Assembly: GCA_965214565.1 (NCBI GenBank) | Contig: OZ243951.1 | Location: 1,017-65,016, forward strand | DNA: 64,000 nucleotides | Source: Candidatus Aldehydirespiratoraceae bacterium | GTDB lineage: Bacteria; Actinomycetota; Acidimicrobiia; Acidimicrobiales; Aldehydirespiratoraceae | Direction of reading: 5' to 3' | Shown here: piece by piece, positions 1-64,000 of the stretch | Position numbering within the stretch: position 1 is the stretch's first letter | How the letters are laid out: each line of letters begins with the position of its first letter | Program-made: the position numbers and the translations under genes | The notes under the pieces: generated by a model | The model's database searches: none | What the model was told of the DNA's origin: nothing | What the model saw: only the letters and a program-made list of their open reading frames with translations

Positions 1-100
1 TCAGGTGCGCCAGACGCAACCGCCTGCGAGCCGACCGGGCATAGACGACAGATGTCGCCAAGCTGACAACGGCGAGAAGTCCGAGAATGATAGTTGTCAT
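1..100 (-). CDS. partial small hydrophobic ORF running off the window start
   Basis: Reverse-complement ATG at 100-98, with GGAG (rc of 106-109) 5 nt upstream. Translates MTTIILGLLAVVSLATSVVYARSARRRLRLAHL..., one TM-like helix followed by an Arg-rich tail. Too short in-window to appear in the ORF track. Confidence 0.3.
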   Translation of the reverse strand, partial: MTTIILGLLAVVSLATSVVYARSARRRLRLAHL

Positions 101-199
101 CGTGGCTCCGATTGCGTTGAGCCGGTTCCCCTCCAGGAACTCGCCTTAGAGGCCGAGCAGCACAACTATATCCCGGCAAGTGTGCCCATTACGACGATT

Positions 200-1507
200 T
201 CAGTCGCTGCGGCGGCGAACCCGCAGCTTGATTGGGGTCGCACCCAGCCCGAACTCCTCCCGCAGACTACGTTCGATATACCGCATATACGTCTTAGGAA
301 CCTCCCGATTGACGAACAGGACGAACGTCGGCGGATCGGTCGCGCCCTGGGTGGCGTAGAGCACACGGGCGCCGCGGGGTGCGGGTTGCGCGGCCTGAGC
401 GGAACGGATCACCTTGTTGACGTCGCGGGTCGGGATCCTGGTTCGGTACTCGACGACGGCGGTCTGGATCGCGGGCCACAGACGATCCACGCCCTTGCCT
501 GACAGGGCGCTGATTCGCAGAACCGGCGATTCGCCCAGAAATCCGAGTTTTCGTTCCACATCCTCGGCGATCTTGGTGCGTTTGGCCGTGGTGAGCCGGT
601 CCCATTTGTTGAGGAGGATCACGATCGGGCTGCCTGCTCCGTCAACCCGCTCGGCGAGGCGCTGGTCCTGGTGGGTGACCCCGACTGTGGCGTCGACCAC
701 GAGCAGCGCCACATCAGAGCTGTCGACCGCTTTGAGCGCCCGAACCAACGAGTAGTACTCGGTATCTTCGGCGATCCGAGCCTTGCGCCGCATCCCGGCG
801 GTGTCGATGAACCGGATCGGGCCGTGTTCGGTCTCCACGACCGTGTCGATGGCGTCTCTGGTCGTCCCGGGCCGGTCGTGCACGATGGCACGCTCCTCGC
901 CGATCAGCCGGTTGAACAGCGTCGACTTGCCCACATTGGGCCGCCCCACCACCGCCACCGCGAACATGTTGGGATCATCGCTCGCAGCGGGTGAGGGCGT
1001 GTCGCTCGGGTCGTGGGGCAGCAGGCGGACCACCTCGTCGAGAAGGTCGCCGGTTCCTCGGCCGTGCAGGGCGCTGACCGGGAACGGGTCGCCGAGACCC
1101 AGCCCCATCATCTCCCAGATCGAATGCTCGTGGGCTGCATCGTCGACCTTGTTGGCCACCACCAGGACCGGCACCTTGGAACGCCGCAACCGGTCGACCA
1201 CCATCTGGTCTTCGTGGGTGACGCCGACCGTGGAATCGAGCACCAGCAGCACGACATCGCTCTGCGCCATCGCCATCTCGGACTGCCGGGTGACCTTGTC
1301 GTCGAGCACATCACCATCCGCGATCCAGCCGCCGGTGTCGAGCAGCGAGAAATGGTGTCCGAGCCATTCCGCTTCCAGGACCTTGCGGTCCCGGGTGACT
1401 CCAGGACGCGGCTCAACGATCGCCTCGCGGCGGCCGATCAATCGGTTGACCAGGGTCGACTTGCCCACATTCGGACGACCCACGACAGCAACGACAGGCA
1501 GGCTCAT
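200..1507 (-). CDS. der: ribosome-associated GTPase Der/EngA
   Basis: Two tandem GTPase domains, each with a P-loop GRPNVGKST and a DTAG/DTGG motif, plus a KH-like C-terminus. 435 aa. Its start overlaps the upstream stop (ATGA at 1504-1507). Confidence 0.95.
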   Translation of the reverse strand: MSLPVVAVVGRPNVGKSTLVNRLIGRREAIVEPRPGVTRDRKVLEAEWLGHHFSLLDTGGWIADGDVLDDKVTRQSEMAMAQSDVVLLVLDSTVGVTHEDQMVVDRLRRSKVPVLVVANKVDDAAHEHSIWEMMGLGLGDPFPVSALHGRGTGDLLDEVVRLLPHDPSDTPSPAASDDPNMFAVAVVGRPNVGKSTLFNRLIGEERAIVHDRPGTTRDAIDTVVETEHGPIRFIDTAGMRRKARIAEDTEYYSLVRALKAVDSSDVALLVVDATVGVTHQDQRLAERVDGAGSPIVILLNKWDRLTTAKRTKIAEDVERKLGFLGESPVLRISALSGKGVDRLWPAIQTAVVEYRTRIPTRDVNKVIRSAQAAQPAPRGARVLYATQGATDPPTFVLFVNREVPKTYMRYIERSLREEFGLGATPIKLRVRRRSD

Positions 1508-3132
1508 GCTCGGACCTCGATTGCGTCTGGGGCCGTCCGCAGGGTCGCCCCGGGAGGGGGCACGCCCGCTTCCAGAGCCCGGCGCAGCGCCGCACCGTCG
1601 GTCGGGATCACTTCAACTGGCCTGGGCAGATCCGCAGGCACCGTGCCGTCGAGGAACACCCCGCGGCTGAGGCACACGTCGGGCAGCAGATAGCGGTGGC
1701 CTTCAGGTTCGCGGGCCAGCACCCTCGCCAGGTCCTCCCCCACCATCAGTCCCGTCACGCCGATGTTGCCGCCGAAGTACTCGTTGGGCACCTCAATGAC
1801 CCGCACGTCGCGGCGGCCCAGCGAGTTCGTGAGCGACTCGATCACGGGTGCCGACATCGACCCCGTGAGCACTCCGACCGGAGCATTCCTGGGCGCTCCG
1901 AGCGACACCCTCGTCGCCCGCGAAGCGTCGCCCGACTCCTTTGACACCCCAGACACGCCAGGGCCTTCGGTCGCGCCAGACACGCCAGAGCCTTCGGTCA
2001 CGCCAGACACGCCGGGCAGGCCGGGCGGAGGTTCGCCGACGGAGTCGGCCGGGGAGCCCGTCCGGGGGGCGCGGTAGCCGTCGGCAGGCGCCCCGTCGAC
2101 CCAGGAGAAGAACCCGGCTCTGGGGCGGGTCGGCTGCCCGGTCGGTTGGAGGAACTCCGACTCGAGGGTGCGGACCATCCCGATCCCGTCCTCATGCATC
2201 GGGAAACCCTCGTAGCTGTCGGCCTCGGGAAACGGCCTGCGGGCCATCAGGTAGTACTCGTCAGCGGCGAACACCAGCCGTCGGCCCACCGCGCTCAGGA
2301 ACACCTCCTGCCAGTCGCTGACGATATCGACGACCCGGCGCGCCTCAGCGAGCGTGTGGGGCCTCATCCTGGCCTGCTTGTTGAACCGTGAGACCCCCAG
2401 AGGCACCACGCAGATCGTCGCCAACTCCGAGAAACGCTCGAGCACGCCCGCGAGGGTGTCTTCAAGCACGTCTGCGTCGTTGACGCCGGGACACACCACG
2501 ACCTGGCCGTGCACCTCGATTCCATGGTCCAGCAGCGCCCGCAGCCATCGCAGCGACACCGCCCCGCGCCGGTTGCGCAGAATATCGGCACGAATCTGCG
2601 GATCGGTGGCATGGATCGAGACGTTGAGCGGCGACAGACGCTCGGTGATGACACGTTCCATGTCCAGTTCAGAGAAACGGGTCAACGTGGTGAAGTTCCC
2701 GTATAGGAACGAGAGCCTGTAGTCGTCGTCCTTCAGGTACAGCGAGCGTCGCATGCCGCGGGGCAGTTGATGGATGAAGCAGAACTCGCAGTGGTTGTCG
2801 CAGGTCTGCACCTTGTCGAACACCGCCGCATGCACCTCAGCACCGAGTGGCTCGCCGTGGCGCTTCGACACCACCAGATCGAGGCGCTGCGGTTCTTGGG
2901 ACCCACCATGGGGTACTCCCCGCTGCACGAGCAGAGGAACCACCGGATCGTCGGTAAGGATCTGCCATCGAATCACGTCGCGGGGAACCTCACCGTCGAT
3001 CATCAAGATCTCGTCGCCCACCATGAGCCCGGCCTGCTCGGCCGGAGATCCCGGTTCCAAGGCGACTACGCGCGGCGACGACATCCAGACAAGGCTACCG
3101 CTCCCACCAATCACCGGGCCGAGCCGAATCAT
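1504..3132 (-). CDS. PDZ + DUF512 (radical-SAM-like) protein
   Basis: N-terminal PDZ-like segment (SPAEQAGLMVGDEILMIDG). Cys motif CDNHCEFCF followed by LYLKDDDYRLSFLYGNFTTLT, typical of DUF512 proteins found upstream of der. Contains an internal Gly/Ser/Val repeat insert. Confidence 0.8.
   Translation of the reverse strand: MIRLGPVIGGSGSLVWMSSPRVVALEPGSPAEQAGLMVGDEILMIDGEVPRDVIRWQILTDDPVVPLLVQRGVPHGGSQEPQRLDLVVSKRHGEPLGAEVHAAVFDKVQTCDNHCEFCFIHQLPRGMRRSLYLKDDDYRLSFLYGNFTTLTRFSELDMERVITERLSPLNVSIHATDPQIRADILRNRRGAVSLRWLRALLDHGIEVHGQVVVCPGVNDADVLEDTLAGVLERFSELATICVVPLGVSRFNKQARMRPHTLAEARRVVDIVSDWQEVFLSAVGRRLVFAADEYYLMARRPFPEADSYEGFPMHEDGIGMVRTLESEFLQPTGQPTRPRAGFFSWVDGAPADGYRAPRTGSPADSVGEPPPGLPGVSGVTEGSGVSGATEGPGVSGVSKESGDASRATRVSLGAPRNAPVGVLTGSMSAPVIESLTNSLGRRDVRVIEVPNEYFGGNIGVTGLMVGEDLARVLAREPEGHRYLLPDVCLSRGVFLDGTVPADLPRPVEVIPTDGAALRRALEAGVPPPGATLRTAPDAIEVRA
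1949..2017. repeat. 27-bp tandem repeat (about 2.5 copies) inside the DUF512 gene
   Basis: ccagacacgccagggccttcggtcgcg / ccagacacgccagagccttcggtcacg / ccagacacgccgggc... The minus-strand frame encodes GVSGVTEGSGVSGATEGPGVSGVS. Confidence 0.85.
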
Positions 3133-3134
3133 TG

Positions 3135-3162
3135 TTGCAATATATCATTTTTCATGTATTCT
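3135..3162 (+). promoter_or_regulatory. candidate sigma-70-type promoter giving a leaderless or near-leaderless transcript
   Basis: About 40 bp of AT-rich DNA in an otherwise GC-rich region. TTGCAA (3135-3140), a 16-nt spacer, then TATTCT (3157-3162). The ATG at 3171 lies 9 nt after the -10 element and has no SD. Confidence 0.35.
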
Positions 3163-3170
3163 CATTGCTC

Positions 3171-4481
3171 ATGACCGGCATCACAGTAACCCGCAGAAAC
3201 GGGAACCTGTTGGCCTGCAAATCGGCAAGACCCGAGGAGTCGGACCGGATTCGACACGAGGCTCAGCTGCTGAAGCACCTGCAGCACCCTGGGATCGTGC
3301 AGTTCGTCGACTTCGTCGATGGGTCGTCGGTTGAACTGTACCTGGGGTTCGTGGGCCCCGACTCTTGGGCGACTCAGCCGCCCGCCTCCTCTGCCGAGTC
3401 GATCGAGGCGCTCGCCTCCGCGGCGTCGACGGTCGCTGATCTCCACAGGGTCGGGACCGTGCACGGGGCGCTGTGTCCCGAACATGTGCTCGTTGCACCC
3501 GACAAGCGTCCGGTCCTGTGCGGGCTGGCCGACGCTACAACCTCAACTGAGACTGGGCGCGCACGCGACCTCGCCGGGCTCGCCTCGCTGATCGATCTTC
3601 TCGCCGCGGGATGCGAGGAGAGGGAACGGCGTCAGCTCGCTGCCTTGGCCCGGCGCGCTGAGCGGGGTTCGGTGACGGCCGACGACGTCACCGCAGAGTT
3701 GGACCGGCTCCACGGTGGACCCGGTAATTCCACCAAGCGACGCTTGCTGCCGACAATTTCCCGACCGTCGAGACGGGCCTCGCTCGCAGCCGCCGCGGTG
3801 CTCGCGGTCGCGGTGCTGGGCTGGTCGATACTCAAACCGGAGGGCTCCGGTTCCAGCACGCCGGAGCTCAGCACGGCCCTGTCCGACTCTGATCCAGCTG
3901 ACGCAGGACCGGGCGCTGCGGGGCCAACCGATGCAGGCGCAACCGATGCGGGCGCAACCGATGCGGGGTCGGTCGGAGCAGGACTAACGGATGCAGGGTC
4001 GGTCGGTGCAGGACTAACGGATGCGGGGTCGGTCGCTGCAGGACTAACGGATGCGGGGCCAACCGCTGCGGGTGCAACCAGCGCAGGTCCGGACATCCCG
4101 GCGCTCGGAACAAGCAACGCCGCGACCATCACAGCCGCCGATGCGGACTCCTCGGACGGGAGCCACATCCGAGTCGATGATGACGACCGGGTGATCATCG
4201 ATCATCGCGGCCGCCGATACGGAGTCGGCCAACCAGGCGACAAAGCCGTCGTCGGCGACTGGAACTGCGACGGAACCCCCACTCTGGCGCTGCTCCAGCC
4301 AAGTACCGGAGTGATAGCGGTGTTCGCAGGCTGGCCCGCGCCATCACAACGCCTCGAAGCCGACTACGTGACCGTGGTCGACGGCGCTACCGACCTTCGC
4401 AACGACCCCTCCGGCGGTTGCGACCAGCTTCGAGTCACCCACCCCGGCGGAACAACCCTCATAGAAACGGAGCTCTCATGA
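3171..4481 (+). CDS. membrane-anchored Ser/Thr-kinase-like pseudokinase with an extracytoplasmic repeat and FG-GAP-like domain
   Basis: Kinase-like core: LACKSAR (VAIK-like Lys) and EAQLLKHLQHPGIV (alpha-C). LHRVGTVHGALCPEHVLV stands in place of HRDLKPxN, and CGLADA in place of DFG. There is no Gly-rich loop. TM helix LAAAAVLAVAVLGWSIL, then DAG(A/S)(T/V) repeats, then GDWNCDGTPT (FG-GAP-like). Start chosen at ATG 3171; the track ORF begins at 3132. Confidence 0.6.
   Translation: MTGITVTRRNGNLLACKSARPEESDRIRHEAQLLKHLQHPGIVQFVDFVDGSSVELYLGFVGPDSWATQPPASSAESIEALASAASTVADLHRVGTVHGALCPEHVLVAPDKRPVLCGLADATTSTETGRARDLAGLASLIDLLAAGCEERERRQLAALARRAERGSVTADDVTAELDRLHGGPGNSTKRRLLPTISRPSRRASLAAAAVLAVAVLGWSILKPEGSGSSTPELSTALSDSDPADAGPGAAGPTDAGATDAGATDAGSVGAGLTDAGSVGAGLTDAGSVAAGLTDAGPTAAGATSAGPDIPALGTSNAATITAADADSSDGSHIRVDDDDRVIIDHRGRRYGVGQPGDKAVVGDWNCDGTPTLALLQPSTGVIAVFAGWPAPSQRLEADYVTVVDGATDLRNDPSGGCDQLRVTHPGGTTLIETELS
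3926..4060. repeat. in-frame tandem repeats: 3 x 15 bp followed by 3 x 30 bp
   Basis: aaccgatgc(a/g)ggcgc occurs three times (3926-3970). ggtcgg(a/t/c)gcaggactaacggatgc(a/g)gggtc occurs three times (3971-4060). These encode TDAGA... and SVGAGLTDAG units. Confidence 0.85.
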
Positions 4482-5296
4482 CCACCAACCGACCCGACCC
4501 ACTGCGCTGCACCGCCACGGTGCTGCTCTCGTTGACCTGTGCAGCCCTGCTGATCGAGATCGACAGCGCAACACCCTGGCCCGCCACAGATCCGACTGCC
4601 TTCCTCGACTGGTGGGAGGGGCTCGGCACAGCCACCGCCGCGATCACCCTGCTTCGAATCCTCGGCATCGCCCTCGCCGGCTGGGGGATATTCATCGGCA
4701 CCGCCGGTCTGTTGGCGTCGATGCAGCCGAGCGCTCTGCTCCAAGGCGTCTGGTGCCGCATCACGCCGGGGTCGTTCAGGCAGATCCTCGCCGCGGGCGC
4801 CATCACCATCACGCTCGCGGCTCCAGTGGCCGCAGCGGCCGGGACCCAGAGCGTCGACGCACAGATCGTGCTGGAGGACCTCGGGATGATCGAAGACCCG
4901 AGCCAACAGGTTGAAGCGGGAAGGTTCACACCGGTGTTGACCGACATCGGTCCGGCCGCCGTCCAGATGTCCACCGCTCCAGAACCGGCGACGATGATCC
5001 TCCCCAACTCCGACACGACCGCTTCCAGACTCACCGAAGCCACCAGCGCCGCCCCGACAGGCACAGAACCCCCCGGCGCCCCAGATTCCCGACTCTGGAC
5101 AGTCAGCGAGGGCGACCACCTCTGGAAGATCGCAATGAAAACCCTACGCGACCACGGCCACTCGACTGAGCCCGACGCCGTGGTCGGCTACTGGAAACAG
5201 CTCATCGACCTCAACAGCGAGGCACTCAACGGGAACCCGGATCTGATTCATCCGGGGATGGTCCTGACCCTGCCTCCAGTGCCGCCCCGATCCTAG
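4478..5296 (+). CDS. membrane protein with a C-terminal LysM domain
   Basis: ATGA start/stop overlap with the pseudokinase gene (4478-4481). Hydrophobic helices in the N-terminal half. C-terminal WTVSEGDHLWKIA...NPDLIHPGMVLTLP matches the LysM pattern. Confidence 0.75.
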   Translation: MTTNRPDPLRCTATVLLSLTCAALLIEIDSATPWPATDPTAFLDWWEGLGTATAAITLLRILGIALAGWGIFIGTAGLLASMQPSALLQGVWCRITPGSFRQILAAGAITITLAAPVAAAAGTQSVDAQIVLEDLGMIEDPSQQVEAGRFTPVLTDIGPAAVQMSTAPEPATMILPNSDTTASRLTEATSAAPTGTEPPGAPDSRLWTVSEGDHLWKIAMKTLRDHGHSTEPDAVVGYWKQLIDLNSEALNGNPDLIHPGMVLTLPPVPPRS

Positions 5297-5633
5297 CGAC
5301 GACACGACTGAGGATCTGAGCCTCCGAATGCGACAGATCCAGCGACTCCACCAGGTCGCCGAAGCGCAGATCCGTCTGATCCGAGTCGCCGCCGCCAACA
5401 GAATGCTCGGGTTCATCAACCGGAAGAAGTTCCGCCACCGGCACGCCGTAGAAATGCGACAGTCGCCACAGACGAGGAACAGAGACCGCGCGCTCACCAC
5501 GTTCATAGGCTCCCAGCACCGAAGCCTTGAACTCCTGGTTCGACATACCCTCGACTTCCTGCAGCGACAACTTCTTCGCCCGTCTGACGGTGCGAAGCGT
5601 CTCCCCCACCCTCTTGGAGTATTCGGCAATCAC
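5226..5633 (-). CDS. BldD-like XRE-family HTH transcriptional regulator (short form)
   Basis: IAEYSKRVGETLRTVRRAKKLSLQEVEGMSNQEFKASVLGAYERGERAVSVPRLWRLSHFYGVPVAELLP aligns by eye with the Streptomyces BldD N-terminal domain as I recall it (SSEYAKQLGAKLRAIRTQQGLSLHGVEEKSQGRWKAVVVGSYERGDRAVTVQRLAELADFYGVPVQELLP). GTG start forms a GTGA overlap with the dnaJ stop (5630-5633). Confidence 0.75.
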   Translation of the reverse strand: MIAEYSKRVGETLRTVRRAKKLSLQEVEGMSNQEFKASVLGAYERGERAVSVPRLWRLSHFYGVPVAELLPVDEPEHSVGGGDSDQTDLRFGDLVESLDLSHSEAQILSRVVARIGAALEAGSGPSPDESDPGSR

Positions 5634-6733
5634 GTGAAAGCCGACTTGATCCGCGAGAACAAGCCCTGGCCAGGCTCAGCGACCTCCTCGCCGCGAGCCT
5701 CGGCCAAATCGCGCAACAGCGCCTCCTGATGCTCATCGAGTTCATCGGGAACATCAACGACGACCTCAACGCGCAGGTCTCCACGACCCCGGCCGTGAAC
5801 ATGGGGAACTCCCCTGCTGCGGAACCGGAACTCCGTGCCGCTCTCTGTGCCGCGGGGGATCACCAGGCTCTCGACCCCGTCGAGGGTCTCGTACTCCAGT
5901 TCCGCACCCAAGGCGACCTGGGTGAAGGGCACGTACAGGGCATGAACGAGATCGTCGCCGTCACGATGGAAAATCGGATGGGGCCGCACGCGCACGTGCA
6001 CATAGAGGTCCCCGTGGGGGCCGCCGCGCATCCCCGCCGCGCCGCGGCCGCCGAGCCGCAGGGTCGTCCCGTCATCGACTCCCACCGGCACGTCGACCTT
6101 GTAGGTCCGCTGCTCTATGGCTCTGCCGAGGCCTCCGCACTCATCGCACGGCGTCTCGATACGCTCACCCGCACCACCGCAGGCCCGACAGGCCGAGGCA
6201 GTAACCATCTGCCCGAGCACAGACTGGCGTACCCGGCGAACCTGGCCGGATCCACCACACTCGCCGCAGACGACGGGGCGTGTGTCGGGAGCCGCACCGG
6301 AGCCGTCGCAAGGTTCGCAACGCACCGCGGTGCGCACATTGATCTCGCGTTCCCCACCGAACACGACATCTTCAAGGTCAAGGTCCACATGAGCTTCGAT
6401 GTCCTCGCCTCGGGGAGTGCTCGCCCGACCCTGAGCCTGGCCGCCGAAACCTGATCCGCTGCCGAAGAAGGCCTCGAAGATGTCGCCCAACCCCCCACCG
6501 AAAGGATCCGCCGCGCCCGGCGCGTCAGTCCCGAAACGGTCGTAGCGGGCTCTGCGGTCACGGTCGGAGAGCACTTCATAGGCGGATGCAACCTCCTTGA
6601 ACCGCGCCTCGGCCGAGGCGTCTGTCGGGTTCATGTCGGGGTGGTATTGCCGAGCGAGTTTCTTGTAGGCGCGTTTGATCTCCTCGTCGGTGGCGTCGCG
6701 CTCCACTCCCAGCGTCTCATAATGATCGGCCAT
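5630..6733 (-). CDS. dnaJ: molecular chaperone DnaJ
   Basis: J domain (DHYETLGV...YHPD), a G/F-rich linker, and four CxxCxGxG zinc-finger repeats. 367 aa. Confidence 0.95.
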   Translation of the reverse strand: MADHYETLGVERDATDEEIKRAYKKLARQYHPDMNPTDASAEARFKEVASAYEVLSDRDRRARYDRFGTDAPGAADPFGGGLGDIFEAFFGSGSGFGGQAQGRASTPRGEDIEAHVDLDLEDVVFGGEREINVRTAVRCEPCDGSGAAPDTRPVVCGECGGSGQVRRVRQSVLGQMVTASACRACGGAGERIETPCDECGGLGRAIEQRTYKVDVPVGVDDGTTLRLGGRGAAGMRGGPHGDLYVHVRVRPHPIFHRDGDDLVHALYVPFTQVALGAELEYETLDGVESLVIPRGTESGTEFRFRSRGVPHVHGRGRGDLRVEVVVDVPDELDEHQEALLRDLAEARGEEVAEPGQGLFSRIKSAFT

Positions 6734-6734
6734 G

Positions 6735-7742
6735 TCAGTTCTCGCTCAGTACGCGTCCGAGACGCCGGCTGACCACCGCCACAGCGGACAGCGCCTGCTC
6801 GTAGTCCATACGCGTCGGTCCCAGCACACCGATCATCCCTGTCGTCTCCCCCTCGACCGAATACGGCGCAACGACCAGCGAACATTCGGCCAGAGGCTCG
6901 ACGCCGGTCTCCCCGCCGATGGCGACTCGCATGCCGCGGTCGAGCACATCGCGGATCAACGACACGACCACGATCTGCTGTTCGAGGATGGAGAGCACGT
7001 CGCGGATCTGTTCGACCGCCTCGAACGCGGCCGCAACGCGGGAGACCCCGCCGACGACGATCTCTGCGGTGTGGGCCGCGGCCCGCAGCGCCTCGACGGC
7101 CGCGCTCAGCAGCGGATCGTCGTCGAGTGCCTCGGGTGTCATCTCTATCAGGGACTTGCCCACGACTGTCTCGGCCAGTCGCCGGTTGGCGTCTTGCACA
7201 ATCTGTGGGGTGAGCTCGGTGGCGACCTCGATGGTGCGCTTCTCGATCACCCCGTTTGACATGACCGCAACCACCATCACCACATGCGAGGAGAGGTCGA
7301 CCAGCTGTGTCGAGCGCACGCGGGCGATGTCGACATTGGGGCCCACCACCACAGCGGCGCAGTCCGTGAGCGAGATGAGCAGGTCGGAGGTGCGGGCCAG
7401 AACAGATTCGAGTTCACCGTGGGCATCGGCGAAGAACTGGCGGACCATCCCGCGGTCAGCCCCTACCAGCGAGGGTTCACGTCTACGGAGGGTGTCGACG
7501 AAGAATCGGTAGCCCTTGTCGGTCGGTATCCGCCCCGCACTCGTGTGGGGCTGGGTGAGGTACCCCTGCTCTTCGAGCACTGCCATGTCGTGCCGCACCG
7601 TCGCGGGCGACACGGCGACGCCGGGAGCGTTGGATATCCGCCCCGAACCCACCGGTTGTGCCGTTTCGATGTACTGCTGGACAACGGCTGAGAGGATCGC
7701 TGCCTTGCGGTTGTCGAACACCATGCGCAAATCGTCGACCAT
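6735..7742 (-). CDS. hrcA: heat-inducible transcription repressor HrcA
   Basis: N-terminal winged HTH (RKAAILSAVVQQYIETAQPVGS), HrcA-typical length, and a position directly upstream of dnaJ. Confidence 0.92.
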   Translation of the reverse strand: MVDDLRMVFDNRKAAILSAVVQQYIETAQPVGSGRISNAPGVAVSPATVRHDMAVLEEQGYLTQPHTSAGRIPTDKGYRFFVDTLRRREPSLVGADRGMVRQFFADAHGELESVLARTSDLLISLTDCAAVVVGPNVDIARVRSTQLVDLSSHVVMVVAVMSNGVIEKRTIEVATELTPQIVQDANRRLAETVVGKSLIEMTPEALDDDPLLSAAVEALRAAAHTAEIVVGGVSRVAAAFEAVEQIRDVLSILEQQIVVVSLIRDVLDRGMRVAIGGETGVEPLAECSLVVAPYSVEGETTGMIGVLGPTRMDYEQALSAVAVVSRRLGRVLSEN

Positions 7743-7847
7743 TCGAGAATTGTACCGTTATCTGCTAGCGCAGGGTGTTCAGAAGGCAGTTGCGTGGAGG
7801 TTCAGGTTTCGGTTGCGCAGGCGGTGAGGCTCGCCCGGCGGATGCTG

Positions 7848-10800
7848 CTAGTCGTTGTCTTTGATGGTGCCGGTGGCGTAGGTGAAGTTGAAGATGGTGG
7901 TGAAGGTGCTCTCGTAGGCGTACATTCTGATTGTCTCGTCACCTTCAACTGTGTTGTCGTCGATGATCGGCACAACGATCTCGACTTGGGTTTCTCCTGG
8001 GTTGATCGTGAATGTCCGGTAGGGGATGGTGAAGTCTTGGTTGTATTTGGCGGTGATGTCGAACGCGCCGTAGCCGAGTTTGATTTCTTGGTCGCTGGCT
8101 CTTGAGAGCGTCGCGACGAAACGCAGCCCTTGGGGGTCGCCTTCAGAGGCCGAAGCGTCGGCCACGGTCAGGGTTATCGGGCCTGACTGGGCTGGGGCGC
8201 CGTTGGACGTGTCGCCGTCGGATGTGTCGGTGGTGTCGGCGGCTGGGGGATCGTCGTCGTCGGAGATCGTGACCGTGGCGGCACCGTTGTTCGACGACAC
8301 GGTGTAGCCGTTGCCAGAGTTGATGGTGGCGGTGACCGTCCCGTCGGGTTCGTCGGTGCTGTCGTCGTTAGTCGCGATGATGAGGGTGTAGGTGCCTGAG
8401 GTGGGGATGGTGACGGTCTGGGTGCCGGTCGACGCGAAATCACCGCTCTGGGTGATCTTGACGGTCACGTCGAGAGCAGCGGAGGGCGCGGGGTCGGCGG
8501 TGATCGTGAACGTTGCGTCGTCGCCTTCGGTGACGTCAGCGCTGGCAGTGATGCTGATCTCGGGGACGTCGTTGTCGGCGACTGCGACGGTCGCCGTGTT
8601 CTGTGTGGATGACACGGTGTAGCCGGCACCGGTGTTGATGGTGGCGGTGACCGTCCCGTCGGGTTCGTCGGTGCTGTCGTCGCCGGTGGCGACGGTGAGG
8701 GTGTAGGTGCCTGAGGTGGGGATGGTGACGGTCTGGGTGCCGGTGGACGTGAACGCGCCGGTTTGGGTGATCTTGACGGCCACGCTGAGTGCTGTGTGCG
8801 GTGCAGGATCCGCAGTGATCGTGAACGTGGCGTCTTCGCCTTCGGTGACGTCTGCGCCGGCAGTGATGACTATTTCGGGGACATCGTCGTCTGACACGGC
8901 GACGGTCGCCGCGCCCTGTGTGGACGACACCGTGTAGCCGGAACCAATGTTGATGGCGGCAGCAACCGTCCCGTCAGGCTCGTCGACGCTGTCGTCGGTG
9001 GTGGCCACGGTCAGCGTGTAGCTGCCTGTTGTGGGGATGGTGACGGTCTGGGTGCCGGTGGACGTGAACGCGCCGGTTTGGGTGATCTCAATGGTGACGT
9101 CGAGATCGGCTGTGGGTGCGGGGGCAGCGGTGATCGTGTACGTGGCGTCGCCGCCTTCGGTCACATCTGTGCCTGCGGTAATGCTGATTTCGGGTTCGAC
9201 GGGCGGTGGGGCCGGTTTGGCGGTTTGGGCTTGTTCGATGCATTCCAAAGCCTCCCGGAACGGCCGCCATCCCGACCAGCGGGTTTCGCTTTGGCTTGCC
9301 TCGGCCGCGGTGAACGGTTTGAGTTGGGTGTCGGCAATGTCGCCGAACGCGATGAGCACTCGACGCCAGTTCTTGCCGTAGCCCGGAGCGCGGTGCTTGT
9401 TGAGGTCGTAGTATCTGCGGGCGAGTTTCAGCGTGTCGTCAGGAACACATTCGGGTGGCACAGCGGGCGGGTCGCTGCTGGTTTCATCCTCACCGGAGAG
9501 GTCGACGGTCGTGGTGGCGGCGAGGCTATCGAGGTACACGGCGGTTCCGCTGTCGGTGTCATATCCAGGGGTGACAGTGACAGTGACCGTGACGGGTCCG
9601 GCGATGCCGTGATCGAGCGTGTGGCTGGTCGTGGCGATGCCGTCGAACACGCCGGCGGACTGTGCGGTTCCGTCGGCGGCTTCGGCGCTGTAGGCCACGA
9701 GGTACTTGTCAGCGTCCGCTACCGCATCCCAGGAAACGTCGACGCTGGTACCGCCGCCGGTTGCGAGCGTGAGGTTCGCGACGACCGCCGCCGGTTCCGG
9801 CGGCGCCTCGGCGGGCTGTGGGACATCCCGGGACGGGCTATTCTGCGGTGTGTGCTGGTTCGTGTACTGACGGCGCAAAAACGGACAGTCGGAGGGCCAA
9901 TGGAACCGGCCGCTGGAGACGTAATGGGTTTGTAGATTCAAGGTGTCCGCAGTGACGACCGGGGCGTTCGGGTTGCCCCACTCGCGCATATGCCATGTGT
10001 ACGGACCGCCGGGGGTCTGCTTAGAAAAGTACACCAGCCGATAAAACTTGGTGGAATCCAGGTCGCGGTACTGGCCGATCTCGAACTCCTTAGGATAGTG
10101 GCGGAACACCTCGCCGAGGCTGAACGCCCGCATCTTGTCCACCGTCGCCCGCCGGAACCCACCACCAGTCCCGGAATGCACCACGTCCGCGCACTGGGTG
10201 CCCTCAACGTGCAGACTGCGGGTGTTGTGCACCCAGATAACCCGATAACACTTCCACGAAATCCGTGTCTGCGTGTGCCGGTCACCACCGTAGCCACCGT
10301 CCCAACAACCCGCAGCAGTCGGCTCGCCGTCATGGAACGTGAACGTCAACGACTGTTGTGGCGTGCCGTTCCGCGTGAACGAGATCCCCGTGAACGTCAA
10401 CGGGTCATACCCGGCGATCTGAGTCACGTTGATCGTCACCGTCACATCACTCGCAGGTTGTGACGACAGGCGCACGAAATAGTCCAGCACCTCCCCCGGG
10501 GTGATATCAGGCGCAGGACCCAACCCCGGCGTCGACGTCAACGTGTTCGGGCGGAAAATCCCCCACCCGCGATTAGCCCGCTTATGCGCGTTGTACGCAG
10601 CCTCGTCATAGGTACGGCGATACTCGAACACCTCCAACTCCGGCGCGTCGGTCACCAACACCGACACAGTGCCCAGGCTGGAGCTGCTGTAACCGCCGCC
10701 GGACGCGGTCTGCGTCAAATTGAACCTCCGGTTGCGATTATCGCTGGGCTCGTCGACTGCGGTGACGGTAACCTGCTGTGGTTCGGTGTAGTTCGACGCC

Positions 10801-13800
10801 GTGAACGTCAGAGTCGCCGGACTGATCGTCGCCGCCCCCGAACCCACCGACTCGATCACCGTGAACGTCGACGGATCAAACACCGCCCGGCCCGCCGCGG
10901 TGCCGATTGTGACCGTCGTGGAGCCCCCCGACGGGGCGGTGGTCAACCGCACGCAGTAAGTGGTCTTGCCGCCGTTCTCGGTGATCCTGAGACTCGACAC
11001 GCTCAACACGGTGCTCTGCGCCGAGCAGGCCGAGGCGTCGTCGTCGTCGATGGTCAGATCCACCTCCGAGGACGCCGAGACGACCATCGCGCCGCCGCCG
11101 GTCACCACCGTCCCCGAACCCGTGCCCGTCACCACGTTCAACGTCGCGGTGATCTCCTCGTCGGAGGTATCGCCGTCGTCGCCAGCTGCGGTGGCGATCG
11201 GTGTGAGCGTCACCGTCGCGGTCTGCACGGTGTTGGAGTCCGAGCCGGTGAACGTCACCCGCGCCGTCGTCGAAGTCGCGTTGGCGAGCGCCACACCAGT
11301 GCCCGACGCGGTGACCGCGAAGTCCGGGGTGGCGTGGCCGGGCAGCCGGGCGCCGGTGCCCGAAGCCAGCGTGATCGTCGCCACCACCGACTCGCCCGAG
11401 ATCAGCGGGCGGCCCAACGACACCGTCAGCGTCGCGGTGTCAGAAGCGTCCTGCTCGCTCATGGCCGTGTCCGATGCCGTCAGCGTCACCTCGGTTGCCT
11501 CGTCGTCGGTGATCCGCACCTTGTCGGATCCGTTGGTGCCCGAAACGGTGTATGAGTCGGTGCTCGAGCAGCCAGCGGTGCTCGACGGCACCGCGGTGAC
11601 GGTGATGACGCTGTCCAAATCATCCGCAGCGGTGTCGGTCCACGCCACGTCGATCGACCCGGTCTGCACGCCGGCTTGGAAGCTGACGGTTTTGATGCCC
11701 TCGTCGGCTGCGGCGACCCGGTCAGTGTCGCCCGACTCTTCGACGCGCACGCATACCGTCAGAGCGGTCGCGGGCTGGGCGTCCAATGTCAGCGGGAACG
11801 AAACGGTGGCGTCGGCCTCGGACTTTTCGACCTCGTCGTCGTCGTTGCGGTTCTCGCCCTCGCCGGTCATCAGCCGCACTGAAACCTCAGGTCCCGTCGC
11901 GGAGGGGTCGATCTTGAACACCGGCGACATCGCCAACATCCGCAGCTCGGTGGTGTTTACCGTGTTTGCCGTGTGGTCGAGCGGCGTGTTGCCCAACGTA
12001 TCCATGCTTCCGAATCTGGGATTGCTGTCACCGAGTGTGTGGCCGCTCACCTCTACGCCGGCGTCGCTGCTGCCTGTCCAATAGATCGACATTTGCGCCG
12101 TGGCCGCTTCGTTGGTGGCGTGGCTTCTGTTGTTGGTGCCGGTGTCCCAGGAGGCGTCGTAGAAATCGAAATAGTTGTCGGCCACTTTGTCTGTCGACGG
12201 CGCAGCGAGCCAATAGATCTTGGTGCCGCTGTCCGAATCGCTGGTAGATCTATCGGTGTAGCCGCCTGCGTTGGAGTTCAGCGCCGGGTCCCACATGGCG
12301 GTGTTCTCGCGTGCATCCACGGTGGCGGTGCTGGCGATCACCGACACCAGCCCCGAGTAGGGCAACAGGGCGGCGTGGCCGTGCTCGGCGACCACCAGCT
12401 GGGCCCAGTCGTTGTAGGCGTCGATGTCGGTGGAGACGGCGGTGCGTCTCTGCGAAGTGATGAAGATCAGCCGGAACTCGTCGCCCGCGGACAAACCCGA
12501 CGGCGCCAACGCCCAGTCGGCTGCCACCTCAATATCGCCGGTGTCGTCGTCGACGAGTACGACGTTGATCGGGCCGCCGGTCTGCTCACCGACGTTGATG
12601 CCGCCGCTGGCGGTCGCGCCCGACCCGAAATCGACGATCACATACGGTTGGGTGCGGACATCATTATCAACCGGCGTCAACCGCAGCGTCGCCGTCGTCG
12701 CGCCCGCGGTGAACACCACCGCCGGATTCTGCGCCGAGTGCGGCCCCGACGTGTCCAACGCGACGCCGGTCTGCGTCGTCGGTGCCAACCCGAAGGTGTA
12801 ATCGGCAGTGACGGCCGCTCCGGTCACAGTCAAAGGCACCGTAAGCGTCTCAGAGCCGCTCAGCGGCCCGTCCAGCCTGAGGGTGATGGTGCGGTAGCCG
12901 GTGCTGTTGCCGGCGCCCTCCACCGCGTTGCCGTCGGCGTCGCCGTCAGAACCCAACATGGCCACGGCGACCGCCGAGGCGTCGTTATCGTTGACCCGCA
13001 CCTCAGCAGACGCAGCAGACGAGTCGATCCTGTAGTTGTCGCTGTTTTGCAGGGTAATGGTGATCGGCCCCGACGTCTCGACGATGAAATCCTCAACAGT
13101 CGGCACTGTGAACGTGGCCGAGCTCTGCCCCGCGGGCAGGGTGCGGGTGCGGTTCCCCTGCTGGCCCGCAGCAACGAAATCGGCGCCCGACGCGTCGGCG
13201 ATGCCCACGTTGACGGTGAGGTTGCGGTCTGGCGCGGTGCTGGCGGTGACGGTGAACTCTGCCGCGGTGCCCTCGGTGACCGCCGCGCCCGGCGTGATGC
13301 TCAGCGTCACGTCCTCGTCGTCGACGGTCGCCGCGACGCTGCCGGTTACCGACCCGTAATCGGCGCCCGACGACGAATGCGACAAAGTCACCGAATCATC
13401 GGTCAGATCAGTGTCATGCACGCCGCGCACCGTGACCTTGCGGCCGATATACCAGTTCGAAGCATCGAACTGCACCGAAGCCTGGTCGCCGTTCGTGCTG
13501 TCGTCGGCGTCGAGCGTCAACGTCGCCGATGTCTGGCCCGACACCGTCACCGTCACCGTCACCGTGCCCGACGGTTCCGTGGCGAGCCGCAGCCGATACG
13601 CAGCTGTGCCGCCCTCGTCCACCTCAACAGTGGACGGTACGACCAGACCCGGCGCCGTGCGGTCCTGATCCGCGATGTACAGCGTCGTTCGGTCAGGGGT
13701 TGCCGCGGTCGCCCGCGGCGTCTCACTGCTCGCGATCCTCACGACGATCGTCTCATCGGCTTCCTGCATGCTGTCAGCAATAATGGGAATGCTGATGGTG

Positions 13801-16800
13801 TGCGTGCCCGACGCGTTCCCCGAAGGGATCGTCACACTCGTCGACGGGGCGGTGTAGTCGCTGCCGTCAGTGGCGGTCCCCCCAAACGCCAGAGTCAAGT
13901 CGATTTGCTGCTCGGTTTGCTGGTTCAGCGTGAGATTCACATCGAAGGTGCCGCTGTCCTCAAGCACCCAATACTCCGGTTGCTCAAAACCGATCTCGAC
14001 GGCGTCATCGTCGATGATCGTCACAATCGTGACACCACGGGCCCGCAAATAGTCAGGCGAGGCAACGAGACCCACACGAAACGACTCCGAATCCTCGAAC
14101 ACCCCGTCCTCACGGGTCGCTACGTCAAAAGCCACCGACGTCTGCCCCGCGGGGATCATCACCGACGCCTCGCCCGCGGTGAAATCCTGCCCCGCGGTCG
14201 CACCGCCGCCCTCCTCGACGATGTAGGTGAGCGTCAGATCCGCGGTCGGCGCAGGACTGGCCATCAACGTCAACCTGACCGTCTCGCCCTCATTAGCCGA
14301 ACTATTTCCTCTAGTAAAGGCCACCTCCGGCATATCAGCCGACGCCACGGTCTTGACAATCTCCGACACCGCGTAGAACCGGTTCTCGCTGGCGGCCGCC
14401 TCAGTGCCAGACGACAAAGACTGCGACGCGCTGCCGCTGCCGACCCGCGCGCCTGGACCGTAAGCCGGCGTCGCGGTGCCCAGCGGGTTGGAGCTGGTGG
14501 TGCAGTTGTTGTTCATCCCCGTCCACACCTTCGCCCCGTCACCCACACTGCCGTCCTCGTGGCGCAACCGGGTGGCATCCGCAGACGACCACCGGCCGGT
14601 CCACGCCTGATTGCACAACCGCCAATAGCTCGACGACACCTGCTCGCCGCCCGTCCCCAGCCAATACAACACTGTCCCCGAGTCCCTCGCCCTCGTCGTG
14701 CCGTCGGCAAAGCCGCCCGAGCCGCCATTGGCCGACGTGTCCCAGATGCCGACGTGGTTGCGGCCGTCCACGGTCGCAGTCGACACGAACGCCCTGAAGA
14801 AGCCGACATAAGGCAGCAAATCATCCCCGCCGTTGGCGACCGCCGCAGCGCGCACGAAATGGTCGTAATCCGCGATGTCGGTCGACGTCGCCAGCCCGCC
14901 CTCAGACGTCATGAACATCAACCGGTACTCCGCATTGTTTAACACCGCAGGACGGAAAGCCGTGCCCGGCGGCAGCACGATGTCGCCCGTCTCGTCGTCC
15001 ACCAACACCACGCCGATCGGGCCGCCGGTCGGAGTGTCCAAAGTGACACCACCGGAGCCGCTGGGCGTGCCGTAATCGACGATCACATACGGCTGCGTGC
15101 GGTCCGAGTTGTTCACCGGCATCAAACGCAATGTCGCGGTCTGCGCCCCCGCCGCGAACACCACCGCCGGGTTCTGCGCGCTGTTCGAGCCGGATGTGTT
15201 CAGCGACACGCCCGTCTGCGTGCTCGGCTGCAACGCGAACGTGTAATCAGTCGCCACAGTCGCGCCGACGACTGTCAGCGGCACCGTCACCTGTTCCGAG
15301 CCGGTCAACGCCCGGCCCAGAGTGAGCGTGATGGTCCGGTAGCCGGTGGTGCCAGGGCCGCCCTCGACGGCGTTACCGTCGCTGTCGCCGTCAGAAGCAG
15401 ACATCGTGACCGCGACCGGCGGCGTGTCGTCGTCGGTGATCGTCACGGTGGTGGTCGCCGGCATGCCCACCGTGTAGCCGGTGCCGCTCGCCAGTGTCAT
15501 GGTGAAGGTCTCGTCGCCCTCCACCGTGCTGTCGTCGGTGATGTTGACGCTGAAGGTGTGAGACGTCATGGCGGCGGGGAACGTGAACGTTGTCGGCGGC
15601 GCGGTGTAGTCCGACGCCTCCGTCGCGGTCTCCGCCTGCGAGTCGAGGTTCACCGTCAACGCCGACGACGGCGCGCTGCTCGCGTTCACCGTCACATCAA
15701 CGCTGCCGCCGTCCTCCGCTGCGCTGTACGCCGCCGAAGCAAACGTCAGCTCCGGCGTCGCGGCGGCCTCGACTTTGAACACCGGCGACATGGCCAGCAT
15801 CGGCAACGAATCATCCGACATCGCAGATGTGTCAGACAGCGGATTGCCAAGCGAAACACGAGCAACCGACGGCATAGTCGCGCCAAGCCGACGCGTCATA
15901 TTTGGGTCTTTCCTCCCGTCGTGGATGTGGCTGCCAGTCCAGAACCCTGCCGTAACGGTACGCGCAGCACCCGACTCGACAGTGTCGGCGCCGGACTGGT
16001 CCGCGCCGCCGTCCCAGGAACCATCGAAGAAATCGAAATAGTTGTCCGCGACCTTGTCCGACGACGGCTCAGCCAGCCAGTACACCTTCACCCCGCTGCT
16101 CGACGCGTTCGCCGAGCCGTCAGCCCACGCGCTTCCCGTGTGCATGCCAGCATTGACACGGGCATCGACTGTTGTGGTGCTGCCCATCACCCGCACCAGA
16201 CCCGCGTAAGGCTTGAGGCCAGCGTGACCGCCCGCGGCGACCACGCCTTGGGCCCACTCGTTGTACACGTCAATATCGGTCGACTCCGCAGTCCGAGTCT
16301 GCGACGTGATGAACATCAACCGAAACTCATCACCCCCCGACAACCCCGACGGCAACAACGGCCAATCAGCAGCAACCTCAAAATCGCCCGTCTCGTCGTC
16401 CACCAGCACCACACCCACCGGGTCGCCCGACACGGCACCCAGCGCCGCACCCGACGCGCTCGGCGCCCGCGAACCAGTGCCGTAGTCGACGATCACATAC
16501 GGCTGTGTACGGACGTTGTTATCGACCGGCATCAAACGCAAAGTCGCGGTCTGCGCTCCAGATGCGAACACCACCGCCGGGTTCTGCGCGCTGTTCGTGC
16601 CCGATGTGTTTAGCGACACGCCGGTGTTCGAGCCGCTCAGCCCGAAGGTGTAGTCATTGCTCGCGCCGACCGTCGCACCGGTCACAGTCAACGGCACCGT
16701 AACCGACTCACTACCGGTGAGCACCCGACCCAACGTCAAGGTGATGGTCCGATACCCCGTCGCGCCGCTGGCGCCTTCCACAGCGTTGCCGTTGGCATCA

Positions 16801-19800
16801 CCATCAGACCCCGCCATCGACACGGTGACAGGTCCGGGGGCTTTGATCGTGAAATCCGCGGACAGCGACGCTCCGTAAGGAACCGCCTTGGTCGCGGACA
16901 GCGACCGGCGCAACAGCCGACGGCCGACGTTGAGGGTGACTGGGTCATCGGCGGTGATCGCCGACCCCGAATACGACAGCACCACCTCCAAAGAACGATG
17001 CTTGGGCTGGCCGTGTACGTCGCTCATGGCCGCACCGAGCTCGGCACTGTTGACCGTCAACCCTGTCGGCGCCCCGGTGAACGTCAACAACGCCAGACCC
17101 GAAGCCGTCAACGATCCGCCGCTTCGCAGATTCCCGGCGCCTCGGTCGCCGCCTTCGGGTCCTAAGCCGTCGCCGTCGCCGACGCCGAAGAACGTGACAT
17201 GCTCAGGCGTCAAGGTGAGCGTGACAGTGCCGCCGCTGGCGAACGCGGACGACTGCACCTGCGCGGGTGTGACGCCCAGCGTCGGGGTCGTGTCGGTGTC
17301 AGCCACCCGCACCGTCACATTCCCACTCAACGCGTTGAAATCGTTGTCCGACGACGACGTGCTGTGCGAAATCGTCACCATCCGCGCCCCGCCGGTGTTG
17401 ATGGTGTTGTCGTCCACACCCGAAACCGTGACCTCTTGTCCGGTGTCCCAGTTCGTTGTCGTGAACGTCAACGAAGCCGGGTTGACCGCCGCGCCCACTG
17501 CCGCGGTGATCGCCACCGTCACATCCGCCGACGGCGCCTTGTTCAACTTCACCTCGTAGGTGTCGGTGTGGCCCGATTCCTCGCTCACCGCCACCCCCTC
17601 GCCGACGTCGAACACCAAGGCAGCCGACGGCACCACCGTGACATCCACCTGCGGCCCGACCATGTTCACCGGATACCTCGAACTGGCAGTACCCGCCGAG
17701 CTCGACACAGAATGGGTGACACCCCCGGCGCCTCCGCTGCCCCCGTTGATCGTGACGGTTTGTGCAGACATCCAGTTGCCGGCGTTGAACGACACGGTCA
17801 CGGGACTGACAGTCAGACTGCCGGAACTGTTGACAGCAGTGACATGCAACGTCACCGCGCCGCCCGGGTTGCTCGCCAACCGGATCCCGTACTCGGCGGT
17901 GTCGCCCTCATTCACCGACACCGCAACCGGCACAACCACAATCTTGTGACCGGCGTCGACGGTGGTCGCGGTCACGCTGTTGATCGGAATCTGGTGATAC
18001 GGGTTGCCAGCATCCGATACCTCCGCCGCATGGGAGACGGTGACAGTCTCCGCGGCGGAGTCGCCGTCGTTGACGGCGCGCAGCGTCACCGTCTGCGCCG
18101 AGCTCCAGTTCCCGGTATTGCCGTGAGTGAAAGTCAGCATCGACTGGTCGCCGGCCATGTCGCTGTCGGTGTCCACCGCCACCGCCGTCGCGTCGCCCGA
18201 GGACACCGTCACCACCACATTCGCGCCCGGATCAGAGTCGAGCACCACCGTGTAGGACATCTCCGCATCAGTGGCGTGAAGCTCAGTCAAAGTGACAGCA
18301 GACCCAGAAAGCGTCACACCAGCGGTGCCGTCGTCGTCGTCGGTGAGGGTGATCGTGGTCTCGGCGGTGCTGCCTGCCCGGGCGTCGACGGCGAGGGTGC
18401 CGTCGAGCTGCACTTTGAACGTTTCGGTGCTCTCGGCGGTGCCGTCATCCACCAGGTCGATGGTGAGGGTCTTGGTCGTGTCGCCGGTGGCGAATTCGAG
18501 GTAGCCGGACTGGGCGGTGTAGTCGGTCGGGTGGGCTGCGGTGCCATCCGCGGTGGTCCAGTAGATCGACAGGGGCACCGCTGTGGTCCCGGTCTTGGTG
18601 ACGGTGACGCCGATTGTGCCTGCGTCCTCGGCAGCGACGGCCGTCGCCGAGGCGAACGCGACGTTGGGCAGGTCGGCTTTGTCGGTGATGATGCCGATGC
18701 CTGTGCTCTTGCCGGCGGCGAGGCCCGGCGCGTCGGTGCCCGTCGGGGTGCCGAGAGTGACCCGGAAGTAGTGGTCGCCCTCATAGGTGCTGTCGTCGGT
18801 GGTCGCCACGGCGATGGTCGCGGTGGTGGCGCCCTGGGCGATGGTGACGCTGCCGGCGGTGTCGGCGAAATCAGAGGCGTCGGCGACGATGTGAGCGGGG
18901 TCGGTGGCGATGCCAAGGCCGTGGGCGAAGGTGTAGGGCACGGTGATGCCCCCGGTGGGGGCGGCCTCAGACATCGTCACGGTGAAGCTGACCGCGCTGC
19001 CTTCGGCTGCGCGAGAACGCGGCGTGATCTCCACAGCGCCGCCGACCACCTCGAACACAGACGTGGACAGCGCGTACAGCGGGCGCATCTCGGTGGCGGG
19101 CTCTGCGTCGGTGCAGGCCGGCGTCCGGGCGCGTATCGGCCCCAGCGGCGAGAACCTGCTGGAGTCGTTGCCGTCGAGCTTGCCGACGTGCACATTCGGT
19201 TCGCCGACCTGGCCCCGGTTGTGACCGCCAGTGCCGCCGGAGCAGAAGGCGTGGTTCGTTCGGTGGCCCTCCTCGGTACCGCCGGTCCAGTAACCGTCGG
19301 TATCGACAGTCGCGGCGGTGCCGTCGGCGTGGCGCGGCGACTCGCTGTCCCACGTACCGTCGATGAAATCGGGGCTGGCGTTGTCGGCGACCTTGTCGCC
19401 GCCCACCCAGTAGATCGGGTCGTTCGGCTGAACTCCCTCGTCGATCCGGTACATGTTGAACTGCGCCCGGTCACGGGCGCCGTAGGTTCCGGTTCCCCCC
19501 CCGTCGCCGAGGGTCGTGACGAGCCCGAAGAACGACTCGGCGTGCGGGACGAGCTCGGGGACGCCGCCGCCTTTGAGCTGGGCGCCGGTGATCTCGGCGC
19601 GCACGAAATCGTCGTAGACGGACCCTTGACGGCTGGTGGCGGCGGTCTCGCCGTTGGTGACATACAGCAGACGGAACGTGTCACCGACACCGACGCCCGA
19701 CGGCAGCAGCGGCCAGTCGAGGGGCACCTCGACGGTCTCTCCTGTGCTCGGCGGGGCCGCGTCGTCGTCTGCGATGCCGTACCAGGCTTGCGCGTCGGCC

Positions 19801-22508
19801 TGCGCTGCGGTGACGCCTCCGCCGAGGTTCGTTTGGGGGTTGAGATGTCTCTGCGGGGAGAACACTTTGCCGTCGTCGGTATAGTTGCGCACCGACTGGA
19901 GACCGCGGGGGAAGCTGATGTGGAACTCCTCGTCGGAGACGTCGCCGTCGTCGAAACCGTCTCGGGTTTTCAGCACGATCGTCGCGGTCTGGGCGCCGGC
20001 GCCAGCGAACTCCAGCCAGCGGAACCCGACATGCGCGGGCGTGTACCGGTTCACCGCCTCCACCGACACGCCCGTGCCGACAGCGGCCATCTCGAAATCG
20101 TTGTGATGGACCGGCCACGCCACGTTCGCGCTGTAACGCGGCCCACGAACCGAGCTGACCACATCGCACGCCACGTAATCCGCCCACCGCTCCAGCGACT
20201 CATCGCTCCAGTCTTGGAGGTTCAGGTCGCATTTCACATCAGGGTTCTGGCGATGCCCGGTCGCCTCCAGATACAACGGCACCCGCACCCACTCGTTCGC
20301 TGTGAGGGCGCGACCCAAGCTGATCGTCAGAGAACGGTCCACCCGAGTGGCGTCCCCCTCCACCATCACCTCAGAAATCTGGGTGCCCGAGGGGCTGGTA
20401 CGCACCCCTGTCCCGGCCATCGACACCTCGGTCGGGTCGTCGTCCACCAGCGTTAGGGGGTGGCTCACGTCGCCGATGCTGGCGTAGTTGCCGGCGCCGG
20501 TGACGGCGTGCGTGATCGTCAGCCCGATATCAGCCGCATCAGCATCGTTGTCCTCCGCCGACACCGTCACCGTCTGCGGCATGGGCCAATTCGACGGTGT
20601 GAACGTCAAAGAGGCGCCCGTCGTGATCGTCGCTTTGGTGGTGTCGCTGCTCGACACCGCCACGGTCACATTCGAGGTCGGCGCCGCGGAAAGCCGCACC
20701 TCATAGGAGTAGTCGCCGCCTACGGTGACGACCTTCTCCTCGATGTCGTATAACACGATACTGCCTTGCGTCCTCTCGACCACCGGCACGTTCTCGACGA
20801 TGTCTCCCTCCAAAAGCCGACCCCCGCCGTTGTCGATGACCGCGAGGCCTGCCTCCGCCTCGTTGAGCGTGATGCGATACAAGCGCTCAGCGAGACGCAC
20901 CGGCCCACAACCATCGCCAGAGCACACACCACCCGCCAAGTTCGTTGTGATGTGGTTCCCCTTCCACGGATCCGACGTCGGATAAGTCCTGACCACCAGA
21001 TTGTTGGTCGCGGTGTCACCGTCGTCAGTAGCCGCGGTCACCACCACCGTCGCCTCAGCCGCGGACGGTCCCGTGAACCTCAACTCGCCCGTCGCGCCAT
21101 CGGCCGAATCCGCATACGCCACGCCTTGCGGGCTGCCGTCGAGCGACAGCGAGAAATGCGTGCCCAGCGTCGCGCCCTGAAACGCGAGCGGCACCGTCAG
21201 CATCTCCCCCGCTGCCAGCCCACGACCCAACGTCACCCGGAACTTCGCGGTGTCCGTGCTGCTGCCCTCGGTCGCGACCTGGTCCGTCGTCGCGGCGTGA
21301 TGCAACTCGATCTCGGTCACCTCGTCGTCGCCGGTCACCGTCAACGGCACATCCGGCAACACGATGCCCGTGTATTCCGTCGGCACGGTGCTCGTGTTCG
21401 GGCACTTCACCGTCTGGGGTCCCAAGCCGACATCGATGCGGCAGTTGGTCGTGTCGTAGTAGTCCTCGTCGTACTGATAGACCGTGAACACAAGATTGCC
21501 CGACAGCTCCCCGCCAGGAGTGTCCACCGCATTGTTGAACGCCGCAATTGACACCTCGAACTCCGACACCCACTCATCTTGCTCAACCGTGCCGCTTCCG
21601 TCGACGTCGAGTCCGGTGCCGTCGGGGATGTTGACTCCGTCCAGGTTGATCGAGAACGCGTGACGAGGCGTCGTGGGACCCGCCCCCGCGTGCTGGGCGA
21701 AACCGCCCCTGATGTTCGCGATCGGCGTTTCAGTCCCCAGCTTGCCCATCGTCGTCGTATCAACGAGGCCCACCACCACGATGCTCTGAGTCGGACGGCT
21801 CTCATAGGGAATGGTGACCGTGATGGTGTCGGACACGTCGCGGTTGTCGTTGTTGGTGAGCCGCTCCATCATCGTCGTCGAGCCACCGCTCACAGTGATC
21901 GACGCCCCCGTCCCGGTCAGCGTCGTGTCCGACACATCGGTGATCGTCACCGTCCAATCACCCAAAACCGTGCCGCCCTCACAATCAGCGGTCGTACACA
22001 GCTGTACCCCGAACGTCTCATCATCAGAATCGCCGTCGGAATGGGCCTCCACCTCGAAACGCAGACGCTCGCGCAAAGAGTTCACAGACGCCCGGCGCCC
22101 CTCACCCGCCGCGACCTCAACCAGACCATCGCGACGCCAATGAACCTTGAACGTGATATCCGACGGTTCGGCCGTGTACCCCGTCAAAGGCTTGAAAAAC
22201 ACGTAATACGCCGGACGATCCGGCAAATTCGAAATCTCGAACTGGCGAGTCTGACCCTCCTCGATCACCGTGCGATGCAAAAACGCCCGGCTATACGCCG
22301 ACACGCCCGACGAGCCCGCCGACTGCGCCGCAGCCTCAGAAACCCCCAGACCCGCACCCGACAACACCGGAACCGGTGCCACCACCAACAACGACGCCAA
22401 CAGCGCCACCGCCAAGCCGCACACCAACCCCCGACGGCCAACCCGCGACCGAACGAGAAAGGCTAAGCCCCCCCCCCCCCCCCGCAGGAGAAGACCCAAA
22501 CACACCAC
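7848..22508 (-). CDS. giant secreted Calx-beta / beta-sandwich repeat protein (4,886 aa), adhesin- or surface-layer-like
   Basis: One uninterrupted 14,661-nt ORF. The N-terminus has a basic stretch (RSRVGRRG), a hydrophobic core (LAVALLASLLVVAPVPVL) and AAAQ. Many Calx-beta-type motifs are present, for example ITDDSTVEGDETFTMTL, IIDDNTVEGDETIRMYA, LVDDGTAESTETFKVQL and TTDDSTYEGDHYFRVTL. Other beta-sandwich repeats carry an LTFT..NW...QTVTV signature. Composition is acidic and rich in T/A/V/G. I saw no LPXTG, SLH, RTX or C-terminal TM segment. Confidence 0.9.
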   Translation of the reverse strand: MVCLGLLLRGGGGGLAFLVRSRVGRRGLVCGLAVALLASLLVVAPVPVLSGAGLGVSEAAAQSAGSSGVSAYSRAFLHRTVIEEGQTRQFEISNLPDRPAYYVFFKPLTGYTAEPSDITFKVHWRRDGLVEVAAGEGRRASVNSLRERLRFEVEAHSDGDSDDETFGVQLCTTADCEGGTVLGDWTVTITDVSDTTLTGTGASITVSGGSTTMMERLTNNDNRDVSDTITVTIPYESRPTQSIVVVGLVDTTTMGKLGTETPIANIRGGFAQHAGAGPTTPRHAFSINLDGVNIPDGTGLDVDGSGTVEQDEWVSEFEVSIAAFNNAVDTPGGELSGNLVFTVYQYDEDYYDTTNCRIDVGLGPQTVKCPNTSTVPTEYTGIVLPDVPLTVTGDDEVTEIELHHAATTDQVATEGSSTDTAKFRVTLGRGLAAGEMLTVPLAFQGATLGTHFSLSLDGSPQGVAYADSADGATGELRFTGPSAAEATVVVTAATDDGDTATNNLVVRTYPTSDPWKGNHITTNLAGGVCSGDGCGPVRLAERLYRITLNEAEAGLAVIDNGGGRLLEGDIVENVPVVERTQGSIVLYDIEEKVVTVGGDYSYEVRLSAAPTSNVTVAVSSSDTTKATITTGASLTFTPSNWPMPQTVTVSAEDNDADAADIGLTITHAVTGAGNYASIGDVSHPLTLVDDDPTEVSMAGTGVRTSPSGTQISEVMVEGDATRVDRSLTISLGRALTANEWVRVPLYLEATGHRQNPDVKCDLNLQDWSDESLERWADYVACDVVSSVRGPRYSANVAWPVHHNDFEMAAVGTGVSVEAVNRYTPAHVGFRWLEFAGAGAQTATIVLKTRDGFDDGDVSDEEFHISFPRGLQSVRNYTDDGKVFSPQRHLNPQTNLGGGVTAAQADAQAWYGIADDDAAPPSTGETVEVPLDWPLLPSGVGVGDTFRLLYVTNGETAATSRQGSVYDDFVRAEITGAQLKGGGVPELVPHAESFFGLVTTLGDGGGTGTYGARDRAQFNMYRIDEGVQPNDPIYWVGGDKVADNASPDFIDGTWDSESPRHADGTAATVDTDGYWTGGTEEGHRTNHAFCSGGTGGHNRGQVGEPNVHVGKLDGNDSSRFSPLGPIRARTPACTDAEPATEMRPLYALSTSVFEVVGGAVEITPRSRAAEGSAVSFTVTMSEAAPTGGITVPYTFAHGLGIATDPAHIVADASDFADTAGSVTIAQGATTATIAVATTDDSTYEGDHYFRVTLGTPTGTDAPGLAAGKSTGIGIITDKADLPNVAFASATAVAAEDAGTIGVTVTKTGTTAVPLSIYWTTADGTAAHPTDYTAQSGYLEFATGDTTKTLTIDLVDDGTAESTETFKVQLDGTLAVDARAGSTAETTITLTDDDDGTAGVTLSGSAVTLTELHATDAEMSYTVVLDSDPGANVVVTVSSGDATAVAVDTDSDMAGDQSMLTFTHGNTGNWSSAQTVTLRAVNDGDSAAETVTVSHAAEVSDAGNPYHQIPINSVTATTVDAGHKIVVVPVAVSVNEGDTAEYGIRLASNPGGAVTLHVTAVNSSGSLTVSPVTVSFNAGNWMSAQTVTINGGSGGAGGVTHSVSSSAGTASSRYPVNMVGPQVDVTVVPSAALVFDVGEGVAVSEESGHTDTYEVKLNKAPSADVTVAITAAVGAAVNPASLTFTTTNWDTGQEVTVSGVDDNTINTGGARMVTISHSTSSSDNDFNALSGNVTVRVADTDTTPTLGVTPAQVQSSAFASGGTVTLTLTPEHVTFFGVGDGDGLGPEGGDRGAGNLRSGGSLTASGLALLTFTGAPTGLTVNSAELGAAMSDVHGQPKHRSLEVVLSYSGSAITADDPVTLNVGRRLLRRSLSATKAVPYGASLSADFTIKAPGPVTVSMAGSDGDANGNAVEGASGATGYRTITLTLGRVLTGSESVTVPLTVTGATVGASNDYTFGLSGSNTGVSLNTSGTNSAQNPAVVFASGAQTATLRLMPVDNNVRTQPYVIVDYGTGSRAPSASGAALGAVSGDPVGVVLVDDETGDFEVAADWPLLPSGLSGGDEFRLMFITSQTRTAESTDIDVYNEWAQGVVAAGGHAGLKPYAGLVRVMGSTTTVDARVNAGMHTGSAWADGSANASSSGVKVYWLAEPSSDKVADNYFDFFDGSWDGGADQSGADTVESGAARTVTAGFWTGSHIHDGRKDPNMTRRLGATMPSVARVSLGNPLSDTSAMSDDSLPMLAMSPVFKVEAAATPELTFASAAYSAAEDGGSVDVTVNASSAPSSALTVNLDSQAETATEASDYTAPPTTFTFPAAMTSHTFSVNITDDSTVEGDETFTMTLASGTGYTVGMPATTTVTITDDDTPPVAVTMSASDGDSDGNAVEGGPGTTGYRTITLTLGRALTGSEQVTVPLTVVGATVATDYTFALQPSTQTGVSLNTSGSNSAQNPAVVFAAGAQTATLRLMPVNNSDRTQPYVIVDYGTPSGSGGVTLDTPTGGPIGVVLVDDETGDIVLPPGTAFRPAVLNNAEYRLMFMTSEGGLATSTDIADYDHFVRAAAVANGGDDLLPYVGFFRAFVSTATVDGRNHVGIWDTSANGGSGGFADGTTRARDSGTVLYWLGTGGEQVSSSYWRLCNQAWTGRWSSADATRLRHEDGSVGDGAKVWTGMNNNCTTSSNPLGTATPAYGPGARVGSGSASQSLSSGTEAAASENRFYAVSEIVKTVASADMPEVAFTRGNSSANEGETVRLTLMASPAPTADLTLTYIVEEGGGATAGQDFTAGEASVMIPAGQTSVAFDVATREDGVFEDSESFRVGLVASPDYLRARGVTIVTIIDDDAVEIGFEQPEYWVLEDSGTFDVNLTLNQQTEQQIDLTLAFGGTATDGSDYTAPSTSVTIPSGNASGTHTISIPIIADSMQEADETIVVRIASSETPRATAATPDRTTLYIADQDRTAPGLVVPSTVEVDEGGTAAYRLRLATEPSGTVTVTVTVSGQTSATLTLDADDSTNGDQASVQFDASNWYIGRKVTVRGVHDTDLTDDSVTLSHSSSGADYGSVTGSVAATVDDEDVTLSITPGAAVTEGTAAEFTVTASTAPDRNLTVNVGIADASGADFVAAGQQGNRTRTLPAGQSSATFTVPTVEDFIVETSGPITITLQNSDNYRIDSSAASAEVRVNDNDASAVAVAMLGSDGDADGNAVEGAGNSTGYRTITLRLDGPLSGSETLTVPLTVTGAAVTADYTFGLAPTTQTGVALDTSGPHSAQNPAVVFTAGATTATLRLTPVDNDVRTQPYVIVDFGSGATASGGINVGEQTGGPINVVLVDDDTGDIEVAADWALAPSGLSAGDEFRLIFITSQRRTAVSTDIDAYNDWAQLVVAEHGHAALLPYSGLVSVIASTATVDARENTAMWDPALNSNAGGYTDRSTSDSDSGTKIYWLAAPSTDKVADNYFDFYDASWDTGTNNRSHATNEAATAQMSIYWTGSSDAGVEVSGHTLGDSNPRFGSMDTLGNTPLDHTANTVNTTELRMLAMSPVFKIDPSATGPEVSVRLMTGEGENRNDDDEVEKSEADATVSFPLTLDAQPATALTVCVRVEESGDTDRVAAADEGIKTVSFQAGVQTGSIDVAWTDTAADDLDSVITVTAVPSSTAGCSSTDSYTVSGTNGSDKVRITDDEATEVTLTASDTAMSEQDASDTATLTVSLGRPLISGESVVATITLASGTGARLPGHATPDFAVTASGTGVALANATSTTARVTFTGSDSNTVQTATVTLTPIATAAGDDGDTSDEEITATLNVVTGTGSGTVVTGGGAMVVSASSEVDLTIDDDDASACSAQSTVLSVSSLRITENGGKTTYCVRLTTAPSGGSTTVTIGTAAGRAVFDPSTFTVIESVGSGAATISPATLTFTASNYTEPQQVTVTAVDEPSDNRNRRFNLTQTASGGGYSSSSLGTVSVLVTDAPELEVFEYRRTYDEAAYNAHKRANRGWGIFRPNTLTSTPGLGPAPDITPGEVLDYFVRLSSQPASDVTVTINVTQIAGYDPLTFTGISFTRNGTPQQSLTFTFHDGEPTAAGCWDGGYGGDRHTQTRISWKCYRVIWVHNTRSLHVEGTQCADVVHSGTGGGFRRATVDKMRAFSLGEVFRHYPKEFEIGQYRDLDSTKFYRLVYFSKQTPGGPYTWHMREWGNPNAPVVTADTLNLQTHYVSSGRFHWPSDCPFLRRQYTNQHTPQNSPSRDVPQPAEAPPEPAAVVANLTLATGGGTSVDVSWDAVADADKYLVAYSAEAADGTAQSAGVFDGIATTSHTLDHGIAGPVTVTVTVTPGYDTDSGTAVYLDSLAATTTVDLSGEDETSSDPPAVPPECVPDDTLKLARRYYDLNKHRAPGYGKNWRRVLIAFGDIADTQLKPFTAAEASQSETRWSGWRPFREALECIEQAQTAKPAPPPVEPEISITAGTDVTEGGDATYTITAAPAPTADLDVTIEITQTGAFTSTGTQTVTIPTTGSYTLTVATTDDSVDEPDGTVAAAINIGSGYTVSSTQGAATVAVSDDDVPEIVITAGADVTEGEDATFTITADPAPHTALSVAVKITQTGAFTSTGTQTVTIPTSGTYTLTVATGDDSTDEPDGTVTATINTGAGYTVSSTQNTATVAVADNDVPEISITASADVTEGDDATFTITADPAPSAALDVTVKITQSGDFASTGTQTVTIPTSGTYTLIIATNDDSTDEPDGTVTATINSGNGYTVSSNNGAATVTISDDDDPPAADTTDTSDGDTSNGAPAQSGPITLTVADASASEGDPQGLRFVATLSRASDQEIKLGYGAFDITAKYNQDFTIPYRTFTINPGETQVEIVVPIIDDNTVEGDETIRMYAYESTFTTIFNFTYATGTIKDND
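8250..9194 (-). repeat. three tandem 315-bp (105-aa) Calx-beta-like repeats
   Basis: Units span 9194-8880, 8879-8565 and 8564-8250. Each begins PEI(S/V)ITA..DVTEG.DATFTITA.PAP and ends ATV.VSDDDV. The exact 315-nt period is confirmed by the antisense ORFs starting at 8392 and 8707, which are nearly identical; a third antisense ORF at 9031 repeats the same peptide from its fifth residue, 9 nt in from the extrapolated unit position 9022. Confidence 0.9.
11907..12971 (-). repeat. internal module D (355 aa)
   Basis: VAVAMLGSDGDADGNAVEG...YRTITLRLDG...RTQPYVIVDFG...DEFRLIFITS...IYWLAAPSTDKVADNYFDFYDASWD...IYWTGSSD...MLAMSPVFKID. Confidence 0.85.
14352..15416 (-). repeat. internal module C (355 aa)
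   Basis: VAVTMSASDGDSDGNAVEG...YRTITLTLGR...RTQPYVIVDYG...EYRLMFMTS...VLYWLGTGGEQVSSSYW...VWTGMNNN...FYAVSEIVK. Its DNA is very similar to module B over the first half. Confidence 0.85.
15768..16829 (-). repeat. internal module B (354 aa)
   Basis: VTVSMAGSDGDANGNAVEG...YRTITLTLGR...RTQPYVIVDYG...DEFRLMFITS...VYWLAEPSSDKVADNYFDFFDGSWD...FWTGS...MLAMSPVFKVE. Confidence 0.85.
19044..20429 (-). repeat. internal module A (divergent, 462 aa): beta-sandwich plus endostatin/DUF1554-like unit
   Basis: Starts EVSMAGTG. Contains WPLLPSGVGVGDTFRLLYVTN...YWVGGDKVADNASPDFIDGTWD...YWTGGTEEG. Ends LYALSTSVFEVV. Confidence 0.7.
22468..22483 (-). repeat. homopolymeric tract, C16 on the plus strand (G16 in the gene sense)
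   Basis: Counted directly: ggctaag + 16 c + gcaggag. As annotated it lies in codons 9-14 of the giant ORF (R-G-G-G-G-G). Confidence 0.95.
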
Positions 22509-22682
22509 GACAAGCGGAGAAGCTCACACGACCACTCAAACGGCTCAACATCCCAAACTCCTCAACTCCACAGAACCTGCAACGAACGAAGCATTGTAAC
22601 AGCCCGGCAATTCAACGCGACCAGCGGTCCGTACCGCCCGCGACGCAACACGAAGCGACGCAGCCACGACTGCACTCGGCCC

Positions 22683-24467
22683 TCAATCGTGAAGCTGCAA
22701 AGCTGAAATGAACGCTTCTTGGGGGATGTCGACCCGACCAATCGACTTCATCCGCTTCTTGCCACGCTTCTGCTTTGCCAGCAGCTTGTTCTTGCGCGTG
22801 ACGTCACCGCCGTAGAGCTTGGCGGTGACGTCCTTGCGAAACGCCCGCACCGTGCAGCGGGCGATGATCTTCCCACCGATCGCCGCCTGGATCGGCACCT
22901 CGAACTGCTGGCGCGGGATCAACTCCTTGAGCTTCTCCGCCATCTTCTTGCCGTAACTGTAGGCGTTGTCTCTGTGGACGATGGTGCTGAACGCGTCGAC
23001 AGCCTCCCCGTGCAGCAGCACGTCCACACGCACGAGGCTGTTGACCACGTAACCGTCCGGTTCGTAGTCGAGGCTGGCATAACCCTGCGTGCGGCTCTTG
23101 AGCTGGTCGAAAAAGTCGATGACGACCTCCCCGAGCGGCAGCCGGTAGATGATCTCAACACGTTCGGGCGACAAGTACTCCATCTTCACCATCTCGCCGC
23201 GACGACCCTGGCACAAGTCCATGACCGCCCCCGTGTAGTGCGACGGTGTCAACACGCTCACCTTCAGGTACGGCTCGGCGATGGAACTGATCTCACCGGC
23301 CGGCGGAAGATCCGACGGGTTCGACACGACAACGCTGCTGTTGTCGCTGCGGGTGACGCGGTACTCCACGGACGGCGCGGTCGAGATCAGCGACAGGCTG
23401 AACTCCCGCTCGAGGCGTTCACGCACGATCTCCATGTGAAGCAGGCCCAGGAAGCCGCAACGGAACCCGAATCCCAGAGCGCCCGACGTCTCAGGCTCGT
23501 AGGTGAAGCTCGAATCGTTGAGGCGCAGCTTCTCAAGCGCCTCCCGAAGGTCGGTGAACTCGTCGCCCTCGATCGGATACAACCCGGAGAAGACCATCGG
23601 CTTGGGTTCCGCATAACCGTCTAGGGGCTCAGCAGCCGGGTTCTTGTCGGTGGTCACAGTCTCGCCCGAGCGGGCCTCGCCGACGTCCTTGATCCCCGCT
23701 ATCAGATAACCGGTCTCTCCGGGACCGAGTTCATCTACCGGTTGATTGTCTGGAGTGCGCACGCCGATCTCGTCGGGATCATGGGTTGTCCCCGCATGCA
23801 TGAATCGCAGCTTCGACTTCGACGACATGACACCGTTGACCACACGGACCGACGACACGACGCCCCGGTACTGATCGAAGTGAGAGTCGAAGATCAGGGC
23901 CTGCAACGGGTCGGCCGCGCTGCCCCGGGGGCAGGGTGTGGTCGCCACCACCGCGTCCAGAAGCTCCACCACACCCTCACCGGTCTTCGCGGAGATGTGC
24001 AGGACGTCCTCTGCCGGTATGCCGAGCACCTGCTCGATCTCAGCCGCGTACTTGTCGGGCTCCGCAGCGGGGAGGTCGATCTTGTTGAGGCAGGCGACGA
24101 TCTCCATCTCGTTCTCCATCGCCAGATAACAGTTCGCCAGGGTCTGGGCCTCGATCCCCTGTGCAGCGTCGACCACCAGGATCACGCTCTCACACGCCGC
24201 CAGCGAACGGCTGACCTCGTAACCGAAATCAACATGTCCCGGCGTGTCGATGAGGTTGATGATGTGGTCGCCCCACTCGAGTCGGACCGACTGGAGCTTG
24301 ATGGTTATCCCCCGCTCCCGCTCCAATTCCATGGAGTCGAGGTACTGGGCACGCATGTCCCGGAGGTCAACCGCGCCGGTTAGTTCCAACAGACGGTCGG
24401 CGAGTGTCGACTTGCCATGATCAATGTGGGCGATGATCGACGTGTTGCGTATGCGCTCAAGCTCCAT
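22683..24467 (-). CDS. lepA: translation elongation factor 4 (LepA)
   Basis: [23 protein letters not shown]1 motif, [12 protein letters not shown], and the LepA C-terminal domain. Start set at the internal ATG (24467, MELERIRN...) to match normal LepA N-termini; the ORF extends to 24563. Confidence 0.95.
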
Positions 24468-24583
24468 CTGCCACGAAACGATACCCGCCACAGTTCCAAA
24501 CAGACCCGAACGACCGGTGGTGCGATCCGGTGAGCGGGGCCGATACGCTTGTCGGTCGTTCAACCGATCACCAGCAGGTAACC

Positions 24584-24850
24584 GTGGCCAATATCAAGTC
24601 GCAGATCAAGCGCAACCGACAGAATCTGAAACGCCATCAACGCAACCGGGGCGTACGTTCAGAGATCAACACCCGTACCCGGACAGCGCTCGAAGCCATC
24701 GACAACGACACCCCAGACGCTGACGAGGCAGTGCGCCTCGCCGTCAAGCGCATCGACAAGGCCGCCCAGAAGGGCGTGCTCCACAAGAACACCGCGGCAC
24801 GCAACAAGCGCCGCCTAGTTCGCAGGCTCAACGCCCGGGACGAGGGCTGA
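24584..24850 (+). CDS. rpsT: 30S ribosomal protein S20
   Basis: GTG start giving (M)[20 protein letters not shown]..., about 88 aa and basic. Divergent from lepA, as in many Actinobacteria. Confidence 0.9.
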
Positions 24851-24856
24851 CGACCG

Positions 24857-25894
24857 CTAACGGCGGCTGAGGTTGCTCAACCGGGCAACCAACACCTCCA
24901 TCACCAACTCGGGAGGCCAGTCGACGGTGCCCCGAAGCTGCATGTCGGCGGTCGCCAACAAGTCGATGGCACGGGCCAGCCTCTCGGTCTTGAGCTTGCG
25001 GCTCTGCTGCATCGCCTTCTTCGCGGGGAACGTCGATCCCTTCATTCCCAGCAGTTTCGCGGCCTCGGTTTCGTCGCGGACGCCCGCGCCGTCGAGGCGC
25101 AACATGTTGGAGTAGCGCTTGTGGAGCATCGCCAGCAGACGGAACGCCGCATTGTTACGGTCGCTCTGGGTTCCCTCATAGGGGATCAGCCGCGGCAGCA
25201 GCTTCAACGCGGCTGAGATGTTGCCGTTGTCGATGACGTCGTCGAGCGCCCACGGAACCGCTGAGCCGAGGTCGTCTCCGCCGTAGGTCGCCACGTCGTC
25301 AGCGGTCACCGTTGCGCCGGCGCCCACCGCTCCTTGCAGAGTTCGCAAGAGCCCGACGACGCGGCCCCGATCCTCGCCGATGAGCGTCTCCACCGCCGCT
25401 ACCGCACCACGGTCGAACTCGAGGCCCGATTCCGCCAAGTAGTCCCGCAGCCAGAGCGCTGCGCCCTTGCCCCTCGGAACCGTCGTCTGTTGGACGGTCC
25501 CACCGGCAACCTCCACCGCCACCTTCAGCGCCTTGGGAAGCGAGGGCATCCTGTCGACTCTGGGGTCGACGCCGCGCTCCCACACGATCACCAGATCGGT
25601 GGACTCGAGCGGTTCGCCGATCAGGTCGGTGACCGCGCCGAGCTGCTCCTTGCCTGCCCAGCGGCTGGCGTGCCGGCCCACCACGACCCGCTTGTCGGTC
25701 AGGAAGGGCGGGGTTCGTGCAGCGTCGATCAGGCGCGCCGGTTCAAAGGTGTTGTCGTCGGTGCGGTATTCAGCTTCGGTGAGGATCTCGAGCATCAGGG
25801 AGCGGTCACCGTCGCCCACCAACTCGTCGATTGCGGTGCTGACAGACTCTCCGACGAGCACCGGATCATCACCGACGATGAGTCGCAGAGCCAT
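24857..25894 (-). CDS. holA: DNA polymerase III delta subunit
   Basis: 345 aa. N-terminus (LRLIVGDDPVLV...) and C-terminal helical domain follow the HolA pattern. Occupies the conserved position downstream of comEC and next to rpsT. Confidence 0.85.
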   Translation of the reverse strand: MALRLIVGDDPVLVGESVSTAIDELVGDGDRSLMLEILTEAEYRTDDNTFEPARLIDAARTPPFLTDKRVVVGRHASRWAGKEQLGAVTDLIGEPLESTDLVIVWERGVDPRVDRMPSLPKALKVAVEVAGGTVQQTTVPRGKGAALWLRDYLAESGLEFDRGAVAAVETLIGEDRGRVVGLLRTLQGAVGAGATVTADDVATYGGDDLGSAVPWALDDVIDNGNISAALKLLPRLIPYEGTQSDRNNAAFRLLAMLHKRYSNMLRLDGAGVRDETEAAKLLGMKGSTFPAKKAMQQSRKLKTERLARAIDLLATADMQLRGTVDWPPELVMEVLVARLSNLSRR

Positions 25895-25899
25895 CGCGC

Positions 25900-26838
25900 C
25901 TAGCTCCCTGTCCGTTTCGCCTGGCCGGCCAAACCTGCCAGGTCGGCTCGGCCGGTCGCACCGCTCAGGTCAGCCCGCCGGTTCGCCGGCAAGGCGTTCA
26001 GGTCGGCCCGCCGGTTCTCCAGCAAGGCGCTCATCATGTCCGCCACCCGACGGCTGGCGGCCACATCATGGGCGCGCAGCACGCGGCAACCGAGCGCGAT
26101 CCCAAGGGCGTGGGCACCCAGGGTCGCATGCGTCCGGTCATCGACGGTGGTGCCGGTCAACTCGCCGAGAAAACCCTTGTTCGACGCCGACAGGAACACC
26201 GTGAAACCCAACCGGACCAGATCGTCGCTGTGGCGCATCAACTCGGCCGACATGGCTGGAGTCTTCCCCAAGTCGAGCCCCGCGTCGACCATGATCCGGC
26301 AGCGGTCGATACCGGCCGCGAGCGCGGCCTCGGCGCGTGTCCGCAGAAACTCGACCACCTCGGTCCGCACATTGCGGTAGCGGGGCGCAGGGTCAGGAAT
26401 CCGAGGGCCGATCCGCACATGGGTGGCGACAACCGAGGCACCGTGGCGCGCGGCGACGCTGAGGTAGTCTGGGTCGGCGAATCCGCTGATGTCGTTCCCG
26501 ACTACCGCTCCCGCCTTGAGCGACTCCTCCAACACCGATGCACGGAACGTGTCGACCGAGACCGGCAGGTCGAAGCGCTCCCGCAGAGCCTCAACGGCCG
26601 GAACGACACGCTCGATCTCCTCGCTTCGTGTAACTTCAGGCCCGGGACCGGCCTTGACCCCGCCAACGTCGAGGAAGTCCGCTCCCTGGTCGACCAGCAG
26701 CTCCGCCTGGTGCAGGAAACCGTCGAAGTCCCAATACCTGCCCCCGTCATAAAAGGAGTCCGGAGTTCGATTGAGAATGCCCATCACGAGTGCCCGAGTG
26801 GTCACATCGAAACGAGAGTCGCCCAACTCAACGAACAT
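25900..26838 (-). CDS. folP: dihydropteroate synthase with a short C-terminal repeat tail
   Basis: VMGILNRTPDSFYDGG, ADFLDVGGVKAGPG, VSVDT and GNDISG motifs of the pterin-binding DHPS fold. The tail contains RRADL three times. Confidence 0.88.
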   Translation of the reverse strand: MFVELGDSRFDVTTRALVMGILNRTPDSFYDGGRYWDFDGFLHQAELLVDQGADFLDVGGVKAGPGPEVTRSEEIERVVPAVEALRERFDLPVSVDTFRASVLEESLKAGAVVGNDISGFADPDYLSVAARHGASVVATHVRIGPRIPDPAPRYRNVRTEVVEFLRTRAEAALAAGIDRCRIMVDAGLDLGKTPAMSAELMRHSDDLVRLGFTVFLSASNKGFLGELTGTTVDDRTHATLGAHALGIALGCRVLRAHDVAASRRVADMMSALLENRRADLNALPANRRADLSGATGRADLAGLAGQAKRTGS

Positions 26839-26889
26839 CGACCGGACCCTACACGCGCACTACGACACAAGCACCGCCCCCGATACCGC

Positions 26890-28656
26890 TCAGGGCAGGC
26901 GCTCAGGCAGTCCATGCTTCACGCTCAGCTCCAACCGGGGAGCAACCCGCTCGAACCGCAGCAACATGTCGTCGAACTCGACGGTCTGGCCCGCCTGCAC
27001 AGTCCGCCCTCCAGGCACGCGGTGCATCGGCGGAGCAGCCACCGCCAAGGCACCGAACCGCTCGCTGAGCGCCAGCACAGCCTCCGCGTCGGAACGGTCA
27101 CCGTCGAGGGCAACCACCAGATCGGGCCTGCCGCCGCCACTGCGCCTCAGCGACTCGATCAGCCCCCGTGTCGGCGGATTGTCGAGCACCAACACCAGGT
27201 CACCACCCTCAGACACGAACGCCCGCGACTCCCCGACCAAGAGGTGCTCCCCCGGACCCAGACTCGGGGCCGCCATCAATGCGGCCACAGCGACCAACGA
27301 TGCCAACACCCCGGCCACAACCCCAGCAGACCGGATCCTCGACACCGCCAGCAACGCTGCGGACCCGAGCATCAGGATCGACACGACCCCGAGTGTCGCC
27401 TGAGGACCGAGCGCAGCGCCCGAGGCCACACCCCCGATCCACCAGAGCAACACCCTGCTCGGAAGATGCACCAACTCCGCTACGACACCACCGAAGAGAC
27501 CCGCGAACATTCCACCGGTGCAGCCCCAGACCATCACCGCCCCCGACACCGGACCCGCCAACAGATTCGCCGGGAGCGACGCCAGCGGCAACGGCCCGAA
27601 CAACCCCAACAGCACCGGCGACACCGCCAGCTGGGCAGCCGCGGTGGTCGCCATCGGCACCCTCAACCAGGAAGGACCCGCAAACCGTTCTGCCAGCGGG
27701 CCCGACCACCAGACGATGCCCGCAGTGGCAGCAACCGAGAGTTGGAACGCCACAAGACGCACCAGGAACGGATCAATCAGCAACAGTGACGCCACCGCCC
27801 AAGACAGGGCCCGTCTCCCGTCGATCGGAGTCCCCATGACCGACGCGCCGATCCCCGTCCCGGCCATCGCGACCGCACGCATCACCGAGGGCTCAAATCT
27901 GGTGATCACCGCGAACAGCAGAAGGGTCGCGAAGAGCCACAGCGCCCGGAATGCCGGACGGAAACGCCCGGCGAACGGGGCGACCACCGCCAGCACGAAT
28001 GCCACGTTCTGCCCAGAGACAACCAGCAGGTGACCCAGCCCTGCAGCTCGGAAGTCGTCTGCGACCACTGCTGTCTGGCCCCGGTCGTCACCGATCACCA
28101 TCCCCAGAAAGACTGCCTTGTCGCTGCGGCTCATCGATTCCGCCCCGTGCACCAGGGTTCGGCGCACCATGTTGGCGAATCTGAAGACCGGCGATCCCGT
28201 TTCGCGGCCATCGACTGAATCAACCGTAAGCCTGCCCACCACATGACGCCAACGGTCGAAGTCGTCTCCGGCGCCCACCGGAGCGATCCGTCCGCTCAGC
28301 AACAGCCTCTCCCCCGCCAAGGCGTCGTCGAAACGAGCCGCTGCTGCGCCATGGGCCACCGCGCTGACGCGTCTGTCGTCATGACGGACCGTGGCGATCA
28401 CACCGACCGCACCCAGCGGCCGCGGATCGTCAAGCAGAGTCACCCAACCAGAGAACGACCCCGCCTGCGGAGGATCGAGAGCGTCGAACTCTCCCGCCCC
28501 ACGGGTGCCGACAACAACGAAGACCGCCAGCACGATCAACGCTGTACGCCTCTGCCAGCCCGCCAACAAGACCAGGCCGACCAGCACCGGCACCGAGACC
28601 GCCCACATCGACCAAGCCCCCAGCGCCGCTGCCAGAGCCACAAGGTGCGCGGTCAC
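26890..28656 (-). CDS. comEC: ComEC/Rec2 family DNA internalisation channel protein
   Basis: N-terminal OB/DUF4131-like region and a polytopic competence domain with AAGLGHLLVVSGQNVAFV. The short C-terminal region lacks an HxHxDH motif. Confidence 0.85.
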   Translation of the reverse strand: MTAHLVALAAALGAWSMWAVSVPVLVGLVLLAGWQRRTALIVLAVFVVVGTRGAGEFDALDPPQAGSFSGWVTLLDDPRPLGAVGVIATVRHDDRRVSAVAHGAAAARFDDALAGERLLLSGRIAPVGAGDDFDRWRHVVGRLTVDSVDGRETGSPVFRFANMVRRTLVHGAESMSRSDKAVFLGMVIGDDRGQTAVVADDFRAAGLGHLLVVSGQNVAFVLAVVAPFAGRFRPAFRALWLFATLLLFAVITRFEPSVMRAVAMAGTGIGASVMGTPIDGRRALSWAVASLLLIDPFLVRLVAFQLSVAATAGIVWWSGPLAERFAGPSWLRVPMATTAAAQLAVSPVLLGLFGPLPLASLPANLLAGPVSGAVMVWGCTGGMFAGLFGGVVAELVHLPSRVLLWWIGGVASGAALGPQATLGVVSILMLGSAALLAVSRIRSAGVVAGVLASLVAVAALMAAPSLGPGEHLLVGESRAFVSEGGDLVLVLDNPPTRGLIESLRRSGGGRPDLVVALDGDRSDAEAVLALSERFGALAVAAPPMHRVPGGRTVQAGQTVEFDDMLLRFERVAPRLELSVKHGLPERLP

Positions 28657-29453
28657 AGAGACACCAACGAAGCCAACTGCTCCAGCTTGGCCGTACCGAT
28701 CCCCGGGACTTCGAGCAGGCCCTCCACGCGGCTGAACGCCCCGTGCTGCTCACGGTGGCGGATGATCGCAGCAGCGATACTCGGCCCGACACCCGGCAGA
28801 GTCTCCAGGGCCGCGAGGTCAGCGGTGTTGAGGTTTACCTGAACTCCGCTGGAACCGCCCCCGATCCCGCCGCCCGGGTCGCTCGGACCGACCACCGAAG
28901 GCACCGGCTCGCCGACCACAGGCACCCAGACCCGTTGACCGTCAGTGAGTGGAGCGGCCAGGTTCAGCCGCGAACGGTCGGCGTCCACGGTGAGCCCGTT
29001 GGCCGCGTCGATGGCGTCGTGGACCCGTGATCCCTCGGCGAGGTCGTGCACACCGGGAAAAACGACTGCACCCCCTACATGCACAACGATCCGTGCGCCC
29101 GGACCAGTATCGGACTCGACTGCCGCCGGAGCACCCGGTACGGTCGCGACTCGCGGCAGCACCTCCTCCACCGGAGCCACGTCCGGCGACGCTAACGCCC
29201 ACCAGCCCCCCGCCGCGGCAGCGACGATCGCTGCCCCGCCCGCGAGGAGCCCCCAGACCGTCACCCCGAGTCGGTCCGCAACCGAATCGGCCCACCGTTG
29301 AATCGCCTCGGCCCTGCCCGCCACACGCCGTCCTTTGTGAGGTCTTCTGCGGGGGAAGCGCCACGCCGAGGCGTTACCGCACCCTACCCACTCCCACGCC
29401 GACAATGACAGCGCGCAGACCGGTTCGACCGGACCCGCCTCGGCAAGGCCCAT
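28653..29453 (-). CDS. comEA: ComEA family DNA-binding protein (TM + SLBB + helix-hairpin-helix)
   Basis: C-terminal VNLNTADLAALETLPGVGPSIAAAIIRHREQHGAF...PGIGTAKLEQL (HhH x2), an SLBB-like segment VVHVGGAVVFPGV, and one TM helix. The true start may lie downstream of 29453. Confidence 0.82.
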   Translation of the reverse strand: MGLAEAGPVEPVCALSLSAWEWVGCGNASAWRFPRRRPHKGRRVAGRAEAIQRWADSVADRLGVTVWGLLAGGAAIVAAAAGGWWALASPDVAPVEEVLPRVATVPGAPAAVESDTGPGARIVVHVGGAVVFPGVHDLAEGSRVHDAIDAANGLTVDADRSRLNLAAPLTDGQRVWVPVVGEPVPSVVGPSDPGGGIGGGSSGVQVNLNTADLAALETLPGVGPSIAAAIIRHREQHGAFSRVEGLLEVPGIGTAKLEQLASLVSL

Positions 29454-29472
29454 TCGCTCTCGGTCATGTAGT

Positions 29473-29488
29473 GTTGACCCGGGACAAC
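29473..29488. promoter_or_regulatory. near-palindrome upstream of the ABC ATPase gene
   Basis: GTTGACCCGGGACAAC, with 14 of 16 positions self-complementary, lies 16 nt upstream of the ATG at 29504. It shares the GTTGAC half-site with the melA/lacI operator. Confidence 0.3.
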
Positions 29489-29503
29489 CGAACAGAGGAC
29501 TTC

Positions 29504-30583
29504 ATGGCCACAGTCACATTCGATCAAGCCACAAGGGTGTACCGCGACGGAGACCGCCCCGCAGTCGAGCGTCTCGACCTCGAGATCGAAGACGGGGAGT
29601 TCCTCGTGCTCGTCGGCCCGTCGGGGTGCGGAAAGTCGACGACCCTGCGAATGCTCGCCGGTCTCGAACCGGTCGACTACGGAGAGATCTACATAGGCGA
29701 CCGGGACGTCACAGAAGTTCCGCCCAAGGACCGCGATATCGCCATGGTCTTTCAGAACTATGCCCTTTATCCGCACATGACCACCGCAGAGAACATCGGG
29801 TTCCACCTTAAGATCGCCAAGGTCGACCGGGCAGAACGCGCCAAACGGGTCGCAGAAGCCGCGCAGATGCTCGACCTGACCGAATACCTCGACCGTAAAC
29901 CGGCGAAGCTCTCAGGCGGACAACGTCAGCGTGTCGCCATGGGTCGAGCCATCGTCCGACAGCCCCAAGCGTTCCTGATGGACGAGCCCCTCTCCAACCT
30001 CGATGCCAAACTGCGGGTCCAGACCCGCACCCAGATCGCCGCGCTGCAGAGGCGCCTCTCGGTCACCACCGTGTACGTCACCCACGATCAGGTCGAGGCG
30101 ATGACCATGGCGGACCGCGTGGCGGTGCTCAAGGACGGCATTCTGATGCAGTGCGCGACCCCGCGTGAGTTGTTCACCCGCCCGTCAAACCTGTTCGTCG
30201 CCGGTTTCATCGGCTCACCGGCGATGAACCTGCTCGAGGGCACCGTCAGCGACAACGTGGCGCGCACCGGTTCATTGGAGATTCCGCTGACCCCCGAGCA
30301 GTCAAGCGGGATCACCTCGTCGACAGTGACGATCGGAGTGAGGCCGGAGAACTGGACCACCGCGAGCGACGGGGGGCTCGACGCGACCGTAAACCTCGTG
30401 GAAGAACTCGGCTCGGAGTCGTACCTGTACTGCACGACCGACGGCGCAGACCAGCGCGAGGTCGTGGTGCGCACTGAAGGCTTGAGCTCCTCGCAGCGGG
30501 GCGACCAGGTGAGTCTGGTTCCCCAGCCCAAAACGGTCCACCTCTTCGACACCGAGACTGGTGCTCGCCTGGCCGACACCTGA
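29504..30583 (+). CDS. sugar ABC transporter ATP-binding protein (MsiK/UgpC/MalK type)
   Basis: Walker A GPSGCGKST, LSGGQRQRVA signature, Walker B FLMDEPLSNLD, and a C-terminal MalK-type regulatory domain. Start at ATG 29504 (MATVTFDQ...) preceded by AGAGGA; the track ORF begins far upstream at 29027. Confidence 0.9.
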   Translation: MATVTFDQATRVYRDGDRPAVERLDLEIEDGEFLVLVGPSGCGKSTTLRMLAGLEPVDYGEIYIGDRDVTEVPPKDRDIAMVFQNYALYPHMTTAENIGFHLKIAKVDRAERAKRVAEAAQMLDLTEYLDRKPAKLSGGQRQRVAMGRAIVRQPQAFLMDEPLSNLDAKLRVQTRTQIAALQRRLSVTTVYVTHDQVEAMTMADRVAVLKDGILMQCATPRELFTRPSNLFVAGFIGSPAMNLLEGTVSDNVARTGSLEIPLTPEQSSGITSSTVTIGVRPENWTTASDGGLDATVNLVEELGSESYLYCTTDGADQREVVVRTEGLSSSQRGDQVSLVPQPKTVHLFDTETGARLADT

Positions 30584-30595
30584 GTTCGGCCAGGT

Positions 30596-31564
30596 TCAGC
30601 CCTTGCTGGCTCCGAGGGTCAGGCCTGAGATGAACTGCTTCTGCAGGACCAGATAGACGATCAGCGTCGGCAGCGCGATAAGGATCGACGCAGCGGCCAC
30701 CAGGTTGAAGTCGCTCCCGTATTGGCCGTTCAGCACCGCGATCGACGAGGTGATCGGACGTTCGTCACCCTGATTGAGCAGGACCGACCCCCAGAAGAAG
30801 TCGTTGTAGAGCCAGGTGAACTCCAGGGTGCCGAGCGCGGCCAGCGCGGGACGGGTCAGCGGGAGGATCACCTGGAAGAATCCCCGCCAGACACCGGCAC
30901 CGTCGACCGCCGCAGCCTCACTGATCTCCTTGGGGATCGTCTTCATAAAATTCGACAACACGAACGTGCAGAAACCGATCTGGAACGCCACATGGACCAG
31001 GATCACCGCGATCTTGGTGCCCAGGAGGTTGCCCGTGTCGGTGTCGGACAGGAAGTCCGGCCAGGGCATGTACTTGAAGAACTGGAACAGCGGCTGGAAC
31101 AGCACCTGCTGAGGCATCAGATTGCCGGCCGTGAAGAGCACCAGGAAGACGATGTTGAACTTCCAGCTGTAACGGGTACACACGTAGGCGACGACGGCCG
31201 CCAGAAGCAGGGTCAGGAACAGTGCGGGGATGACGATGAACGCGGTGTTGCCGAAGGTCTTAGCCATCTCCCCGACGTTCCAGGCAGCACGGTAGTTGTC
31301 GAGCGTGAGCGCCTCGGGTGCCGCGAAAGGGCCGTTGGGTTGAGTGTCGGTCTGGTAGTCCCGGAACGAGTTGTAGATCGCGGTGCCGATCGGCACGAGC
31401 CAACCGACGGCCATCACCACTAGGAAACCGTGAAGCAGCAGACGCATCGGCTTGACCTTCGAACCCCGCCGCTGCGCACGACGGAGACGGACCTCGTCGA
31501 GTAGCTCGGGGTCGAGACTCGTCGTTGTTGAACCCGAAGGGCCGTCGAGGGTCACGGCGCTCAT
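30596..31564 (-). CDS. carbohydrate ABC transporter permease (MalG-like)
   Basis: Six-TM pattern and an EAA-type loop (EAAAVDGAGVWRGFFQVILPLTRPAL). ATGA overlap with the upstream permease stop at 31561-31564. Confidence 0.85.
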   Translation of the reverse strand: MSAVTLDGPSGSTTTSLDPELLDEVRLRRAQRRGSKVKPMRLLLHGFLVVMAVGWLVPIGTAIYNSFRDYQTDTQPNGPFAAPEALTLDNYRAAWNVGEMAKTFGNTAFIVIPALFLTLLLAAVVAYVCTRYSWKFNIVFLVLFTAGNLMPQQVLFQPLFQFFKYMPWPDFLSDTDTGNLLGTKIAVILVHVAFQIGFCTFVLSNFMKTIPKEISEAAAVDGAGVWRGFFQVILPLTRPALAALGTLEFTWLYNDFFWGSVLLNQGDERPITSSIAVLNGQYGSDFNLVAAASILIALPTLIVYLVLQKQFISGLTLGASKG

Positions 31565-32547
31565 AAGTCCGACTCTCGATAGTGATTCGTCACATACCAG
31601 ATGATGAATCCGAGGCACAGCAGCAGCAGCACGACGCCGTAGGCGGACCCGAACCCGACACGACCGCCGCCCTCGCCCAGCAGGCTCTTGGTCACCAGCG
31701 TGCCCATGACATCGGTGCCACGCGGCTCGTTGAGTGCGGCGATGATGTCATACGCCCGGAGCGCCTCGATCACGGTGATCACAACGACGATGACGTTGAT
31801 CGGCCGAAGGGACGGGAAGACCACCCGCCGGAATGACTGCCACTCGTTGCAACCGTCGATCTGGGCTGCCTCTCGCAGGGAGGGATCCACCGCCTTCAGC
31901 CCTGCCAGGTACATGACCATGATGTAACCGATGTGTCGCCAAGCCATCGCCACAAGCAGAGCCGCGAAATTCTTGGAGAGCCCCAGCGCCGGATCCAGGA
32001 ACGGTACGTCGAACGAGAACAACTTGCTGCCGTCACCCACGAAGTCGACCGGGCCTCCCGGCCAGATCTCGTTGAGCAGGCCGCGGTCGCGCGAGAACAT
32101 AGTCGACTTCCAGATGAACCCGACGACAGCGAGAGACAGGACCACCGGGAAGTAGTAGATGCTCTGGTAGATGGCGCTGCCGCGGATGTTCTTGTCGAGC
32201 AGGTAGGCGAACAGCATCCCGACCGCGGAGCAGACGGTCAGCCAGATGATCAGCAGGAAGTTGTTGAACAGCGCCCCGAAGAGGTCACTTTCGAAGATCG
32301 TGAAGATGATCCAGTAGTTCCTGAAACCAGTCGCGCTGATGTCGCTCAATGGCGCGAGGTTGTCCCATTCGCTGAACGACAGGGCGACGGTCAGCCCCGC
32401 GGGAACCCAGACCAGCGATATGTGCAGGAAAGCCGGTATCCCCACCATAAACCACAGCCACATCCGGTCTCTGCCGGTAAGCGTTGATGAGCGACGGCGG
32501 CGCGCCTTGCGGCCGGGCCTGGAGGTGGACGCCGCCGTCGCTTTCAT
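31561..32547 (-). CDS. carbohydrate ABC transporter permease (MalF-like)
   Basis: EAA loop REAAQIDGCNEWQSFRRVVFPSLRP and a polytopic profile. 328 aa. Confidence 0.85.
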   Translation of the reverse strand: MKATAASTSRPGRKARRRRSSTLTGRDRMWLWFMVGIPAFLHISLVWVPAGLTVALSFSEWDNLAPLSDISATGFRNYWIIFTIFESDLFGALFNNFLLIIWLTVCSAVGMLFAYLLDKNIRGSAIYQSIYYFPVVLSLAVVGFIWKSTMFSRDRGLLNEIWPGGPVDFVGDGSKLFSFDVPFLDPALGLSKNFAALLVAMAWRHIGYIMVMYLAGLKAVDPSLREAAQIDGCNEWQSFRRVVFPSLRPINVIVVVITVIEALRAYDIIAALNEPRGTDVMGTLVTKSLLGEGGGRVGFGSAYGVVLLLLCLGFIIWYVTNHYRESDL

Positions 32548-32566
32548 GGAGGGGACTCTAGTCGCT

Positions 32567-32599
32567 CGTTCGGATCACTCGAGCGTTCGGATCACTCGA
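32567..32599. repeat. 17-bp-period tandem duplication spanning the stop codon of the binding-protein gene
   Basis: cgttcggatcactcga occurs at 32567-32582 and again at 32584-32599. The second copy contains the last codons and the stop (tca at 32592-32594). Confidence 0.8.
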
Positions 32600-33932
32600 A
32601 GTTGTAGGTCTGCTTCTTGGCTTCGACGTCGGCCAGGATCGTATCGATGCTGCCCGGTGAACCCAGGAAGTCGGCAATACCGACGCCGGCCACGTTGGCT
32701 GCGAAGTCAGGGTCGGTGTCGCGGTCGAGGAACTGCGCGATGTACTTCGCGGAGCTCACAGCCTCAGCCGAGCGTTGCTGCAGGGCGTTGTAGCCGCTGG
32801 TGTCTGCGTTGCTGTTGGCGGCAACGACCGAGGGATCGACCGCGATGTAGGCGTCGATGGCAGGGGCCGACCCCATACCGCCGAGCAGTGCCTTGGCAGC
32901 AGTCTCGTTGTCGGGGCTCGCAGCCATCATGAAGCCGTCGATCGGCGCCTCGATAGCGTCCTGGCCGTGCTCCGGGTTGACCTCGGGGAACAGGAAGAAA
33001 TCGATGTCGTCGAGGACTTCCTGCTCGGTGTACTGCGACGTCAGGAAGGTGCCGATCAGGTACATTCCCGTCTCCTTTTCACGCAGGGCGCCGGCGCCGT
33101 CCTCCCAGGTGCGCCCGTTCGCATCAGGCTGGTAGTAGGGAAGGATCTCCGACCAGGCCGAGAAGATGTTCTTGACCTCGGGGCTCTCCCAGCTCTCGTT
33201 GCCGCCCATCAGGCTGACGTGGTAGTCGTAGCCGTTGACGCGCAGGTTGAGCATGTCGAACATGCCCATCTGGGGCCAACGGCCGTCGTTGGCCGCGCTC
33301 AGGGGGGTGATGCCGTCGGACTGCATGGCGTCGCAGAGCGCCTTGAACTCGTCCCAGGTTGTGGGGATCGAGTAGCCGTTGTCGGCGAACAGGCTCTTGC
33401 GGTAGTGGACCGCCCACGGGTAGAAGTAGAACGGCACGAAGTACTGCTTGCCGTCAAGGCCTGATGAAGCGCTGCGGAAGCCGTCGGACATGCCGTTGAG
33501 GCCGCTCCACACGTCGGAGACGTCGCCGAGCACTCCCTTGCCGGCGAAGGCGCGCATGCGGTAGCCGGCGAACCAGGAGACGACGTCGTCCGGCTGCTGG
33601 ATGTAGGTGTTGAAGTTCTCCTGGTAGGTGTTGTGGTCGATGGTGTTGATCATCGTCTCCACGCCAGTGGCGGCAACCGCCGCGGCCAGGGCCTCGCGGT
33701 TCTTCTCACCGGAGTAGTTCGAGCCGAGCGAAGTGCTGCCGGGGCCTGTGTCGGCCGCCGTGGTTGTCGGCGCGGCGGTGGTCGGGGTGGGCTCCGGTGC
33801 CGCGTCGTCGTCATCGCCGCACGCTGCGAGCAGCGCCGCGCCGCCGAGGGCTGCGGTACCTCCGATCATGAAGTCTCGACGGTTCAGCCCAGCACCGCGG
33901 CGCTTCGGTGAACTCTCAGTTGGATTGGTCAT
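32592..33932 (-). CDS. ABC transporter extracellular sugar-binding lipoprotein
   Basis: Twin-arginine-like RRDFMIGG followed by the lipobox LLAAC, then a family-1 solute-binding pattern. 446 aa. Confidence 0.85.
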   Translation of the reverse strand: MTNPTESSPKRRGAGLNRRDFMIGGTAALGGAALLAACGDDDDAAPEPTPTTAAPTTTAADTGPGSTSLGSNYSGEKNREALAAAVAATGVETMINTIDHNTYQENFNTYIQQPDDVVSWFAGYRMRAFAGKGVLGDVSDVWSGLNGMSDGFRSASSGLDGKQYFVPFYFYPWAVHYRKSLFADNGYSIPTTWDEFKALCDAMQSDGITPLSAANDGRWPQMGMFDMLNLRVNGYDYHVSLMGGNESWESPEVKNIFSAWSEILPYYQPDANGRTWEDGAGALREKETGMYLIGTFLTSQYTEQEVLDDIDFFLFPEVNPEHGQDAIEAPIDGFMMAASPDNETAAKALLGGMGSAPAIDAYIAVDPSVVAANSNADTSGYNALQQRSAEAVSSAKYIAQFLDRDTDPDFAANVAGVGIADFLGSPGSIDTILADVEAKKQTYNFE

Positions 33933-33999
33933 TTCCCCTCCTAGGGTTTCTGGTGTTTCCAGGTTTATTGTTGGGTTCTTGGGGAGGTCCTGGCATAGG

Positions 34000-35373
34000 T
34001 CAGGCTGACTCTCCGTGCGTGCGCAGGGACTCGGGGATGAAATCGCCGTGTCCTTCGATCAGTGCGTCCACCAGCGACCAGATCTGTTCGAGATCCAGTT
34101 CCGCCGCGGTGTGCGGGTCGAGCATCGCCGCGTGGTAGATGTGGTCCCGTCGGCCCGTCTTAAGGGCTTCGACGGCAAGTTGCTGCGGCGCGATATTGGT
34201 GCCCATCAGAGCTGCCAGATGCGGAGGCAGTTCTCCAATCACCGCGGGGGTGACGGCCTTTCCGTCGACGGTAGCCGGAACCTCGACAATGCATCCGGTG
34301 GGAAGGTTGTCGATCAGTCCGTGGTTAGCGACGTTTACGTAGACCTCGCGTTCGGTGCCGGTCTCGAGACTGTGAATGATCTGGGGGGCGAACTCGTTGC
34401 TCCTCGGGAGATCCGTGAGTTCCACCCCGGCCTCGAGGCGGGTCCGCAGCTCGTCCCACTCGGCGATCTGGTTCTCGCAGCGGCGCACGTACTCGCGTAC
34501 TGGGACTTCATAGCGTTCGATCAGGTCCGGGCGGCCCTGCTTGAGGAAGTACGGCGTGTACTCGGCGAAGTGTTCGCTTGATTCGGTGACGAAGTAGCCC
34601 AACCGCCGCAGCATCTCGTAGCGGACTGCATCCGGGAGTTGCGAATCGCTCCGCCTGGGCGCGTCAGCCGGGTCGGTGTGGAGTTTCTTGAGTTCGGGGT
34701 AGAGGTCACGGCCCTGGTGCTCCAGCCGCAGGAAGAACGCCATGTGGTTGATTCCGGCAACGGTGTAGTCGAGTTCCTCTGTCGGCAGCCCCAAGTCGCC
34801 TGCCAGTTGCTCTGCGGTGATGGGGACGCTGTGGCAGAGCCCGTAGGCCTCGACTTCGCACAGTTCGGCCAGACCCCACATGTTGATCGCCATCGGGTTC
34901 GCGTAGTTGAGCAGCACTGCATCCGCGCACTGCTCGTTCATGGCTCGGCCGACTTCGACGAGGTGCGGCACAGTTCGCAGACCCCGCATGATGCCCCCGA
35001 TACCGATCGTGTCAGCAATGGTCTGTTGGAGTCCGTACTGCTCCGGCAGGTCGAAGTCCAGAACGGTGGCCGGTTCGAAGCCTCCGATCTGGAACATGGT
35101 GATCACATAGTCGGCACCGTCGAGGGTCTTCTGCAGGTCGGTGTCGGCGATGACCTGCGCCCCGGCACCGCAGCTGGCGACCAGTCTCTGTGCCACGACC
35201 TCTGAGGTGGAGAGGCGCTGCGAATCGATGTCGTGGAGCCGAAACTCGAGGCAGTCGCGAATGTCCTCGTAACCGAGCAGGTCATTGAGGAGGTTCCGAG
35301 CAAATACAGTGCTGCCCGCTCCGATGAATGCGACTCTGGCCAACTTCTCTCCCGTGGTCGGTCGGCTCACCAT
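34000..35373 (-). CDS. melA: GH4 alpha-galactosidase (MelA type, NAD+/Mn2+-dependent)
   Basis: FIGAGSTVFARNLL Rossmann N-terminus, GLCHSV, AGINHMAFF, VTESSEHFAEYTPYF and LIDNLPTGCIVEVPA. Closely parallels E. coli MelA as I recall it. Confidence 0.9.
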   Translation of the reverse strand: MVSRPTTGEKLARVAFIGAGSTVFARNLLNDLLGYEDIRDCLEFRLHDIDSQRLSTSEVVAQRLVASCGAGAQVIADTDLQKTLDGADYVITMFQIGGFEPATVLDFDLPEQYGLQQTIADTIGIGGIMRGLRTVPHLVEVGRAMNEQCADAVLLNYANPMAINMWGLAELCEVEAYGLCHSVPITAEQLAGDLGLPTEELDYTVAGINHMAFFLRLEHQGRDLYPELKKLHTDPADAPRRSDSQLPDAVRYEMLRRLGYFVTESSEHFAEYTPYFLKQGRPDLIERYEVPVREYVRRCENQIAEWDELRTRLEAGVELTDLPRSNEFAPQIIHSLETGTEREVYVNVANHGLIDNLPTGCIVEVPATVDGKAVTPAVIGELPPHLAALMGTNIAPQQLAVEALKTGRRDHIYHAAMLDPHTAAELDLEQIWSLVDALIEGHGDFIPESLRTHGESA

Positions 35374-35388
35374 AGAACAATTCTTGAC

Positions 35389-35420
35389 TTACGTCAACGT
35401 TGACGCCATCGTTGACGTAA
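35389..35420. promoter_or_regulatory. LacI-family operator(s) in the melA/lacI divergent region
   Basis: Perfect 14-bp palindrome CGTCAACGTTGACG (35392-35405), nested in an 11-bp inverted repeat TTACGTCAACG (35389-35399) / CGTTGACGTAA (35410-35420). The AACGTT core is typical of LacI/GalR operators. Confidence 0.6.
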
Positions 35421-35523
35421 CGTGCACTGATCCAGGGTCGCCGACCGGCCGTTGAGTCCACACTCCCGAGAATCCAGAGGCTAGACAGTTAGCATCGCCG
35501 TACACCGAAAGACGCAGAACGAG

Positions 35524-36522
35524 ATGGCAACAGGAGCAACCCTACGAGACGTGGCCGACAGGGTCGGAGTGTCGCCTCGCACGGTATCCAGAGTCGTCAA
35601 CGACGAGGGGGGGTTCTCCAAGGCGACCCGGGCCAGGGTGCTCGAAGCGGTGGAGGATCTCGGATACCAGCCGAACATGTTGGCCCGCGGCTTGATCACC
35701 CGCCGCAGCGGCACGGTTGGACTCGTCGGCGCAGACATGACCGACCCGTTCTTCCCCGCGATGGCCGAGGGTATCCAGAACGAGGCCCGCGAGACCGGTC
35801 GCACAATGTTCTTCGCAAGCAACGACGGCGATCCCCATCGCCAGGCCGAAGTGTTCAGATCGCTGCTGTCGCACGCGGTCGACGGAGTGATCGTTTTCCC
35901 TGCCCCCGGGACGGTCGAACAGTTGGCCGCCTACGCTCGGCGCGGGATGCCTCTGGTGATCGTCGACGACATCGTCGAGTTCCCCAATCTCGCTTCGGTG
36001 TCGTTCGATCTCGAGGACGGTGCCCACCAGGCGGCACAACATCTGCTCGCTACCGGCAGACGCAGGATCGGCATGATCGGCTCGGAGGTCACAGTTCCCC
36101 GAAACCGACGCCGGGAGCGGGGATTCTTGCGAGCGTTCGAGAAGGCACCCACGGGTACTGCCCCCCCGGAACTGGTCCGCGAGCAACCGACGGTGACCGG
36201 AGGATCAGACGGGTTGAAGAAGCTCCTTGAACGCCGACCCGACCTCGACGGGATCTTCGCCTTCAACGACTCAATGGCCGTCGGCGCCATGCGTGCGGCA
36301 CAGTCGGCCGGCTACCGCGTCCCCGACGATCTGGCCATAGTCGGCTGCAACGACATCGAACTGAGTGGACTGGTGAACCCCAGGCTGACCACCATCAGAC
36401 TCGACCGCCGCCGACTGAGCGCGGAAGCGATCCGAGTCCTCCATGATCTGATTGAGGCTCCGGGCGCCAACCCCGCACCCGTGGTGCTGCCCGTGGAACT
36501 CGTGGTGCGGGAATCGACATGA
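35524..36522 (+). CDS. LacI family transcriptional regulator
   Basis: N-terminal HTH ATLRDVADRVGVSPRTVSRVVN and a periplasmic-binding-protein-like effector domain. 332 aa. Confidence 0.9.
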   Translation: MATGATLRDVADRVGVSPRTVSRVVNDEGGFSKATRARVLEAVEDLGYQPNMLARGLITRRSGTVGLVGADMTDPFFPAMAEGIQNEARETGRTMFFASNDGDPHRQAEVFRSLLSHAVDGVIVFPAPGTVEQLAAYARRGMPLVIVDDIVEFPNLASVSFDLEDGAHQAAQHLLATGRRRIGMIGSEVTVPRNRRRERGFLRAFEKAPTGTAPPELVREQPTVTGGSDGLKKLLERRPDLDGIFAFNDSMAVGAMRAAQSAGYRVPDDLAIVGCNDIELSGLVNPRLTTIRLDRRRLSAEAIRVLHDLIEAPGANPAPVVLPVELVVREST

Positions 36523-36527
36523 TCGAG

Positions 36528-36551
36528 GGATTCGGAGCGACTCCCGAATCC
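36528..36551 (+). promoter_or_regulatory. GC-rich stem-loop between lacI and galK
   Basis: GGATTCGG (36528-36535) pairs with CCGAATCC (36544-36551), plus an inner AG/CT pair and a 3-nt loop. It begins 6 nt after the lacI stop and ends 14 nt before the galK ATG. No T-tract follows. Confidence 0.4.
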
Positions 36552-36565
36552 GGCGCGGCGTGAAC

Positions 36566-37753
36566 ATGGTGAGCGCTGACCGCAGCAGCAGCTCGCCTGC
36601 GATGGACCGGGCGATCCTGCGCCATCGGCAGCGCTGGGGCACGCCCGAAGTCGTGGGCCGCGCACCCGGACGGGTCAACCTGATCGGCGAGCACACCGAC
36701 TACAACGACGGATTCGTGCTGCCGATGGCGCTGCCCTTCGACACCGTCGTCGCAGCGCGGCGAGCACCCGAAGGGTCGAGCACCGAGGTCTTCTCAGAGG
36801 ACTTCGGGCACGCTGTGCTGGCGCCGTCGACCGCAGAGATCGACCCGACAGACTGGTCCGTCTACCTGCACGGCGTCCACCGCCTACTTCACGCCGAGGG
36901 TTTCCGCCCCGGGCCGTGGCACGCCACCATCGCCACCGACATACCTGCCGGTGCGGGGCTGTCGTCGTCCGCAGCCCTCGAAGTGGCGGTCGTGTCGACC
37001 ATCCTGCACCTGGCCGGCGGCGAACAATCCGCCGCGCAGATCGCCCGACTTTGCCAACGGGTAGACAACGAATTGGTGGGGATTCCCAGCGGGATCATGG
37101 ATCAGATGATCTCGGCTTCAGCGCTGGCCCGACACGCCTCTTTGATCGACTGCCGCTCTCTGCGCGTTAAGCCCTACCCGCTTCCGGGGGACTCGGTTGT
37201 GGCGGTGATGGACACGAAGACCCGCCGTCAACTCGTCGACTCCGAGTACTCCGACCGCCGCTCGGCATGTGTCCGTGCGGCCGCGGCCATGGGCGTGGAT
37301 TCGCTCCGTGACGCTCGGCTGACCGACCTCGAACGGATCCCGTCCGACCTTGCTGTCGAGCGGCGTCGGGCGCACCATGTGATCACCGAGAACCAGCGCA
37401 CGGTCGACGCCGCGCAGACGATGGCTGTCGGTGACGCCGCGGCCCTCGGCAAGCTGATGGACACCAGTCACGACAGCCTGCGCGACGACTACGAAGTCTC
37501 AGGGCCCGCACTGGATCAGATGGTCGAGATCGCCCGGGAGAGCGCCGGCTGCTTCGGTGCGCGCATGACCGGAGGCGGTTTCGCGGGCTGCGCAGTGGCG
37601 CTGGTGCAAACCGAGGCGGCAACCGAGTTTCAAAAGTGTGTAGCACAGCGCTACCGCGACGAGAGCGGCCTCGACGCCGAGATCTGGCTCTGCGAACCCG
37701 CCGCCGGCGCTTCGGTCACCTCCGTCTCAGGCAACATCGACGCAGCGTTCTAG
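36566..37753 (+). CDS. galK: galactokinase
   Basis: GRVNLIGEHTDYNDGFVLP signature, GHMP motif PAGAGLSSSAA, and C-terminal GARMTGGGFGG-like (GARMTGGGFAGC). Start set at ATG 36566 (alternative 36602); the track ORF begins inside lacI. Confidence 0.92.
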   Translation: MVSADRSSSSPAMDRAILRHRQRWGTPEVVGRAPGRVNLIGEHTDYNDGFVLPMALPFDTVVAARRAPEGSSTEVFSEDFGHAVLAPSTAEIDPTDWSVYLHGVHRLLHAEGFRPGPWHATIATDIPAGAGLSSSAALEVAVVSTILHLAGGEQSAAQIARLCQRVDNELVGIPSGIMDQMISASALARHASLIDCRSLRVKPYPLPGDSVVAVMDTKTRRQLVDSEYSDRRSACVRAAAAMGVDSLRDARLTDLERIPSDLAVERRRAHHVITENQRTVDAAQTMAVGDAAALGKLMDTSHDSLRDDYEVSGPALDQMVEIARESAGCFGARMTGGGFAGCAVALVQTEAATEFQKCVAQRYRDESGLDAEIWLCEPAAGASVTSVSGNIDAAF

Positions 37754-38448
37754 AACAGCGCGGTGCTCAGCTTGCGGCGCCACAGTGCGCTGCGAGGATC
37801 ATCGGGGCCGAGCGCCTCAAGCAGGTCGAGAAACCTCATGCGGGCCTCGTCGTCGGTCTTCACCGTCGCCAACAGTTCAGCGAGGATCTCCCCGACGTCG
37901 TCACCGACTCCGCCGGTGCGGGCCAAAGCTATGATCCGGCGGGTCTCGGCCGATTCTGGGATGCGCTCCAGCAGTTGCAACCCCGAATCCACCTCACCCT
38001 GGGACACCAACAATTCCGCCAACGCCGTGACAGCAGCGGGATTGTCGGGCTCGAGCTTCAACGCCGCGACCAACGACTGCTCGTCGCCGATCGCCACCAA
38101 CCTCTCAACCTCGCTCTGCTCCGGCGCCGGCACGAGGCGCGCCACGAACTCACGCACCTGGGCCTCCCCCTGGGCGCCCATGAAGCCGTCGACAGCCTGC
38201 CCGTCAACCATCGCGTACACGGCAGGAATCGACTGCACTTTGAACGCTTGGGCCACGGCCGGGTTGGCGTCGATGTCGATCTTCGCCAACTCGACCGCTC
38301 CGTTGGTCTCGGCGACGACCTTCTCGAGTATCGGAGTTAGCTGCTTGCATGGTCCGCACCACTGTGCCCAAAGATCCACGACGACTGGTACCGTCTTGGA
38401 GCGCTGCACAACATCGCGGTCGAATGTCGAGTCGGTTACATCGGCCAT
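37750..38448 (-). CDS. thioredoxin-domain plus TPR-like co-chaperone (YbbN/CnoX-like)
   Basis: MADVTDSTFDRDVV...VDLWAQWCGPCK thioredoxin fold followed by a helical TPR-like C-terminus. Start set at the internal ATG 38448; the ORF extends to 38895. Confidence 0.8.
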   Translation of the reverse strand: MADVTDSTFDRDVVQRSKTVPVVVDLWAQWCGPCKQLTPILEKVVAETNGAVELAKIDIDANPAVAQAFKVQSIPAVYAMVDGQAVDGFMGAQGEAQVREFVARLVPAPEQSEVERLVAIGDEQSLVAALKLEPDNPAAVTALAELLVSQGEVDSGLQLLERIPESAETRRIIALARTGGVGDDVGEILAELLATVKTDDEARMRFLDLLEALGPDDPRSALWRRKLSTALF

Positions 38449-38565
38449 AGTGTCGTGCAAGGTAGCGCAACGGCGGTCGATTCCCTTCCCCCACCAGTTT
38501 CGGGCCATCATGTTCGACCGACGAACAACCCCACACTCCCGCCGACCTGGAGGCAACGAAAACCA

Positions 38566-39501
38566 ATGAGTTCTGCCATCGACCCTGAGCAGTTGTATCG
38601 AGTGCTGCGAACCCCTGATGTCGTCGATCCAGTCCTGCTGGTCCATTTCGACGGCTGGGTCGACGCGGGACGGGGTGCCAGAACCGCGATCCGCCATATC
38701 AGCAATGTCACCGGGGCCGAGAAGTTGGCGGAGTTCAACACCGAGTTCCTGCTCGACTATCGGGCGCATCGACCGACGCTGCACATCGTCAACGGCATCA
38801 ACGCCGACATCGACTGGCCCGTCATCGAACTCACTGCAGGGCGTGACAGCGACGACCGCGACGTGCTCATCCTCAGCGGATCCGAACCGGACCACAACTG
38901 GCGATCATTCGTCGAGGCGGTCGTCGTGCTCGGCAAGCGGTTCGGAGTGCGTCGGCTGGTCAGCCTCGGGGCTTACCCGGCGGCCGTCCCCCACACTCGC
39001 AGCACCCGCCTGACCATCACCTCCCCCACTCCTGAGTTGGTGCGCGCCAACCAGACCGGGGCGACCCTCGAAGTGCCCGCCGGCATGGCCGCGGCGATCG
39101 AGGCTGCCTTCACCGCAGCAGGGATCGCCTCGCTGAGCCTCTGGGCGCAGGTCCCCCATTACATTGCTGCGGCCCCCTACCCCGCCGCCGCGCTGTCGCT
39201 CATCGAGGGGCTCGACGACACCGCAGGCATAAGCATCAACAGCGGCGACCTCTCCGAACACGCCCTGACGATCCGCAACCAACTCGACGCGCTCATCGCT
39301 GAAGACGAGGACCACGCCCAGACCATCGCCCAACTCGAACGCCATCACGACGAGTTCAACCCGGGCGGGATCAGCGCGGAAGGCACACTCGCCATCTCTG
39401 AAGAACTCGGCGCCCAGTTCGAACGGTTCCTGCGCGACCAGGACGACGCTGCCACACCAGACACCAGCGAGGGAGACGTCGTCGACGGGGACCCCGAATG
39501 A
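38566..39501 (+). CDS. PAC2 (proteasome assembly chaperone 2-like) family protein
   Basis: LLVHFDGWVDAGRG and LILSGSEPDHNWRSFVEAV motifs, with the acidic C-terminus typical of actinobacterial PAC2 proteins. Start set at ATG 38566. Confidence 0.72.
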   Translation: MSSAIDPEQLYRVLRTPDVVDPVLLVHFDGWVDAGRGARTAIRHISNVTGAEKLAEFNTEFLLDYRAHRPTLHIVNGINADIDWPVIELTAGRDSDDRDVLILSGSEPDHNWRSFVEAVVVLGKRFGVRRLVSLGAYPAAVPHTRSTRLTITSPTPELVRANQTGATLEVPAGMAAAIEAAFTAAGIASLSLWAQVPHYIAAAPYPAAALSLIEGLDDTAGISINSGDLSEHALTIRNQLDALIAEDEDHAQTIAQLERHHDEFNPGGISAEGTLAISEELGAQFERFLRDQDDAATPDTSEGDVVDGDPE

Positions 39502-39575
39502 AGCTCGATGCCGCGCTCATGGGCCCGCTCGACAGCATCGCTCAGACAGCAGCCGAGATGGAGGCGTTGGGGCTA

Positions 39576-41252
39576 TCAGGGCAGGGCCCAGAGCTTCCCT
39601 TGGCCCACATCTCCAACCAACTGCGCGCCTGGGGGTGCGGTTGCGTCCGCACGTAGCAGCAGATGGGACGTCTCTGGGCTGATCTTGTCCGGGGCGACCT
39701 CGACTGAGGTGTCGTCGAACCCGACTTCCCAGGCGACCGCACCCGTCAGGTTTACAGACAACCCAGGCGTGTCGACGGCGATCTGGGATATCTCGACATC
39801 CTCCAGCGCCTCTTGAACAGAGCTCAAAGCGGCTGTAGCGAACAGTTGGTCGAGCGCTTCGAGGTCCGAGGCGGTTCCGAGGCACAGCGCGGCCAACGCC
39901 AGACAACATCCCAGCCAGGGCTGCGACAACCTGAACGCCATGAGCAGCACGACGCCGACCAGCACCGCCACCAACGCGGCCGCGCCCGGTTCAAAGACGT
40001 CATTGCCGAACGGCGCGCCGCCGGCCTCGACGCCGAGCATCATGACCGGAGACCGGGAGTTGCCCCAGTTGTCACCTGCACCGGCCCATGCACCCCACAC
40101 TCCCGAAGCGACGATGGCAGCGGTCATGGCGAGGCCCGCCCGAGCAGCACGCATCCTCGTTGAACCGATGATCCCCAACGCAACGAGGGTGGGTGCCAAG
40201 ACCTCGATATAGCGCCCGTGGAGGTATGCGTCGGCACGTCCCACACCGGTGAGGAACCATCCAGCAACGACGACCACGGCGAGTCCGGCAACAAATACCC
40301 ACGGCCCGACCGGCGGCGACCGGAGCAGCAGCACCAACCCGATGGCAGCAAACCCCGCGGTGGCGAGCACCAGATAGGCGACCGTCCCGGTGCCTCGCAG
40401 TAGCATCTCGGGGGCTTCGGCCAGGCCCCGACGGCCAGCCAGATCAACCACGTCGTAGGTGCCGCTGCTGGCGAACGCCGCGCTCGCAACGGTGCGGCGC
40501 ACTCCTTCGACTGCGGCCAAGCCCAGCAAACCGCCTCCTCCGACGACGAGCGTGGCAGCCCCGGAGAGGGCCGGCTCGCTTCGGCTGGCGGCAGGATCGG
40601 GCGGCGCGGCGAAGCTGCTGCGGATCCGCCAGCGTCTGACCAGGCGGTCGAACCGGGCGATACAGGGGACAGCCAGAACGACCACCAGCGCGGCCGCACC
40701 CATCCGCGGGTGGCCCGCGAACAGCGCTGCCGCCCCCCCGACGACCGCGATCGCCCGGCGGTATGACTGACGTTCCACGAACCGGATCAGGAACAGGACG
40801 CTCAGCGCCACCAGCAGAGGCAGCAGTCGCTCGGTCCAGACGATAGAGGCGGTCGACATCTGAGCCGGCAGCGAGGCTCCGACCACCGCGGCGACCAGCG
40901 ACCACCGCGGCGAGGCTCCGGTGAGCCGCCTCACAACCGCATAGAGAACTGGCACCAGCGCGGCGCCGAGCAGCCCGTTGAGAACCCGAGCCCAGATCAG
41001 CATCGACGACTCGTCGAACCCGAGGGCCCAACCGGGCGCCAGCAGCACGGGATATAGCACCCCGTAAGGAGGTTGATCCGCGAGCGGCGCCGCTCCCTGA
41101 CCCGCCAGTGTCCGGGCCATCCCCAGGTAGGCGAGATCGTCGGAAACGAGCAGCGGGCCCGGCGTGAGCATGGCAACCCAACTTCCGACAACGGCATGCA
41201 ACGCGGTCACTGCTGCCAAAGTCCTGCGTTCGTTCACAGTGGGCACTGCCAC
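39576..41252 (-). CDS. polytopic membrane protein, putative GT-C fold glycosyltransferase (ArnT/PMT-like)
   Basis: More than 10 predicted hydrophobic helices, an early acidic loop motif (VSDDLAYLGMA), and a C-terminal soluble domain of about 120 aa. Assigned from architecture only. Confidence 0.45.
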   Translation of the reverse strand: MAVPTVNERRTLAAVTALHAVVGSWVAMLTPGPLLVSDDLAYLGMARTLAGQGAAPLADQPPYGVLYPVLLAPGWALGFDESSMLIWARVLNGLLGAALVPVLYAVVRRLTGASPRWSLVAAVVGASLPAQMSTASIVWTERLLPLLVALSVLFLIRFVERQSYRRAIAVVGGAAALFAGHPRMGAAALVVVLAVPCIARFDRLVRRWRIRSSFAAPPDPAASRSEPALSGAATLVVGGGGLLGLAAVEGVRRTVASAAFASSGTYDVVDLAGRRGLAEAPEMLLRGTGTVAYLVLATAGFAAIGLVLLLRSPPVGPWVFVAGLAVVVVAGWFLTGVGRADAYLHGRYIEVLAPTLVALGIIGSTRMRAARAGLAMTAAIVASGVWGAWAGAGDNWGNSRSPVMMLGVEAGGAPFGNDVFEPGAAALVAVLVGVVLLMAFRLSQPWLGCCLALAALCLGTASDLEALDQLFATAALSSVQEALEDVEISQIAVDTPGLSVNLTGAVAWEVGFDDTSVEVAPDKISPETSHLLLRADATAPPGAQLVGDVGQGKLWALP

Positions 41253-41325
41253 GACGTTACGCGCCCCACGCTATCTGTAGTGGGAGGGGCTGGTGCGACT
41301 GCTACGCTCCTGTGCTGGAGAACAC

Positions 41326-41398
41326 GGGGCTATAGCTCAGTTGGTAGAGCGCTTCCATGGCATGGAAGAGGTCAGGGGTTCAATTCCCCTTAGCTCCA
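41326..41398 (+). tRNA. tRNA-Ala (anticodon GGC)
   Basis: GGGGCTATAGCTCAGTTGGTAGAGCGCTTCCATGGCATGGAAGAGGTCAGGGGTTCAATTCCCCTTAGCTCCA. Cloverleaf with the G3:U70 Ala identity pair, anticodon loop AT-GGC-AT, and T-loop GGTTCAATTCC. CCA is not encoded. Confidence 0.93.
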
Positions 41399-41423
41399 CC
41401 CGGTTGCCACCGCGCCCCTAGCC

Positions 41424-42446
41424 TCATCGACGTAGCGCGCCGCGGACGATCGTGGCGCAGAGCTGCGCGATAGCGAGGTGCGTCGCCGGTTCGATGCCAT
41501 CGACATGGTCGTCGATGATGCCGTGTGTCGAGTTGATCAGCCCTTCAGCAGTCATGACGTCGAGCAGGCGGCGCTCTGCCTCGGGGGTGTGAAGAACGCT
41601 GCGATCGCCGGTGCGGGCCGCCATCGCTGCCACGATCGCCGTGCAGCCCCAGTTCGAGACCGCAGCGGTGACGAGCACATCAGCCGTCGAGACCGCGCCG
41701 ATCCCGCCCCCGCAGGGACAGCTGCCGTCGCCGCCGAACGGGATATGGGCCTGCACCTGGTCGGCGACATTGCCCATGCCGATCTCGTTGCCACCGTCGC
41801 CGATCGCCAACACCGGGATGCCACGATCACGGGCAGCGTCGAAAAGGTCGTCGATCCGGGCTCGGCCCATGCCGTAGTCGCGGCCGCGCATGTTGTAGTA
41901 GATCCCGTTGCGATTGCGTCCGACTCGTTCGGTCGAGACCAGCAGATCAGGCTGGAGCTCGTCGAGCATTGCCGTTGCGGCGGCAGGACCCTCTTCGTCG
42001 GTGAGGGGGAACGACCGTGTCGTCATCACAACGAGGCTGGCCTCATCGTTGGCGAGCCGGGCTTGCTCAAAGTCGACCAATGCAAGACCTCCGGCCTGAC
42101 AGACCCGGCCGATGGGACCCAGCAACGCCTCCTCGGCAACCAGGGCCACGGTCGCCCGGCGAGTCAATACGATGGCGCGGGCGAGCGCGGCGGCGCCAGC
42201 CGGTCCGTCATTCTCGCCGATGGCCGCGGAGATCCACGCCCGGGAGACCGAGCCTGTGGTGAGGATCACGGTGCCGCCTTCGGGCACCGAGAGCAGGGCA
42301 TCGGCAGCCGCGCCGATCAGCGATCTGCCTTGCTGTTCACGGGCGGCGCGGAAGAGTGGTTCTATTCCTCGGTTGCCGACGTCGAGGTTGACCAGCCGAT
42401 CGAGTCGATCGTCCAACTCGGCGAGGCGGGCGGCATCCATGGTCAT
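41424..42446 (-). CDS. DUF4392 / D-glutamate-cyclase-like protein
   Basis: GENDGPAGAAALA (compare the ETDGPPGA motif), STERVGRN..GIYYNMRG and IGDGGNEIGMGNV. Start set at ATG 42446, which forms an ATGA overlap with the upstream stop. Confidence 0.62.
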   Translation of the reverse strand: MTMDAARLAELDDRLDRLVNLDVGNRGIEPLFRAAREQQGRSLIGAAADALLSVPEGGTVILTTGSVSRAWISAAIGENDGPAGAAALARAIVLTRRATVALVAEEALLGPIGRVCQAGGLALVDFEQARLANDEASLVVMTTRSFPLTDEEGPAAATAMLDELQPDLLVSTERVGRNRNGIYYNMRGRDYGMGRARIDDLFDAARDRGIPVLAIGDGGNEIGMGNVADQVQAHIPFGGDGSCPCGGGIGAVSTADVLVTAAVSNWGCTAIVAAMAARTGDRSVLHTPEAERRLLDVMTAEGLINSTHGIIDDHVDGIEPATHLAIAQLCATIVRGALRR

Positions 42447-43708
42447 AATCCTTCCGTACCGAATAGCGTCGTCGCCACCCAAGCAGTGTCAGACCCCTGT
42501 GCGGCCACGGTCGACAACACGCTGTCGAACGCTCCGGCCAGGACGGTTGGCCCTCCAACACGTGCGACCGCGCCCTCGGTGGGCTTGAGGCGGATCGAGA
42601 CTCGACCCCCGGGCTGGCCGTGGGTGTTCACGGTTAGCACCCCGTGTTTGCGCAACAAGACCATCCCCGCAACAGCGGTGATCTCGCACGGGACCAGCGT
42701 GACTGCTTGGCCGCCGGGTCGGGCGTGGACGAGCCGCGTAACCGCTTCCTCTGAGAGGGTCGGACCCAACTCGGAGCGAACGACCGCGTCCTGGCCGAGC
42801 ACCTTGATCAGGGCATCGGCGACCGCTCGACCGTCTTCGACCTCTCGGCGGAGGATCTCGGGATCGAATGCCTCGAGTGAGCGCAGTGCACCCAGCGCGA
42901 TCGGGGCCCGCGCCTCGATGCCAAGCTCGCTGGCTTTAGCCAGCACTGCGACCACGACGTCTTCTCGCCCAACCATGACGCCACTGCGGGGGCCGCTCAA
43001 CCCGGCCTTATCGGTGTTGGTGATGGCCGCATCGGCGCCGAGTTCGAGGCTTTTGGCTCCACCGTGCAGAACCGGGCGCAGCCGCGCGCCGTAGGCCTCG
43101 TCCATGAAGACGATGGCACCGGCATCGTGCGCCGCGCTCACGGCCGAGCGGGTGATGTGGTCGTCGAGGCGGGCCAGGGTGCTCGTTACGGTGGTCACCA
43201 CCACCAGCGTTGGCGCCATGTCGTCGATTGCCGCTGCGATCGCGTCCGGATCGTCGATCTCCACCAGTTCGGCACCGGCGAGCGCGCATCCCCGGATCAC
43301 CGAGGCGTGGCTTCGGTCGCCAGCGGGCACAACCGACACGACGGGGCGATCGCCCGATAGGGCGACCATCGCGGCGACGATGCCTCCGGACGTGCGGTTG
43401 ACGACAGCGAAAGCGTCGTCGAATCGGCCGCCGAGATGATCGATCGCGACGTCGCGAAACCGCTCGGCGAAACGTCCGGGCCCGACCCACTCTTCGGCGA
43501 GGTCAAGATCGCCGGGGGTGAGCGGGAACGCCCGGGAGTTTCCGGTGAAGATCCCGATCGAGTCGATGCCTCGCTCCGCGACTACGTCGGCCGCGACCTG
43601 TTGGGCGTGCCGAAGTCGGCGCACTTCGGCTGCGCTCGTGTCGAGGAAGGCACCGCGTGCGTAACCCACTGTCGGATCGATCGGGTTGCCGAAGGCGTCG
43701 TCCGTCAT
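42443..43708 (-). CDS. fold-type-I PLP-dependent enzyme, SelA-like family
   Basis: FMDEAYGA (pyridine-N Asp) and ITNTDKAGLSGPRSG (Schiff-base Lys in a SelA-like GDKLLGGPQ context). 421 aa. The assignment is tentative. Confidence 0.5.
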   Translation of the reverse strand: MTDDAFGNPIDPTVGYARGAFLDTSAAEVRRLRHAQQVAADVVAERGIDSIGIFTGNSRAFPLTPGDLDLAEEWVGPGRFAERFRDVAIDHLGGRFDDAFAVVNRTSGGIVAAMVALSGDRPVVSVVPAGDRSHASVIRGCALAGAELVEIDDPDAIAAAIDDMAPTLVVVTTVTSTLARLDDHITRSAVSAAHDAGAIVFMDEAYGARLRPVLHGGAKSLELGADAAITNTDKAGLSGPRSGVMVGREDVVVAVLAKASELGIEARAPIALGALRSLEAFDPEILRREVEDGRAVADALIKVLGQDAVVRSELGPTLSEEAVTRLVHARPGGQAVTLVPCEITAVAGMVLLRKHGVLTVNTHGQPGGRVSIRLKPTEGAVARVGGPTVLAGAFDSVLSTVAAQGSDTAWVATTLFGTEGL

Positions 43709-43718
43709 CGGCCCGGCC

Positions 43719-45203
43719 TCATCCGCGCAATCGCATCGTGACCGACTTGCGGGTGGTGTATGCCTCGAGGGCGCCCTCGATCGAGTATTCGCGGCCCACG
43801 CCGCTTTGCTTCACTCCGCCGTAGGACATACCGGGGATCTGACCGCCACCGTCGTTGACCCAGATCCAGCCCGCCTCCAACGCTGAGCTGACCCGCATGA
43901 CGGTGTCGACGTTGTGGCTGAAGATGAAGGCCGCGAGGCCGTAGTGCGTGTCGTTCGCCATGTCGATCACGTCGGTCTCGTCGTCCCACGGGATGGCGAC
44001 CATCACCGGGCCGAACACCTCTTCGCGGCTGATCCTCCACGAGTTGTCGACGCCGACGATCACGGTCGGCACGGGTTGGAATGCGGGCGCCTCATCGACC
44101 GGGGCGGGAGTTGCTCCCGTCAGAAACTCTGCCCCGGCCTGCTCCGCCTCGGCGAGGTAAGCACGGACCTCGGCGTAGCGCTCGGCGTTGATGATTGCGC
44201 CCATGTCGGCTGCCTCGTCGAGGGCGTCGCCCACCACCATCGCTTCTGCGATCTCGACGACCGCGGTCATCACCGGCTCCCACACATCGCGATGGACGAA
44301 CAAGCGTGATCCGGCTGTGCACGACTGGCCCTGCCGGGCGAATCGCATCGCGTTGACGATCGCCTGCGCGGTCGTGCGCAACCGGTCGGGCGAGGCCGCA
44401 TCGGGGAACACGATGCAGGGGCTCTTCCCGCCGAGCTCGAGCGTCGCGTGTGCGAGGCGATCTGCGGCCTGACGGGCGACCGCGAAGCCGACTTCCGACG
44501 ATCCGGTGAATGACAGCTTGTCGACGCCGGGATGGGCAGCCAGCGCTACACCGGCTTCCTCGCCGACGCCGGTGACGACGTTGAACACCCCGGGCGGAAA
44601 GATGTCGGCGGCCAACTCGGTGAGTCGCAGGACTGCGAGCGGAGCGTCCTCGGCCGGTTTGAGCACCAGTGCGTTGCCGGTGGCGAGCGCCATCGAGATC
44701 TTGCCGCAGCCGAGCTGCAGGGGAGAGTTCCACGGGATGATTGAGCCGACGACACCGATCGGCTCCCGGGTCGAGTACGAGAAGAGGTCGGAGCCGAATG
44801 GGAGCACCTCTCCTTTCTGTTCGACGGCCACTCCGGAGAAGTAGCGAAGCACGCCCGCGGCACCCCCGGTCTCGCCTCGAGACTGGGTGCGAATGACATT
44901 GCCGGTCTCTGCCGCGAGGACCCGAGCGACCTCCTCGTGATGCTCATCGAGTCGGCGGGCGAGCTCCCCGAGCATCACTCCCCGCTCGGCCGCGGGAACG
45001 GCTCGCCATCCGGGCAGGGCGCGTCGAGCAGCGGTGACGGCGGCATCGATCTCCTGCGCGCCTCCGCGACCGACCTCGGTAATGATCTCTCGACGCGATG
45101 GGTTCTCGACCTCGAGGCTCCCTTCCGGGGTGATCCACTCACCGTCGATGAAGCAACCGGCGAGACCCTCGGTCGGCAAAGTGATGGGCAAAAGGTTGGT
45201 CAT
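43719..45203 (-). CDS. NAD(P)+-dependent aldehyde dehydrogenase
   Basis: FTGS, ELGGKSP and the catalytic Cys context (QGQSCTAGSR), with the PWN motif (IPWNSPL). 494 aa. Confidence 0.9.
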   Translation of the reverse strand: MTNLLPITLPTEGLAGCFIDGEWITPEGSLEVENPSRREIITEVGRGGAQEIDAAVTAARRALPGWRAVPAAERGVMLGELARRLDEHHEEVARVLAAETGNVIRTQSRGETGGAAGVLRYFSGVAVEQKGEVLPFGSDLFSYSTREPIGVVGSIIPWNSPLQLGCGKISMALATGNALVLKPAEDAPLAVLRLTELAADIFPPGVFNVVTGVGEEAGVALAAHPGVDKLSFTGSSEVGFAVARQAADRLAHATLELGGKSPCIVFPDAASPDRLRTTAQAIVNAMRFARQGQSCTAGSRLFVHRDVWEPVMTAVVEIAEAMVVGDALDEAADMGAIINAERYAEVRAYLAEAEQAGAEFLTGATPAPVDEAPAFQPVPTVIVGVDNSWRISREEVFGPVMVAIPWDDETDVIDMANDTHYGLAAFIFSHNVDTVMRVSSALEAGWIWVNDGGGQIPGMSYGGVKQSGVGREYSIEGALEAYTTRKSVTMRLRG

Positions 45204-45334
45204 GCGGATTCTCCTGAACGCAGGGTGAGGTAGAGGGCGGAGTAGTCCGTGGCCACGAGATTGACTCCCGCGTCGAGCGGCGTGGACGCCATCGCAAGAC
45301 CCATCGCGCCGAGTCCGAACTGCACGACGCGCAT
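45200..45334 (-). pseudogene. 44-codon relic of a beta-hydroxyacid (HIBADH/6PGDH-type) dehydrogenase N-terminus
   Basis: Hand translation gives MRVVQFGLGAMGLAMASTPLDAGVNLVATDYSALYLTLRSGESA*. This is a GxGxxG Rossmann N-terminus like MKIGFIGLGNMGxPMAxNLxKAG, which then degenerates. Its TGA overlaps the ALDH ATG (ATGA at 45200-45203). Confidence 0.45.
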
Positions 45335-45340
45335 TGTGTC

Positions 45341-47806
45341 CTACCCCCGTGGCCGTGCGTGGTCGGGGTCATAGACCCCGTGTTGGTGGCGGACCGCGGG
45401 CAGGTGGGCGCCGTAGCCGTCGATCGTGAACCCGTCGATGGTGTGGGCGTGGCGGCCTTCGACGTAGCCGAGACAGATCCGCTCGCCGGTGCGGAAGCCC
45501 ATCGACGCCGAGGTTACGAACCCGACCGCCTCGCCAGCGACCCGGATCGGGGCCGAAGGCTGCGGATTGCCCTCGGGCGCGGGCATCGTGGAGGTGTCGA
45601 CGGTCCACACGCCGTAGCTCCAGTCGATCGGCCTATTGGCCATTGCTTTGACTGATTCGCAGCCGATGAAGTCGGGCTTGTCCAGATCGAGGAATCGGTC
45701 GAGGCCGACATCGAAGGGCGTGTACTCCACGCCGAACTCACTCCCCCACCCGTGGTAGCCCTTCTCGACGCGCATGGCGTTGAGGGCGTAGGAGCCGAAG
45801 TCGCGCAGCCCGAGATCGGCGCCTTCAGCATGGAGGGCTTGATAGAGCTTGACAAGGTCGGCGTCGTCGACGTGGAGTTCCCAGCCGAGCTCGCCGACGA
45901 AACTGACCCGCAGGGCGGTGGCCATTACGCCGGCGATCTCGATCTCGCGCAGCGACATCCACGGTGCCGCTGCCTTCGAGAGGTCGGCGTCGGTCAGCCG
46001 GGACAGAAGCTCACGAGAGTTCGGCCCCATCACCATCAAGGTCGAGGTGCGCTCGGTGCCAAATTTGACTTCAACCGAGCCGTCGGCGGGTAGGTGGCGC
46101 TGGAGCCAGTCGAGATCGCGCTCACGAGCCGCGGTCGGACCGAGCCAGAGGAATTGGTCGTCGGCGAATCGTCCGATCGTGGCCTCGCTCCACACCGTGC
46201 CGTTCGGGCGCAGCAAATAGGACAGCCGTACCCGACCCAGCGCGGGTAGCCGGGTACAGACCATGCGGTCGAGGAAGCCCGCCGCACCAGGGCCGGAGAT
46301 CTCGTAGCGGGTGAAGCCGCCGTGATCCATGATGCCAACGTGATCGCGCACCGCCCGGCACTCCTCGGCAACTGCGTCGTGCCAGTGCTCGTCGCGGTAG
46401 CTCAGCGTGTCATGGGAGTACTCCTGCGCGCCGAACCAGAACGCCCGCTCCCAGCCGGCGATCTGGCCCATCCGGGCACCCTTGGCGGCGAGCGTGTCGT
46501 AGAGCGCAGTCTTTTGGACCGGCCGAGCCGAGGTCCACATTCGGTGCGGGAAGGGGGCGCCGTATTGGTGCTCGAACATCTCGCGCGCGCGGGTGTTGGC
46601 GTAGGAACCGCGTCCCGAGCCGGTGAGCGCCCAGTCGCCGAAGCGGCGGGGATCCCAGGGCCACACGTCCCACTCGGTGTCGCCGCCGGTGATCATCTCG
46701 GTGAGGACCTTGCCGACCGCGGCGGCGTGGGTGATGCCGATCTGCACTCCGACCGCTTGGTAGAAGCCATCGACACCGGGAGCGGGGCCGATCATCGGGT
46801 TCATGTCGGGCGTATAGGTGATCGGGCCGTTGACGAACTCGGCGATGCCGACCTCGCCGAGCAGCGGCACATGGGCCATCGCCAGCTCGGCGATCTCGGC
46901 GATGCCCTCGTCGTCGGGAGCGAAGAGCGAGGCGTCGAATACGTCGGGCTTGACGTCCTCCCACACGGTGCGGCCCTCATGGCCGTAGTTGCCGAACAGC
47001 AGCCGGTCGTTCTCGCGCCGGAGGTAGAACATGATCTCCGGGTCGCGCACGAGCGGAAACACGTCGGTGTTAGCGACCAGCTCCGGCACGGTACCGGTGA
47101 CGAGGTACTGGTGTTCGAGCACGGCGAGCGGCACCTCCATGCCGGCCATCGCCGAGATCTCGGCGCCGTAGAACCCGGCTGCGTTGATGACGATGTCGCA
47201 CTCGATCGCGTAGTTCTCGTCCTCGCGCTCGACGTGGACCCGCCAACGGGCGTCGGTACCATCGAGCCGGTCGATGGCGACCACGCGCGAGTGCCGTCGT
47301 ACCTCGGCGCCCATGGCGCGGGAGCGGCGGGCGAGGGACTGAGTCAGACCGCTCGGATCGATATCGCCCTCGTAGGGATCGAGCAGGCCGGCGATCACAG
47401 TGCCGTCGTCTGACCAGTATGGGTGCATCGCCTCCATCTCGGCGGGCGATACGATTTCGAGGTCGAAGCCGAGTCCGGTGGCGATCGCGACGAGATGGTG
47501 GAAGTGATCGATCCGACTGTCGGTATGGCCCGGCCAGAACGCCTTGGTGTGGCGATAAGTGATCGGGTCGCTGGGGTCCTTGGCCAGCTCCGAGTAGACC
47601 CGCCACGCATAGTTGCCGGCTCGCTGACCGAGCCAGCTGTTGGAGAACGTGGGAACGTTGCCCGCGGCGTGCCACGTCGACCCGGCCGTCAGCTCGTGCT
47701 TCTCGATCAGCACCGAGTCGGTGCGGTCAGCCTGGGCGAGATGCCACTGAATTGAGGTCCCGACGGCACCGCCACCGATGACGGCGATCTCGAAACGATC
47801 GGTCAT
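45341..47806 (-). CDS. FAD-dependent oxidoreductase fused to a GcvT-type folate-binding domain (dimethylglycine/sarcosine dehydrogenase family)
   Basis: N-terminal IAVIGGGAVGTS dinucleotide fold (DAO type) and a C-terminal aminomethyltransferase-like half. 821 aa. ATGA overlap with the mttB-like stop (47803-47806). Confidence 0.85.
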   Translation of the reverse strand: MTDRFEIAVIGGGAVGTSIQWHLAQADRTDSVLIEKHELTAGSTWHAAGNVPTFSNSWLGQRAGNYAWRVYSELAKDPSDPITYRHTKAFWPGHTDSRIDHFHHLVAIATGLGFDLEIVSPAEMEAMHPYWSDDGTVIAGLLDPYEGDIDPSGLTQSLARRSRAMGAEVRRHSRVVAIDRLDGTDARWRVHVEREDENYAIECDIVINAAGFYGAEISAMAGMEVPLAVLEHQYLVTGTVPELVANTDVFPLVRDPEIMFYLRRENDRLLFGNYGHEGRTVWEDVKPDVFDASLFAPDDEGIAEIAELAMAHVPLLGEVGIAEFVNGPITYTPDMNPMIGPAPGVDGFYQAVGVQIGITHAAAVGKVLTEMITGGDTEWDVWPWDPRRFGDWALTGSGRGSYANTRAREMFEHQYGAPFPHRMWTSARPVQKTALYDTLAAKGARMGQIAGWERAFWFGAQEYSHDTLSYRDEHWHDAVAEECRAVRDHVGIMDHGGFTRYEISGPGAAGFLDRMVCTRLPALGRVRLSYLLRPNGTVWSEATIGRFADDQFLWLGPTAARERDLDWLQRHLPADGSVEVKFGTERTSTLMVMGPNSRELLSRLTDADLSKAAAPWMSLREIEIAGVMATALRVSFVGELGWELHVDDADLVKLYQALHAEGADLGLRDFGSYALNAMRVEKGYHGWGSEFGVEYTPFDVGLDRFLDLDKPDFIGCESVKAMANRPIDWSYGVWTVDTSTMPAPEGNPQPSAPIRVAGEAVGFVTSASMGFRTGERICLGYVEGRHAHTIDGFTIDGYGAHLPAVRHQHGVYDPDHARPRG

Positions 47807-49308
47807 GGACGCTCCGGGAGATGGATCGGGAAGGCCGATCGAATCGCGGCCTCGTTCGTAGGACCGAGATGGTCGGGGCGGCCAGCGGCCAGAATCTGCG
47901 CAACCTGCTCACCCGCTCGGTCCCACAAACTCGGCTCACCCGCCGACACCCACTCGTCAACAGATCGACGATCGCCGAGTTCGGGATAGACGTACTCGCT
48001 GCGCATCAGCTCGAGAGTATGCGAGCTCCCCAGGTAGTGGCCCTCACCGCCGACGACTTCTTCGATGATCGCGAGGTCGAGATAGGCCGGATCGACCTCA
48101 ACCCCGCGGACCGAACGCAAGATGGCACCGCACATGTCGCTGTCGATCACCAAGCTCTCGGGGCTGGCGACCATGATCGATCCGAGCATGCCGACTGACA
48201 GCTGCACCATGTCGGCGCCGGCGTGCGCCGCGAGCGAGACGGTGTAGCCCTTCTCGTACCCTGCCTGGTTGTCGGCCGCCTTCGACTCAGTAATGCCAGC
48301 CGATACCGCGTGCGGAATGTCGAGATCACGCAGCAGCTGCGCTGCGGCAGCCGAGACGACCGCTGCCTCGCCGCTGCCACCCGTCATAGCTCCGGTGCGG
48401 AGGTCGGAAATGAACGGCATGAAGGCATGGATGCACGGATGGCCGGGCCTGATGGCATCGGCGAGCGCCACGCCAGCGAGGATTTCGGCCAGCCCCTGGG
48501 CCAGCGAGCCCGCGAGCGACGGCGGCGATGTGGCGCCGGCCTGGCCGGCCGAGCACGTCTGCACGATCATCCCGCGTTCGATCGCCCGCTCCATGATCTC
48601 GCAACCCTCCGGCGAGAATCGCAGCGGCGGGACGACATGCACGACAACCGCCATCGAGAACGGCTGCGCAGCGAAACGTCCGGGACTGCCAAGCGCCATG
48701 TCGAACAGGTCGACTACCGGATCGACGGTGGCCGCTGAGGTAAAGCTCAGGCCGGTCGGTTTGGCAGTGGCGGCGGTGACGGCGAAGGCGGTGTTGAGAT
48801 CGAGTTCGAGCGGATCGAGGACGTCGCGGGCGATGAGGGGTCGAAGCCCATAATGGATGTTCGGCATCTCGTCGACGACGCGCATCATGGTCCACACATC
48901 GCTGAGCTGCGACTCGCGGTAGGTGCCGGACCTAGCGTCGAGTACCTGCACCGCGGCGCCACCGGTCCCGATGTGCACTCTGCCGCCCCCGATCGACACG
49001 CCGAGCTCCTCGGTAAAGCCCGGGAGCGACACGGTCGACGGGGCCCGGTCGAGCGCAGCTTCGACCATGGTCCGAGAAAGGAGGAGCCGCCCGTCGTCGC
49101 GGCGACGGGCCCCGGTTGACAGCAGCAAGTCGGCGTACGGTCCGGGAGCATCGGCCATCCCGACCGTTTCAAGCATCTCGAAGGCATGTTCGACGATCCG
49201 ATCACGGTCCGGATCGTCGAGCGGACGGTATGCACCACCGGCGGGCGCCGGTGTGACTCGGTGGCTCGGAGGCTGAGCCGACGGCGTGCGGTTGCGTCGC
49301 CGTGCCAT
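47803..49308 (-). CDS. MttB-superfamily (non-pyrrolysine) methyltransferase
   Basis: YRPLDDPDRDRIVEHAFEMLETVG, HIGTGGAAVQVLD and YRESQLSD...NIHYGLRPLIARD parallel the trimethylamine methyltransferase family proteins of aerobic bacteria. There is no in-frame stop that could be read as Pyl. Confidence 0.82.
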   Translation of the reverse strand: MARRRNRTPSAQPPSHRVTPAPAGGAYRPLDDPDRDRIVEHAFEMLETVGMADAPGPYADLLLSTGARRRDDGRLLLSRTMVEAALDRAPSTVSLPGFTEELGVSIGGGRVHIGTGGAAVQVLDARSGTYRESQLSDVWTMMRVVDEMPNIHYGLRPLIARDVLDPLELDLNTAFAVTAATAKPTGLSFTSAATVDPVVDLFDMALGSPGRFAAQPFSMAVVVHVVPPLRFSPEGCEIMERAIERGMIVQTCSAGQAGATSPPSLAGSLAQGLAEILAGVALADAIRPGHPCIHAFMPFISDLRTGAMTGGSGEAAVVSAAAAQLLRDLDIPHAVSAGITESKAADNQAGYEKGYTVSLAAHAGADMVQLSVGMLGSIMVASPESLVIDSDMCGAILRSVRGVEVDPAYLDLAIIEEVVGGEGHYLGSSHTLELMRSEYVYPELGDRRSVDEWVSAGEPSLWDRAGEQVAQILAAGRPDHLGPTNEAAIRSAFPIHLPERP

Positions 49309-49433
49309 CAGGATCCAGCGAGTCGGGTAACGGTCGCCAACATCTGTTCGATCTCGGCGCGCGTGTTGTAGTGACTGGCGGACACCCGCACGCAGTTCTC
49401 GAGCCCAGCGAGGAGATCGGGATCGAAGGTCAC
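49308..49433 (-). pseudogene. relic of the C-terminus of a class-V (fold-type-I) aminotransferase-like gene
   Basis: Hand translation in the frame ending TGA at 49310-49308 gives (V)TFDPDLLAGLENCVRVSASHYNTRAEIEQMLATVTRLAGS*. The VRxSxxxYNTxxEI motif is the characteristic C-terminal motif of class-V enzymes. The frame is closed by a TGA at 49457-49455. Its stop abuts the mttB-like ATG (TGATG). Confidence 0.45.
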
Positions 49434-50836
49434 GTGCGGACAGCTTTCAGGGTGTCATCGAGTGCGCCGGCAAGGCGCCTTGTGGCCTCCTCGATCTCGT
49501 CCGTTTCGATGATCAGCGGAGGCATGAAGCTGATGCGATCAGGGGCGATCGTACGGAGGTAGAGACCGCGGTCGTGGGCGTGATCCTGCACCTGTTGTCC
49601 AACCTTCAACCGAGGATCGAAGAGCGTGCGGGTTGCCTTGTCCGCGACCAGCTGGATGCCGCAGAACAGCCCGACCCCTCGGACGTCCCCGACCAGCGGA
49701 TGATCAAGGAGTGCCTCACATCCGGCGAGAAAACCAGGTGACACCAAGCGAACGTGACCGATAATGTCGATGTCGTCATAGATGCTCAGCGTCTCCAGAG
49801 CGATGGCGGCACCGACCGGGTGGCCGGAGTACGTATAGCCGTGGCCCAGTACCCCCACCTCGTCCGCATTGGACTGCAGGTCCTCGTAGAGCTCCTCCTT
49901 GAACAGCAGCGCGGACATCGGGAAGAACCCTGCGGTGAGGGCCTTGGCGCACGACACGGTGTCGGGTTCGAGGTCCCACGTCTCGCTTCCCCAGCGATTT
50001 CCGGTTCGGCCAAAGCCACACACAACTTCATCAACATGGAAGTGGATGCCGTACTTCTTCAGAATCGCCTGCATTCGCGGCCAGTAACCCTCGGGGGGCT
50101 TAATGGCGCCACCCCCCGACTGCATGGGCTCGGCTGCGAACGCGGCAACCGAAGCCGGCCCGGCGTCGAGGATCACGCGCTCGAGGTCGCCGGCCATGCG
50201 TTCCGAGAATTCCTCTTCTGTCTCTCCATCGTGATGGGCGAGGTAGTAGTTCGGCGTCTCGGTCTTGACGAAACCGTCGAGGGGAAGGCCGAACTTCGCG
50301 TGCATGTGGGGCTGCCCCGACAAACTCACCGACGCCACGGTGTTGCCGTAGTAGCCGCGCCAGCGCGAGATGAACACTCGGCGGTCAGACTCGCCCCTCG
50401 CCGTGTTGCGGGCCCATAGGAACTTAATCAGCGTGTCGGTCGCCTCTGAGCCGCTGCACTGAAAGATGACGCGCGACATGTCCCCGGGGGCAAGACCCAC
50501 TAGGCGGTCCGCGAGCTCGGCGACTTTGGGGTGGGTGCGCCCGTAGAACGTCGGCGCGTACGGCAGTGTGGAGAGTTGCCGATGTGCCGCGATGGCGATG
50601 CGTTCATTGTCGTATCCCAGTGAGGTGCAACCAAGACCCGAGAAGCCATCGATCACATGTCGCCCGTCGTCCGTTGTGATCCAAACGCCATTGCCTTCCA
50701 CGACCATGGCCGTTGGGCCCTGCTCGGTGTGCTGACGAAGGTCGGTCTGGCCGTGAACGTGTCGACACGCATCAACAGATCGGAGGTCGATAGCACTCGG
50801 CATTGCCCCATTGTCGCGGGAGGACAGTTGAGCCAC
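49430..50836 (-). CDS. class-III (omega) aminotransferase
   Basis: GFSGLGCTSLGY, FICSGSEA-like (FQCSGSEATD), HVDEVVCGFGRTG and SCAKALT (PLP Lys). 468 aa from a GTG start; an ATG at 50803 is an alternative start. Confidence 0.9.
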   Translation of the reverse strand: MAQLSSRDNGAMPSAIDLRSVDACRHVHGQTDLRQHTEQGPTAMVVEGNGVWITTDDGRHVIDGFSGLGCTSLGYDNERIAIAAHRQLSTLPYAPTFYGRTHPKVAELADRLVGLAPGDMSRVIFQCSGSEATDTLIKFLWARNTARGESDRRVFISRWRGYYGNTVASVSLSGQPHMHAKFGLPLDGFVKTETPNYYLAHHDGETEEEFSERMAGDLERVILDAGPASVAAFAAEPMQSGGGAIKPPEGYWPRMQAILKKYGIHFHVDEVVCGFGRTGNRWGSETWDLEPDTVSCAKALTAGFFPMSALLFKEELYEDLQSNADEVGVLGHGYTYSGHPVGAAIALETLSIYDDIDIIGHVRLVSPGFLAGCEALLDHPLVGDVRGVGLFCGIQLVADKATRTLFDPRLKVGQQVQDHAHDRGLYLRTIAPDRISFMPPLIIETDEIEEATRRLAGALDDTLKAVRT

Positions 50837-50905
50837 AATCGAAACTTATGCCATTATCGATGAGCTATGCTCAACTAATGTCCAGTCCGATATTGGATAT
50901 TTCGC

Positions 50906-50966
50906 GGATTTTGCGAGCGTCGCGGCGGACTGACGACCTAACGCCCCCAGAGCCTGCGCAAAATCC
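50906..50966. promoter_or_regulatory. 10-bp perfect inverted repeat in the rsfS/aminotransferase intergenic region
   Basis: GGATTTTGCG (50906-50915) and CGCAAAATCC (50957-50966) are separated by 41 nt. An AT-rich tract with AATATC-c-AATATC direct repeats (minus sense) follows toward the operon start. Confidence 0.35.
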
Positions 50967-51006
50967 AGAGTGAATCAGTGTGACGCATCGGGAACTCACC
51001 CGCGGT

Positions 51007-51387
51007 TCAGGAAGGATCGGCGGGTTGCGCGGTCCAGTCGAGGCGGGCACGGTCGCCCCAGAGACGTTCGAGCTGATAGAAGTCGCGCTGCTCAGAACCG
51101 AACACATGCACCACGAACGCGCCGTAGTCCATAAGCACCCACTCCCGCTCCTCCTTTCCCTCGACACGCAGCGGAGAAGGCCCTCCGGCAAGTTTCACCT
51201 CGTGCTCGATCGCATCCACAACCGCATTCACCTGACGAGGATTGGCAGCGCTGGTGATCACGAAGTGGTCGGTAACCGCAAGCACATCGCCCACATCGAT
51301 GATCAGCGTGTCGATAGCCTTGCGGTCGTCGGCAACGACCGCGGCCAACCTTGCCCATCTGAGATGGTCCTCGTTGCTCCGGCTCAC
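51007..51387 (-). CDS. rsfS: ribosome silencing factor RsfS
   Basis: DHFVITSAANPRQVNAVVDAI...WVLMDYGAFVVHVF...FYQLERLW matches the iojap/RsfS pattern. 126 aa. Confidence 0.9.
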   Translation of the reverse strand: MSRSNEDHLRWARLAAVVADDRKAIDTLIIDVGDVLAVTDHFVITSAANPRQVNAVVDAIEHEVKLAGGPSPLRVEGKEEREWVLMDYGAFVVHVFGSEQRDFYQLERLWGDRARLDWTAQPADPS

Positions 51388-52658
51388 GAACCGACCCAGT
51401 CCAAGCCTACGGTGACGGTGAGGTCAACCGGCCGGTTCAAGTCCTCGACGAATACCGCGGAGGCTCCTATCGCCTCCGCCAAAGCTATTGCCGCATGCTG
51501 GTGGTCGGCGAGGTGATAGGCGACCGTCGTAGTTGCCACCCCGAAAGCTGGAGCATTGCCGAGCACGGTGACTTCCGCGCCTGCATCAACAAGGCGCGGC
51601 AGCATCTGGTCTCCCACCCCGGCGCCGGTGCCGTCGAGCAGGCTCACCGAGGGGCGCGCACCGAGGTGCGAACCGATCGGCAGTGGCACCATCTGACGCG
51701 CCAGGCTCTCCAACTGCGCCTTCTGCTCGTCGTTCTGGACATAGAACGGAGGATCGTCGCCCCCGAACGACACTGCCACCAGAGGCAGAACCTCCAAACG
51801 TCGAGAGCCGGCACCCAACGAACGCAGGTACGTCGACAATCCGTCCTCGAACGGCAGTGTGGCACCGGCAAGGTCATCAGCGCCGCCGACAAGAGAAAGC
51901 CACACCTCCCACAATTCGACCTGACGCTGCGTGCGGTTCGAGTCGAATTCGCCGTCGTTGAGCCACCCGTAGACCTCCGCGGCCTGCGTCCCGCTCAAAT
52001 GGTGGACCCCAGATCGATACGCGGTCTCCACGAACCCCTGGGCATCGACTGATACGAGGTCGTCATCAAGCACCACCGGAAGCGGCTCAACCAAGCGCAA
52101 CCAACCGCCCAACTCTGAGGTGGTGATCTCCATCGTCTCTCTGAAGCCGAACCCGAAGAGGTCGCCCACCACCCTGCTCAGGCCGGCGATCCCCGATGCC
52201 TCATAGACTTCACGAACGAACACCGCGTCGGCAGGATCGTCGGTCGGCTCGAGGAGGGACTCGGCGCTGATCAACACCGCGGTGCCGCCCTGGTCCAGCA
52301 CAGTCTGAGCCAGAACCGTGATTCCCACCAGATCGCCGTCATCGCTGAGATGAGCGATCAGCATCGTCGGAGTGGGATCGACGAACGCTTGGTAACCCGG
52401 CGCCGTCGGGTCAGTGATGGTCTCGATCCGCTCACCGTCATTGGAGTCGAGCACGAGTCTGGTTCCGTCGCTCCACACTGCGAACACCAGCGCCGCGGCG
52501 GCAACGACCAGGATAGGAAACACCAGACCCCAGAAGGGGTGCGGACTCGGCGCGGGCCGCTTGCCGCTGGTGCGGACTGTGGGGGTTGGATCCGGTTGTT
52601 CGATCGTCGTTTCGCGCAGCCGCGGTTCTGGGTCCGCTGTCTGGGTGGCCGAGTTCAC
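51384..52658 (-). CDS. membrane protein with a LytR_C (LytR/CpsA/Psr C-terminal) domain
   Basis: One TM helix (FWGLVFPILVVAAAALVFAV). C-terminal VSLLDGTGAGVGDQMLPRLVDAGAEVTVLGNA...TTVAYH matches the LytR_C pattern. Conserved position between nadD and rsfS. Start set at GTG 52658 (GTGA overlap with the nadD stop); the ORF extends to 52808. Confidence 0.6.
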   Translation of the reverse strand: MNSATQTADPEPRLRETTIEQPDPTPTVRTSGKRPAPSPHPFWGLVFPILVVAAAALVFAVWSDGTRLVLDSNDGERIETITDPTAPGYQAFVDPTPTMLIAHLSDDGDLVGITVLAQTVLDQGGTAVLISAESLLEPTDDPADAVFVREVYEASGIAGLSRVVGDLFGFGFRETMEITTSELGGWLRLVEPLPVVLDDDLVSVDAQGFVETAYRSGVHHLSGTQAAEVYGWLNDGEFDSNRTQRQVELWEVWLSLVGGADDLAGATLPFEDGLSTYLRSLGAGSRRLEVLPLVAVSFGGDDPPFYVQNDEQKAQLESLARQMVPLPIGSHLGARPSVSLLDGTGAGVGDQMLPRLVDAGAEVTVLGNAPAFGVATTTVAYHLADHQHAAIALAEAIGASAVFVEDLNRPVDLTVTVGLDWVGS

Positions 52659-53311
52659 CGAGCGCTCCCGTAGAGACCATTCGACATCACGTAGTCGATC
52701 ACCCCGGGTGGGACGAGCGCCTGGACCGGCCGCCCGTTGCGCAAGCGGTTGCGAATGTCGGTGGAGGATATCTCCAGGGCAGGCACCTCCACCACGAGGT
52801 GCTCCCAACCCTCAGGGGGTCGGCCCCCGGTATTTCCGCCGCGTTCTGCGACAACCGTCGTCGCCAGCCGCTGAACGTCTTCGGGACGCTCCCAGGTGTC
52901 GAGACTCGCAGCAATGTCAGAACCCACGACAACAAACAACTCAGCAGCGCCGGTCTCCGAGTCTGTCCCAGAGGCCAGGGCGGCGAGCGTGTCGGCGGTG
53001 TAGGTCTCTCCACCACGCTGTATCTCTTGATCGCCGGCTTCGAGCACAACCGCGCCGACTGTCTCGTTCGCCGCCGACACCGCCACCTGGACCATCTCCA
53101 AACGGAACCGCGCAGGCGTCACGGAGTTGAACACAGTCTTCTGCCAAGGATCATTGGCGACGACCAGCAGCATCCGGTCGAGTTCGAGTTGATGCCGCAC
53201 CTCCAAGGCGATCGCCAGATGACCGAAATGAATCGGGTCGAACGTCCCACCAAAGACACCGATTCGCTGCGGTGTATCCTGCTCCACGGCCCAGAGTCTA
53301 GGGTTGTGCAC
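52655..53311 (-). CDS. nadD: nicotinate-nucleotide adenylyltransferase
   Basis: GVFGGTFDPIHFGHL (H/TxGH motif) and a C-terminal ISSTDIR motif. 218 aa. Confidence 0.9.
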   Translation of the reverse strand: MHNPRLWAVEQDTPQRIGVFGGTFDPIHFGHLAIALEVRHQLELDRMLLVVANDPWQKTVFNSVTPARFRLEMVQVAVSAANETVGAVVLEAGDQEIQRGGETYTADTLAALASGTDSETGAAELFVVVGSDIAASLDTWERPEDVQRLATTVVAERGGNTGGRPPEGWEHLVVEVPALEISSTDIRNRLRNGRPVQALVPPGVIDYVMSNGLYGSAR

Positions 53312-53558
53312 CCGCGGACCGTAGTCGGGTCACCAAACTGCGCTCCATAGCCGACGTGACAGAAGTCATATCAGTACCTCGTGACATCTCGGCCTGAATG
53401 GTGTCTAATAGCATACGGCTAGGCCGGAAAGCGGCGCGGATTCAACAAGATCGCGAGCAGACGGTACCTCAGCCCGCCCCAATACGACCCCCAGGCCCCC
53501 AGCCTGAACTACCGGGAAGAGCGCGTGCGCCGATCCCACCGAGTGAGATTCAAGATTC

Positions 53559-54398
53559 ATGAGTGATTCCGTAGGACAATATCTGAACGAGATAGGCGCA
53601 GTCGGTCTGCTGAACGCGCAAGAGGAGCGCCAACTTTCGCAGATCATCGAAAAAGGCACCGAAGCCCAAGCCCGCAAGGAGGCCGGCGAGACCGGCGTAG
53701 AACTCGACAGGGCCATCCGCAAGGCAGCAGCTGCCAAAGACCGCTTCATCCGGGCGAACCTCCGTCTCGTCGTAAGCGTCGCCCGACGCTATCCGCTGCC
53801 CCCCGGCATGGAGTTGCTCGACCTGATCCAGGAGGGAAACCTCGGCCTCGAGCACGCAGTCGACAAGTTCGACTGGCGCAAGGGCTTCAAGTTCTCGACA
53901 TACGCCACCTTCTGGATCCGTCAGGCGATCGGCCGGGCGCTCGACCAGAAGGCCAGCCTGGTCCGCCTCCCCGGCGACCGCTCCGCAAGTCTGCGCGCTG
54001 CGCTGCGGGCAGTCTCCGGCGACGGCGATGAACTCGACGACGAGCACGCCCGCCTGCATCGGCTGACCACCCCAACCAGCCTCGATCGCACCATCGGCGA
54101 CGATGACTCCAACGAGCTCGTCGATCTGCTCCCCGACTCGAATCCCGGCCCCGAGGTCGAGGTCATGGCCAAGGCCGAAGAGGAGATGGTCACCGGCCTG
54201 CTCGACATTCTCGATGAACGGGCAAAGTACGCAGTCGAGCAGCGATTCGGCCTCGGCGATGGACGCAAGCGCTCGTACCGCGAGGTCGGTGAGGATCTCG
54301 GCGTCACCGCTGAAGCTGCGCGCCGCCTCGTCAAACGAGCGATCAACTCCGTTCGGGAACACGCCGCGAATAGTGTGGACGCGGTGGGTGTGGCGTAG
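53559..54398 (+). CDS. RNA polymerase sigma-70 family factor (group 2-like, lacks region 1.1)
   Basis: Region 2 (LRLVVSVARRY, LDLIQEGNLGLEHAVDKFDWRKGFKFSTYATFWIRQAI), region 3, and region 4 (SYREVGEDLGVTAEAARRLVKRA). Confidence 0.9.
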   Translation: MSDSVGQYLNEIGAVGLLNAQEERQLSQIIEKGTEAQARKEAGETGVELDRAIRKAAAAKDRFIRANLRLVVSVARRYPLPPGMELLDLIQEGNLGLEHAVDKFDWRKGFKFSTYATFWIRQAIGRALDQKASLVRLPGDRSASLRAALRAVSGDGDELDDEHARLHRLTTPTSLDRTIGDDDSNELVDLLPDSNPGPEVEVMAKAEEEMVTGLLDILDERAKYAVEQRFGLGDGRKRSYREVGEDLGVTAEAARRLVKRAINSVREHAANSVDAVGVA

Positions 54399-54418
54399 TA
54401 TCCTGTCCGTACAACCCA

Positions 54419-54468
54419 ACAACCCACTGGGGCTCTCGCCGATCGGCGGGGGTCCCGGTTGTCGTTTT
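54419..54468 (+). terminator. candidate intrinsic terminator downstream of the sigma factor gene
   Basis: ACAACC (54419-54424) pairs with GGTTGT (54457-54462), enclosing GGGGCTCTCGCC-GATC-GGCGGGGGTCCC (12 bp including G:U pairs), then CGTTTT. Confidence 0.45.
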
Positions 54469-54536
54469 GGACGGATATTGCCGGCGTTGTGCGAAATTGG
54501 GTTGAACCTTCGGGTCGACCACAGCAGACTTGTCAG

Positions 54537-55901
54537 GTGAGTAACGACTGGAACCCAAACAGTTGGCGTAACTTCCCCGCCAAGCATCAGCCTTCATGGC
54601 CTGACGACGCCGAACTCGAACAAGTCCAAAAGATCCTCGGCGACCAGCCACCCCTAGTTTTTGCAGGCGAGGCCCGCAACCTCATGGGCCAGATGGCCAA
54701 GGTCGCCGAGGGTAACGCCTTCCTGCTCCAGGCCGGAGACTGCGCCGAGTCTTTCGACAGCTCAACCGACTCGATCAGGGACAGGCTCAGGGTCATCCTG
54801 CAGATGGCCATCGTACTCACCTACTCCGGCGGAACTCCCCTGGTGAAGGTCGGCCGCATCGCGGGGCAGTTCGCCAAACCCCGCTCCAACCCGACCGAGA
54901 CTCAGGGAGACACCGAGCTGCCCTCGTTCCTCGGCCAGATCGTCAACGATGTGGGGTTCACCTCAGGCGACCGGCGTCCGGACCCCCAACGCCTCCTCAC
55001 CGCCTACCACCGGGCCGCCTCCACCCTGAACCTCCTGCGTGCCTTCACACGCGGCGGATACGCAGACCTGCAGCAGGTGTCGAGTTGGAATCGAGACTTC
55101 GTAGCCTCCTCCCCCGCAGGCGAGCGCTACGCCAGAATGGCCGACGAGATCGACCGCGCGCTGCGCTTCATGGCCGCCTGCGGGCTCGACTCCACCACCG
55201 TTCCAGCCCTTCACGAAGTCGACTTCTACACCAGCCATGAAGCCCTGCTGCTCAGCTACGAGGAAGCTCTGACCAGACGCGACTCCCTCACCGGCGACTG
55301 GTACGACTGCTCCGCGCACATGCTCTGGGTCGGCGAGAGAACCCGCGAACTCGACGGCGCGCATGTGGAGTTCCTGCGCGGCGTCGGCAATCCACTGGGA
55401 TGCAAGATCGGGCCCACGGCCACAACCGACGAAGTGCTCGGGATCTGCGAGGCTCTGAACCCCGACCGCGTGCCCGGCAAGCTCACCCTGATCAGCCGCA
55501 TGGGAGCGGACAAGATCGCGGACGGCCTACCCGCGCTGCTCGCCGCGGTGCGCGACTCAGGTCAAGTGGTCGTCTGGGCCTGCGACCCGATGCACGGCAA
55601 CACCTACACCTCCGAGGGCGGACGCAAGACCCGCCATTTCGACGATGTGCTCAGCGAGATCGGCAGCTTCTTCGCGGCTCACAGGTCCGAGGGAACCCAT
55701 CCCGGAGGAGTCCACGTCGAGTTGACCGGCGACCCGGTCACCGAGTGTCTCGGCGGATCCGACGACCTCGTCGACCAGGACCTTGACCGGGCCTACGAGA
55801 CAATGTGCGACCCCCGGCTGAACGGCCGCCAATCGATCGATCTAGCGTTCCGAGTGGCCGAACTGCTGCAATCCGACGTCACCCCGGGTCTGGGACGCTG
55901 A
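54537..55901 (+). CDS. aroG: class II 3-deoxy-7-phosphoheptulonate (DAHP) synthase
   Basis: WRNFPAKHQPSWPD...PPLVFAGEARNL...AFLLQAGDCAESF matches the class II DAHPS N-terminal pattern, with a C-terminal DPMHGNT. GTG 54537 is preferred as the start because the track start (TTG 54459) lies inside the upstream hairpin; GTG 54489 is also possible. Confidence 0.88.
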   Translation: MSNDWNPNSWRNFPAKHQPSWPDDAELEQVQKILGDQPPLVFAGEARNLMGQMAKVAEGNAFLLQAGDCAESFDSSTDSIRDRLRVILQMAIVLTYSGGTPLVKVGRIAGQFAKPRSNPTETQGDTELPSFLGQIVNDVGFTSGDRRPDPQRLLTAYHRAASTLNLLRAFTRGGYADLQQVSSWNRDFVASSPAGERYARMADEIDRALRFMAACGLDSTTVPALHEVDFYTSHEALLLSYEEALTRRDSLTGDWYDCSAHMLWVGERTRELDGAHVEFLRGVGNPLGCKIGPTATTDEVLGICEALNPDRVPGKLTLISRMGADKIADGLPALLAAVRDSGQVVVWACDPMHGNTYTSEGGRKTRHFDDVLSEIGSFFAAHRSEGTHPGGVHVELTGDPVTECLGGSDDLVDQDLDRAYETMCDPRLNGRQSIDLAFRVAELLQSDVTPGLGR

Positions 55902-55904
55902 ATG

Positions 55905-55953
55905 TCCCGCTCTAGTTCGCTGCGCTTCACTTCCCGCTCTAGTTCGCTGCGCT
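55905..55953 (+). repeat. 22-bp perfect direct repeat (27-bp period) in the aroG/VWA convergent spacer
   Basis: tcccgctctagttcgctgcgct occurs at 55905-55926 and at 55932-55953. It is followed by ggccgctcgg-type repeats up to 55990. Confidence 0.85.
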
Positions 55954-55991
55954 CACGGGGCCGCTCGGGCCACGGGCGGGCCGCTCGGCCT

Positions 55992-57488
55992 CTAGACTAG
56001 GTTCTCCACGAAACCCTCCAGCTGGCGGAGGTTCCTCACCTCGAAGGCGCCGTCACAGTGTTGGGAATACTCACTGACGATCGAGTCGCCGGTGTCCCAG
56101 TAGCTGCGCGGCTCCGGATTCAACCAGTAGACGTGACGGGCCTTGTCCTGCATTTCCTTGACGATCCAACTCTCCGCGGCGTGGTAGTTGTTCCGGGCAT
56201 CGCCGAGGATCATTATCGACGTGCGCGGCCCGATGTCTGATCCGTACTTCTGCCAGAACACGCCGAACGCGTGACCGTAGTCGGAATGTCCGTCGACCCA
56301 AACCACGTCGGCTTCGGTGTTGACACGGTGAACCGCCTCGTTGATGTCCTCAACCCCTTCGAAGTACGAGGTCACCTCGTCGAGCCCGTCGATGAACACG
56401 AATGAGCGGACCTTGGAGAACTGCCCGGAGATGGCGTAGACGAGGTGCAGCGTGAAACGGGCGAACGCGGCAACCGAGCCGGAGATGTCGGCGACGACGA
56501 AGATCTCGGGCTTGTGCGGATTCGGGTTGCGGAACTTCGGTTCGACCGGAACCCCGCCGTAGCTCAACGAAGCACGGACCGTGCGCCGGAAATCGAGGGG
56601 ACCCCTGCGTCCGTGTCGGCGCTTGCGCTGCAGACGAGCCGCCAACTTACGCGTCAGCGGGTAGATCGCTTTGCGCAGGTTCGCCATCTCCTCGCGAGAG
56701 GCGTGCATAAAATCGACGTCCTCGGGCAGGGGCTTGCGGAGCGTCTTGGCCATCGCCTCAACACCACGATCGGCCACCAACCGCCTCCTGATCTCCGCCT
56801 CTATCTCCTTTTGAAGCCGGTCGATCCGCTGCTGGTACTCGTCGCGCCAGAGCCGCTGGTCGAACTCTGAGAACTCCCCCTGAGTCTCTTGGGCCTGCTG
56901 TAGCAGACGCTGGAGCACGCCGTCGAGATCAAGGTTGCGCAGCGTCCGGTAGAGATAGTAGGTGCCCCCGACCGGCCGGCCGGGCTCCATCCCCGCGAAC
57001 CGACGAACCGCCTGGCGCGCGACCCCCTTCATCATCTGGGCATCACCGCGCATCAACGACTGGAACAGCATCTCCGCAAGTTCCTCGGGACTCAGGTTCT
57101 CGCCTGCACCACCACCACCCTGCTGGTCTCCGAGTTGAGCCTCGTCAAGTTCGTCGTCGTCTAGGTCACCGAAGTCGTCGTGGGAGCCAATGGCGTACTC
57201 CTTGCCCCGCAGGGAGAAATACACCTCGAACACCGTCTCAAAGGCCCTCCAGTGGTTGTAGTGCTTGACCAGCGTGGCGCCGAGCGCGTACTTGAAGGAC
57301 TCGCGGTCACCGATCGGCACATGCTTCACCGCTTCGAGTGCGTCGAGGTTCTCGGTGAGGCTCACCGGCAGGCCGGCGGCGCGCAGCTCAATGATGAACC
57401 CGTTGAGCAGCTCCAGGATGGCGTCACCCAACTCCAGAGGAACGGTCTGAGTTGCGCCGTTTCCCTCAGAGGCGCTGATCGCGGTCAT
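55992..57488 (-). CDS. VWA domain protein, CoxE-like
   Basis: The C-terminal VWA domain has a MIDAS-like VVADISGSV. The N-terminal helical region and the pairing with a MoxR ATPase are typical of the CoxE/COG3552 family. Confidence 0.8.
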   Translation of the reverse strand: MTAISASEGNGATQTVPLELGDAILELLNGFIIELRAAGLPVSLTENLDALEAVKHVPIGDRESFKYALGATLVKHYNHWRAFETVFEVYFSLRGKEYAIGSHDDFGDLDDDELDEAQLGDQQGGGGAGENLSPEELAEMLFQSLMRGDAQMMKGVARQAVRRFAGMEPGRPVGGTYYLYRTLRNLDLDGVLQRLLQQAQETQGEFSEFDQRLWRDEYQQRIDRLQKEIEAEIRRRLVADRGVEAMAKTLRKPLPEDVDFMHASREEMANLRKAIYPLTRKLAARLQRKRRHGRRGPLDFRRTVRASLSYGGVPVEPKFRNPNPHKPEIFVVADISGSVAAFARFTLHLVYAISGQFSKVRSFVFIDGLDEVTSYFEGVEDINEAVHRVNTEADVVWVDGHSDYGHAFGVFWQKYGSDIGPRTSIMILGDARNNYHAAESWIVKEMQDKARHVYWLNPEPRSYWDTGDSIVSEYSQHCDGAFEVRNLRQLEGFVENLV

Positions 57489-57495
57489 CGCAGAA

Positions 57496-58377
57496 TCAGA
57501 CGCTCACACCGTCGGCAGTCACCAGCTCCTTTGCGACCTTCTTTATGTCGCTCTGGTACTTCAACAAGATGTTGAGCGTGTCGCTAGCAGTCTGCTCCTC
57601 GATCTTCTCGACCCCGAGCAGCACCAGCGTGCGGGCCCAGTCGATCGTCTCAGACACCGACGGCGCCTTCTTCAACTCGATCTGACGTATCGAACGCACG
57701 ACCCGGGCGACCTGATCGGCCAGATTCTCGGTGATCTCAGGGACCTTCGTGAGCACGATCTCCTTCTCGCGCTCCAAGTCGGGATAATCGACGTGAAGGT
57801 ACAGACAACGCCGCTTCAAAGCCTCAGAAAGCTCACGGGTGTTGTTGGAGGTTAAGAACACCAGCGGAATCTGGGAGGCCTCGATGGTGCCGAGTTCCGG
57901 GATCGAGACCTGATAGTCCGAGAGGATCTCAAGCAGCAGAGCCTCGGTCTCGACCTCGACACGGTCGACCTCGTCGATCAGCAGCACGACGGGATCGGTC
58001 GCGCTGATCGCCTCGAGTAGCGGCCTTGTCAGCAGGAACTCGTCGGAGAAGATGTCGTCTGACAGGCCGTCCCAGTCATGGCCGCCACTTCCGTCGCTCT
58101 GAATCCTCAGGAGCTGCTTCTTGTAGTTCCACTCGTACAGGGCCTTGGCTTCGTCGAGCCCTTCGTAACACTGCAAACGGATCAACCGGGCGCCAAGCAC
58201 CTCCGAAACGCTCTTTGCCAGCTGCGTCTTGCCGGTACCTGCAGGTCCCTCCACCATGACCGGTTTCTGCAACCGGTCCGCAAGGTAGACCACACCGGCA
58301 ATGCCCTCGTCGGACAGATAGTCGACCTGCTGCAGGCCTTCCTTGAGAGAGGCGACGTCCTTGAAACGAAATGACAT
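57496..58377 (-). CDS. MoxR-family AAA+ ATPase (CoxD-like)
   Basis: Walker A GPAGTGKT and Walker B LLIDEVDR. The length (293 aa) and motifs are typical of MoxR/CoxD. Confidence 0.88.
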   Translation of the reverse strand: MSFRFKDVASLKEGLQQVDYLSDEGIAGVVYLADRLQKPVMVEGPAGTGKTQLAKSVSEVLGARLIRLQCYEGLDEAKALYEWNYKKQLLRIQSDGSGGHDWDGLSDDIFSDEFLLTRPLLEAISATDPVVLLIDEVDRVEVETEALLLEILSDYQVSIPELGTIEASQIPLVFLTSNNTRELSEALKRRCLYLHVDYPDLEREKEIVLTKVPEITENLADQVARVVRSIRQIELKKAPSVSETIDWARTLVLLGVEKIEEQTASDTLNILLKYQSDIKKVAKELVTADGVSV

Positions 58378-58426
58378 AGAGGATCAAGGTTAGCGGCCGT
58401 TAACCCCGGTACCCGTATCGCTGTCA

Positions 58427-58464
58427 CCCGCTCTTGTTAGCTACGCTCACCGGCCGCCGGGCCC
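58427..58464 (+). repeat. third copy of the 55.9-kb spacer repeat, between proA and the MoxR gene
   Basis: cccgctcttgttagctacgctcaccggccgccgggcc compared with cccgctctagttcgctgcgctcacggggccgctcgggcc (55933-55971). Same orientation; about 34 of 39 positions match by eye, allowing two small gaps. Confidence 0.6.
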
Positions 58465-58470
58465 GGTCTG

Positions 58471-59748
58471 TCAAGGCCGGACGTGGCCCTCGCCGCGGAC
58501 CACGTACTTGCAGGTGGTGAGCTGCTCTAGCCCCATTGGGCCGCGAGCATGGAGCTTCTGGGTCGAAATCCCGATCTCGGCACCGAATCCAAACTCCTCA
58601 CCGTCGACGAAGCGGGTCGATGCGTTGACCAGAACCGCCGCCGCGTCGACCTCGCGGGTGAAACGGTCCGCGGCGCGGACATCGTTGGTGACAATCGCTT
58701 CGCTGTGCCCAGTCGAAGTCTCAGACACATGGGCGATCGCCTCGTCGAGATCGCCGACCACCTTGACGCTCATCTTCATGTCGAGGTATTCGGTCTCGAA
58801 GTCCGCCGGCCCGGCGGCAGCGATCGACGGAGAGATCCGGCACGATTCCTCGTCACCCACCAACTCGACCCCCTCGAGCGCGACCACCATCCTCGTAAGG
58901 AACTCCGCAGCGACATCGCGGTGAACGACAAGGGACTCCGCGGCGTTGCAAACCCCGGTTCGCTGGGTCTTGGCGTTGACGAGGATCTCGATAGCCATGT
59001 CGAGATCGGCCGCAGCGTCAACATAGATATGGCAGTTGCCGGCCCCGTCGATGACATAGGGAACCGTGGCGTTGTCGAGGATCGACTGGATCAACGACGG
59101 ACCCCCGCGGGGGATCAGACAGTCGACGTAATCGTTCTGCTGCATGAACTCCACAGCGGCCTCACGACGCGTGTCGTCGACCACCACCAGGGCGTCGGCA
59201 GGAAGCCCCGCCTTGGTGAGTGCCTTACGCAACACGGCCGACACCGCCAGATTCGAATTGATCGCAGACGACGATCCACGCAGGAACGCGGCGTTTCCAG
59301 ACTTGAGACAGAGACCGAAGGCGTCGCTGGTTACGTTGGGACGGCTCTCGTAGATGATCGCCACAACACCGAGCGGCACATGCACCCGTTCAATGCGCAG
59401 CCCGTTGGGGCGCACCCAGCCGTCGCTGATCCGGAAAACAGGATCAGCTAGAGACGCAACCTTCCGAAGGCCGTTGGCCATCGCTTCAATGCGCGAATGA
59501 TCAAGCCGCAGCCGATCGACAAGCGGCTCTGCCATCCCCGCGCTGATCGCCTCTGCCACATCCACAGCGTTGGCCTCCAACACCGACTCCGCATTCGCCA
59601 TTAGCAGGTCGGCCCCGGCATGCAGGACGGCGTCCTTCTCTTCGGTGCTGGCAACGGCCACCGCGCGTGATGCGATCTTGGCGCGCGCCGCGAGCTGTGG
59701 TATGGGAGTGCTTCGACCGGCCACGGTCTCAGCGTACCGGGTCGGCAC
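58471..59748 (-). CDS. proA: glutamate-5-semialdehyde dehydrogenase (gamma-glutamyl phosphate reductase)
   Basis: ALDH-like fold with IYESRPNV, the CNAAESLVVH catalytic Cys context and VNASTRF. 425 aa. Confidence 0.93.
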   Translation of the reverse strand: MPTRYAETVAGRSTPIPQLAARAKIASRAVAVASTEEKDAVLHAGADLLMANAESVLEANAVDVAEAISAGMAEPLVDRLRLDHSRIEAMANGLRKVASLADPVFRISDGWVRPNGLRIERVHVPLGVVAIIYESRPNVTSDAFGLCLKSGNAAFLRGSSSAINSNLAVSAVLRKALTKAGLPADALVVVDDTRREAAVEFMQQNDYVDCLIPRGGPSLIQSILDNATVPYVIDGAGNCHIYVDAAADLDMAIEILVNAKTQRTGVCNAAESLVVHRDVAAEFLTRMVVALEGVELVGDEESCRISPSIAAAGPADFETEYLDMKMSVKVVGDLDEAIAHVSETSTGHSEAIVTNDVRAADRFTREVDAAAVLVNASTRFVDGEEFGFGAEIGISTQKLHARGPMGLEQLTTCKYVVRGEGHVRP

Positions 59749-59801
59749 AGTAGTCTTGACCGAAGTCGAGGCAGTTCAATCGGTGAAAGGGACCAACGGG
59801 A

Positions 59802-61445
59802 GTGTCGGCACCGAAACGAAACGGGTCTGTACTAGTCGCTCTGGGGATCGGCATTTCACGGGCGTCGGGCCTGCTACGCGAACTGGTCGCGAGCCGGGTG
59901 TTCGGCCTCGGACTCGCCGCCGACGCCTTCTCGGCCGCTTCGCAGATCCCCAACCTGCTGCAGAACCTGCTCGGAGAGGGCGTCCTATCGGCATCGTTCG
60001 TGCCCGTCTACAGCAAGCTCCTCGACGACGAGGATCCCAAGGAGTCCAGCCGTGTCGCAGGGGCGGTCGGGGCGCTGCTTCTGGCGATTACAGGCATCTG
60101 CGTGGGGATCTTCGTCCTTGCTGCCCGGCCGATTACATCGGTGCTGGCATTCGGTCTCAGCGGCGAGAAGTTCGAAATCGTCGTCGACCTGGTCCAGATC
60201 ATGGCCCTGGGCACGGGCTTCCTAGTCATGTCGGCATGGTGCCTCGGCGTGCTCAACAGCCATCGTCGCTTCTTTCTCCCCTATGCTGCGCCGGTCATCT
60301 GGAATGCCAGCCAGATCGTCGCCCTCTACCTGATGTGGGCCCGGGACTGGGACCTCGTCGATGCCGCGAGGGGCCTGGCACTGGCGGTCACCATCGGTGG
60401 ACTGCTGCAACTTCTGATCCAATTGCCGACCGTCCTGCGCCTGGCCTCCGGCATCAGGTTTCGACCCGACCGGCGAGACCCGTCCGTGCTGGAGATTCGA
60501 CGACGCTTCGTGCCTGCGCTGCTCGGGCGCGGTGTCGTGCAGTTGTCGGCATACCTGGACCTTATGCTGGCCACCCTGCTGGCGACCGGCGCGATCGCCG
60601 CGTTGATCAAGGCGCAACTGTTGTACACGCTGCCCGTGAGCCTCTTCGCGATGAGTGTGGCTGCAGCGGAACTCCCGGAACTGTCACGATTAGTCGGGGA
60701 CCCGCTGAGACTGGCCTCCCGCTCCGAGCGGGGGCTCCGACGGATCGCCTTCTGGATGCTCATGGCATCGATGGTGTCGATAGTGGCCGGTGACCTGATT
60801 ATCCGGGTTCTGTTCGAAGGTGGCGAATTCAGCGAGACCGACGCGGTCCTGGTATGGCTCGTGCTCGGTGCCTACGCAATAGGACTGCCCGCAATCGGTG
60901 CCAGCCGACTACTCCAGAACACCTGCTACGCCGTTGGCGACACCCGGGGGCCAGCTCGTATTGCAGGGCTTCGAGTGGCCGTCTCAGCGGCCGTTGCGCT
61001 GCTCATCATGTTCTCGTTGGACCGCGTGATCGTCACAACAGGCGGATTGACAACGAACGGTGACTGGATCTCCTCGGGCCCCTTGGCCGAGAGTCTGCGT
61101 GCGGTAGAAGGTCCCGTCCGCCTCGGCGCAGTCGGCCTGTCCGCCGCTTCTGCGGTCGGTGCCTGGGTCGAACTGCTGTTTCTGTCGGTTCGGTCCCGCC
61201 GCCATCTGCCCCGCATGACCAGCCCAGTGCGAACACTCGGCCGGCCAGCAGCAGCCGCGGCCGGAGCCTTCGTGCTCGCAGGCACGACCAGGCTGGTGCT
61301 CCCGGACCTTCCGCTGCTGATCACCGCTGCGGTGGTCGTCGGCGTGGCGGGGGTCGGCTACGTGGCCGTCGCCTCCCGCATCGGCGTGGAAGAAACCCAG
61401 CAGCTGTTGGGCCCGGTCCAAAAGGCGTTCTCGCGCTCACGCTGA
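59802..61445 (+). CDS. murJ: lipid II flippase MurJ (MviN)
   Basis: SRASGLLRELVASRVFG, ADAFSAASQIPNLLQNLLGEGVLSASFVPV, and about 14 TM segments. GTG start preceded by GGGAG. Confidence 0.88.
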   Translation: MSAPKRNGSVLVALGIGISRASGLLRELVASRVFGLGLAADAFSAASQIPNLLQNLLGEGVLSASFVPVYSKLLDDEDPKESSRVAGAVGALLLAITGICVGIFVLAARPITSVLAFGLSGEKFEIVVDLVQIMALGTGFLVMSAWCLGVLNSHRRFFLPYAAPVIWNASQIVALYLMWARDWDLVDAARGLALAVTIGGLLQLLIQLPTVLRLASGIRFRPDRRDPSVLEIRRRFVPALLGRGVVQLSAYLDLMLATLLATGAIAALIKAQLLYTLPVSLFAMSVAAAELPELSRLVGDPLRLASRSERGLRRIAFWMLMASMVSIVAGDLIIRVLFEGGEFSETDAVLVWLVLGAYAIGLPAIGASRLLQNTCYAVGDTRGPARIAGLRVAVSAAVALLIMFSLDRVIVTTGGLTTNGDWISSGPLAESLRAVEGPVRLGAVGLSAASAVGAWVELLFLSVRSRRHLPRMTSPVRTLGRPAAAAAGAFVLAGTTRLVLPDLPLLITAAVVVGVAGVGYVAVASRIGVEETQQLLGPVQKAFSRSR

Positions 61446-61477
61446 CTAGTGGCACCGCCAACCACTACGATTGAACC

Positions 61478-62254
61478 ATGCTCCAGTACCTGAAGAAGCG
61501 TTGGAACTACTTCATCGCCAGATCGAACCAGAATTTCGAGGAGTCCGCCGACCCTAAAGTCCAGCTGGAACAGGCCATCAACGAGGCCAAAGACCAGCAC
61601 AATCGGCTCCGCGGGCAAGCGGCCAACGTCATCGCCAACCAGAAGCAGACCGAGCTTCGACTCAACCGCGCCATCGAGGAACTCGAGCGCTACAGCGGCA
61701 ACGCCCGACAGGCCGTCAAGATGGCCGACGAAGCCACCCGCTCCGGACACGCCGAGAACCTGGAGCGCTACACAGACGCGGCCGAACACTTCGCCAACCG
61801 GATCGTGATCCTCGAAGAAGAGATCGAGAGCCTCAAGGGCCTCTACTTCCAAGCCTCAGACGCAGCTGACCAGGCCAAGGCTGCCGTCGAGCAGAACGCC
61901 GGACTGCTCCAGAAGAAGCTCGGGCAGCGCCAAGCACTGTTGAGCCAACTCGACCAGGCCAAGATGCAGGAGACCGTCAACGCCGCCATGAGCACCCTGT
62001 CAGAGGCGGTCGGGGAGGACGTCCCTACCTTCGACCAGGTACGCGACAAGATCGAGGCCCGCTACGCACGGGCCAAGGCGACAGCAGAACTCACCGAGAG
62101 CCATGTCGAGACACAGGTCTACGAGGTCGAGAAGGCCGCTCGCAAGATCGAGGCCCAGTCACGGCTCGAGATGATCCGCTCCAACCTCGGAATCGACACC
62201 CCCGGAACCGCAGAGGCAATCACCGAGACCAGCGGCGATCCAGGCACTCCCTAA
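61478..62254 (+). CDS. pspA: PspA/IM30 family protein
   Basis: DPKVQLEQAINEAKDQHNRLRGQAANVIANQK and a long coiled-coil profile. 258 aa. Confidence 0.82.
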   Translation: MLQYLKKRWNYFIARSNQNFEESADPKVQLEQAINEAKDQHNRLRGQAANVIANQKQTELRLNRAIEELERYSGNARQAVKMADEATRSGHAENLERYTDAAEHFANRIVILEEEIESLKGLYFQASDAADQAKAAVEQNAGLLQKKLGQRQALLSQLDQAKMQETVNAAMSTLSEAVGEDVPTFDQVRDKIEARYARAKATAELTESHVETQVYEVEKAARKIEAQSRLEMIRSNLGIDTPGTAEAITETSGDPGTP

Positions 62255-62264
62255 CCGACACCAG

Positions 62265-63371
62265 TCAGGCAGGGACCGTCACAAGGTCGTCTGCGTGGAT
62301 GACCAGATGCAGCGCCCCCGCAGGCAGATCCTCACTCCGGCGACCCGCAACCGCGCGCAGATCGTCAGAACCATGACGAGTCAACCCCTTGGCGAAGACC
62401 ACCGCACCGTCGTCGACCACCTCAACCGGAGCACCCGCAGCAAACGAACCGTCGACCCCGCGCACACCCGCCGCCAGCAGCGACTTGCCCCGTTCCAGCG
62501 CCCTGCGAGCCCCAGCGTCGACGGCGACAGTTCCCTGCGCGCCGACAGCGAAGGCGATCCAAAGTTTCCTCGCGGGCAGGCGGCTCTCGCGGGCGTGCAC
62601 CATAGTGCCGCTACCGGCCACACCGTTCACTGCGTCGCGCAACACCGAATCACGGTCCGCGTCCGCGATCACCGAAGACACGCCCGACCAGGCTGCGATC
62701 TTGGCCGCATTTAGCTTCGAGGCCATACCACCGCTACCCCGGGCGGAACCGGCACCACCGACAACGGCCTCGGTCTGATGGTCGATGCCCACGATCTCTG
62801 AGATCAGCGAAGCTTCAGAGTCGATGCGCGGATCCGCCGTGAGCACACCGGCCGTGTCTGTCAGCAGCACCAGGCGGACGGCGTCGACCAGGTTGGCGAC
62901 CAGAGCCGCTATCCGGTCGTTGTCGCCGAACCGGATCTCGTCATCGGCAATGGCGTCGTTCTCATTCACCACCGGGACCACACCGAGTTCGAGCAGGCGC
63001 TCAAGAGTCTGACGGGCATGCAGGTACTGGGAGCGCACGATGAAGTCGAGCGGTATCAACAGAACCTGGCCGGCTATTAGACCGTGCGCGGCGAACTCCT
63101 CGCGGTAGACAGCCATCAGCGCACTCTGTCCAACCGTGGCCACCGCCTGCAGCGTGCGGATGTCCCTGGGTCGCTTACCGCCACCCAAACCCAGCTCGGG
63201 CAGGCCTGCGGCAATAGCTCCCGAGGTCACCACGACCACCTGGTATCCGTCAGCGCGCAGCTCAGCGACTTCGGCGCACAGCTTGGCGATACGCGACCGC
63301 TGCACGACCCCGTCGTTGTCGGTGATAGACGATGTCCCGATCTTCACCACGACCGTTCTGTTGGTGCTCAT
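62265..63371 (-). CDS. proB: glutamate 5-kinase
   Basis: VVVKIGTSSITD N-terminus, an AAK fold, and a C-terminal PUA domain. Start set at ATG 63371; a TTG at 63410 would overlap obg. Confidence 0.92.
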   Translation of the reverse strand: MSTNRTVVVKIGTSSITDNDGVVQRSRIAKLCAEVAELRADGYQVVVVTSGAIAAGLPELGLGGGKRPRDIRTLQAVATVGQSALMAVYREEFAAHGLIAGQVLLIPLDFIVRSQYLHARQTLERLLELGVVPVVNENDAIADDEIRFGDNDRIAALVANLVDAVRLVLLTDTAGVLTADPRIDSEASLISEIVGIDHQTEAVVGGAGSARGSGGMASKLNAAKIAAWSGVSSVIADADRDSVLRDAVNGVAGSGTMVHARESRLPARKLWIAFAVGAQGTVAVDAGARRALERGKSLLAAGVRGVDGSFAAGAPVEVVDDGAVVFAKGLTRHGSDDLRAVAGRRSEDLPAGALHLVIHADDLVTVPA

Positions 63372-63387
63372 GTGTCTGTGTTGGCGC

Positions 63388-64000
63388 TCATTTGTCCTCT
63401 TCGTACTCAAAACTAAACTCTCCGATGCGGACCTCGTCGCCAGTTTTCAGTCCGGCCCGCGCCAACGCCGTGTTGACCCCGAGCTGCTGCAGCCGTTCGG
63501 TCGCAAATGCCAGCGCCTGGTCGTCAGTCAGATCACTGAGCGCGACCGCACGCCGGGCGGCACGACCAAGCACCTCCCACGACCCGTCGTCATGACGCCG
63601 AAGCTGAATCTCCGCCGACACCGGACGATGGATCACCGACGAGACCGACTCGGCCTGCTGCTCGCGGCTCTCGCCGACCAGTCGCACCAACTCCCCGATC
63701 AACTCGCCGATCCCCTCACCCGTGACCGAGGAGACCGCCCCGCCCTCGAAGGAGTGCCCCGGAGCCATGTCGGCGCGGCTCCCGACCACCAGACGCGGCC
63801 GGTCCAACAGGTCAGCCTCATAGGAGCCGAGTTCGTTGAGCAGCACCTGCAACTGCTCGTGCGGCGCAACGCCGTCCCACGGCGCCAGATCAAGCAGCAC
63901 CAGCAGCACCTGCGCCCGCTCGACATGGCGGAGGAACTGGTGCCCCAGGCCCCTGCCCCGGCTCGCACCTTCGATCAACCCCGGGATGTCGGCCACGACC
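63388..64000 (-). CDS. obg: GTPase Obg/CgtA (C-terminal part; the gene continues beyond the window)
   Basis: ADIPGLIEGASRGRGLGHQFLRHVER (switch region), the G4/G5 region, and a C-terminal OCT-like domain ending EFSFEYEEDK. Confidence 0.92.
   Translation of the reverse strand, partial: VVADIPGLIEGASRGRGLGHQFLRHVERAQVLLVLLDLAPWDGVAPHEQLQVLLNELGSYEADLLDRPRLVVGSRADMAPGHSFEGGAVSSVTGEGIGELIGELVRLVGESREQQAESVSSVIHRPVSAEIQLRRHDDGSWEVLGRAARRAVALSDLTDDQALAFATERLQQLGVNTALARAGLKTGDEVRIGEFSFEYEEDK

Follow-up and report, generated by a model that had tools for sequence, protein, structure and literature searches.

A truncated BldD without its c-di-GMP motif, encoded behind hrcA-dnaJ in a genus of Aldehydirespiratoraceae

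The window analysed here is a 64,000-nt stretch from a Candidatus Aldehydirespiratoraceae bacterium. It carries a short regulator gene, designated bldD', at the end of an hrcA-dnaJ gene pair on the minus strand, tail to tail with a LysM gene. The genes and signals of this locus are as follows.

4418..5296, plus strand: convergent gene for a LysM-domain membrane protein (Pfam LysM), with the bldD' tail running over its final 23 codons and stop
5226..5633, minus strand: bldD' CDS, a truncated BldD orthologue of 135 aa, called from the ORF and its translation; top PDB and NCBIfam match BldD; 16 orthologues in the genus
5630..5633, minus strand: GTGA, the overlap of the bldD' start with the dnaJ stop, read from the sequence
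5630..6733, minus strand: dnaJ (Pfam DnaJ, DnaJ_CXXCXGXG and DnaJ_C)
6735..7742, minus strand: hrcA (Pfam HrcA, E = 7e-47)
7749..7754, minus strand: TACAAT, a −10-like hexamer 6 nt upstream of the hrcA ATG

GTG is the sole in-frame start candidate of the ORF at 5226–5633. The plus strand reads tcac at 5630–5633, hence GTGA on the minus strand, and the GTG of bldD' therefore overlaps the TGA stop of dnaJ. The preliminary description had reported a 135-aa ORF with this overlap, and both are present as described. The GTGA overlap occurs in 5 of the 16 gene-keeping species (this genome, G262, G240, G254 and G164), and the remaining species have a dnaJ-bldD' spacer of 26–60 nt with a Shine-Dalgarno-like AGGTGA. 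The overlap of bldD' with the LysM gene, 71–86 nt long, is kept in 16 of 16 orthologous loci. The LysM gene is also a conserved neighbor of bldD in the full-length loci, where the tail-to-tail gap ranges from −17 to +56 nt across the family.

The similarity of the protein to BldD is specific and goes beyond that of a generic XRE protein. The comparison set comprises Streptomyces BldD (S. coelicolor SCO1489 and S. venezuelae BldD), PDB entries 2EWT and 4OB4, and the NCBIfam model NF050110. BLASTP aligns bldD' with the DNA-binding domain of S. coelicolor BldD without gaps, and 39 of 71 residues are identical (55%). A PDB search returns the BldD DNA-binding domain (2ewt/4ob4) with E = 4e-17, while the next XRE protein follows at E = 0.013. 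The BldD equivalog NF050110 is the sole real NCBIfam match, with E = 1.7e-23 against 0.007 for the next family; this alignment covers model positions 1–109 of 162 and scores 83.1 bits, below the curated equivalog cut-off of 250 bits. The AlphaFold2 model of residues 1–70 has pLDDT values of 92–97 and superimposes on 2ewt with a TM score of 0.96 and an rmsd of 1.0 Å. The first ~70 residues had been called BldD-like by eye. This is borne out by an identity over 71 residues far above that of other XRE proteins, and neither the PDB nor the NCBIfam comparison favors the generic-XRE alternative.

The protein is divided into four parts, the last two of which share a short boundary zone.

5421..5633, minus strand: residues 1–71, BldD-type XRE DNA-binding domain (55% identity; AlphaFold2 pLDDT 92–97; TM 0.96 to 2ewt)
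5361..5420, minus strand: residues 72–91, acidic flexible linker (pLDDT below 50 at residues 75–87; relaxed constraint, dN/dS 0.51)
5289..5360, minus strand: residues 92–115, retained start of the C-terminal domain of BldD (alignable to NF050110 and to the full-length BldD of Acidimicrobiales)
5226..5296, minus strand: residues 113–135 and the stop, new C-terminal tail (antisense of the LysM 3' end, 71-nt convergent overlap)

Selection on the DNA-binding domain is strongly purifying, with a dN/dS of 0.13 at a dS of about 0.88 among 12 species, so the domain has been maintained over a long divergence. Tyr62, the residue altered in the classical bldD mutant, does not vary in the alignment of bldD' with its relatives, and the substitution Q56W is specific to the clade and fixed in all short-clade members. 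Constraint on the C-terminal-domain remnant (residues 92–112) corresponds to a dN/dS of 0.34; dS values of about 0.6–0.9 underlie the ratios of both the DNA-binding domain and the remnant. AlphaFold2 predicts helices at residues 85–97 and 102–121. The tail has a dS of 0.13 and a dN/dS of 1.5, indicating little constraint of its own, and is disordered in the model (pLDDT below 50). Homology to full-length BldD stops at about residue 115, and the LysM overlap begins at residue 113.

The retained part of the C-terminal domain stops just ahead of the expected position of motif 1 (RXD). The RXD-X8-RXXD motif is absent from bldD', and in alignment A1 AALEAGSGPSPDES... is there in bldD' and all 13 short-clade sequences. 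Full-length Acidimicrobiales relatives have RQD-FNGRVLT[IV]-RxxD at the aligned position. PF21179 (BldD-like_C) gives no match in the protein, and its best genome-wide hit has E = 0.4 and lies in an unrelated place. The earlier reading that the c-di-GMP motif is missing holds after alignment with the full-length relatives, where no intact motif was found. That reading had also described the replacing sequence as unrelated. The part after residue 71 is not wholly so: the homology runs on to ~115 and takes in the start of the C-terminal domain.

A genome-wide search finds one BldD-family match, bldD'. Synteny identifies it as the single orthologous bldD in truncated form: bldD' and the full-length loci have in common the order hrcA-dnaJ-(rsmE)-bldD, a convergent LysM gene and then a kinase-like gene. 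The term paralogue, used in the preliminary description, does not fit the genome's single family member at the orthologous locus, and we replace it by truncated orthologue. In Acidimicrobiales the genes ancestrally run hrcA-dnaJ-rsmE-bldD and converge on the LysM gene. The ancestral form of bldD, which sister genera and the order at large have kept, is a full-length gene of 175–195 aa with RQD-X8-RxxD, sitting behind its own intergenic region of ~100 nt with a BldD-box-like palindrome. In sister genera a TCACGGTGCGTAA-type BldD box lies 80–117 nt upstream of full-length bldD; this region is missing at bldD', and from its absence we infer that autoregulation was lost with the deletion.

Comparison of the loci resolves two deletions. 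One removed rsmE together with the promoter region of bldD itself and left bldD directly behind dnaJ; the gene therefore lies 26–60 nt past dnaJ or, in a subclade, starts at a GTGA that takes in the dnaJ stop. The second deletion took away the 3' half of the C-terminal domain, about 60 codons that included the two c-di-GMP motifs as well as the original stop, so that the reading frame runs 71 nt into the LysM gene on its antisense strand before it ends. A frameshift or sequencing error as the source of the short C-terminus is rejected, as 16 species share this stop and this overlap. Many matches to model positions 1–75 or 1–90 gave the impression that a BldD with only the N-terminal domain is common across the order. 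The family-level table rejects this; such matches arise because full-length genes with long linkers are reported as two HMM pieces.

Presence of BldD follows presence of GGDEF proteins, and this co-distribution is the strongest result of the analysis. Of the 101 family genomes, almost all those from the six GGDEF-bearing genera encode a full-length BldD. The 42 genomes of the four genera without GGDEF encode no BldD at all, and a BldD match without GGDEF occurs only in the genus of bldD'. Across the order, 160 genomes from other genera have BldD, and each of them also has GGDEF. No GGDEF, EAL or PilZ domain is found in the 96%-complete genome, and GGDEF is likewise missing from all 18 genus genomes. 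G235 and G274, which branch deeper within the genus, have lost bldD completely. On the HrcA+DnaJ tree the loss of GGDEF needs 3 changes, and the AU test does not reject a tree with the GGDEF-less genera in one clade (p = 0.063); therefore we do not claim independent losses. The bldD' protein is very probably c-di-GMP-independent, because its motif is deleted, the genome shows none of the three domains above and the genus shows no GGDEF. The proposal of a c-di-GMP-independent BldD-type regulator thus stands, and the search for diguanylate cyclases that had been suggested with it finds none in this genome.

The promoter of bldD' probably lies upstream of hrcA. The segment GGTACAAT is invariant in 16 of 16 aligned genus loci and the sequence further upstream varies; TACAAT is the probable promoter of a leaderless hrcA-dnaJ-bldD' transcript. 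A consensus scan of positions 5000–7900 for promoters and terminators gives no promoter-like or terminator-like site. Because of the 4-nt overlap and the lack of such sites between the genes, co-transcription of bldD' with hrcA-dnaJ is likely.

In our main reading, to which we give a probability of about 0.65, bldD' is the only bldD of a genus of uncultured Acidimicrobiales without c-di-GMP-making enzymes and encodes a working DNA-binding repressor without ligand control. The protein would still be a DNA-binding repressor of the BldD type, but ligand-free. How much of it is made would depend both on the leaderless TACAAT promoter of the hrcA-dnaJ operon and on termination-reinitiation at GTGA. 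Dimerisation on DNA would occur through the DNA-binding domain itself, possibly aided by the two retained helices (residues 85–121) and the clade-specific Q56W. A more specific and tentative form, which we consider possible at somewhat less than even odds, has a natural c-di-GMP-blind BldD that functions through an evolved ligand-independent dimerisation (Q56W and the helical hairpin 85–121), with control moved from the second messenger to operon-level expression behind hrcA-dnaJ.

Some observations define what this reading has to accommodate. A c-di-GMP-blind BldD (DGR-X8-DQDR) fails to complement a bldD mutant in S. venezuelae (PMC4151990), and therefore a motif-less BldD might have no activity unless dimerisation without ligand evolved. 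Close relatives can do without the gene, which is gone in G235, G274 and four other GGDEF-less genera. The BldD box TNAC-N5-GTNA occurs twice in the window against 8.3 expected, both times inside a giant gene. The genome has 240 such sites against ~440 expected, and 78 against 107 in non-coding DNA as delimited by rough gene calls (GC3-filtered ORFs). The box is enriched in neither window nor genome, and with such rough calls this does not amount to a negative result on targets.

Three other explanations were weighed. The one in the preliminary description, a c-di-GMP-independent BldD paralogue recruited to the HrcA regulon, with targets responsive to heat or proteotoxic stress, is the least probable and we regard it as very unlikely. 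The position of bldD' as third cistron behind hrcA and dnaJ with a 4-nt overlap agrees with it, as does the failure to find an internal promoter-like site. However, bldD' is the only copy and sits at the orthologous locus, hence there is no paralogue, and its place near hrcA-dnaJ is an ancestral trait of the order, not a fresh recruitment. CIRCE (TTAGCACTC-N9-GAGTGCTAA) is not found within 3 mismatches in the window, including upstream of hrcA; the good sites of the genome precede only groES (0 mismatches) and groEL (2 mismatches). The view that the gene is wired into the heat-shock regulon is thus not upheld. It is also improbable, though slightly less so, that the C-terminal helices (residues 85–121), with or without the conserved SPDES of the tail, bind another partner or ligand and that signal control persists in this form. 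The moderate purifying selection on the remnant (dN/dS 0.34) is compatible with such a re-purposed sensor. The dS of the LysM gene, 0.41 inside the overlap against 0.70 adjacent to it, could mean some constraint on the tail, but this drop is based on just 22 codons. The remnant has only ~30 residues of moderate model confidence (pLDDT 65–75), and the tail is predicted to be disordered. SPDES faces the most conserved LysM residues (DLIHPG), and this placement is sufficient by itself to account for its conservation.

The third explanation takes bldD' as a decaying remnant: BldD became useless once c-di-GMP signaling was lost, and the half-deleted gene is a functionless leftover that is still open. 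We consider this unlikely, yet less so than the other two. Outright deletion of BldD in four other GGDEF-less genera and two genus members is in line with decay, and so are the null phenotype of c-di-GMP-blind BldD in Streptomyces and the accidental nature of the new tail, an antisense read-through with a dN/dS of ~1.5. Against it, the ORF is intact in 16 species, and the DNA-binding domain has kept its low dN/dS (0.13 at a dS of ~0.88) over a long divergence. In all species the start context is retained or has become tighter (Shine-Dalgarno-like AGGTGA or GTGA overlap), and Q56W is fixed across all short-clade members.

BldD is the textbook case of a transcription factor that a c-di-GMP tetramer brings together as a dimer. 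Streptomyces BldD and bldD' have in common the XRE-type DNA-binding domain, with 55% identity over 71 gapless residues and the same predicted fold, the flexible linker behind it and the recognisably homologous first part of the C-terminal domain. Unlike Streptomyces BldD, bldD' is without the second half of this domain including RXD-X8-RXXD, and its host genome is without a diguanylate cyclase. The Streptomyces bldD locus, which lies between pyrR and nusB, is unlike that of bldD'. The full-length BldD proteins of Acidimicrobiales (e.g. P0034, P0046 and P0068; 165–195 aa, PF21179) are closer in context: their genes lie downstream of hrcA-dnaJ and convergent with LysM. They are 50–58% identical to bldD' over the first 115 residues and have in common with it the nearly invariant core SLQEVE..S.QEFKASVLGAYERGERAISVPRL. 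They differ in that they have an intact RQD-X8-RxxD and a complete C-terminal domain, in having rsmE and an intergenic region of their own (with the BldD-box-like palindrome) between dnaJ and bldD, and in being found only in GGDEF-bearing genomes. The engineered c-di-GMP-blind BldD of S. venezuelae (DGR-X8-DQDR; Tschowri et al. 2014, PMC4151990) resembles bldD' in that its C-terminal domains cannot be dimerised through the c-di-GMP tetramer. The engineered protein is null in vivo, whereas the natural one is kept under purifying selection in 16 species, which implies ligand-independent action or a different role.

The family thus presents three outcomes: GGDEF genera with full-length BldD, GGDEF-less genera with none, and one genus with the DNA-binding half behind a chaperone operon. 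The tail of bldD' is a clean case of a new C-terminus, in which a deletion forced read-through into the antisense strand of the neighbor. The locus raises two testable questions, namely whether the BldD DNA-binding domain can act without ligand-driven dimerisation and what the targets of BldD are in non-sporulating, deep-branching Actinobacteria. It would offer a natural counter-example to the null c-di-GMP-blind allele, set within a clear comparative frame. If the main reading is true, a second-messenger effector was rewired, not discarded, once its messenger was lost from the lineage.

The gene bldD' lies at the end of a run headed by hrcA and converges with a LysM-domain gene.

3132-4481, plus strand: kinase-like gene, neighbour of the LysM gene
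4418-5296, plus strand: LysM-domain gene, convergent with bldD' and overlapping its 3' end by 71 nt
5226-5633, minus strand: bldD', an ORF of 135 aa directly 3' of dnaJ
5630-6733, minus strand: dnaJ, between hrcA and bldD'
6735-7742, minus strand: hrcA, first in the order hrcA, dnaJ, bldD'

The N-terminal part of the product is a BldD-type DNA-binding domain. In a search of the whole PDB the ORF matches the BldD DNA-binding domain (entries 2ewt and 4ob4) with E=4e-17, and the next XRE protein has 0.013; 39 of 71 residues (55%) are identical with no gaps. NCBIfam gives just one real match, the BldD equivalog NF050110 (83 bits, E=1.7e-23; next family 0.007). Residues 1-70 have pLDDT values of 92-97 in the AlphaFold2 model, and the top two Foldseek matches are BldD DNA-binding-domain structures (TM 0.96, rmsd 0.6-1.0 Å), with C.AhdI, C.BclI and ClgR ranking below both. 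No other XRE subfamily outscores BldD in PDB, NCBIfam or Foldseek, and a generic XRE protein is thus rejected. The observation made in the preliminary description, namely the ORF, its GTGA overlap with dnaJ, the BldD-type domain and the missing c-di-GMP motif, is confirmed. Because the product falls short of the NF050110 equivalog cut-off and lacks both the PF21179 (BldD-like_C) domain and RXD-X8-RXXD, it is not BldD as defined by c-di-GMP-dependent function; its ancestry makes it the BldD orthologue.

Everything after residue ~70 had been described as unrelated to BldD. The motif is indeed missing, but homology reaches residue ~115: the NF050110 alignment extends to residue 114 (model position 109 of 162), and tblastn against full-length Acidimicrobiales loci extends to residue 115. 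In an alignment of short and full-length Acidimicrobiales BldD proteins, DLxxLxxLSxxEAxxLxRxxxxI is common to both. The next stretch in full-length relatives is QVQRQDFNGRVLT[IV]RxxD, an intact RXD-X8-RXXD; bldD' and all 13 short relatives have GAALEAGSGPSPDESDPGSR in its place, followed by the stop. The LysM overlap begins at residue 113, so BldD homology ends where the LysM antisense starts. In other family members the distance between the stops of full-length bldD and LysM is -17 to +56 nt, so one deletion of about 190 nt that took the 3' end of bldD with its stop codon would give exactly the observed arrangement. Residues 85-97 and 102-121 are modelled as two helices with moderate confidence, and the tail as disordered. 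A further substitution, Q56W in PRL(Q/W)RL (codon 5466-5468, minus strand), is fixed alongside the truncation in all proteins of the short clade; every aligned full-length BldD of Acidimicrobiales has Q at this position, and Streptomyces BldD has A. The substitution may compensate by allowing dimerisation without ligand.

Pooled Nei-Gojobori estimates from 12 representative species give dN/dS of 0.13 for the DNA-binding domain (residues 2-71; dS 0.88), 0.51 for the linker (72-91; dS 0.96), 0.34 for the C-terminal-domain remnant (92-112; dS 0.62) and 1.5 for the tail (113-135; dS 0.13). Within the overlap, each third codon position of bldD' pairs with a second codon position of LysM, and the conserved SPDES of the tail is opposite the LysM core DLIHPG; the tail values are the pattern that such an overlap is expected to produce. 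The LysM dS, 0.41 inside the overlap versus 0.70 beside it and based on only 22 codons, leaves room for some constraint on the tail. From these rates, the DNA-binding domain is clearly maintained and the remnant moderately so, and the tail is mostly a by-product.

The gene had been taken for a paralogue. The genome (3.25 Mb in 3 contigs, 96% complete) instead has one BldD-family match, bldD' itself, with no PF21179 match anywhere, and this single copy is at the orthologous locus with flanks as in full-length loci. In an order sample of 201 genomes most have a full-length BldD match, and at the 30 best loci dnaJ is usually upstream on the same strand, often with a convergent LysM gene downstream. 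Both loci inspected (L009 and L012) read dnaJ, rsmE (~230 aa), a ~100-nt spacer and bldD (175-183 aa); L009 continues with convergent LysM and kinase-like genes matching those of the window, and in L012 the gene 3' of bldD differs. The sister-genus genome G111 has hrcA-dnaJ-rsmE-bldD. In all 15 other species of the genus with the gene, rsmE is missing, and LysM and the kinase-like gene run convergently towards hrcA-dnaJ-bldD'. This 16S rRNA m3U1498 methyltransferase gene (PF04452), which sits between dnaJ and bldD in sister genera, is found neither in the genome nor in any of the genus genomes (18/18), and the deletion joining bldD' to dnaJ seems to have taken it out of the lineage altogether. 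The kinase-like and LysM genes are conserved bldD neighbours well beyond the genus (e.g. L009, L085) and both still occupy this position in some genomes without BldD (G205, G202, G235, G274).

At the junction, the GTG of bldD', its sole in-frame start candidate, and the dnaJ TGA have three bases in common, giving GTGA (plus strand 5630-5633, tcac). Five species have this overlap (the window's own, G262, G240, G254 and G164); in the remaining eleven a spacer of 26-60 nt intervenes, and a conserved AGGTGA precedes the GTG start by 7 nt. Four of the five species (G254 is absent from the HrcA+DnaJ tree) form one subclade nested among spacer species, so the overlap probably arose later than the spacer. 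In all species with the gene the junction is too tight for the former bldD promoter region. In sister genera full-length bldD is preceded, at 80-117 nt, by a conserved palindrome that mostly reads TCACGGTGCGTAA (L035-L049, L057-L062). It matches the Streptomyces BldD box TNAC-N5-GTNA and suggests BldD autoregulation in these Acidimicrobiales; since the region is gone at bldD', autoregulation has presumably been lost in the genus with the promoter region. The degenerate box is not enriched in the window or genome, and no bldD' targets were found.

GGDEF, EAL and PilZ have no match in the 96% complete genome, where positive controls did match. With the motif also missing, the proposed independence from c-di-GMP very probably holds. 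Across the family, BldD and GGDEF are distributed as follows.

BldD and GGDEF matches in 101 genomes of 11 genera (g1, the window's genus, leaves out its own genome)
g1: BldD 15/17, all truncated; GGDEF 0/17
g2: BldD 16/16; GGDEF 15/16
g152: BldD 1/1; GGDEF 1/1
g154: BldD 4/4; GGDEF 4/4
g155: BldD 9/10; GGDEF 10/10
g156: BldD 6/7; GGDEF 7/7
g157: BldD 3/3; GGDEF 3/3
g149: BldD 0/3; GGDEF 0/3
g150: BldD 0/4; GGDEF 0/4
g151: BldD 0/33; GGDEF 0/33
g153: BldD 0/2; GGDEF 0/2

A by-hand comparison of the complete lists for the order sample shows GGDEF in every BldD-positive genome outside the genus (160/160), and the BldD-positive, GGDEF-negative state occurs only in three genomes, all of the genus; the genomes compared are kin and not independent. 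BldD-less genera show clean deletions at the locus. In G205 bldD is gone and rsmE directly faces LysM; in G203 and G213 bldD and any recognisable LysM gene are gone and rsmE faces the kinase-like gene; in G202 rsmE and bldD are both gone and dnaJ faces LysM. BldD has no match in two deeper members of the genus, G235 and G274 (DnaJ ~80% identical), where dnaJ abuts LysM: the two stops are a few bases apart (L097, G235:C88; L098, G274:C14), with rsmE and bldD completely gone. On the HrcA+DnaJ tree the GGDEF-less state needs three changes, yet the AU test does not reject a single clade (p=0.063), so GGDEF was lost in between one and three independent events.

The gene had also been placed in the heat-shock regulon, which is not borne out. 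CIRCE (TTAGCACTC-N9-GAGTGCTAA) is absent from the window within 3 mismatches, and none lies at the hrcA operon. Elsewhere in the genome (G000:C1:1745324 and G000:C1:1617135) a GroES-like ORF has a perfect inverted repeat ~67 nt upstream, and a GroEL-like ORF a 2-mismatch copy ~64 nt upstream. From this placement HrcA appears to regulate the chaperonins, the usual case in Actinobacteria, with no visible sign that it regulates its own operon. The element GGTACAAT (7743-7760, minus strand) stops 6 nt short of the hrcA start codon ATG, with no Shine-Dalgarno sequence, is invariant in 16/16 aligned genus loci, and looks like the -10 box of a leaderless hrcA transcript. The upstream gene is lepA in 14 of 15 other species, ending 30-60 nt away (L063-L077); here an inserted 4,886-aa giant gene ends upstream in its stead (7743-7900). 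As no promoter-like or terminator-like site is found between 5000 and 7900, hrcA, dnaJ and bldD' are likely co-transcribed.

We propose that the product represses constitutively as a BldD-type regulator that needs no ligand; its amount would track hrcA-dnaJ transcription and, in the window's own subclade, would also be set by termination-reinitiation at GTGA. What underlies this proposal is established: the ligand site is deleted, the host lacks c-di-GMP synthesis, the DNA-binding domain is under selection and the gene is directly behind dnaJ. One finding from S. venezuelae weighs most against this proposal: BldD made blind to c-di-GMP fails to complement a bldD mutant there, even though the DNA-binding domain on its own can be crosslinked as a dimer in the absence of c-di-GMP (PMC4151990). 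Because of this failure, the short protein would have to have either strengthened ligand-free dimerisation or else a reduced role. That Acidimicrobium has BldD orthologues, and that the gene has been lost repeatedly across the phylum, was recorded long ago (PMC4255298), and the c-di-GMP motif is described as showing perfect conservation in every BldD homologue from sporulating actinomycetes (PMC10359459). Our limited full-text literature search turned up neither a natural BldD without the motif nor a report that BldD is lost along with GGDEF. The bldD' locus offers a concrete, testable protein with a function predicted from sequence, and a tidy natural experiment on the fate of a second-messenger effector once its messenger disappears.

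Follow-up and report, generated by a model that had tools for sequence, protein, structure and literature searches.

A single-gene insertion between lepA and hrcA in an uncultured marine Acidimicrobiales bacterium encodes a giant, predicted Sec-exported, probably phase-variable protein resembling fibrillar adhesins

Fibrillar adhesins and fibrillar adhesin-like proteins, as described by Monzon and Bateman, are very long exported proteins in which putative adhesive domains are combined with a stalk of tandem beta-sandwich repeats; they evolve rapidly and are accessory (PMC8286594, PMC9210967). The giant RTX adhesins, such as LapA, MpIBP, SiiE, and that of Aeromonas, carry ligand-binding domains inserted into a 0.5-MDa, Ca2+-dependent extender of Ig-like domains (PMC12077191). 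In sponge-symbiotic Aldehydirespiratoraceae (genus UBA11606), proteins with Calx-beta, fn3, and cadherin domains are significantly enriched (PMC11706023). Surface-protein genes in other bacteria are subject to slipped-strand contingency at homopolymeric tracts, for example, the poly-G tract in the signal peptide region of Neisseria gonorrhoeae pilC, the poly-C promoter tracts of Bordetella fim genes, the poly-G genes of Campylobacter, and the homopolymer variants of Mycobacterium tuberculosis (PMC1891110, PMC8355987, PMC10334774).

In this study, we have analysed a 64-kb stretch of DNA, referred to here as the window, from an uncultured marine bacterium of the order Acidimicrobiales, family Ca. 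Aldehydirespiratoraceae, in which a giant gene lies between lepA and hrcA. Since giant repeat adhesins are common, the giant ORF is in itself unsurprising; what the locus offers is a clean, datable case, in which a single 15-kb gene, unaccompanied by any mobility gene, has landed in the spacer between two housekeeping genes of a lineage that has sponge-symbiotic relatives. Our preferred reading, to which we assign a probability of roughly 60%, is that the gene was recently acquired and encodes a phase-variable, Sec-exported, acidic, fibrillar adhesin-like protein of about 500 kDa that is located at the cell surface or released. The relevant features of the locus are as follows.

22683..24563, minus strand: lepA (Pfam), the upstream flank; similarity to relatives stops at the lepA stop codon
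7757..22676, minus strand: insertion relative to the closest relatives, 14,920 bp, comprising one gene, a 5' region of about 170 nt, and a 3' region of about 90 nt
7848..22508, minus strand: maximal ORF for the giant protein (GTG at 22508, 4,886 codons); true start uncertain
6735..7742, minus strand: hrcA (Pfam); 6735..7765 with its conserved upstream element
5630..6733, minus strand: dnaJ (Pfam)

The original prediction of one minus-strand ORF occupying about 23% of the window proved exact: the frame is uninterrupted over 14,661 nt, specifies 4,886 aa, and makes up 22.9% of the 64 kb. The giant gene entered this lineage as a single-gene insertion of 14.9 kb once it had separated from relatives with 87 to 91% nucleotide identity. 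In blastn comparisons, the closest relative (L004; 91.5% identity over 20 kb) was collinear on both sides, with a clean break at window positions 22677/7756, where it has 12 bp in place of the 14,920 bp; three further relatives (L001, L002, and L003) share the collinear flanks, and both junctions align base-for-base with all four. More broadly, 76 of 80 Acidimicrobiales relatives have hrcA as the next gene after lepA, in the same orientation (with a gap of at most 100 nt in 52), and in none of the 80 does a homolog of the giant gene lie within 10 kb of the pair. This comparison of the interval bears out the proposal that an accessory gene was inserted into a string of housekeeping genes. The accompanying suggestion that it fills a hemW slot did not hold, as the lepA-hrcA gap contains nothing like hemW in any relative compared. 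The larger ORFs of the window that were scanned did not include a hemW either; the lack of this gene is common to the entire order and unrelated to the insertion.

The insert contains the giant gene only. Neither an integrase, a transposase, flanking att sites or direct repeats, nor a tRNA target was found at the insert, which thus does not have the makeup of a mobile element or genomic island; no att-like repeat of at least 8 nt, whether direct or inverted, was found at the two junctions, and no Rfam family or tRNA lies near the insertion, the nearest tRNA being at 41326. Third-position GC content (GC3) in the called frame is 0.82 along the whole gene, within the range of the neighboring genes (0.74 to 0.87). 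Because the codon use of the gene matches that of the host, we infer that the donor was a related genome.

The 5' end of the gene contains the elements on which export and expression would depend.

22593..22598, minus strand: TACAAT, which could serve as a -10 element 5' of the tract; scans gave no complete sigma-70 consensus promoter
22549..22563, minus strand: best-looking translation start, consisting of GAGGAG (22563-22558), a 6-nt spacer, and ATG (22551-22549)
22468..22483, minus strand: G16 homopolymer on the coding strand, codons 9 to 14 of the maximal ORF; candidate slipped-strand switch
22326..22451, minus strand: signal peptide with an R-rich n-region (VRSRVGRRG), a 20-residue hydrophobic core, and predicted A-A-A/Q-S cleavage after residue 61

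The N-terminus had been described as signal peptide-like, and this description is upheld by the R-rich region, by a hydropathy peak of 2.67 at residues 28 to 46 that is the sole hydrophobic segment of the protein, and by an AxA/Q cleavage site that is kept in five homolog lineages. These features show a conserved N-terminal signal peptide by which the giant protein is predicted to be exported through the Sec pathway. A Tat signal was rejected, as the RR pair is not conserved among homologs, and so was a lipoprotein, as the sequence GLVC/G is not a lipobox and its Cys lies ahead of the hydrophobic core. The mature protein would be of ~498 kDa, with a pI of 4.2 and a net charge of about -360, and its composition (T, 13.5%; A, 11.4%; G, 10.3%; V, 9.5%; D, 8.1%) agrees with the acidic, Thr/Ala/Val-rich character first ascribed to it.

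The G16 tract is the only G or C run of 10 nt or more in the 64 kb, where 0.34 would be expected, and no such run was found in 1.41 Mb of related loci. Because it occupies codons 9 to 14, the start codon of the giant gene and the in-frame status of the best start are uncertain. The ATG with its Shine-Dalgarno (SD) sequence reads into the main ORF at tract lengths of 12, 15, 18, and 21 only and is out of frame at G16; the GTG start is in frame at lengths of 13, 16, and 19, and a TTG is in frame at 14, 17, and 20. No canonical start was found in the window between the tract and residue 28.

Similar tracts accompany the relatives of this gene. All 10 homolog or paralog loci examined have a G or C tract of 14 to 32 nt located 30 to 130 nt before the signal peptide, and altogether eleven tracts of this length precede related surface-protein genes, 10 to 130 nt from the start, across at least six lineages and four assemblies. 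Three strains that are 92 to 97% identical have C16 (L081), C32 (L082), and C22 (L083); two that are 98.9% identical have C23 (L088) and C14 (L089), with 17 versus 16 nt at a second gene; and the remaining homologs have G19 (L084), G14 (L085), C22 (L086), and C15 (L087). This polymorphism between close strains was seen for the homologs, not for the window gene, and the lengths are those of the assembly consensus. The contig names suggest long-read (HiFi-type) data, the consensus of which can misjudge long homopolymers, so small differences in length are unreliable. Around the tracts, the lineages share the homopolymer only, including when the reverse complement was compared in search of an invertible segment.

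A long 5' homopolymer above background and tract-length polymorphism among close homolog strains are both features of phase-variable loci, and we consider that the G/C tracts probably make expression switchable. It can be envisioned that changes in the length of the G16 tract would lead to stochastic switching, either at translation, since the tract separates the SD-ATG start from the signal peptide, or by an effect on the leader or promoter of the kind known from classical contingency loci. With those loci, the present family has in common a long 5' G/C tract at a surface-protein gene and lengths that vary among close strains, and in the window, the tract length sets which start codon is in frame. 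The tracts differ in being unusually long (14 to 32 nt), in being of either polarity, and in lying mostly in the leader rather than in the ORF; furthermore, the host here is an uncultured, probably mutualistic marine actinobacterium, in which switching is predicted from the tracts.

It is possible, although we think it doubtful, that the tracts are not a switch but neutral mutational by-products, G-quadruplex or i-motif elements that act in regulation or replication pausing, or runs exaggerated by long-read assembly, with expression that is constitutive or conventionally regulated. Several observations are consistent with this explanation. Polarity varies by lineage, with G or C on the coding strand, which makes a shared RNA-level mechanism unlikely; in L085 and L086, a good ATG start lies downstream of the tract, which is therefore part of the leader, so that a frameshift switch is not general; the lengths come from consensus sequences; and no tract was found at ten other genes for the endostatin-fold module (see below) from other metagenomes. 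However, the occurrence of so many tracts across lineages and assemblies, compared with none in the 1.41 Mb of related DNA, argues against it, as do the large differences in length between near-identical strains (16/22/32 and 14/23) and the dependence of the SD-ATG start in the window on tract length.

Turning to the protein itself, we recognized about 30 domains: 11 Calx-beta, 7 Calx-like, 6 CLIPPER/cohesin-like, 4 endostatin-fold, 1 fn3, and 1 basic four-helix domain. They are arranged as follows, from the N-terminus.

21339..22325, minus strand: N-terminal region (aa 62-390); no Pfam match, family specific, five related protein clusters found
19878..21314, minus strand: beta-sandwich modules C1 (aa 399-540), D1 (583-691), and C2 (697-877) (self-jackhmmer)
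19098..19739, minus strand: endostatin-fold module B1 (aa 924-1137) (self-jackhmmer profile, structure model)
17286..19004, minus strand: two Calx-beta domains (aa 1169-1392) and three D-type Calx-like modules (1416-1741) (Pfam, self-jackhmmer)
15723..16832, minus strand: cassette C3 + B2 (aa 1893-2262), the modelled segment (AF2, Foldseek)
14298..15419, minus strand: cassette C4 + B3 (aa 2364-2737) (self-jackhmmer)
12981..14345, minus strand: two Calx-beta domains (aa 2722-2949), D5 (2968-3070), and Calx-beta (3068-3176) (Pfam, self-jackhmmer)
11865..12974, minus strand: cassette C5 + B4 (aa 3179-3548) (self-jackhmmer)
9864..11837, minus strand: Calx-beta (aa 3558-3670), C6 (3671-3825), D6 (3848-3956), and D7 (4007-4215) (self-jackhmmer)
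9489..9797, minus strand: fn3 domain (aa 4238-4340) (AF2, pLDDT 88.5; Foldseek FN3 matches, probability 1.0)
9213..9476, minus strand: four-helix domain (aa 4345-4432), pI 7.8, in which basic and aromatic residues are abundant and two Cys residues are conserved
7851..9200, minus strand: three Calx-like repeats (aa 4437-4752), then an acidic linker and, at the very end, a Calx-beta domain (4773-4886) (self-jackhmmer, Pfam)

The Calx-beta family (PF03160) matched with an E value of 2e-64 and 215 bits (cutoff, 27) in six stretches above threshold, and a self-iterated jackhmmer profile extended this to the 11 Calx-beta domains and to 7 modules of the LTFT..NW..QTVTV type, which by this profile are divergent Calx-like domains. 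Both repeat types had been recognized beforehand, and the reading of the ORF as a Calx-beta repeat protein stands; what it missed was the G16 tract, the four endostatin-fold modules, and the three quarters of the protein that have no Pfam match. Searches of Pfam and NCBIfam with the whole protein and with ten segments returned Calx-beta only, plus a weak fn3 match, and the N-terminal 761 aa found no relative among metagenome contigs. The D7 module holds a basic insert with four Cys residues (aa 4070-4215; D7 with insert, pI 8.7), and the three C-terminal Calx-like repeats are mutually 77 to 81% identical.

Each of the four endostatin-fold modules (module B) follows one C module. An AF2 model of the C3 + B2 cassette (aa 1893 to 2260) had a pLDDT of 77 (about 80 over the B module) and a pTM of 0.68. 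In Foldseek, its C part, a beta-sandwich in the model, matched the CLIPPER adhesin domain 9ifr (E = 2.6e-5), and its B part matched the endostatin structures 1dy1, 1dy0, 1koe, and 1dy2 with TM (target) scores of 0.61 to 0.69, a probability of 1.0, and E values of 7e-5 to 5e-3. Module B is thus modelled with an endostatin or C-type lectin-like fold. The fold of the endostatin domain (NC1 of collagen XVIII/XV) is matched over nearly its whole length, whereas the disulfides and the Zn site are not conserved, and with 12 to 17% sequence identity, the match is at the fold level only. No B-containing segment had a Pfam match at an E value of ≤1, including to the Endostatin family; DUF1554, which we take to be a possible sequence family for module B, gave no match at this threshold either. 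A sequence search of the PDB with the C + B cassette found nothing at an E value of ≤10, and tblastn against plasmids with module B gave no match. The module has the signature W..L.PSGL..GD.FRLLF.TS ... IYWL...VADNY.DFYDGSWD ... WTGS and belongs to a bacterial family of ~6,700 to 6,800 representative clusters, often with many copies per protein (up to 14); in smaller paralogs, it forms the N-terminal head directly behind the signal peptide.

The four-helix domain is the best-conserved piece of the giant-gene family; paralogs carry it at the C-terminus or in tandem. A model of aa 4225 to 4440 (AF2; pLDDT, 88.5) comprised the fn3 domain and a four-helix bundle; because fn3 dominated the Foldseek search with this model, the bundle stays unclassified, and a PDB sequence search with the four-helix domain gave no match. 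Hypothetically, it is a wall-binding or docking domain. Together with module B, it exposes a second sizeable domain family outside Pfam.

How the giant protein would be held on the cell is not explained by any recognizable signal, as had been noted before. Motif, Pfam, and hydropathy scans agree with the earlier report that sortase signals, SLH domains, RTX nonapeptides, and a C-terminal transmembrane (TM) helix are absent: a regular-expression scan of the protein found no LPXTG, LAXTG, or NPXTG motif; the hydropathy scan found no C-terminal hydrophobic segment with a basic tail (the C-terminus reads ...TGTIKDND); no SLH (PF00395), LysM, GW, or choline-binding domain or C-terminal TM segment was found; and there was no RTX nonapeptide or HemolysinCabind match. 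A sortase-anchored adhesin of the MSCRAMM type was rejected on the first two of these results, an RTX adhesin of type I secretion systems (T1SS) on the lack of GGxGxD nonapeptide repeats and of a C-terminal T1SS signal, and an SLH-anchored surface protein on the lack of SLH in the window protein. As there is no known anchor, the protein could be released. Such a protein is not unusual, because about half of fibrillar adhesin-like proteins have no known anchor (PMC8286594).

These data are consistent with a fibrillar adhesin-like protein in having an export signal and tandem stalk repeats, with the four endostatin or C-type lectin-fold modules as candidates for the distinct adhesive domain; a sortase, SLH, LysM, or TM anchor to the cell surface is lacking. 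Unlike in the fibrillar adhesins described, the putative adhesive module is of the endostatin fold, lies outside Pfam, and occurs four times along the stalk, not once at its tip. From the giant RTX adhesins, which are comparable in size and design, the protein differs in having no RTX nonapeptides, T1SS C-terminal signal, or LapG-type N-terminal retention module, and in carrying an N-terminal Sec signal in an actinobacterium. One homolog (L085) resembles SLH-anchored surface proteins, ending in SLH repeats (31.4 bits) after a poly-Pro linker, whereas in the window protein nothing follows the last Calx-beta domain. We postulate that the ~24 beta-sandwich modules (Calx-beta, Calx-like, and CLIPPER/cohesin-like) would form a Ca2+-stiffened stalk, that the endostatin-fold modules may bind a host or matrix glycan or protein, and that the basic four-helix domain, or the N-terminus, may hold the protein on the cell.

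An unlikely alternative is that the protein is a structural component of a matrix, envelope, or sheath, or a Ca2+-sequestering exopolymer, in which the Calx-beta modules build a Ca2+-cross-linked layer with no specific ligand. The low pI, the strong negative charge, the 18 Calx-type modules, and the lack of a recognizable anchor would fit such a layer, and the C-terminal SLH of one homolog is like that of S-layer proteins. However, four lectin-fold modules are interspersed among the repeats and the same module heads smaller paralogs, which looks like a binding function, and the gene is missing from the closest relatives and so is not a core component of the envelope.

The eukaryotic-like proteins of sponge symbionts (PMC11706023) come from the same family, Aldehydirespiratoraceae, contain the same Pfam domains (Calx-beta and fn3), and are accessory as well; that study counted domains genome-wide and did not describe this gene family, its insertion site, the endostatin-fold modules, or the tracts. 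Judging from relatives only, the present genome may also be sponge associated. More tentatively, the adhesin-like protein can be placed in a contingency system of host-associated marine Acidimicrobiia, resembling those of pathogens, in which the exceptionally long tracts in the leader or first codons would turn mobile giant surface proteins on and off within a symbiont population. The repeated endostatin-fold modules would then imitate NC1 of animal collagen XV/XVIII so as to contact the matrix or receptors of the host, and the four-helix domain would be a new noncovalent wall anchor. The conservation of such long tracts suggests that phase variation, which is typical of mucosal pathogens, extends to the host interaction proteins of uncultured marine symbionts.

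Homologs are found at varied loci. Those of L081 to L083 adjoin a large serine recombinase or a transposase, that of L084 lies 3.3 kb beyond dnaJ-rsmE, and that of L085 is split by an insertion sequence (IS); judged by these neighborhoods, the giant-gene family is accessory and mobile. Some copies are damaged: the L081 to L083 homologs have several frame changes; L081 and L083, unlike L082, contain a TAG in frame, and L083 has a 2.4-kb deletion. Together with the IS-split copy and the SD-ATG start that is out of frame at the assembled G16, this might indicate that the window gene is a recently landed, switched-off or nonfunctional copy of an often pseudogenized family. We regard such decaying or silent cargo as quite improbable, since a stop-free frame of 14,661 nt with a uniform GC3 is not expected of decay and the GTG start is in frame at G16. 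An assembly artefact, arising by chimerism or by collapse or expansion of the repeats, might be suspected of a long repetitive protein in metagenome-derived sequence but is very improbable, given junctions that match four relatives, collinear homologs of at least 14 to 17 kb in independent assemblies, and internal DNA repeats that are just 73 to 86% identical, the upper value making repeat collapse unlikely.

At the hrcA side, no CIRCE operator was found in the 64-kb window, and no convincing candidate came out of scans of the two junctions for terminators and for strict sigma-70 promoters. The homology of the relatives picks up again with hrcA and its conserved GGTACAAT element, which is located 7 nt 5' of the ATG; the hrcA transcript is probably leaderless.

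The closest relative of the genome under study, L004, matches it at 91.5% nucleotide identity over 20 kb and is collinear on both sides of the lepA-hrcA interval; however, the alignment stops at window position 22677 and restarts at 7756, and L004 has 12 bp at this point. The intervening DNA of 14,920 bp contains one gene, and this giant gene is the single uninterrupted frame of the original prediction, with a GTG start and a translation of 4,886 aa free of internal stop codons.

Features of the lepA-hrcA region (window positions; LepA, HrcA and DnaJ identified by Pfam)
5630-6733, DnaJ
6735-7742, HrcA
7757-22676, inserted DNA
7848-22508, minus strand, giant gene
22468-22483, run of 16 G residues (G16), codons 9 to 14 of the giant gene as called
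22683-24563, LepA

Farther out, the Pfam matches are HolA, a pterin-binding enzyme and ComEC on the upstream side and, on the downstream side, a DUF512 radical-SAM protein and Der. The giant gene has a GC3 of 0.82 in the called frame over its full length and the codon choice of its neighbors. Its internal DNA repeats are only 73 to 86% identical, which makes repeat collapse unlikely.

A LepA scan, restricted to one genome per species, returned 80 loci, all from Acidimicrobiales; the best matches (95 to 97% identity) were "Candidatus Aldehydirespiratoraceae" MAGs, and the names of several relatives (SB0670, COS4 and RHO3) resemble those of sponge MAGs. In 76 of these loci hrcA-dnaJ follows lepA on the same strand, with a gap of at most 100 nt in 52 and at most 300 nt in 64, and tblastn found no homolog of the giant protein within 10 kb of any of the 80 lepA genes. 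Together with the collinear L004 locus, these data bear out the predicted accessory insertion. The proposal that the giant gene occupies the slot of hemW did not hold, since the larger lepA-hrcA gaps of a dozen relatives contain unrelated cargo and never hemW; relatives carrying both the giant gene and hemW at this locus were looked for, and neither gene was found there. Judging by these gene orders, the lack of hemW is ancestral to the order and not a consequence of the insertion. The unrelated cargo marks the spacer as a recurrent landing place; among four relatives (L053, L069, L074 and L078) it comprises a 361-aa ORF, an HNH/DUF222-like ORF, a photolyase-like ORF with others, and a GGDEF protein. 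In a close relative, a repeat of about 95 nt occurs in about 2.5 tandem copies within the spacer (L001:11870-12123); its first bases (GAGGCCGAGCGAATTCA) resemble those that immediately follow the lepA stop of the window (GGGCCGAGTGCAGTCG).

Base-level alignment places the left edge of the insertion at the lepA stop codon and the right edge just upstream of GGTACAAT, 7 nt before the hrcA ATG. This element is conserved at window positions 7742 to 7765 and around positions 11890 to 11915 in L002 to L004, which suggests that it may serve as the -10 element of a leaderless hrcA transcript; everything upstream of it has been replaced by the insertion. No CIRCE operator was found anywhere in the window, and neither junction repeats of at least 8 nt, an integrase nor a nearby tRNA was found for the insertion. 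The only Rfam or ARAGORN match in the 64 kb is a tRNA-Ala(GGC) at 41326 to 41400.

The mature protein, of about 498 kDa and pI 4.2, follows an export signal. Pfam covers only its Calx-beta modules, about a quarter of its length, and module order was derived from fragment self-comparison and self-iterated profiles.

Module order of the giant protein (B, endostatin fold; C, CLIPPER/cohesin-like sandwich; D, divergent Calx-like sandwich)
Signal peptide (aa 1-61), family-specific N-terminal region (62-390)
C, D, C, B, two Calx, three D, unique stretch of 150 aa
C-B, Calx, C-B, two Calx, D, Calx, C-B, Calx
C, D, D with a basic four-Cys insert, fn3, four-helix domain
Three Calx-like repeats (77 to 81% identical), acidic linker, terminal Calx-beta

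The predicted Calx-beta motifs correspond to a Pfam score of 215 bits and, in a self-iterated profile search, to 11 modules, and the predicted LTFT..NW..QTVTV repeats to seven modules in that search; the latter are also recruited by the Calx profile and are therefore divergent Calx-like sandwiches. One C-B cassette (aa 1893-2260) was modeled by AlphaFold2 (pLDDT 77, pTM 0.68) and searched against the PDB. Module B could be superposed on endostatin, which is the NC1 domain of collagens XVIII and XV (1dy1, 1dy0, 1koe and 1dy2; target-normalized TM, 0.61 to 0.69; probability, 1.0). For module C the resemblance is to a fibrillar-adhesin CLIPPER domain (9ifr, E = 2.6e-5), to cohesins and to the Ca2+-binding domain of NCX. 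Across 1.84 billion proteins, the module B profile matched 6,783 representative clusters at E ≤ 1e-3 and 1,844 at E ≤ 1e-30, with up to 14 copies per protein and host proteins as long as 7,600 aa; no Pfam family covered the module in the 10 matched clusters scanned (P0042-P0191 set). In smaller relatives module B directly follows the signal peptide and precedes fn3, cadherin or He_PIG domains, a position that would be expected of a binding head. A single WGS set, MKWU01, is the source of six of the 10 JGI/NCBI module B loci (L090 to L099).

A second model (aa 4225-4440; pLDDT, 88.5) showed a clear fn3 domain followed by a four-helix bundle with two conserved Cys residues and a pI of 7.8, one of only two nonacidic parts of the protein. 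No other element of the family is as well conserved as this bundle (60 to 79% identity), which has no sequence relative in the PDB or Pfam. Stand-alone paralogs, P0033 among them, have it as their true C terminus, and other paralogs carry tandem copies. We propose that the bundle may be a noncovalent wall-binding or docking domain. As predicted, no LPXTG-type motif, RTX nonapeptide, SLH domain or C-terminal transmembrane helix was found, and the sole hydrophobic segment is N-terminal; an RTX adhesin, a sortase substrate and an SLH protein are thus rejected. It can be envisaged that about 24 sandwiches form a Ca2+-stiffened stalk displaying four lectin-fold binding modules, and that the protein would be retained on the cell by the basic four-helix domain or by its N terminus. 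Such a protein would work like a fibrillar adhesin (PMC8286594), with export, a stalk and candidate adhesive domains; however, it lacks a recognizable anchor, as does about half of that class (PMC8286594). Aldehydirespiratoraceae (UBA11606) include a clade of sponge symbionts with a significant enrichment of Calx-beta, fn3 and cadherin proteins (PMC11706023), a family context that fits the proposed mechanism.

Word-indexed searches returned only 16 clusters for the C-B cassette and five for the N-terminal region, all from ENA assemblies; on this sequence evidence the family appears to be rare, accessory and often broken. Three co-occurring strains of another species (L081 to L083; 92 to 97% nucleotide identity to each other) carry a collinear homolog of about 16.5 kb with 50 to 70% amino acid identity and several frame changes. 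A conserved Gln codon (window aa ~83) has become an in-frame TAG in L081 (1317-1649) and L083 (3759-3920) and not in L082 (1317-1517), and L083 has a 2.4-kb deletion; these lesions suggest that the homolog may be decaying in this species. It adjoins a large serine recombinase (Resolvase, Recombinase and Zn_ribbon_recom) and is also followed by an SLFN_AlbA_2/HATPase_c_4/Fic-like gene (L081:18944-21581; L083:19028-21224), and DDE transposase fragments precede it at L083:2127-2688. A more distant relative (L084; ~70% nucleotide identity in lepA) has its homolog at 10001 to 21692, annotated as a 563-aa product and a 16,600-aa product that runs off the locus, 3.3 kb past the comEC-folP-holA-rpsT-lepA-hrcA-dnaJ-rsmE string and after a DUF4143 gene; by gene order, this is the same neighborhood but a different slot. 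A DDE_Tnp_1_4 insertion sequence interrupts the L085 homolog (10001-22161), whose C-terminal part, unlike that of the giant protein, closes with SLH repeats (31 bits) after a poly-Pro linker; the L086 homolog is surrounded by metabolic genes. A related genome may have been the donor of the giant gene, which would have entered a permissive spacer by recombination.

The G16 run, absent from the original prediction, is the only G or C run of at least 10 nt in the window (0.34 expected). A similar tract, of either polarity, lies 30 to 130 nt ahead of the signal-peptide start at every related locus.

Homopolymer tracts at homolog loci (assembly consensus lengths)
L081, C16, 1127-1142
L082, C32, 1137-1168
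L083, C22, 3585-3606
L084, G19, 9940-9958, and G13, 9810-9822
L085, G14, 9956-9969
L086, C22, 9934-9955
L087, C15, 7859-7873
L088, C23, 6247-6269; second gene, 17 nt, 13630-13646
L089, C14, 6259-6272; second gene, 16 nt, 13655-13670
(second-gene tracts lie ~11 nt upstream of the called start)

Tract lengths differ between near-identical strains; L088 and L089, for example, share 98.9% identity over 12.8 kb. No flanking sequence beside the tract is shared between lineages in either orientation, and 1.41 Mb of related Acidimicrobiales DNA contains no G or C run of at least 10 nt. Ten module B genes from other metagenomes have no comparable tract, so the tract marks the giant-gene subfamily rather than the domain. 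In L081 an imperfect (CA)n-like stretch (1143-1170) begins right after the poly-C; the two sister strains lack this stretch, and the 40 nt past the tract are hypervariable among the three.

The best-looking start in the window (GAGGAG, 6 nt, ATG at 22551) shares the frame of the signal peptide only if the tract is 12, 15, 18 or 21 nt long. At the assembled length of 16 the only in-frame starts are GTG codons lacking a Shine-Dalgarno sequence, and a length of 17 puts a TTG in frame. The interval from the tract to residue 28, which includes the Arg-rich n-region, contains no canonical start. In L085 and L086 a good ATG follows the tract. What the loci share, a presumably hypermutable tract within the first codons or the 5' leader, fits a contingency locus, comparable to those of Neisseria pilC/opc, Bordetella fim, Campylobacter and Mycobacterium tuberculosis, and slipped-strand changes could give on/off or graded expression. 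The giant protein itself is of a known kind; these conserved hyper-long tracts and two undescribed domain families are side results of real interest. Within the giant ORF, a G8 run on the coding strand (19495-19502), forming Gly codons at about aa 1003 to 1005 in module B1, could be a second slippage site.

Follow-up and report, generated by a model that had tools for sequence, protein, structure and literature searches.

The window, which is the whole 64,000-nt stretch of DNA analysed here, contains on its minus strand a giant repeat-protein gene (7848..22508) that encodes a secreted protein of 4886 residues with a signal-peptide-like N-terminus. The source genome, 3.25 Mb in size, is that of a sponge-symbiont bacterium. 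A Pfam scan of the whole protein reveals six Calx-beta stretches, and a local HMM reveals ~21 beta-sandwich repeats. Towards the C-terminus, the protein contains three 105-aa Calx-beta-like repeats (8250..9194, minus strand) and a terminal Calx-beta domain (residues 4776–4886; 7851..8183, minus strand) that ends in ...ATGTIKDND. The neighbours of the gene are housekeeping genes, with lepA and hrcA flanking it. No homologue of the giant gene was found between lepA and hrcA, and the contexts of the homologues are non-syntenic, so that gene context gives no pointer to function.

Between the end of the last rod repeat (...VLVTDAPELEV) and the 105-aa repeats lies a segment, residues 3961–4426 (window positions 9231–10628), that an initial annotation of this DNA had singled out as a Cys/Trp/His/Arg-rich, non-repetitive, globular domain of ~485 residues, distinct from the rod. 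The peptides quoted there are all found in the giant ORF, and the shift in composition is confirmed. Specifically, the segment is richer than the rest of the protein in Cys (1.3 vs 0.4%), Trp (2.4 vs 0.9%), His (3.0 vs 1.3%), Arg (6.4 vs 3.5%) and Tyr (4.5 vs 2.3%). The summed content of Cys, Trp, His, Arg, Lys, Tyr and Phe reaches 24.0%, the maximum of the protein over all 466-aa windows (best start at residue 3958), as compared with a median of 12.4% and a best non-overlapping window of 19.7%. The plus-strand reading of positions 9195–10650 was discarded, as it contains stops and has no meaning.

Other parts of that description need revision. The segment is not unique within the protein in being globular and in having cysteines, since 18 of the 24 cysteines lie outside it, mostly paired; nor is it a single globular domain, as it resolves into four parts, here termed modules A, C and D and insert B. 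It is non-repetitive with respect to A, B and its fibronectin type III (FN3) module, which are single-copy in the genome, but not with respect to D, which ranks among the genome's most repeated modules. The segment is kept at 41–80% identity in 13 homologous giant proteins, and many giant proteins share the A-FN3-D order. Searches of Pfam, NCBIfam and PDB sequences with the whole segment, and with B and D alone, returned only weak fn3 matches and a 45-residue HCF-1 chain.

The initial annotation had also pointed to a drop in GC content around positions 10010–10100. The drop is real (52.7% vs 65.2% for the whole gene) and is located in insert B. The GC content of codon positions 1 and 2 is lowered there (0.487 vs 0.566), while that of codon position 3 is 0.787, less than one standard deviation from the gene mean of 0.824 ± 0.059. 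The dip thus follows from the amino-acid composition of insert B, and is rejected as a sign of foreign DNA because GC3 stays within the range of the gene.

Module A (residues 3955–4132; 10113..10646, minus strand) is composed of a conserved N-terminal extension (APELEVFEYRR...RPNTLTSTPG) and a Calx-beta-like beta-sandwich. The last rod repeat matches residues 3999–4066 (phmmer, E=4.7e-4), and an iterated HMM of the protein's own repeats matches residues 3994–4068 with E=1.6e-17. In the AF2 model, the core of A has a pLDDT of 70–80, the A+B model as a whole having a mean of 54, and Foldseek matches it to Calx-beta CBD1 and integrin beta4 (3e9t, 3ead, 3fso, 3fq4 and 2dpk) with a probability of 1.0 and a TM(target) of ~0.6 (0.57–0.64). 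The Pfam Calx-beta model PF03160 has no match in the segment, whether scanned in the whole protein or alone. Direct reading shows that A ends in ...TVDKMRAFSLGE and lacks there an acidic Ca2+-binding cluster of the DDD/ExDE type, whereas neighbouring repeats end in ...VSDDDVPE or ...ITDDDT. The first ~170 residues of the segment are a diverged member of the beta-sandwich superfamily of the rod.

Mapping of conserved Cys and His positions, a check proposed with the initial annotation, identifies four conserved cysteines and one invariant histidine in A. Cys4068, Cys4087, Cys4106, His4111 and G4115–G4117/R4119 (the H..GGGxR surface motif) are invariant in 34 of 34 family members. The fourth conserved cysteine, Cys4208, is part of a CPFLRR motif and precedes a Pro/Gln-rich linker, TPQNSP...PPEPA (motif and linker, 9789..9887, minus strand).

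Insert B (residues 4133–4207, ~75 aa; 9888..10112, minus strand) follows the last strand of A and precedes the fourth conserved Cys. It is rich in Trp, Tyr, Phe and His and in beta structure; the AF2 model has four strands at low-to-medium confidence, with mean pLDDT values of 29–78 over 10-residue blocks. Foldseek results for the multi-domain A+B model are dominated by beta-sandwich matches, and B has no family match in Pfam, NCBIfam or PDB sequences. In the clade of P0001, the fourth Cys lies 86–88 residues past GGGxR. B is missing from P0011–P0014 and from more than 20 more distant members of the A family, in which this distance is 20–31 residues, and is enlarged in P0009 and P0010, giving sizes across clades of zero, ~75 aa and ~150 aa. 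Judged from these alignments, B is a lineage-specific insertion that only the closest relatives have, located in the loop that leads to the fourth Cys.

Module C (residues 4241–4340; 9489..9788, minus strand) corresponds to the FN3-like unit of the initial annotation. The copy in this protein scores 15.6 bits against PF00041, below the Pfam cut-off of 25. However, fn3 is matched by 12 of 12 diverse members of the C family (E<=1; best E=5.5e-6), over the N-terminal half of the model. In addition, the C-family profile matches PDB chains of an FN3con fusion (E=1.4e-5), FN3con (0.0022), PTPRF (0.0038) and tenascin-R (0.022). W24 and Y33 of the module, the Trp and Tyr of the FN3 core, are invariant. 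By these profile matches, module C is a divergent FN3 domain.

Module D (residues 4353–4426; 9231..9452, minus strand) is the Cys-bracketed helical piece that had been noticed previously, a ~72-residue four-helix module with Cys4354 and Cys4423 at its two ends and Pro-rich linkers on either side. Its AF2 model, built from a shallow alignment of 15 similar sequences, shows four helices with a mean pLDDT of 84.9 and a pTM of 0.77. A fold search of the PDB and of viral models gave no match, the best E-values being 1.6 (TM 0.32–0.36) and 1.9, respectively. A D profile searched against PDB sequences likewise gave none (best E=0.1). Pfam has no match for D, either alone (E<=10) or in 10 diverse D-bearing proteins, and NCBIfam has none. 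DUF6727, considered as the Pfam family of D, was rejected, as its tags on paralogues sit upstream of D. D is thus an uncatalogued module.

The N- and C-terminal cysteines of D are almost certainly disulfide-bonded, because they co-occur: among 228 distinct copies, 186 have both and 41 have neither, so that 227 of 228 follow a both-or-neither rule and a single copy has only one. Furthermore, 26 of the 41 copies lacking both bracketing cysteines have a Cys pair shifted outward. The invariant residues of D include the surface-type aromatic and charged residues W36, R38, W66 and W69 (module numbering), and paralogous copies share 65–85% identity. Characterised domains account for the segment in part: C is a common FN3 domain and the first ~170 residues are a diverged sandwich of the rod superfamily, whereas B and D have no match in Pfam, NCBIfam or PDB, in line with the earlier impression of an unrecognised family.

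The source genome contains 42 copies of D in 20 ORFs. D occurs at either chain end, at one to four copies per protein, in proteins that differ in their other domains, and the same 105-aa repeat flanks it in paralogous proteins. In this genome, 14 ORFs end with the terminal Calx-beta domain at their extreme C-terminus; all 14 carry D, and the arrangement of D, 105-aa repeat and terminal Calx-beta domain is common to them.

Outside the source genome, five sponge-type Chloroflexota MAGs have 42, 59, 22, 8 and 9 D matches. The best 80 D matches across 185,579 species genomes all fall in MAGs of Acidimicrobiia or Chloroflexota, several of them with sponge-symbiont names (Poriferisodalis, Poriferisocius, Spongiisociaceae) or with the naming scheme of the Ircinia sponge MAG set (PMC9531527); the sponge origin of most D-bearing MAGs is read from such names, not from sample records. 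D was found in none of 300 sampled Actinomycetota, and was matched weakly in 4 of 300 sampled Chloroflexota and in 4 of 17 congeners, these last having weak matches only. As far as these searches can tell, the predicted secreted proteins of sponge symbionts from two phyla carry D in massively multiplied form, and D is rare in, or absent from, other genomes.

A+B is present in 1 of the 17 congeners, at 42% identity, and in a Dehalococcoidia MAG at 59–62% identity, where the modules come in the same order. The cross-phylum identity of A and D is 59–67% (55–67% for D between phyla), as compared with 55–56% for LepA and 33–38% for HrcA of the same MAGs. That A and D are more alike across phyla than LepA or HrcA points to their horizontal spread among sponge symbionts. 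In part, such high identity could also result from strong constraint on a short domain and not from recent transfer.

The segment is probably a four-part, non-catalytic cassette that joins the rod to the C-terminal section of a secreted, adhesin-like giant protein. The best reading of the sequences is that its role is non-enzymatic binding or docking, and a receptor- or partner-binding function, the former suggested by the initial annotation, is plausible. In such a cassette, A and FN3 would be rigid, disulfide-stabilised spacers, and the variable insert B would be a possible specificity element. D would be the binding or docking module through which a wide range of surface proteins attach to a single partner that they share; candidates for this partner are the cell envelope, a further module of this protein family and a sponge-matrix component. 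The cassette may have been passed horizontally between bacteria that share the sponge habitat.

A rather unlikely alternative places the specificity elsewhere, with A+B forming a ligand-specific head in which B, presented on a disulfide-closed loop, recognises a host or partner molecule and D is a generic connector. Such a head would fit the single-copy status of A, B and the FN3 module and the variation of B between clades in presence and size, and B reads directly as aromatic-rich, as are many sugar- or protein-binding surfaces. However, B is located ~680 residues from the C-terminus, internal to the chain and not at its tip, and its fold prediction is weak.

Beta-sandwich and FN3 modules commonly serve as spacers, and the cassette, placed between rod repeats and further repeats with Pro-rich linkers flanking each module, could be purely architectural, with A, FN3 and D as rigid spacers or hinges that govern length and flexibility and have no specific partner. 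We regard this as distinctly improbable, as the conservation of D between paralogues and between phyla is far above the needs of a spacer, and its invariant set includes surface-type residues. The four cysteines of A (Cys4068, 4087, 4106 and 4208), which together with invariant His4111 fall inside ~140 residues, could in principle form a metal site, such as one for Zn, rather than disulfides. This is highly unlikely: the protein has a signal peptide and an extracellular, seawater-like setting, in which paired cysteines are normally oxidised; its other cysteines also come in pairs; and direct reading finds no CxxC-type spacing. The enzymatic option of the initial annotation, a hydrolase or oxidoreductase in particular in the Cys/His/Trp-rich A+B part, which could draw on the unusual composition, on the invariance of His4111 and three Cys in 34 of 34 relatives and on the low-to-medium confidence of the B model, in which a small active site could go unnoticed, is extremely improbable, since no part of the segment matches an enzyme family in Pfam, NCBIfam or the PDB, A aligns with and folds like non-catalytic Calx-beta and rod repeats, B is dispensable in most family members, and the conserved Cys pattern fits extracellular disulfides.

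Beyond the binding or docking cassette, a wider reading can be offered tentatively, by analogy, and we hold it to be possible although doubtful: D would serve as the docking unit in an extracellular assembly system that sponge symbionts have in common, with dozens of different giant proteins, from bacteria of different phyla, plugging into one partner by means of this module. Conceivable partners would be a component of the sponge matrix and sister modules, of which the 105-aa repeat and the terminal Calx-beta domain are two. If this were true, the proteins would assemble into a coat or mesh by which cells are marked as sponge residents, and D would act as a transferable 'address tag' for living in the mesohyl, similar in manner to dockerin-cohesin or SLH systems and unrelated to them in fold.

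The segment bears on two questions of sponge symbiosis, namely how sponges discriminate between resident symbionts and food bacteria and how symbionts keep their place in the mesohyl. Work so far has tallied 'eukaryote-like' domains that are already catalogued, among them ankyrin, fn3, cadherin and Calx-beta. Our analysis indicates that giant Calx-beta/fn3 proteins hold conserved parts outside all catalogues, namely the Cys-stapled sandwich subfamily A and the four-helix module D, the latter being among the most multiplied protein modules in sponge-symbiont genomes. D is small (72 residues) and well folding, and should be easily expressed, so that its binding partner could be searched for directly; such a search would make the question of attachment and recognition testable. 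In addition, D is a candidate genomic marker of life as a sponge symbiont, and a likely example of genes shared across phyla inside one host habitat.

Calx-beta 'eukaryote-like' proteins are enriched in sponge symbionts (PMC11706023, PMC9531527), and the sponge-symbiotic Poriferisodalaceae show a statistical enrichment of Calx-beta and fn3 proteins (PMC11706023). The giant protein belongs to this Calx-beta/fn3-rich protein class. On giant adhesins, or on horizontal transfer of fn3 proteins, in sponge symbionts, our literature search returned general enrichment studies only.

Module A shares the beta-sandwich fold of Calx-beta domains (PF03160; CBD1 and CBD2 of Na+/Ca2+ exchangers, integrin beta4). 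It differs from them in being unseen by the Pfam model, in lacking the terminal acidic DDD/E cluster of neighbouring repeats and in having four conserved Cys, the H..GGGxR motif and a conserved N-terminal extension, to which the clade of this protein adds the 75-aa insertion. Module C resembles FN3 (PF00041) in its N-terminal half, its core Trp and Tyr and its match to consensus FN3 proteins in the PDB, and departs from it in its sub-threshold score and in an atypical C-terminal half, VTVTVTPGY...LAATTTV. For D, the closest parallels would be SLH domains, CWB2 and cellulosome dockerins, modules by which many secreted proteins of a single organism are anchored at the surface or docked non-covalently. 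D has no sequence or fold similarity to these modules, being a disulfide-stapled four-helix unit as opposed to the helix-loop-helix of SLH and the EF-hand-like dockerin, and the analogy would be a functional one: like them, D is small, repeated, present on many different secreted proteins of one genome and better conserved than its neighbours.

The giant ORF (7848–22508, minus strand; 14.7 kb, 4886 aa) is flanked by lepA on one side and hrcA-dnaJ on the other. Within it, 11907–20429 (minus strand) carries four ~200-aa domains of the form WPLLPSG...FRLxF[IV]T..., each with its own Cys pairs, which look endostatin/C-type-lectin-like. The segment analyzed here lies between the last Calx-beta-type rod repeat, ending in ...VLVTDAPELEV (residues 3950–3960), and the first of three 105-aa repeats, which begin at residue 4439; it spans residues 3961–4426 (9231–10628, minus strand), in keeping with the stretch initially annotated (9195–10650), and contains all the peptides that had been quoted from it. 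Reading the segment on the plus strand gives a meaningless translation, the gene being on the minus strand.

The change in composition that drew attention to the segment is real: compared with the rest of the protein, it is enriched in C (1.3 vs 0.4%), W (2.4 vs 0.9%), H (3.0 vs 1.3%), R (6.4 vs 3.5%) and Y (4.5 vs 2.3%). Its C+W+H+R+K+Y+F fraction, 24.0%, is the highest of all 466-aa windows of the protein (median, 12.4%; next best non-overlapping window, 19.7%). The local GC dip is also present (52.7% at 10010–10100) and reflects amino-acid composition, because GC3 is normal there. The segment is not, however, the only globular-looking, cysteine-containing part of the protein, as the initial annotation had it: 18 of the 24 cysteines lie outside it, mostly paired. 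It is modular, with four consecutive parts, A to D.

Module D (residues 4353–4426, minus strand) is predicted by AF2, with 15 aligned copies, to be a four-helix unit with high confidence (mean pLDDT 84.9, pTM 0.77). The fold has no match in the PDB (best E=1.6) or among viral models (best E=1.9), its profile matches no PDB sequence, and searches of Pfam and NCBIfam, with D alone or inside 10 diverse carrier proteins, return nothing. Among 228 distinct copies, both bracketing cysteines are present in 186, neither in 41 and a single one in 1, and 26 of the 41 have the pair displaced outward. Because the cysteines co-vary, a disulfide probably ties the N- and C-termini of D, for which the covariation is strong evidence; the Cys-bracketed helical piece noted at the outset is thus borne out. 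Across 45 sequences of 26–60% identity, W36 and W69 (module numbering) are invariant, and conservation reaches 90% or more at R38, V39, L40, T55, A59, W66, G68 and L76.

Module A (residues 3955–4132, minus strand) is a Calx-beta-like beta-sandwich. A search with the sequence of the last rod repeat alone matches residues 3999–4066 (E=4.7e-4), and an HMM built iteratively from the repeats of the protein matches residues 3994–4068 (E=1.6e-17) plus 20 other repeats. An AF2 model made with 11 homologues has low confidence as a whole (mean pLDDT 54; sandwich core, 70–80) and in Foldseek resembles Calx-beta domains 3e9t, 3ead, 3fso and 2dpk (TM(target) 0.57–0.64, probability 1.0). A is therefore a sister of the rod repeats that has diverged from them and does not represent a new fold. 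All 34 distinct relatives retrieved, some of them only 35–45% identical, keep Cys4068, Cys4087, Cys4106, His4111, Gly4115–4117 and Arg4119 unchanged, and the N-terminal extension of A is conserved (APE[LV]E...RPxTVxSxPG). A 90%-identical copy of the first 73 residues of this extension closes another giant protein, found in a metagenome (P0022, residues 2678–2750 of 2782), which could mark a site of recombination or a gene truncation.

A fourth conserved cysteine lies 20–31 residues past GGGxR in most relatives of A and 86–88 residues past it in the giant protein's own clade (the P0001 clade), a shift that corresponds to insert B (residues 4133–4207, minus strand). Insert B measures ~75 aa in that clade and reaches ~150 aa in P0009 and P0010, whereas P0011–P0014 and the more distant relatives lack it; AF2 gives it four strands with mixed confidence, and a Pfam search finds no family match. 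Module C (residues 4241–4340, minus strand), suggested earlier to be FN3-like, scores under the Pfam fn3 threshold in the giant protein, while the fn3 model recognises each of 12 diverse relatives (best E=5.5e-6) and the family profile matches FN3 consensus proteins, PTPRF and tenascin in the PDB (best E=1.4e-5). Membership is weak but consistent, and C appears to be a divergent FN3.

Conservation of the segment, left by the initial annotation to be checked, is evident in 13 giant Calx-beta proteins (41–76% identity), one of which bears the name Candidatus Poriferisodalis sp. Scanning all 1.84 billion representatives gives 319 matches, most to FN3 plus D or D alone and few to A; D is present in 152 of 170 proteins collected (236 copies). 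The order in relatives is A, linker, FN3, D, and A-FN3-D is therefore a recurring cassette.

The organism's own genome (3.25 Mb) contains 42 copies of D in 20 ORFs, mostly flanked by poly-Pro linkers and the 105-aa repeat, and one copy each of A, B and this FN3. The terminal Calx-beta domain of the giant protein (7851–8183, minus strand; ...ATGTI[TK]DND), at its extreme C-terminus, ends 14 ORFs of the genome at 50–53% identity, all of which carry D, and is a candidate for a shared C-terminal sorting or anchoring end.

Several proteins of the genome carry a diverged D copy directly after the signal peptide. In a family of 700–1400-aa proteins this module is longer (C...AYRxLIxLGD...LPAWTG...W.GW...L.CLE), with poly-Thr linkers in some carriers (ORFs C1:1499207–1501918, 1503769–1505949, 1690672–1693158, 2294914–2297223 and 1707157–1711299). 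A second diverged flavour, ...VTGWRDAL....IKRWNRxLxxLGVDTGxTPMT...RWDR..., follows FN3 in P0010 (L078 4001–16834) and ORF C1:1711634–1715665, and matches the D profile with E about 1e-8. Beyond the window, one uninterrupted reading frame (G000:C1:2824376–2897812, minus strand) runs for 24,478 codons; it contains many 105-aa repeat copies and, right at the C-terminal end, a weak D-like match.

In a pattern scan covering 185,579 species, one genome each, D has 146 relatives, and the best 80 of these are confined to MAGs of Acidimicrobiia (including Poriferisodalis, Poriferisocius and Spongiisociaceae) and Chloroflexota (Dehalococcoidia, Tepidiformaceae and 'Aldehydirespirator'), at 47–86% identity. 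The sponge origin of most D-bearing MAGs is read from names, and the 'jk18x..bins' isolate names follow the style of an Ircinia sponge MAG set (PMC9531527). In five Chloroflexota MAGs, D is matched 42, 59, 22, 8 and 9 times; it is weakly matched in 4/300 sampled Chloroflexota genomes and 4/17 congeners, and no match appears among 300 Actinomycetota genomes sampled evenly. A+B occurs in one of the 17 congeners (42% identity) and, at 59–62% identity, in three giant ORFs of one Dehalococcoidia MAG with the same A-B-...-D order. Against the same MAGs, the flanking housekeeping proteins are 33–38% (HrcA) and 55–56% (LepA) identical, and homologous genes elsewhere lie in unrelated gene contexts. Taken together, these findings argue that the cassette, or failing that its modules, has spread horizontally among bacteria of the sponge habitat; part of the high cross-phylum identity could come from very strong constraint on so short a domain. 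Some of the D matches in Chloroflexota MAG G002 (OZ219805.1) fall in very short frames or are broken by in-frame stops (e.g. C3:1754488–1754724 and C3:2418998–2419126), which suggests decaying copies beside about 50 intact ones.

We infer that no part of the segment looks catalytic, contrary to the enzymatic role first considered, and on balance favor a non-enzymatic binding cassette. D would be a docking or binding module for one common partner, since it is small and highly conserved, and twenty secreted proteins of one genome that otherwise differ each carry one to four copies, placed at either end. Variable and rich in aromatic residues, B is a candidate specificity loop, and A and FN3 may serve as disulfide-stabilised spacers. 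Because D is common to different phyla, a partner that is itself shared, for example a sponge matrix component, is favored, equally with one transmitted along with the gene, such as a sister module (105-aa repeat or terminal Calx-beta domain). A lineage-specific cell-wall polymer is less well supported by the same distribution.

As a whole, the giant protein belongs to the Calx-beta/fn3 'eukaryote-like' class reported to be enriched in sponge-symbiotic Poriferisodalaceae (PMC11706023); it is a modular symbiont surface protein of known class containing uncatalogued modules. The literature searched contains no description of D or the A subfamily and, in line with the initial failure to recognise the family, neither D (Pfam, NCBIfam, PDB) nor B has a family match. 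A has the Calx-beta fold but fails the Pfam model and, on direct reading, lacks the acidic end motif of the neighboring repeats. D falls outside the known modules of every collection searched (Pfam, NCBIfam, PDB and viral models). In how it is deployed, D resembles anchoring or docking modules such as SLH, CWB2 and dockerin, each one small module on many secreted proteins of one genome.
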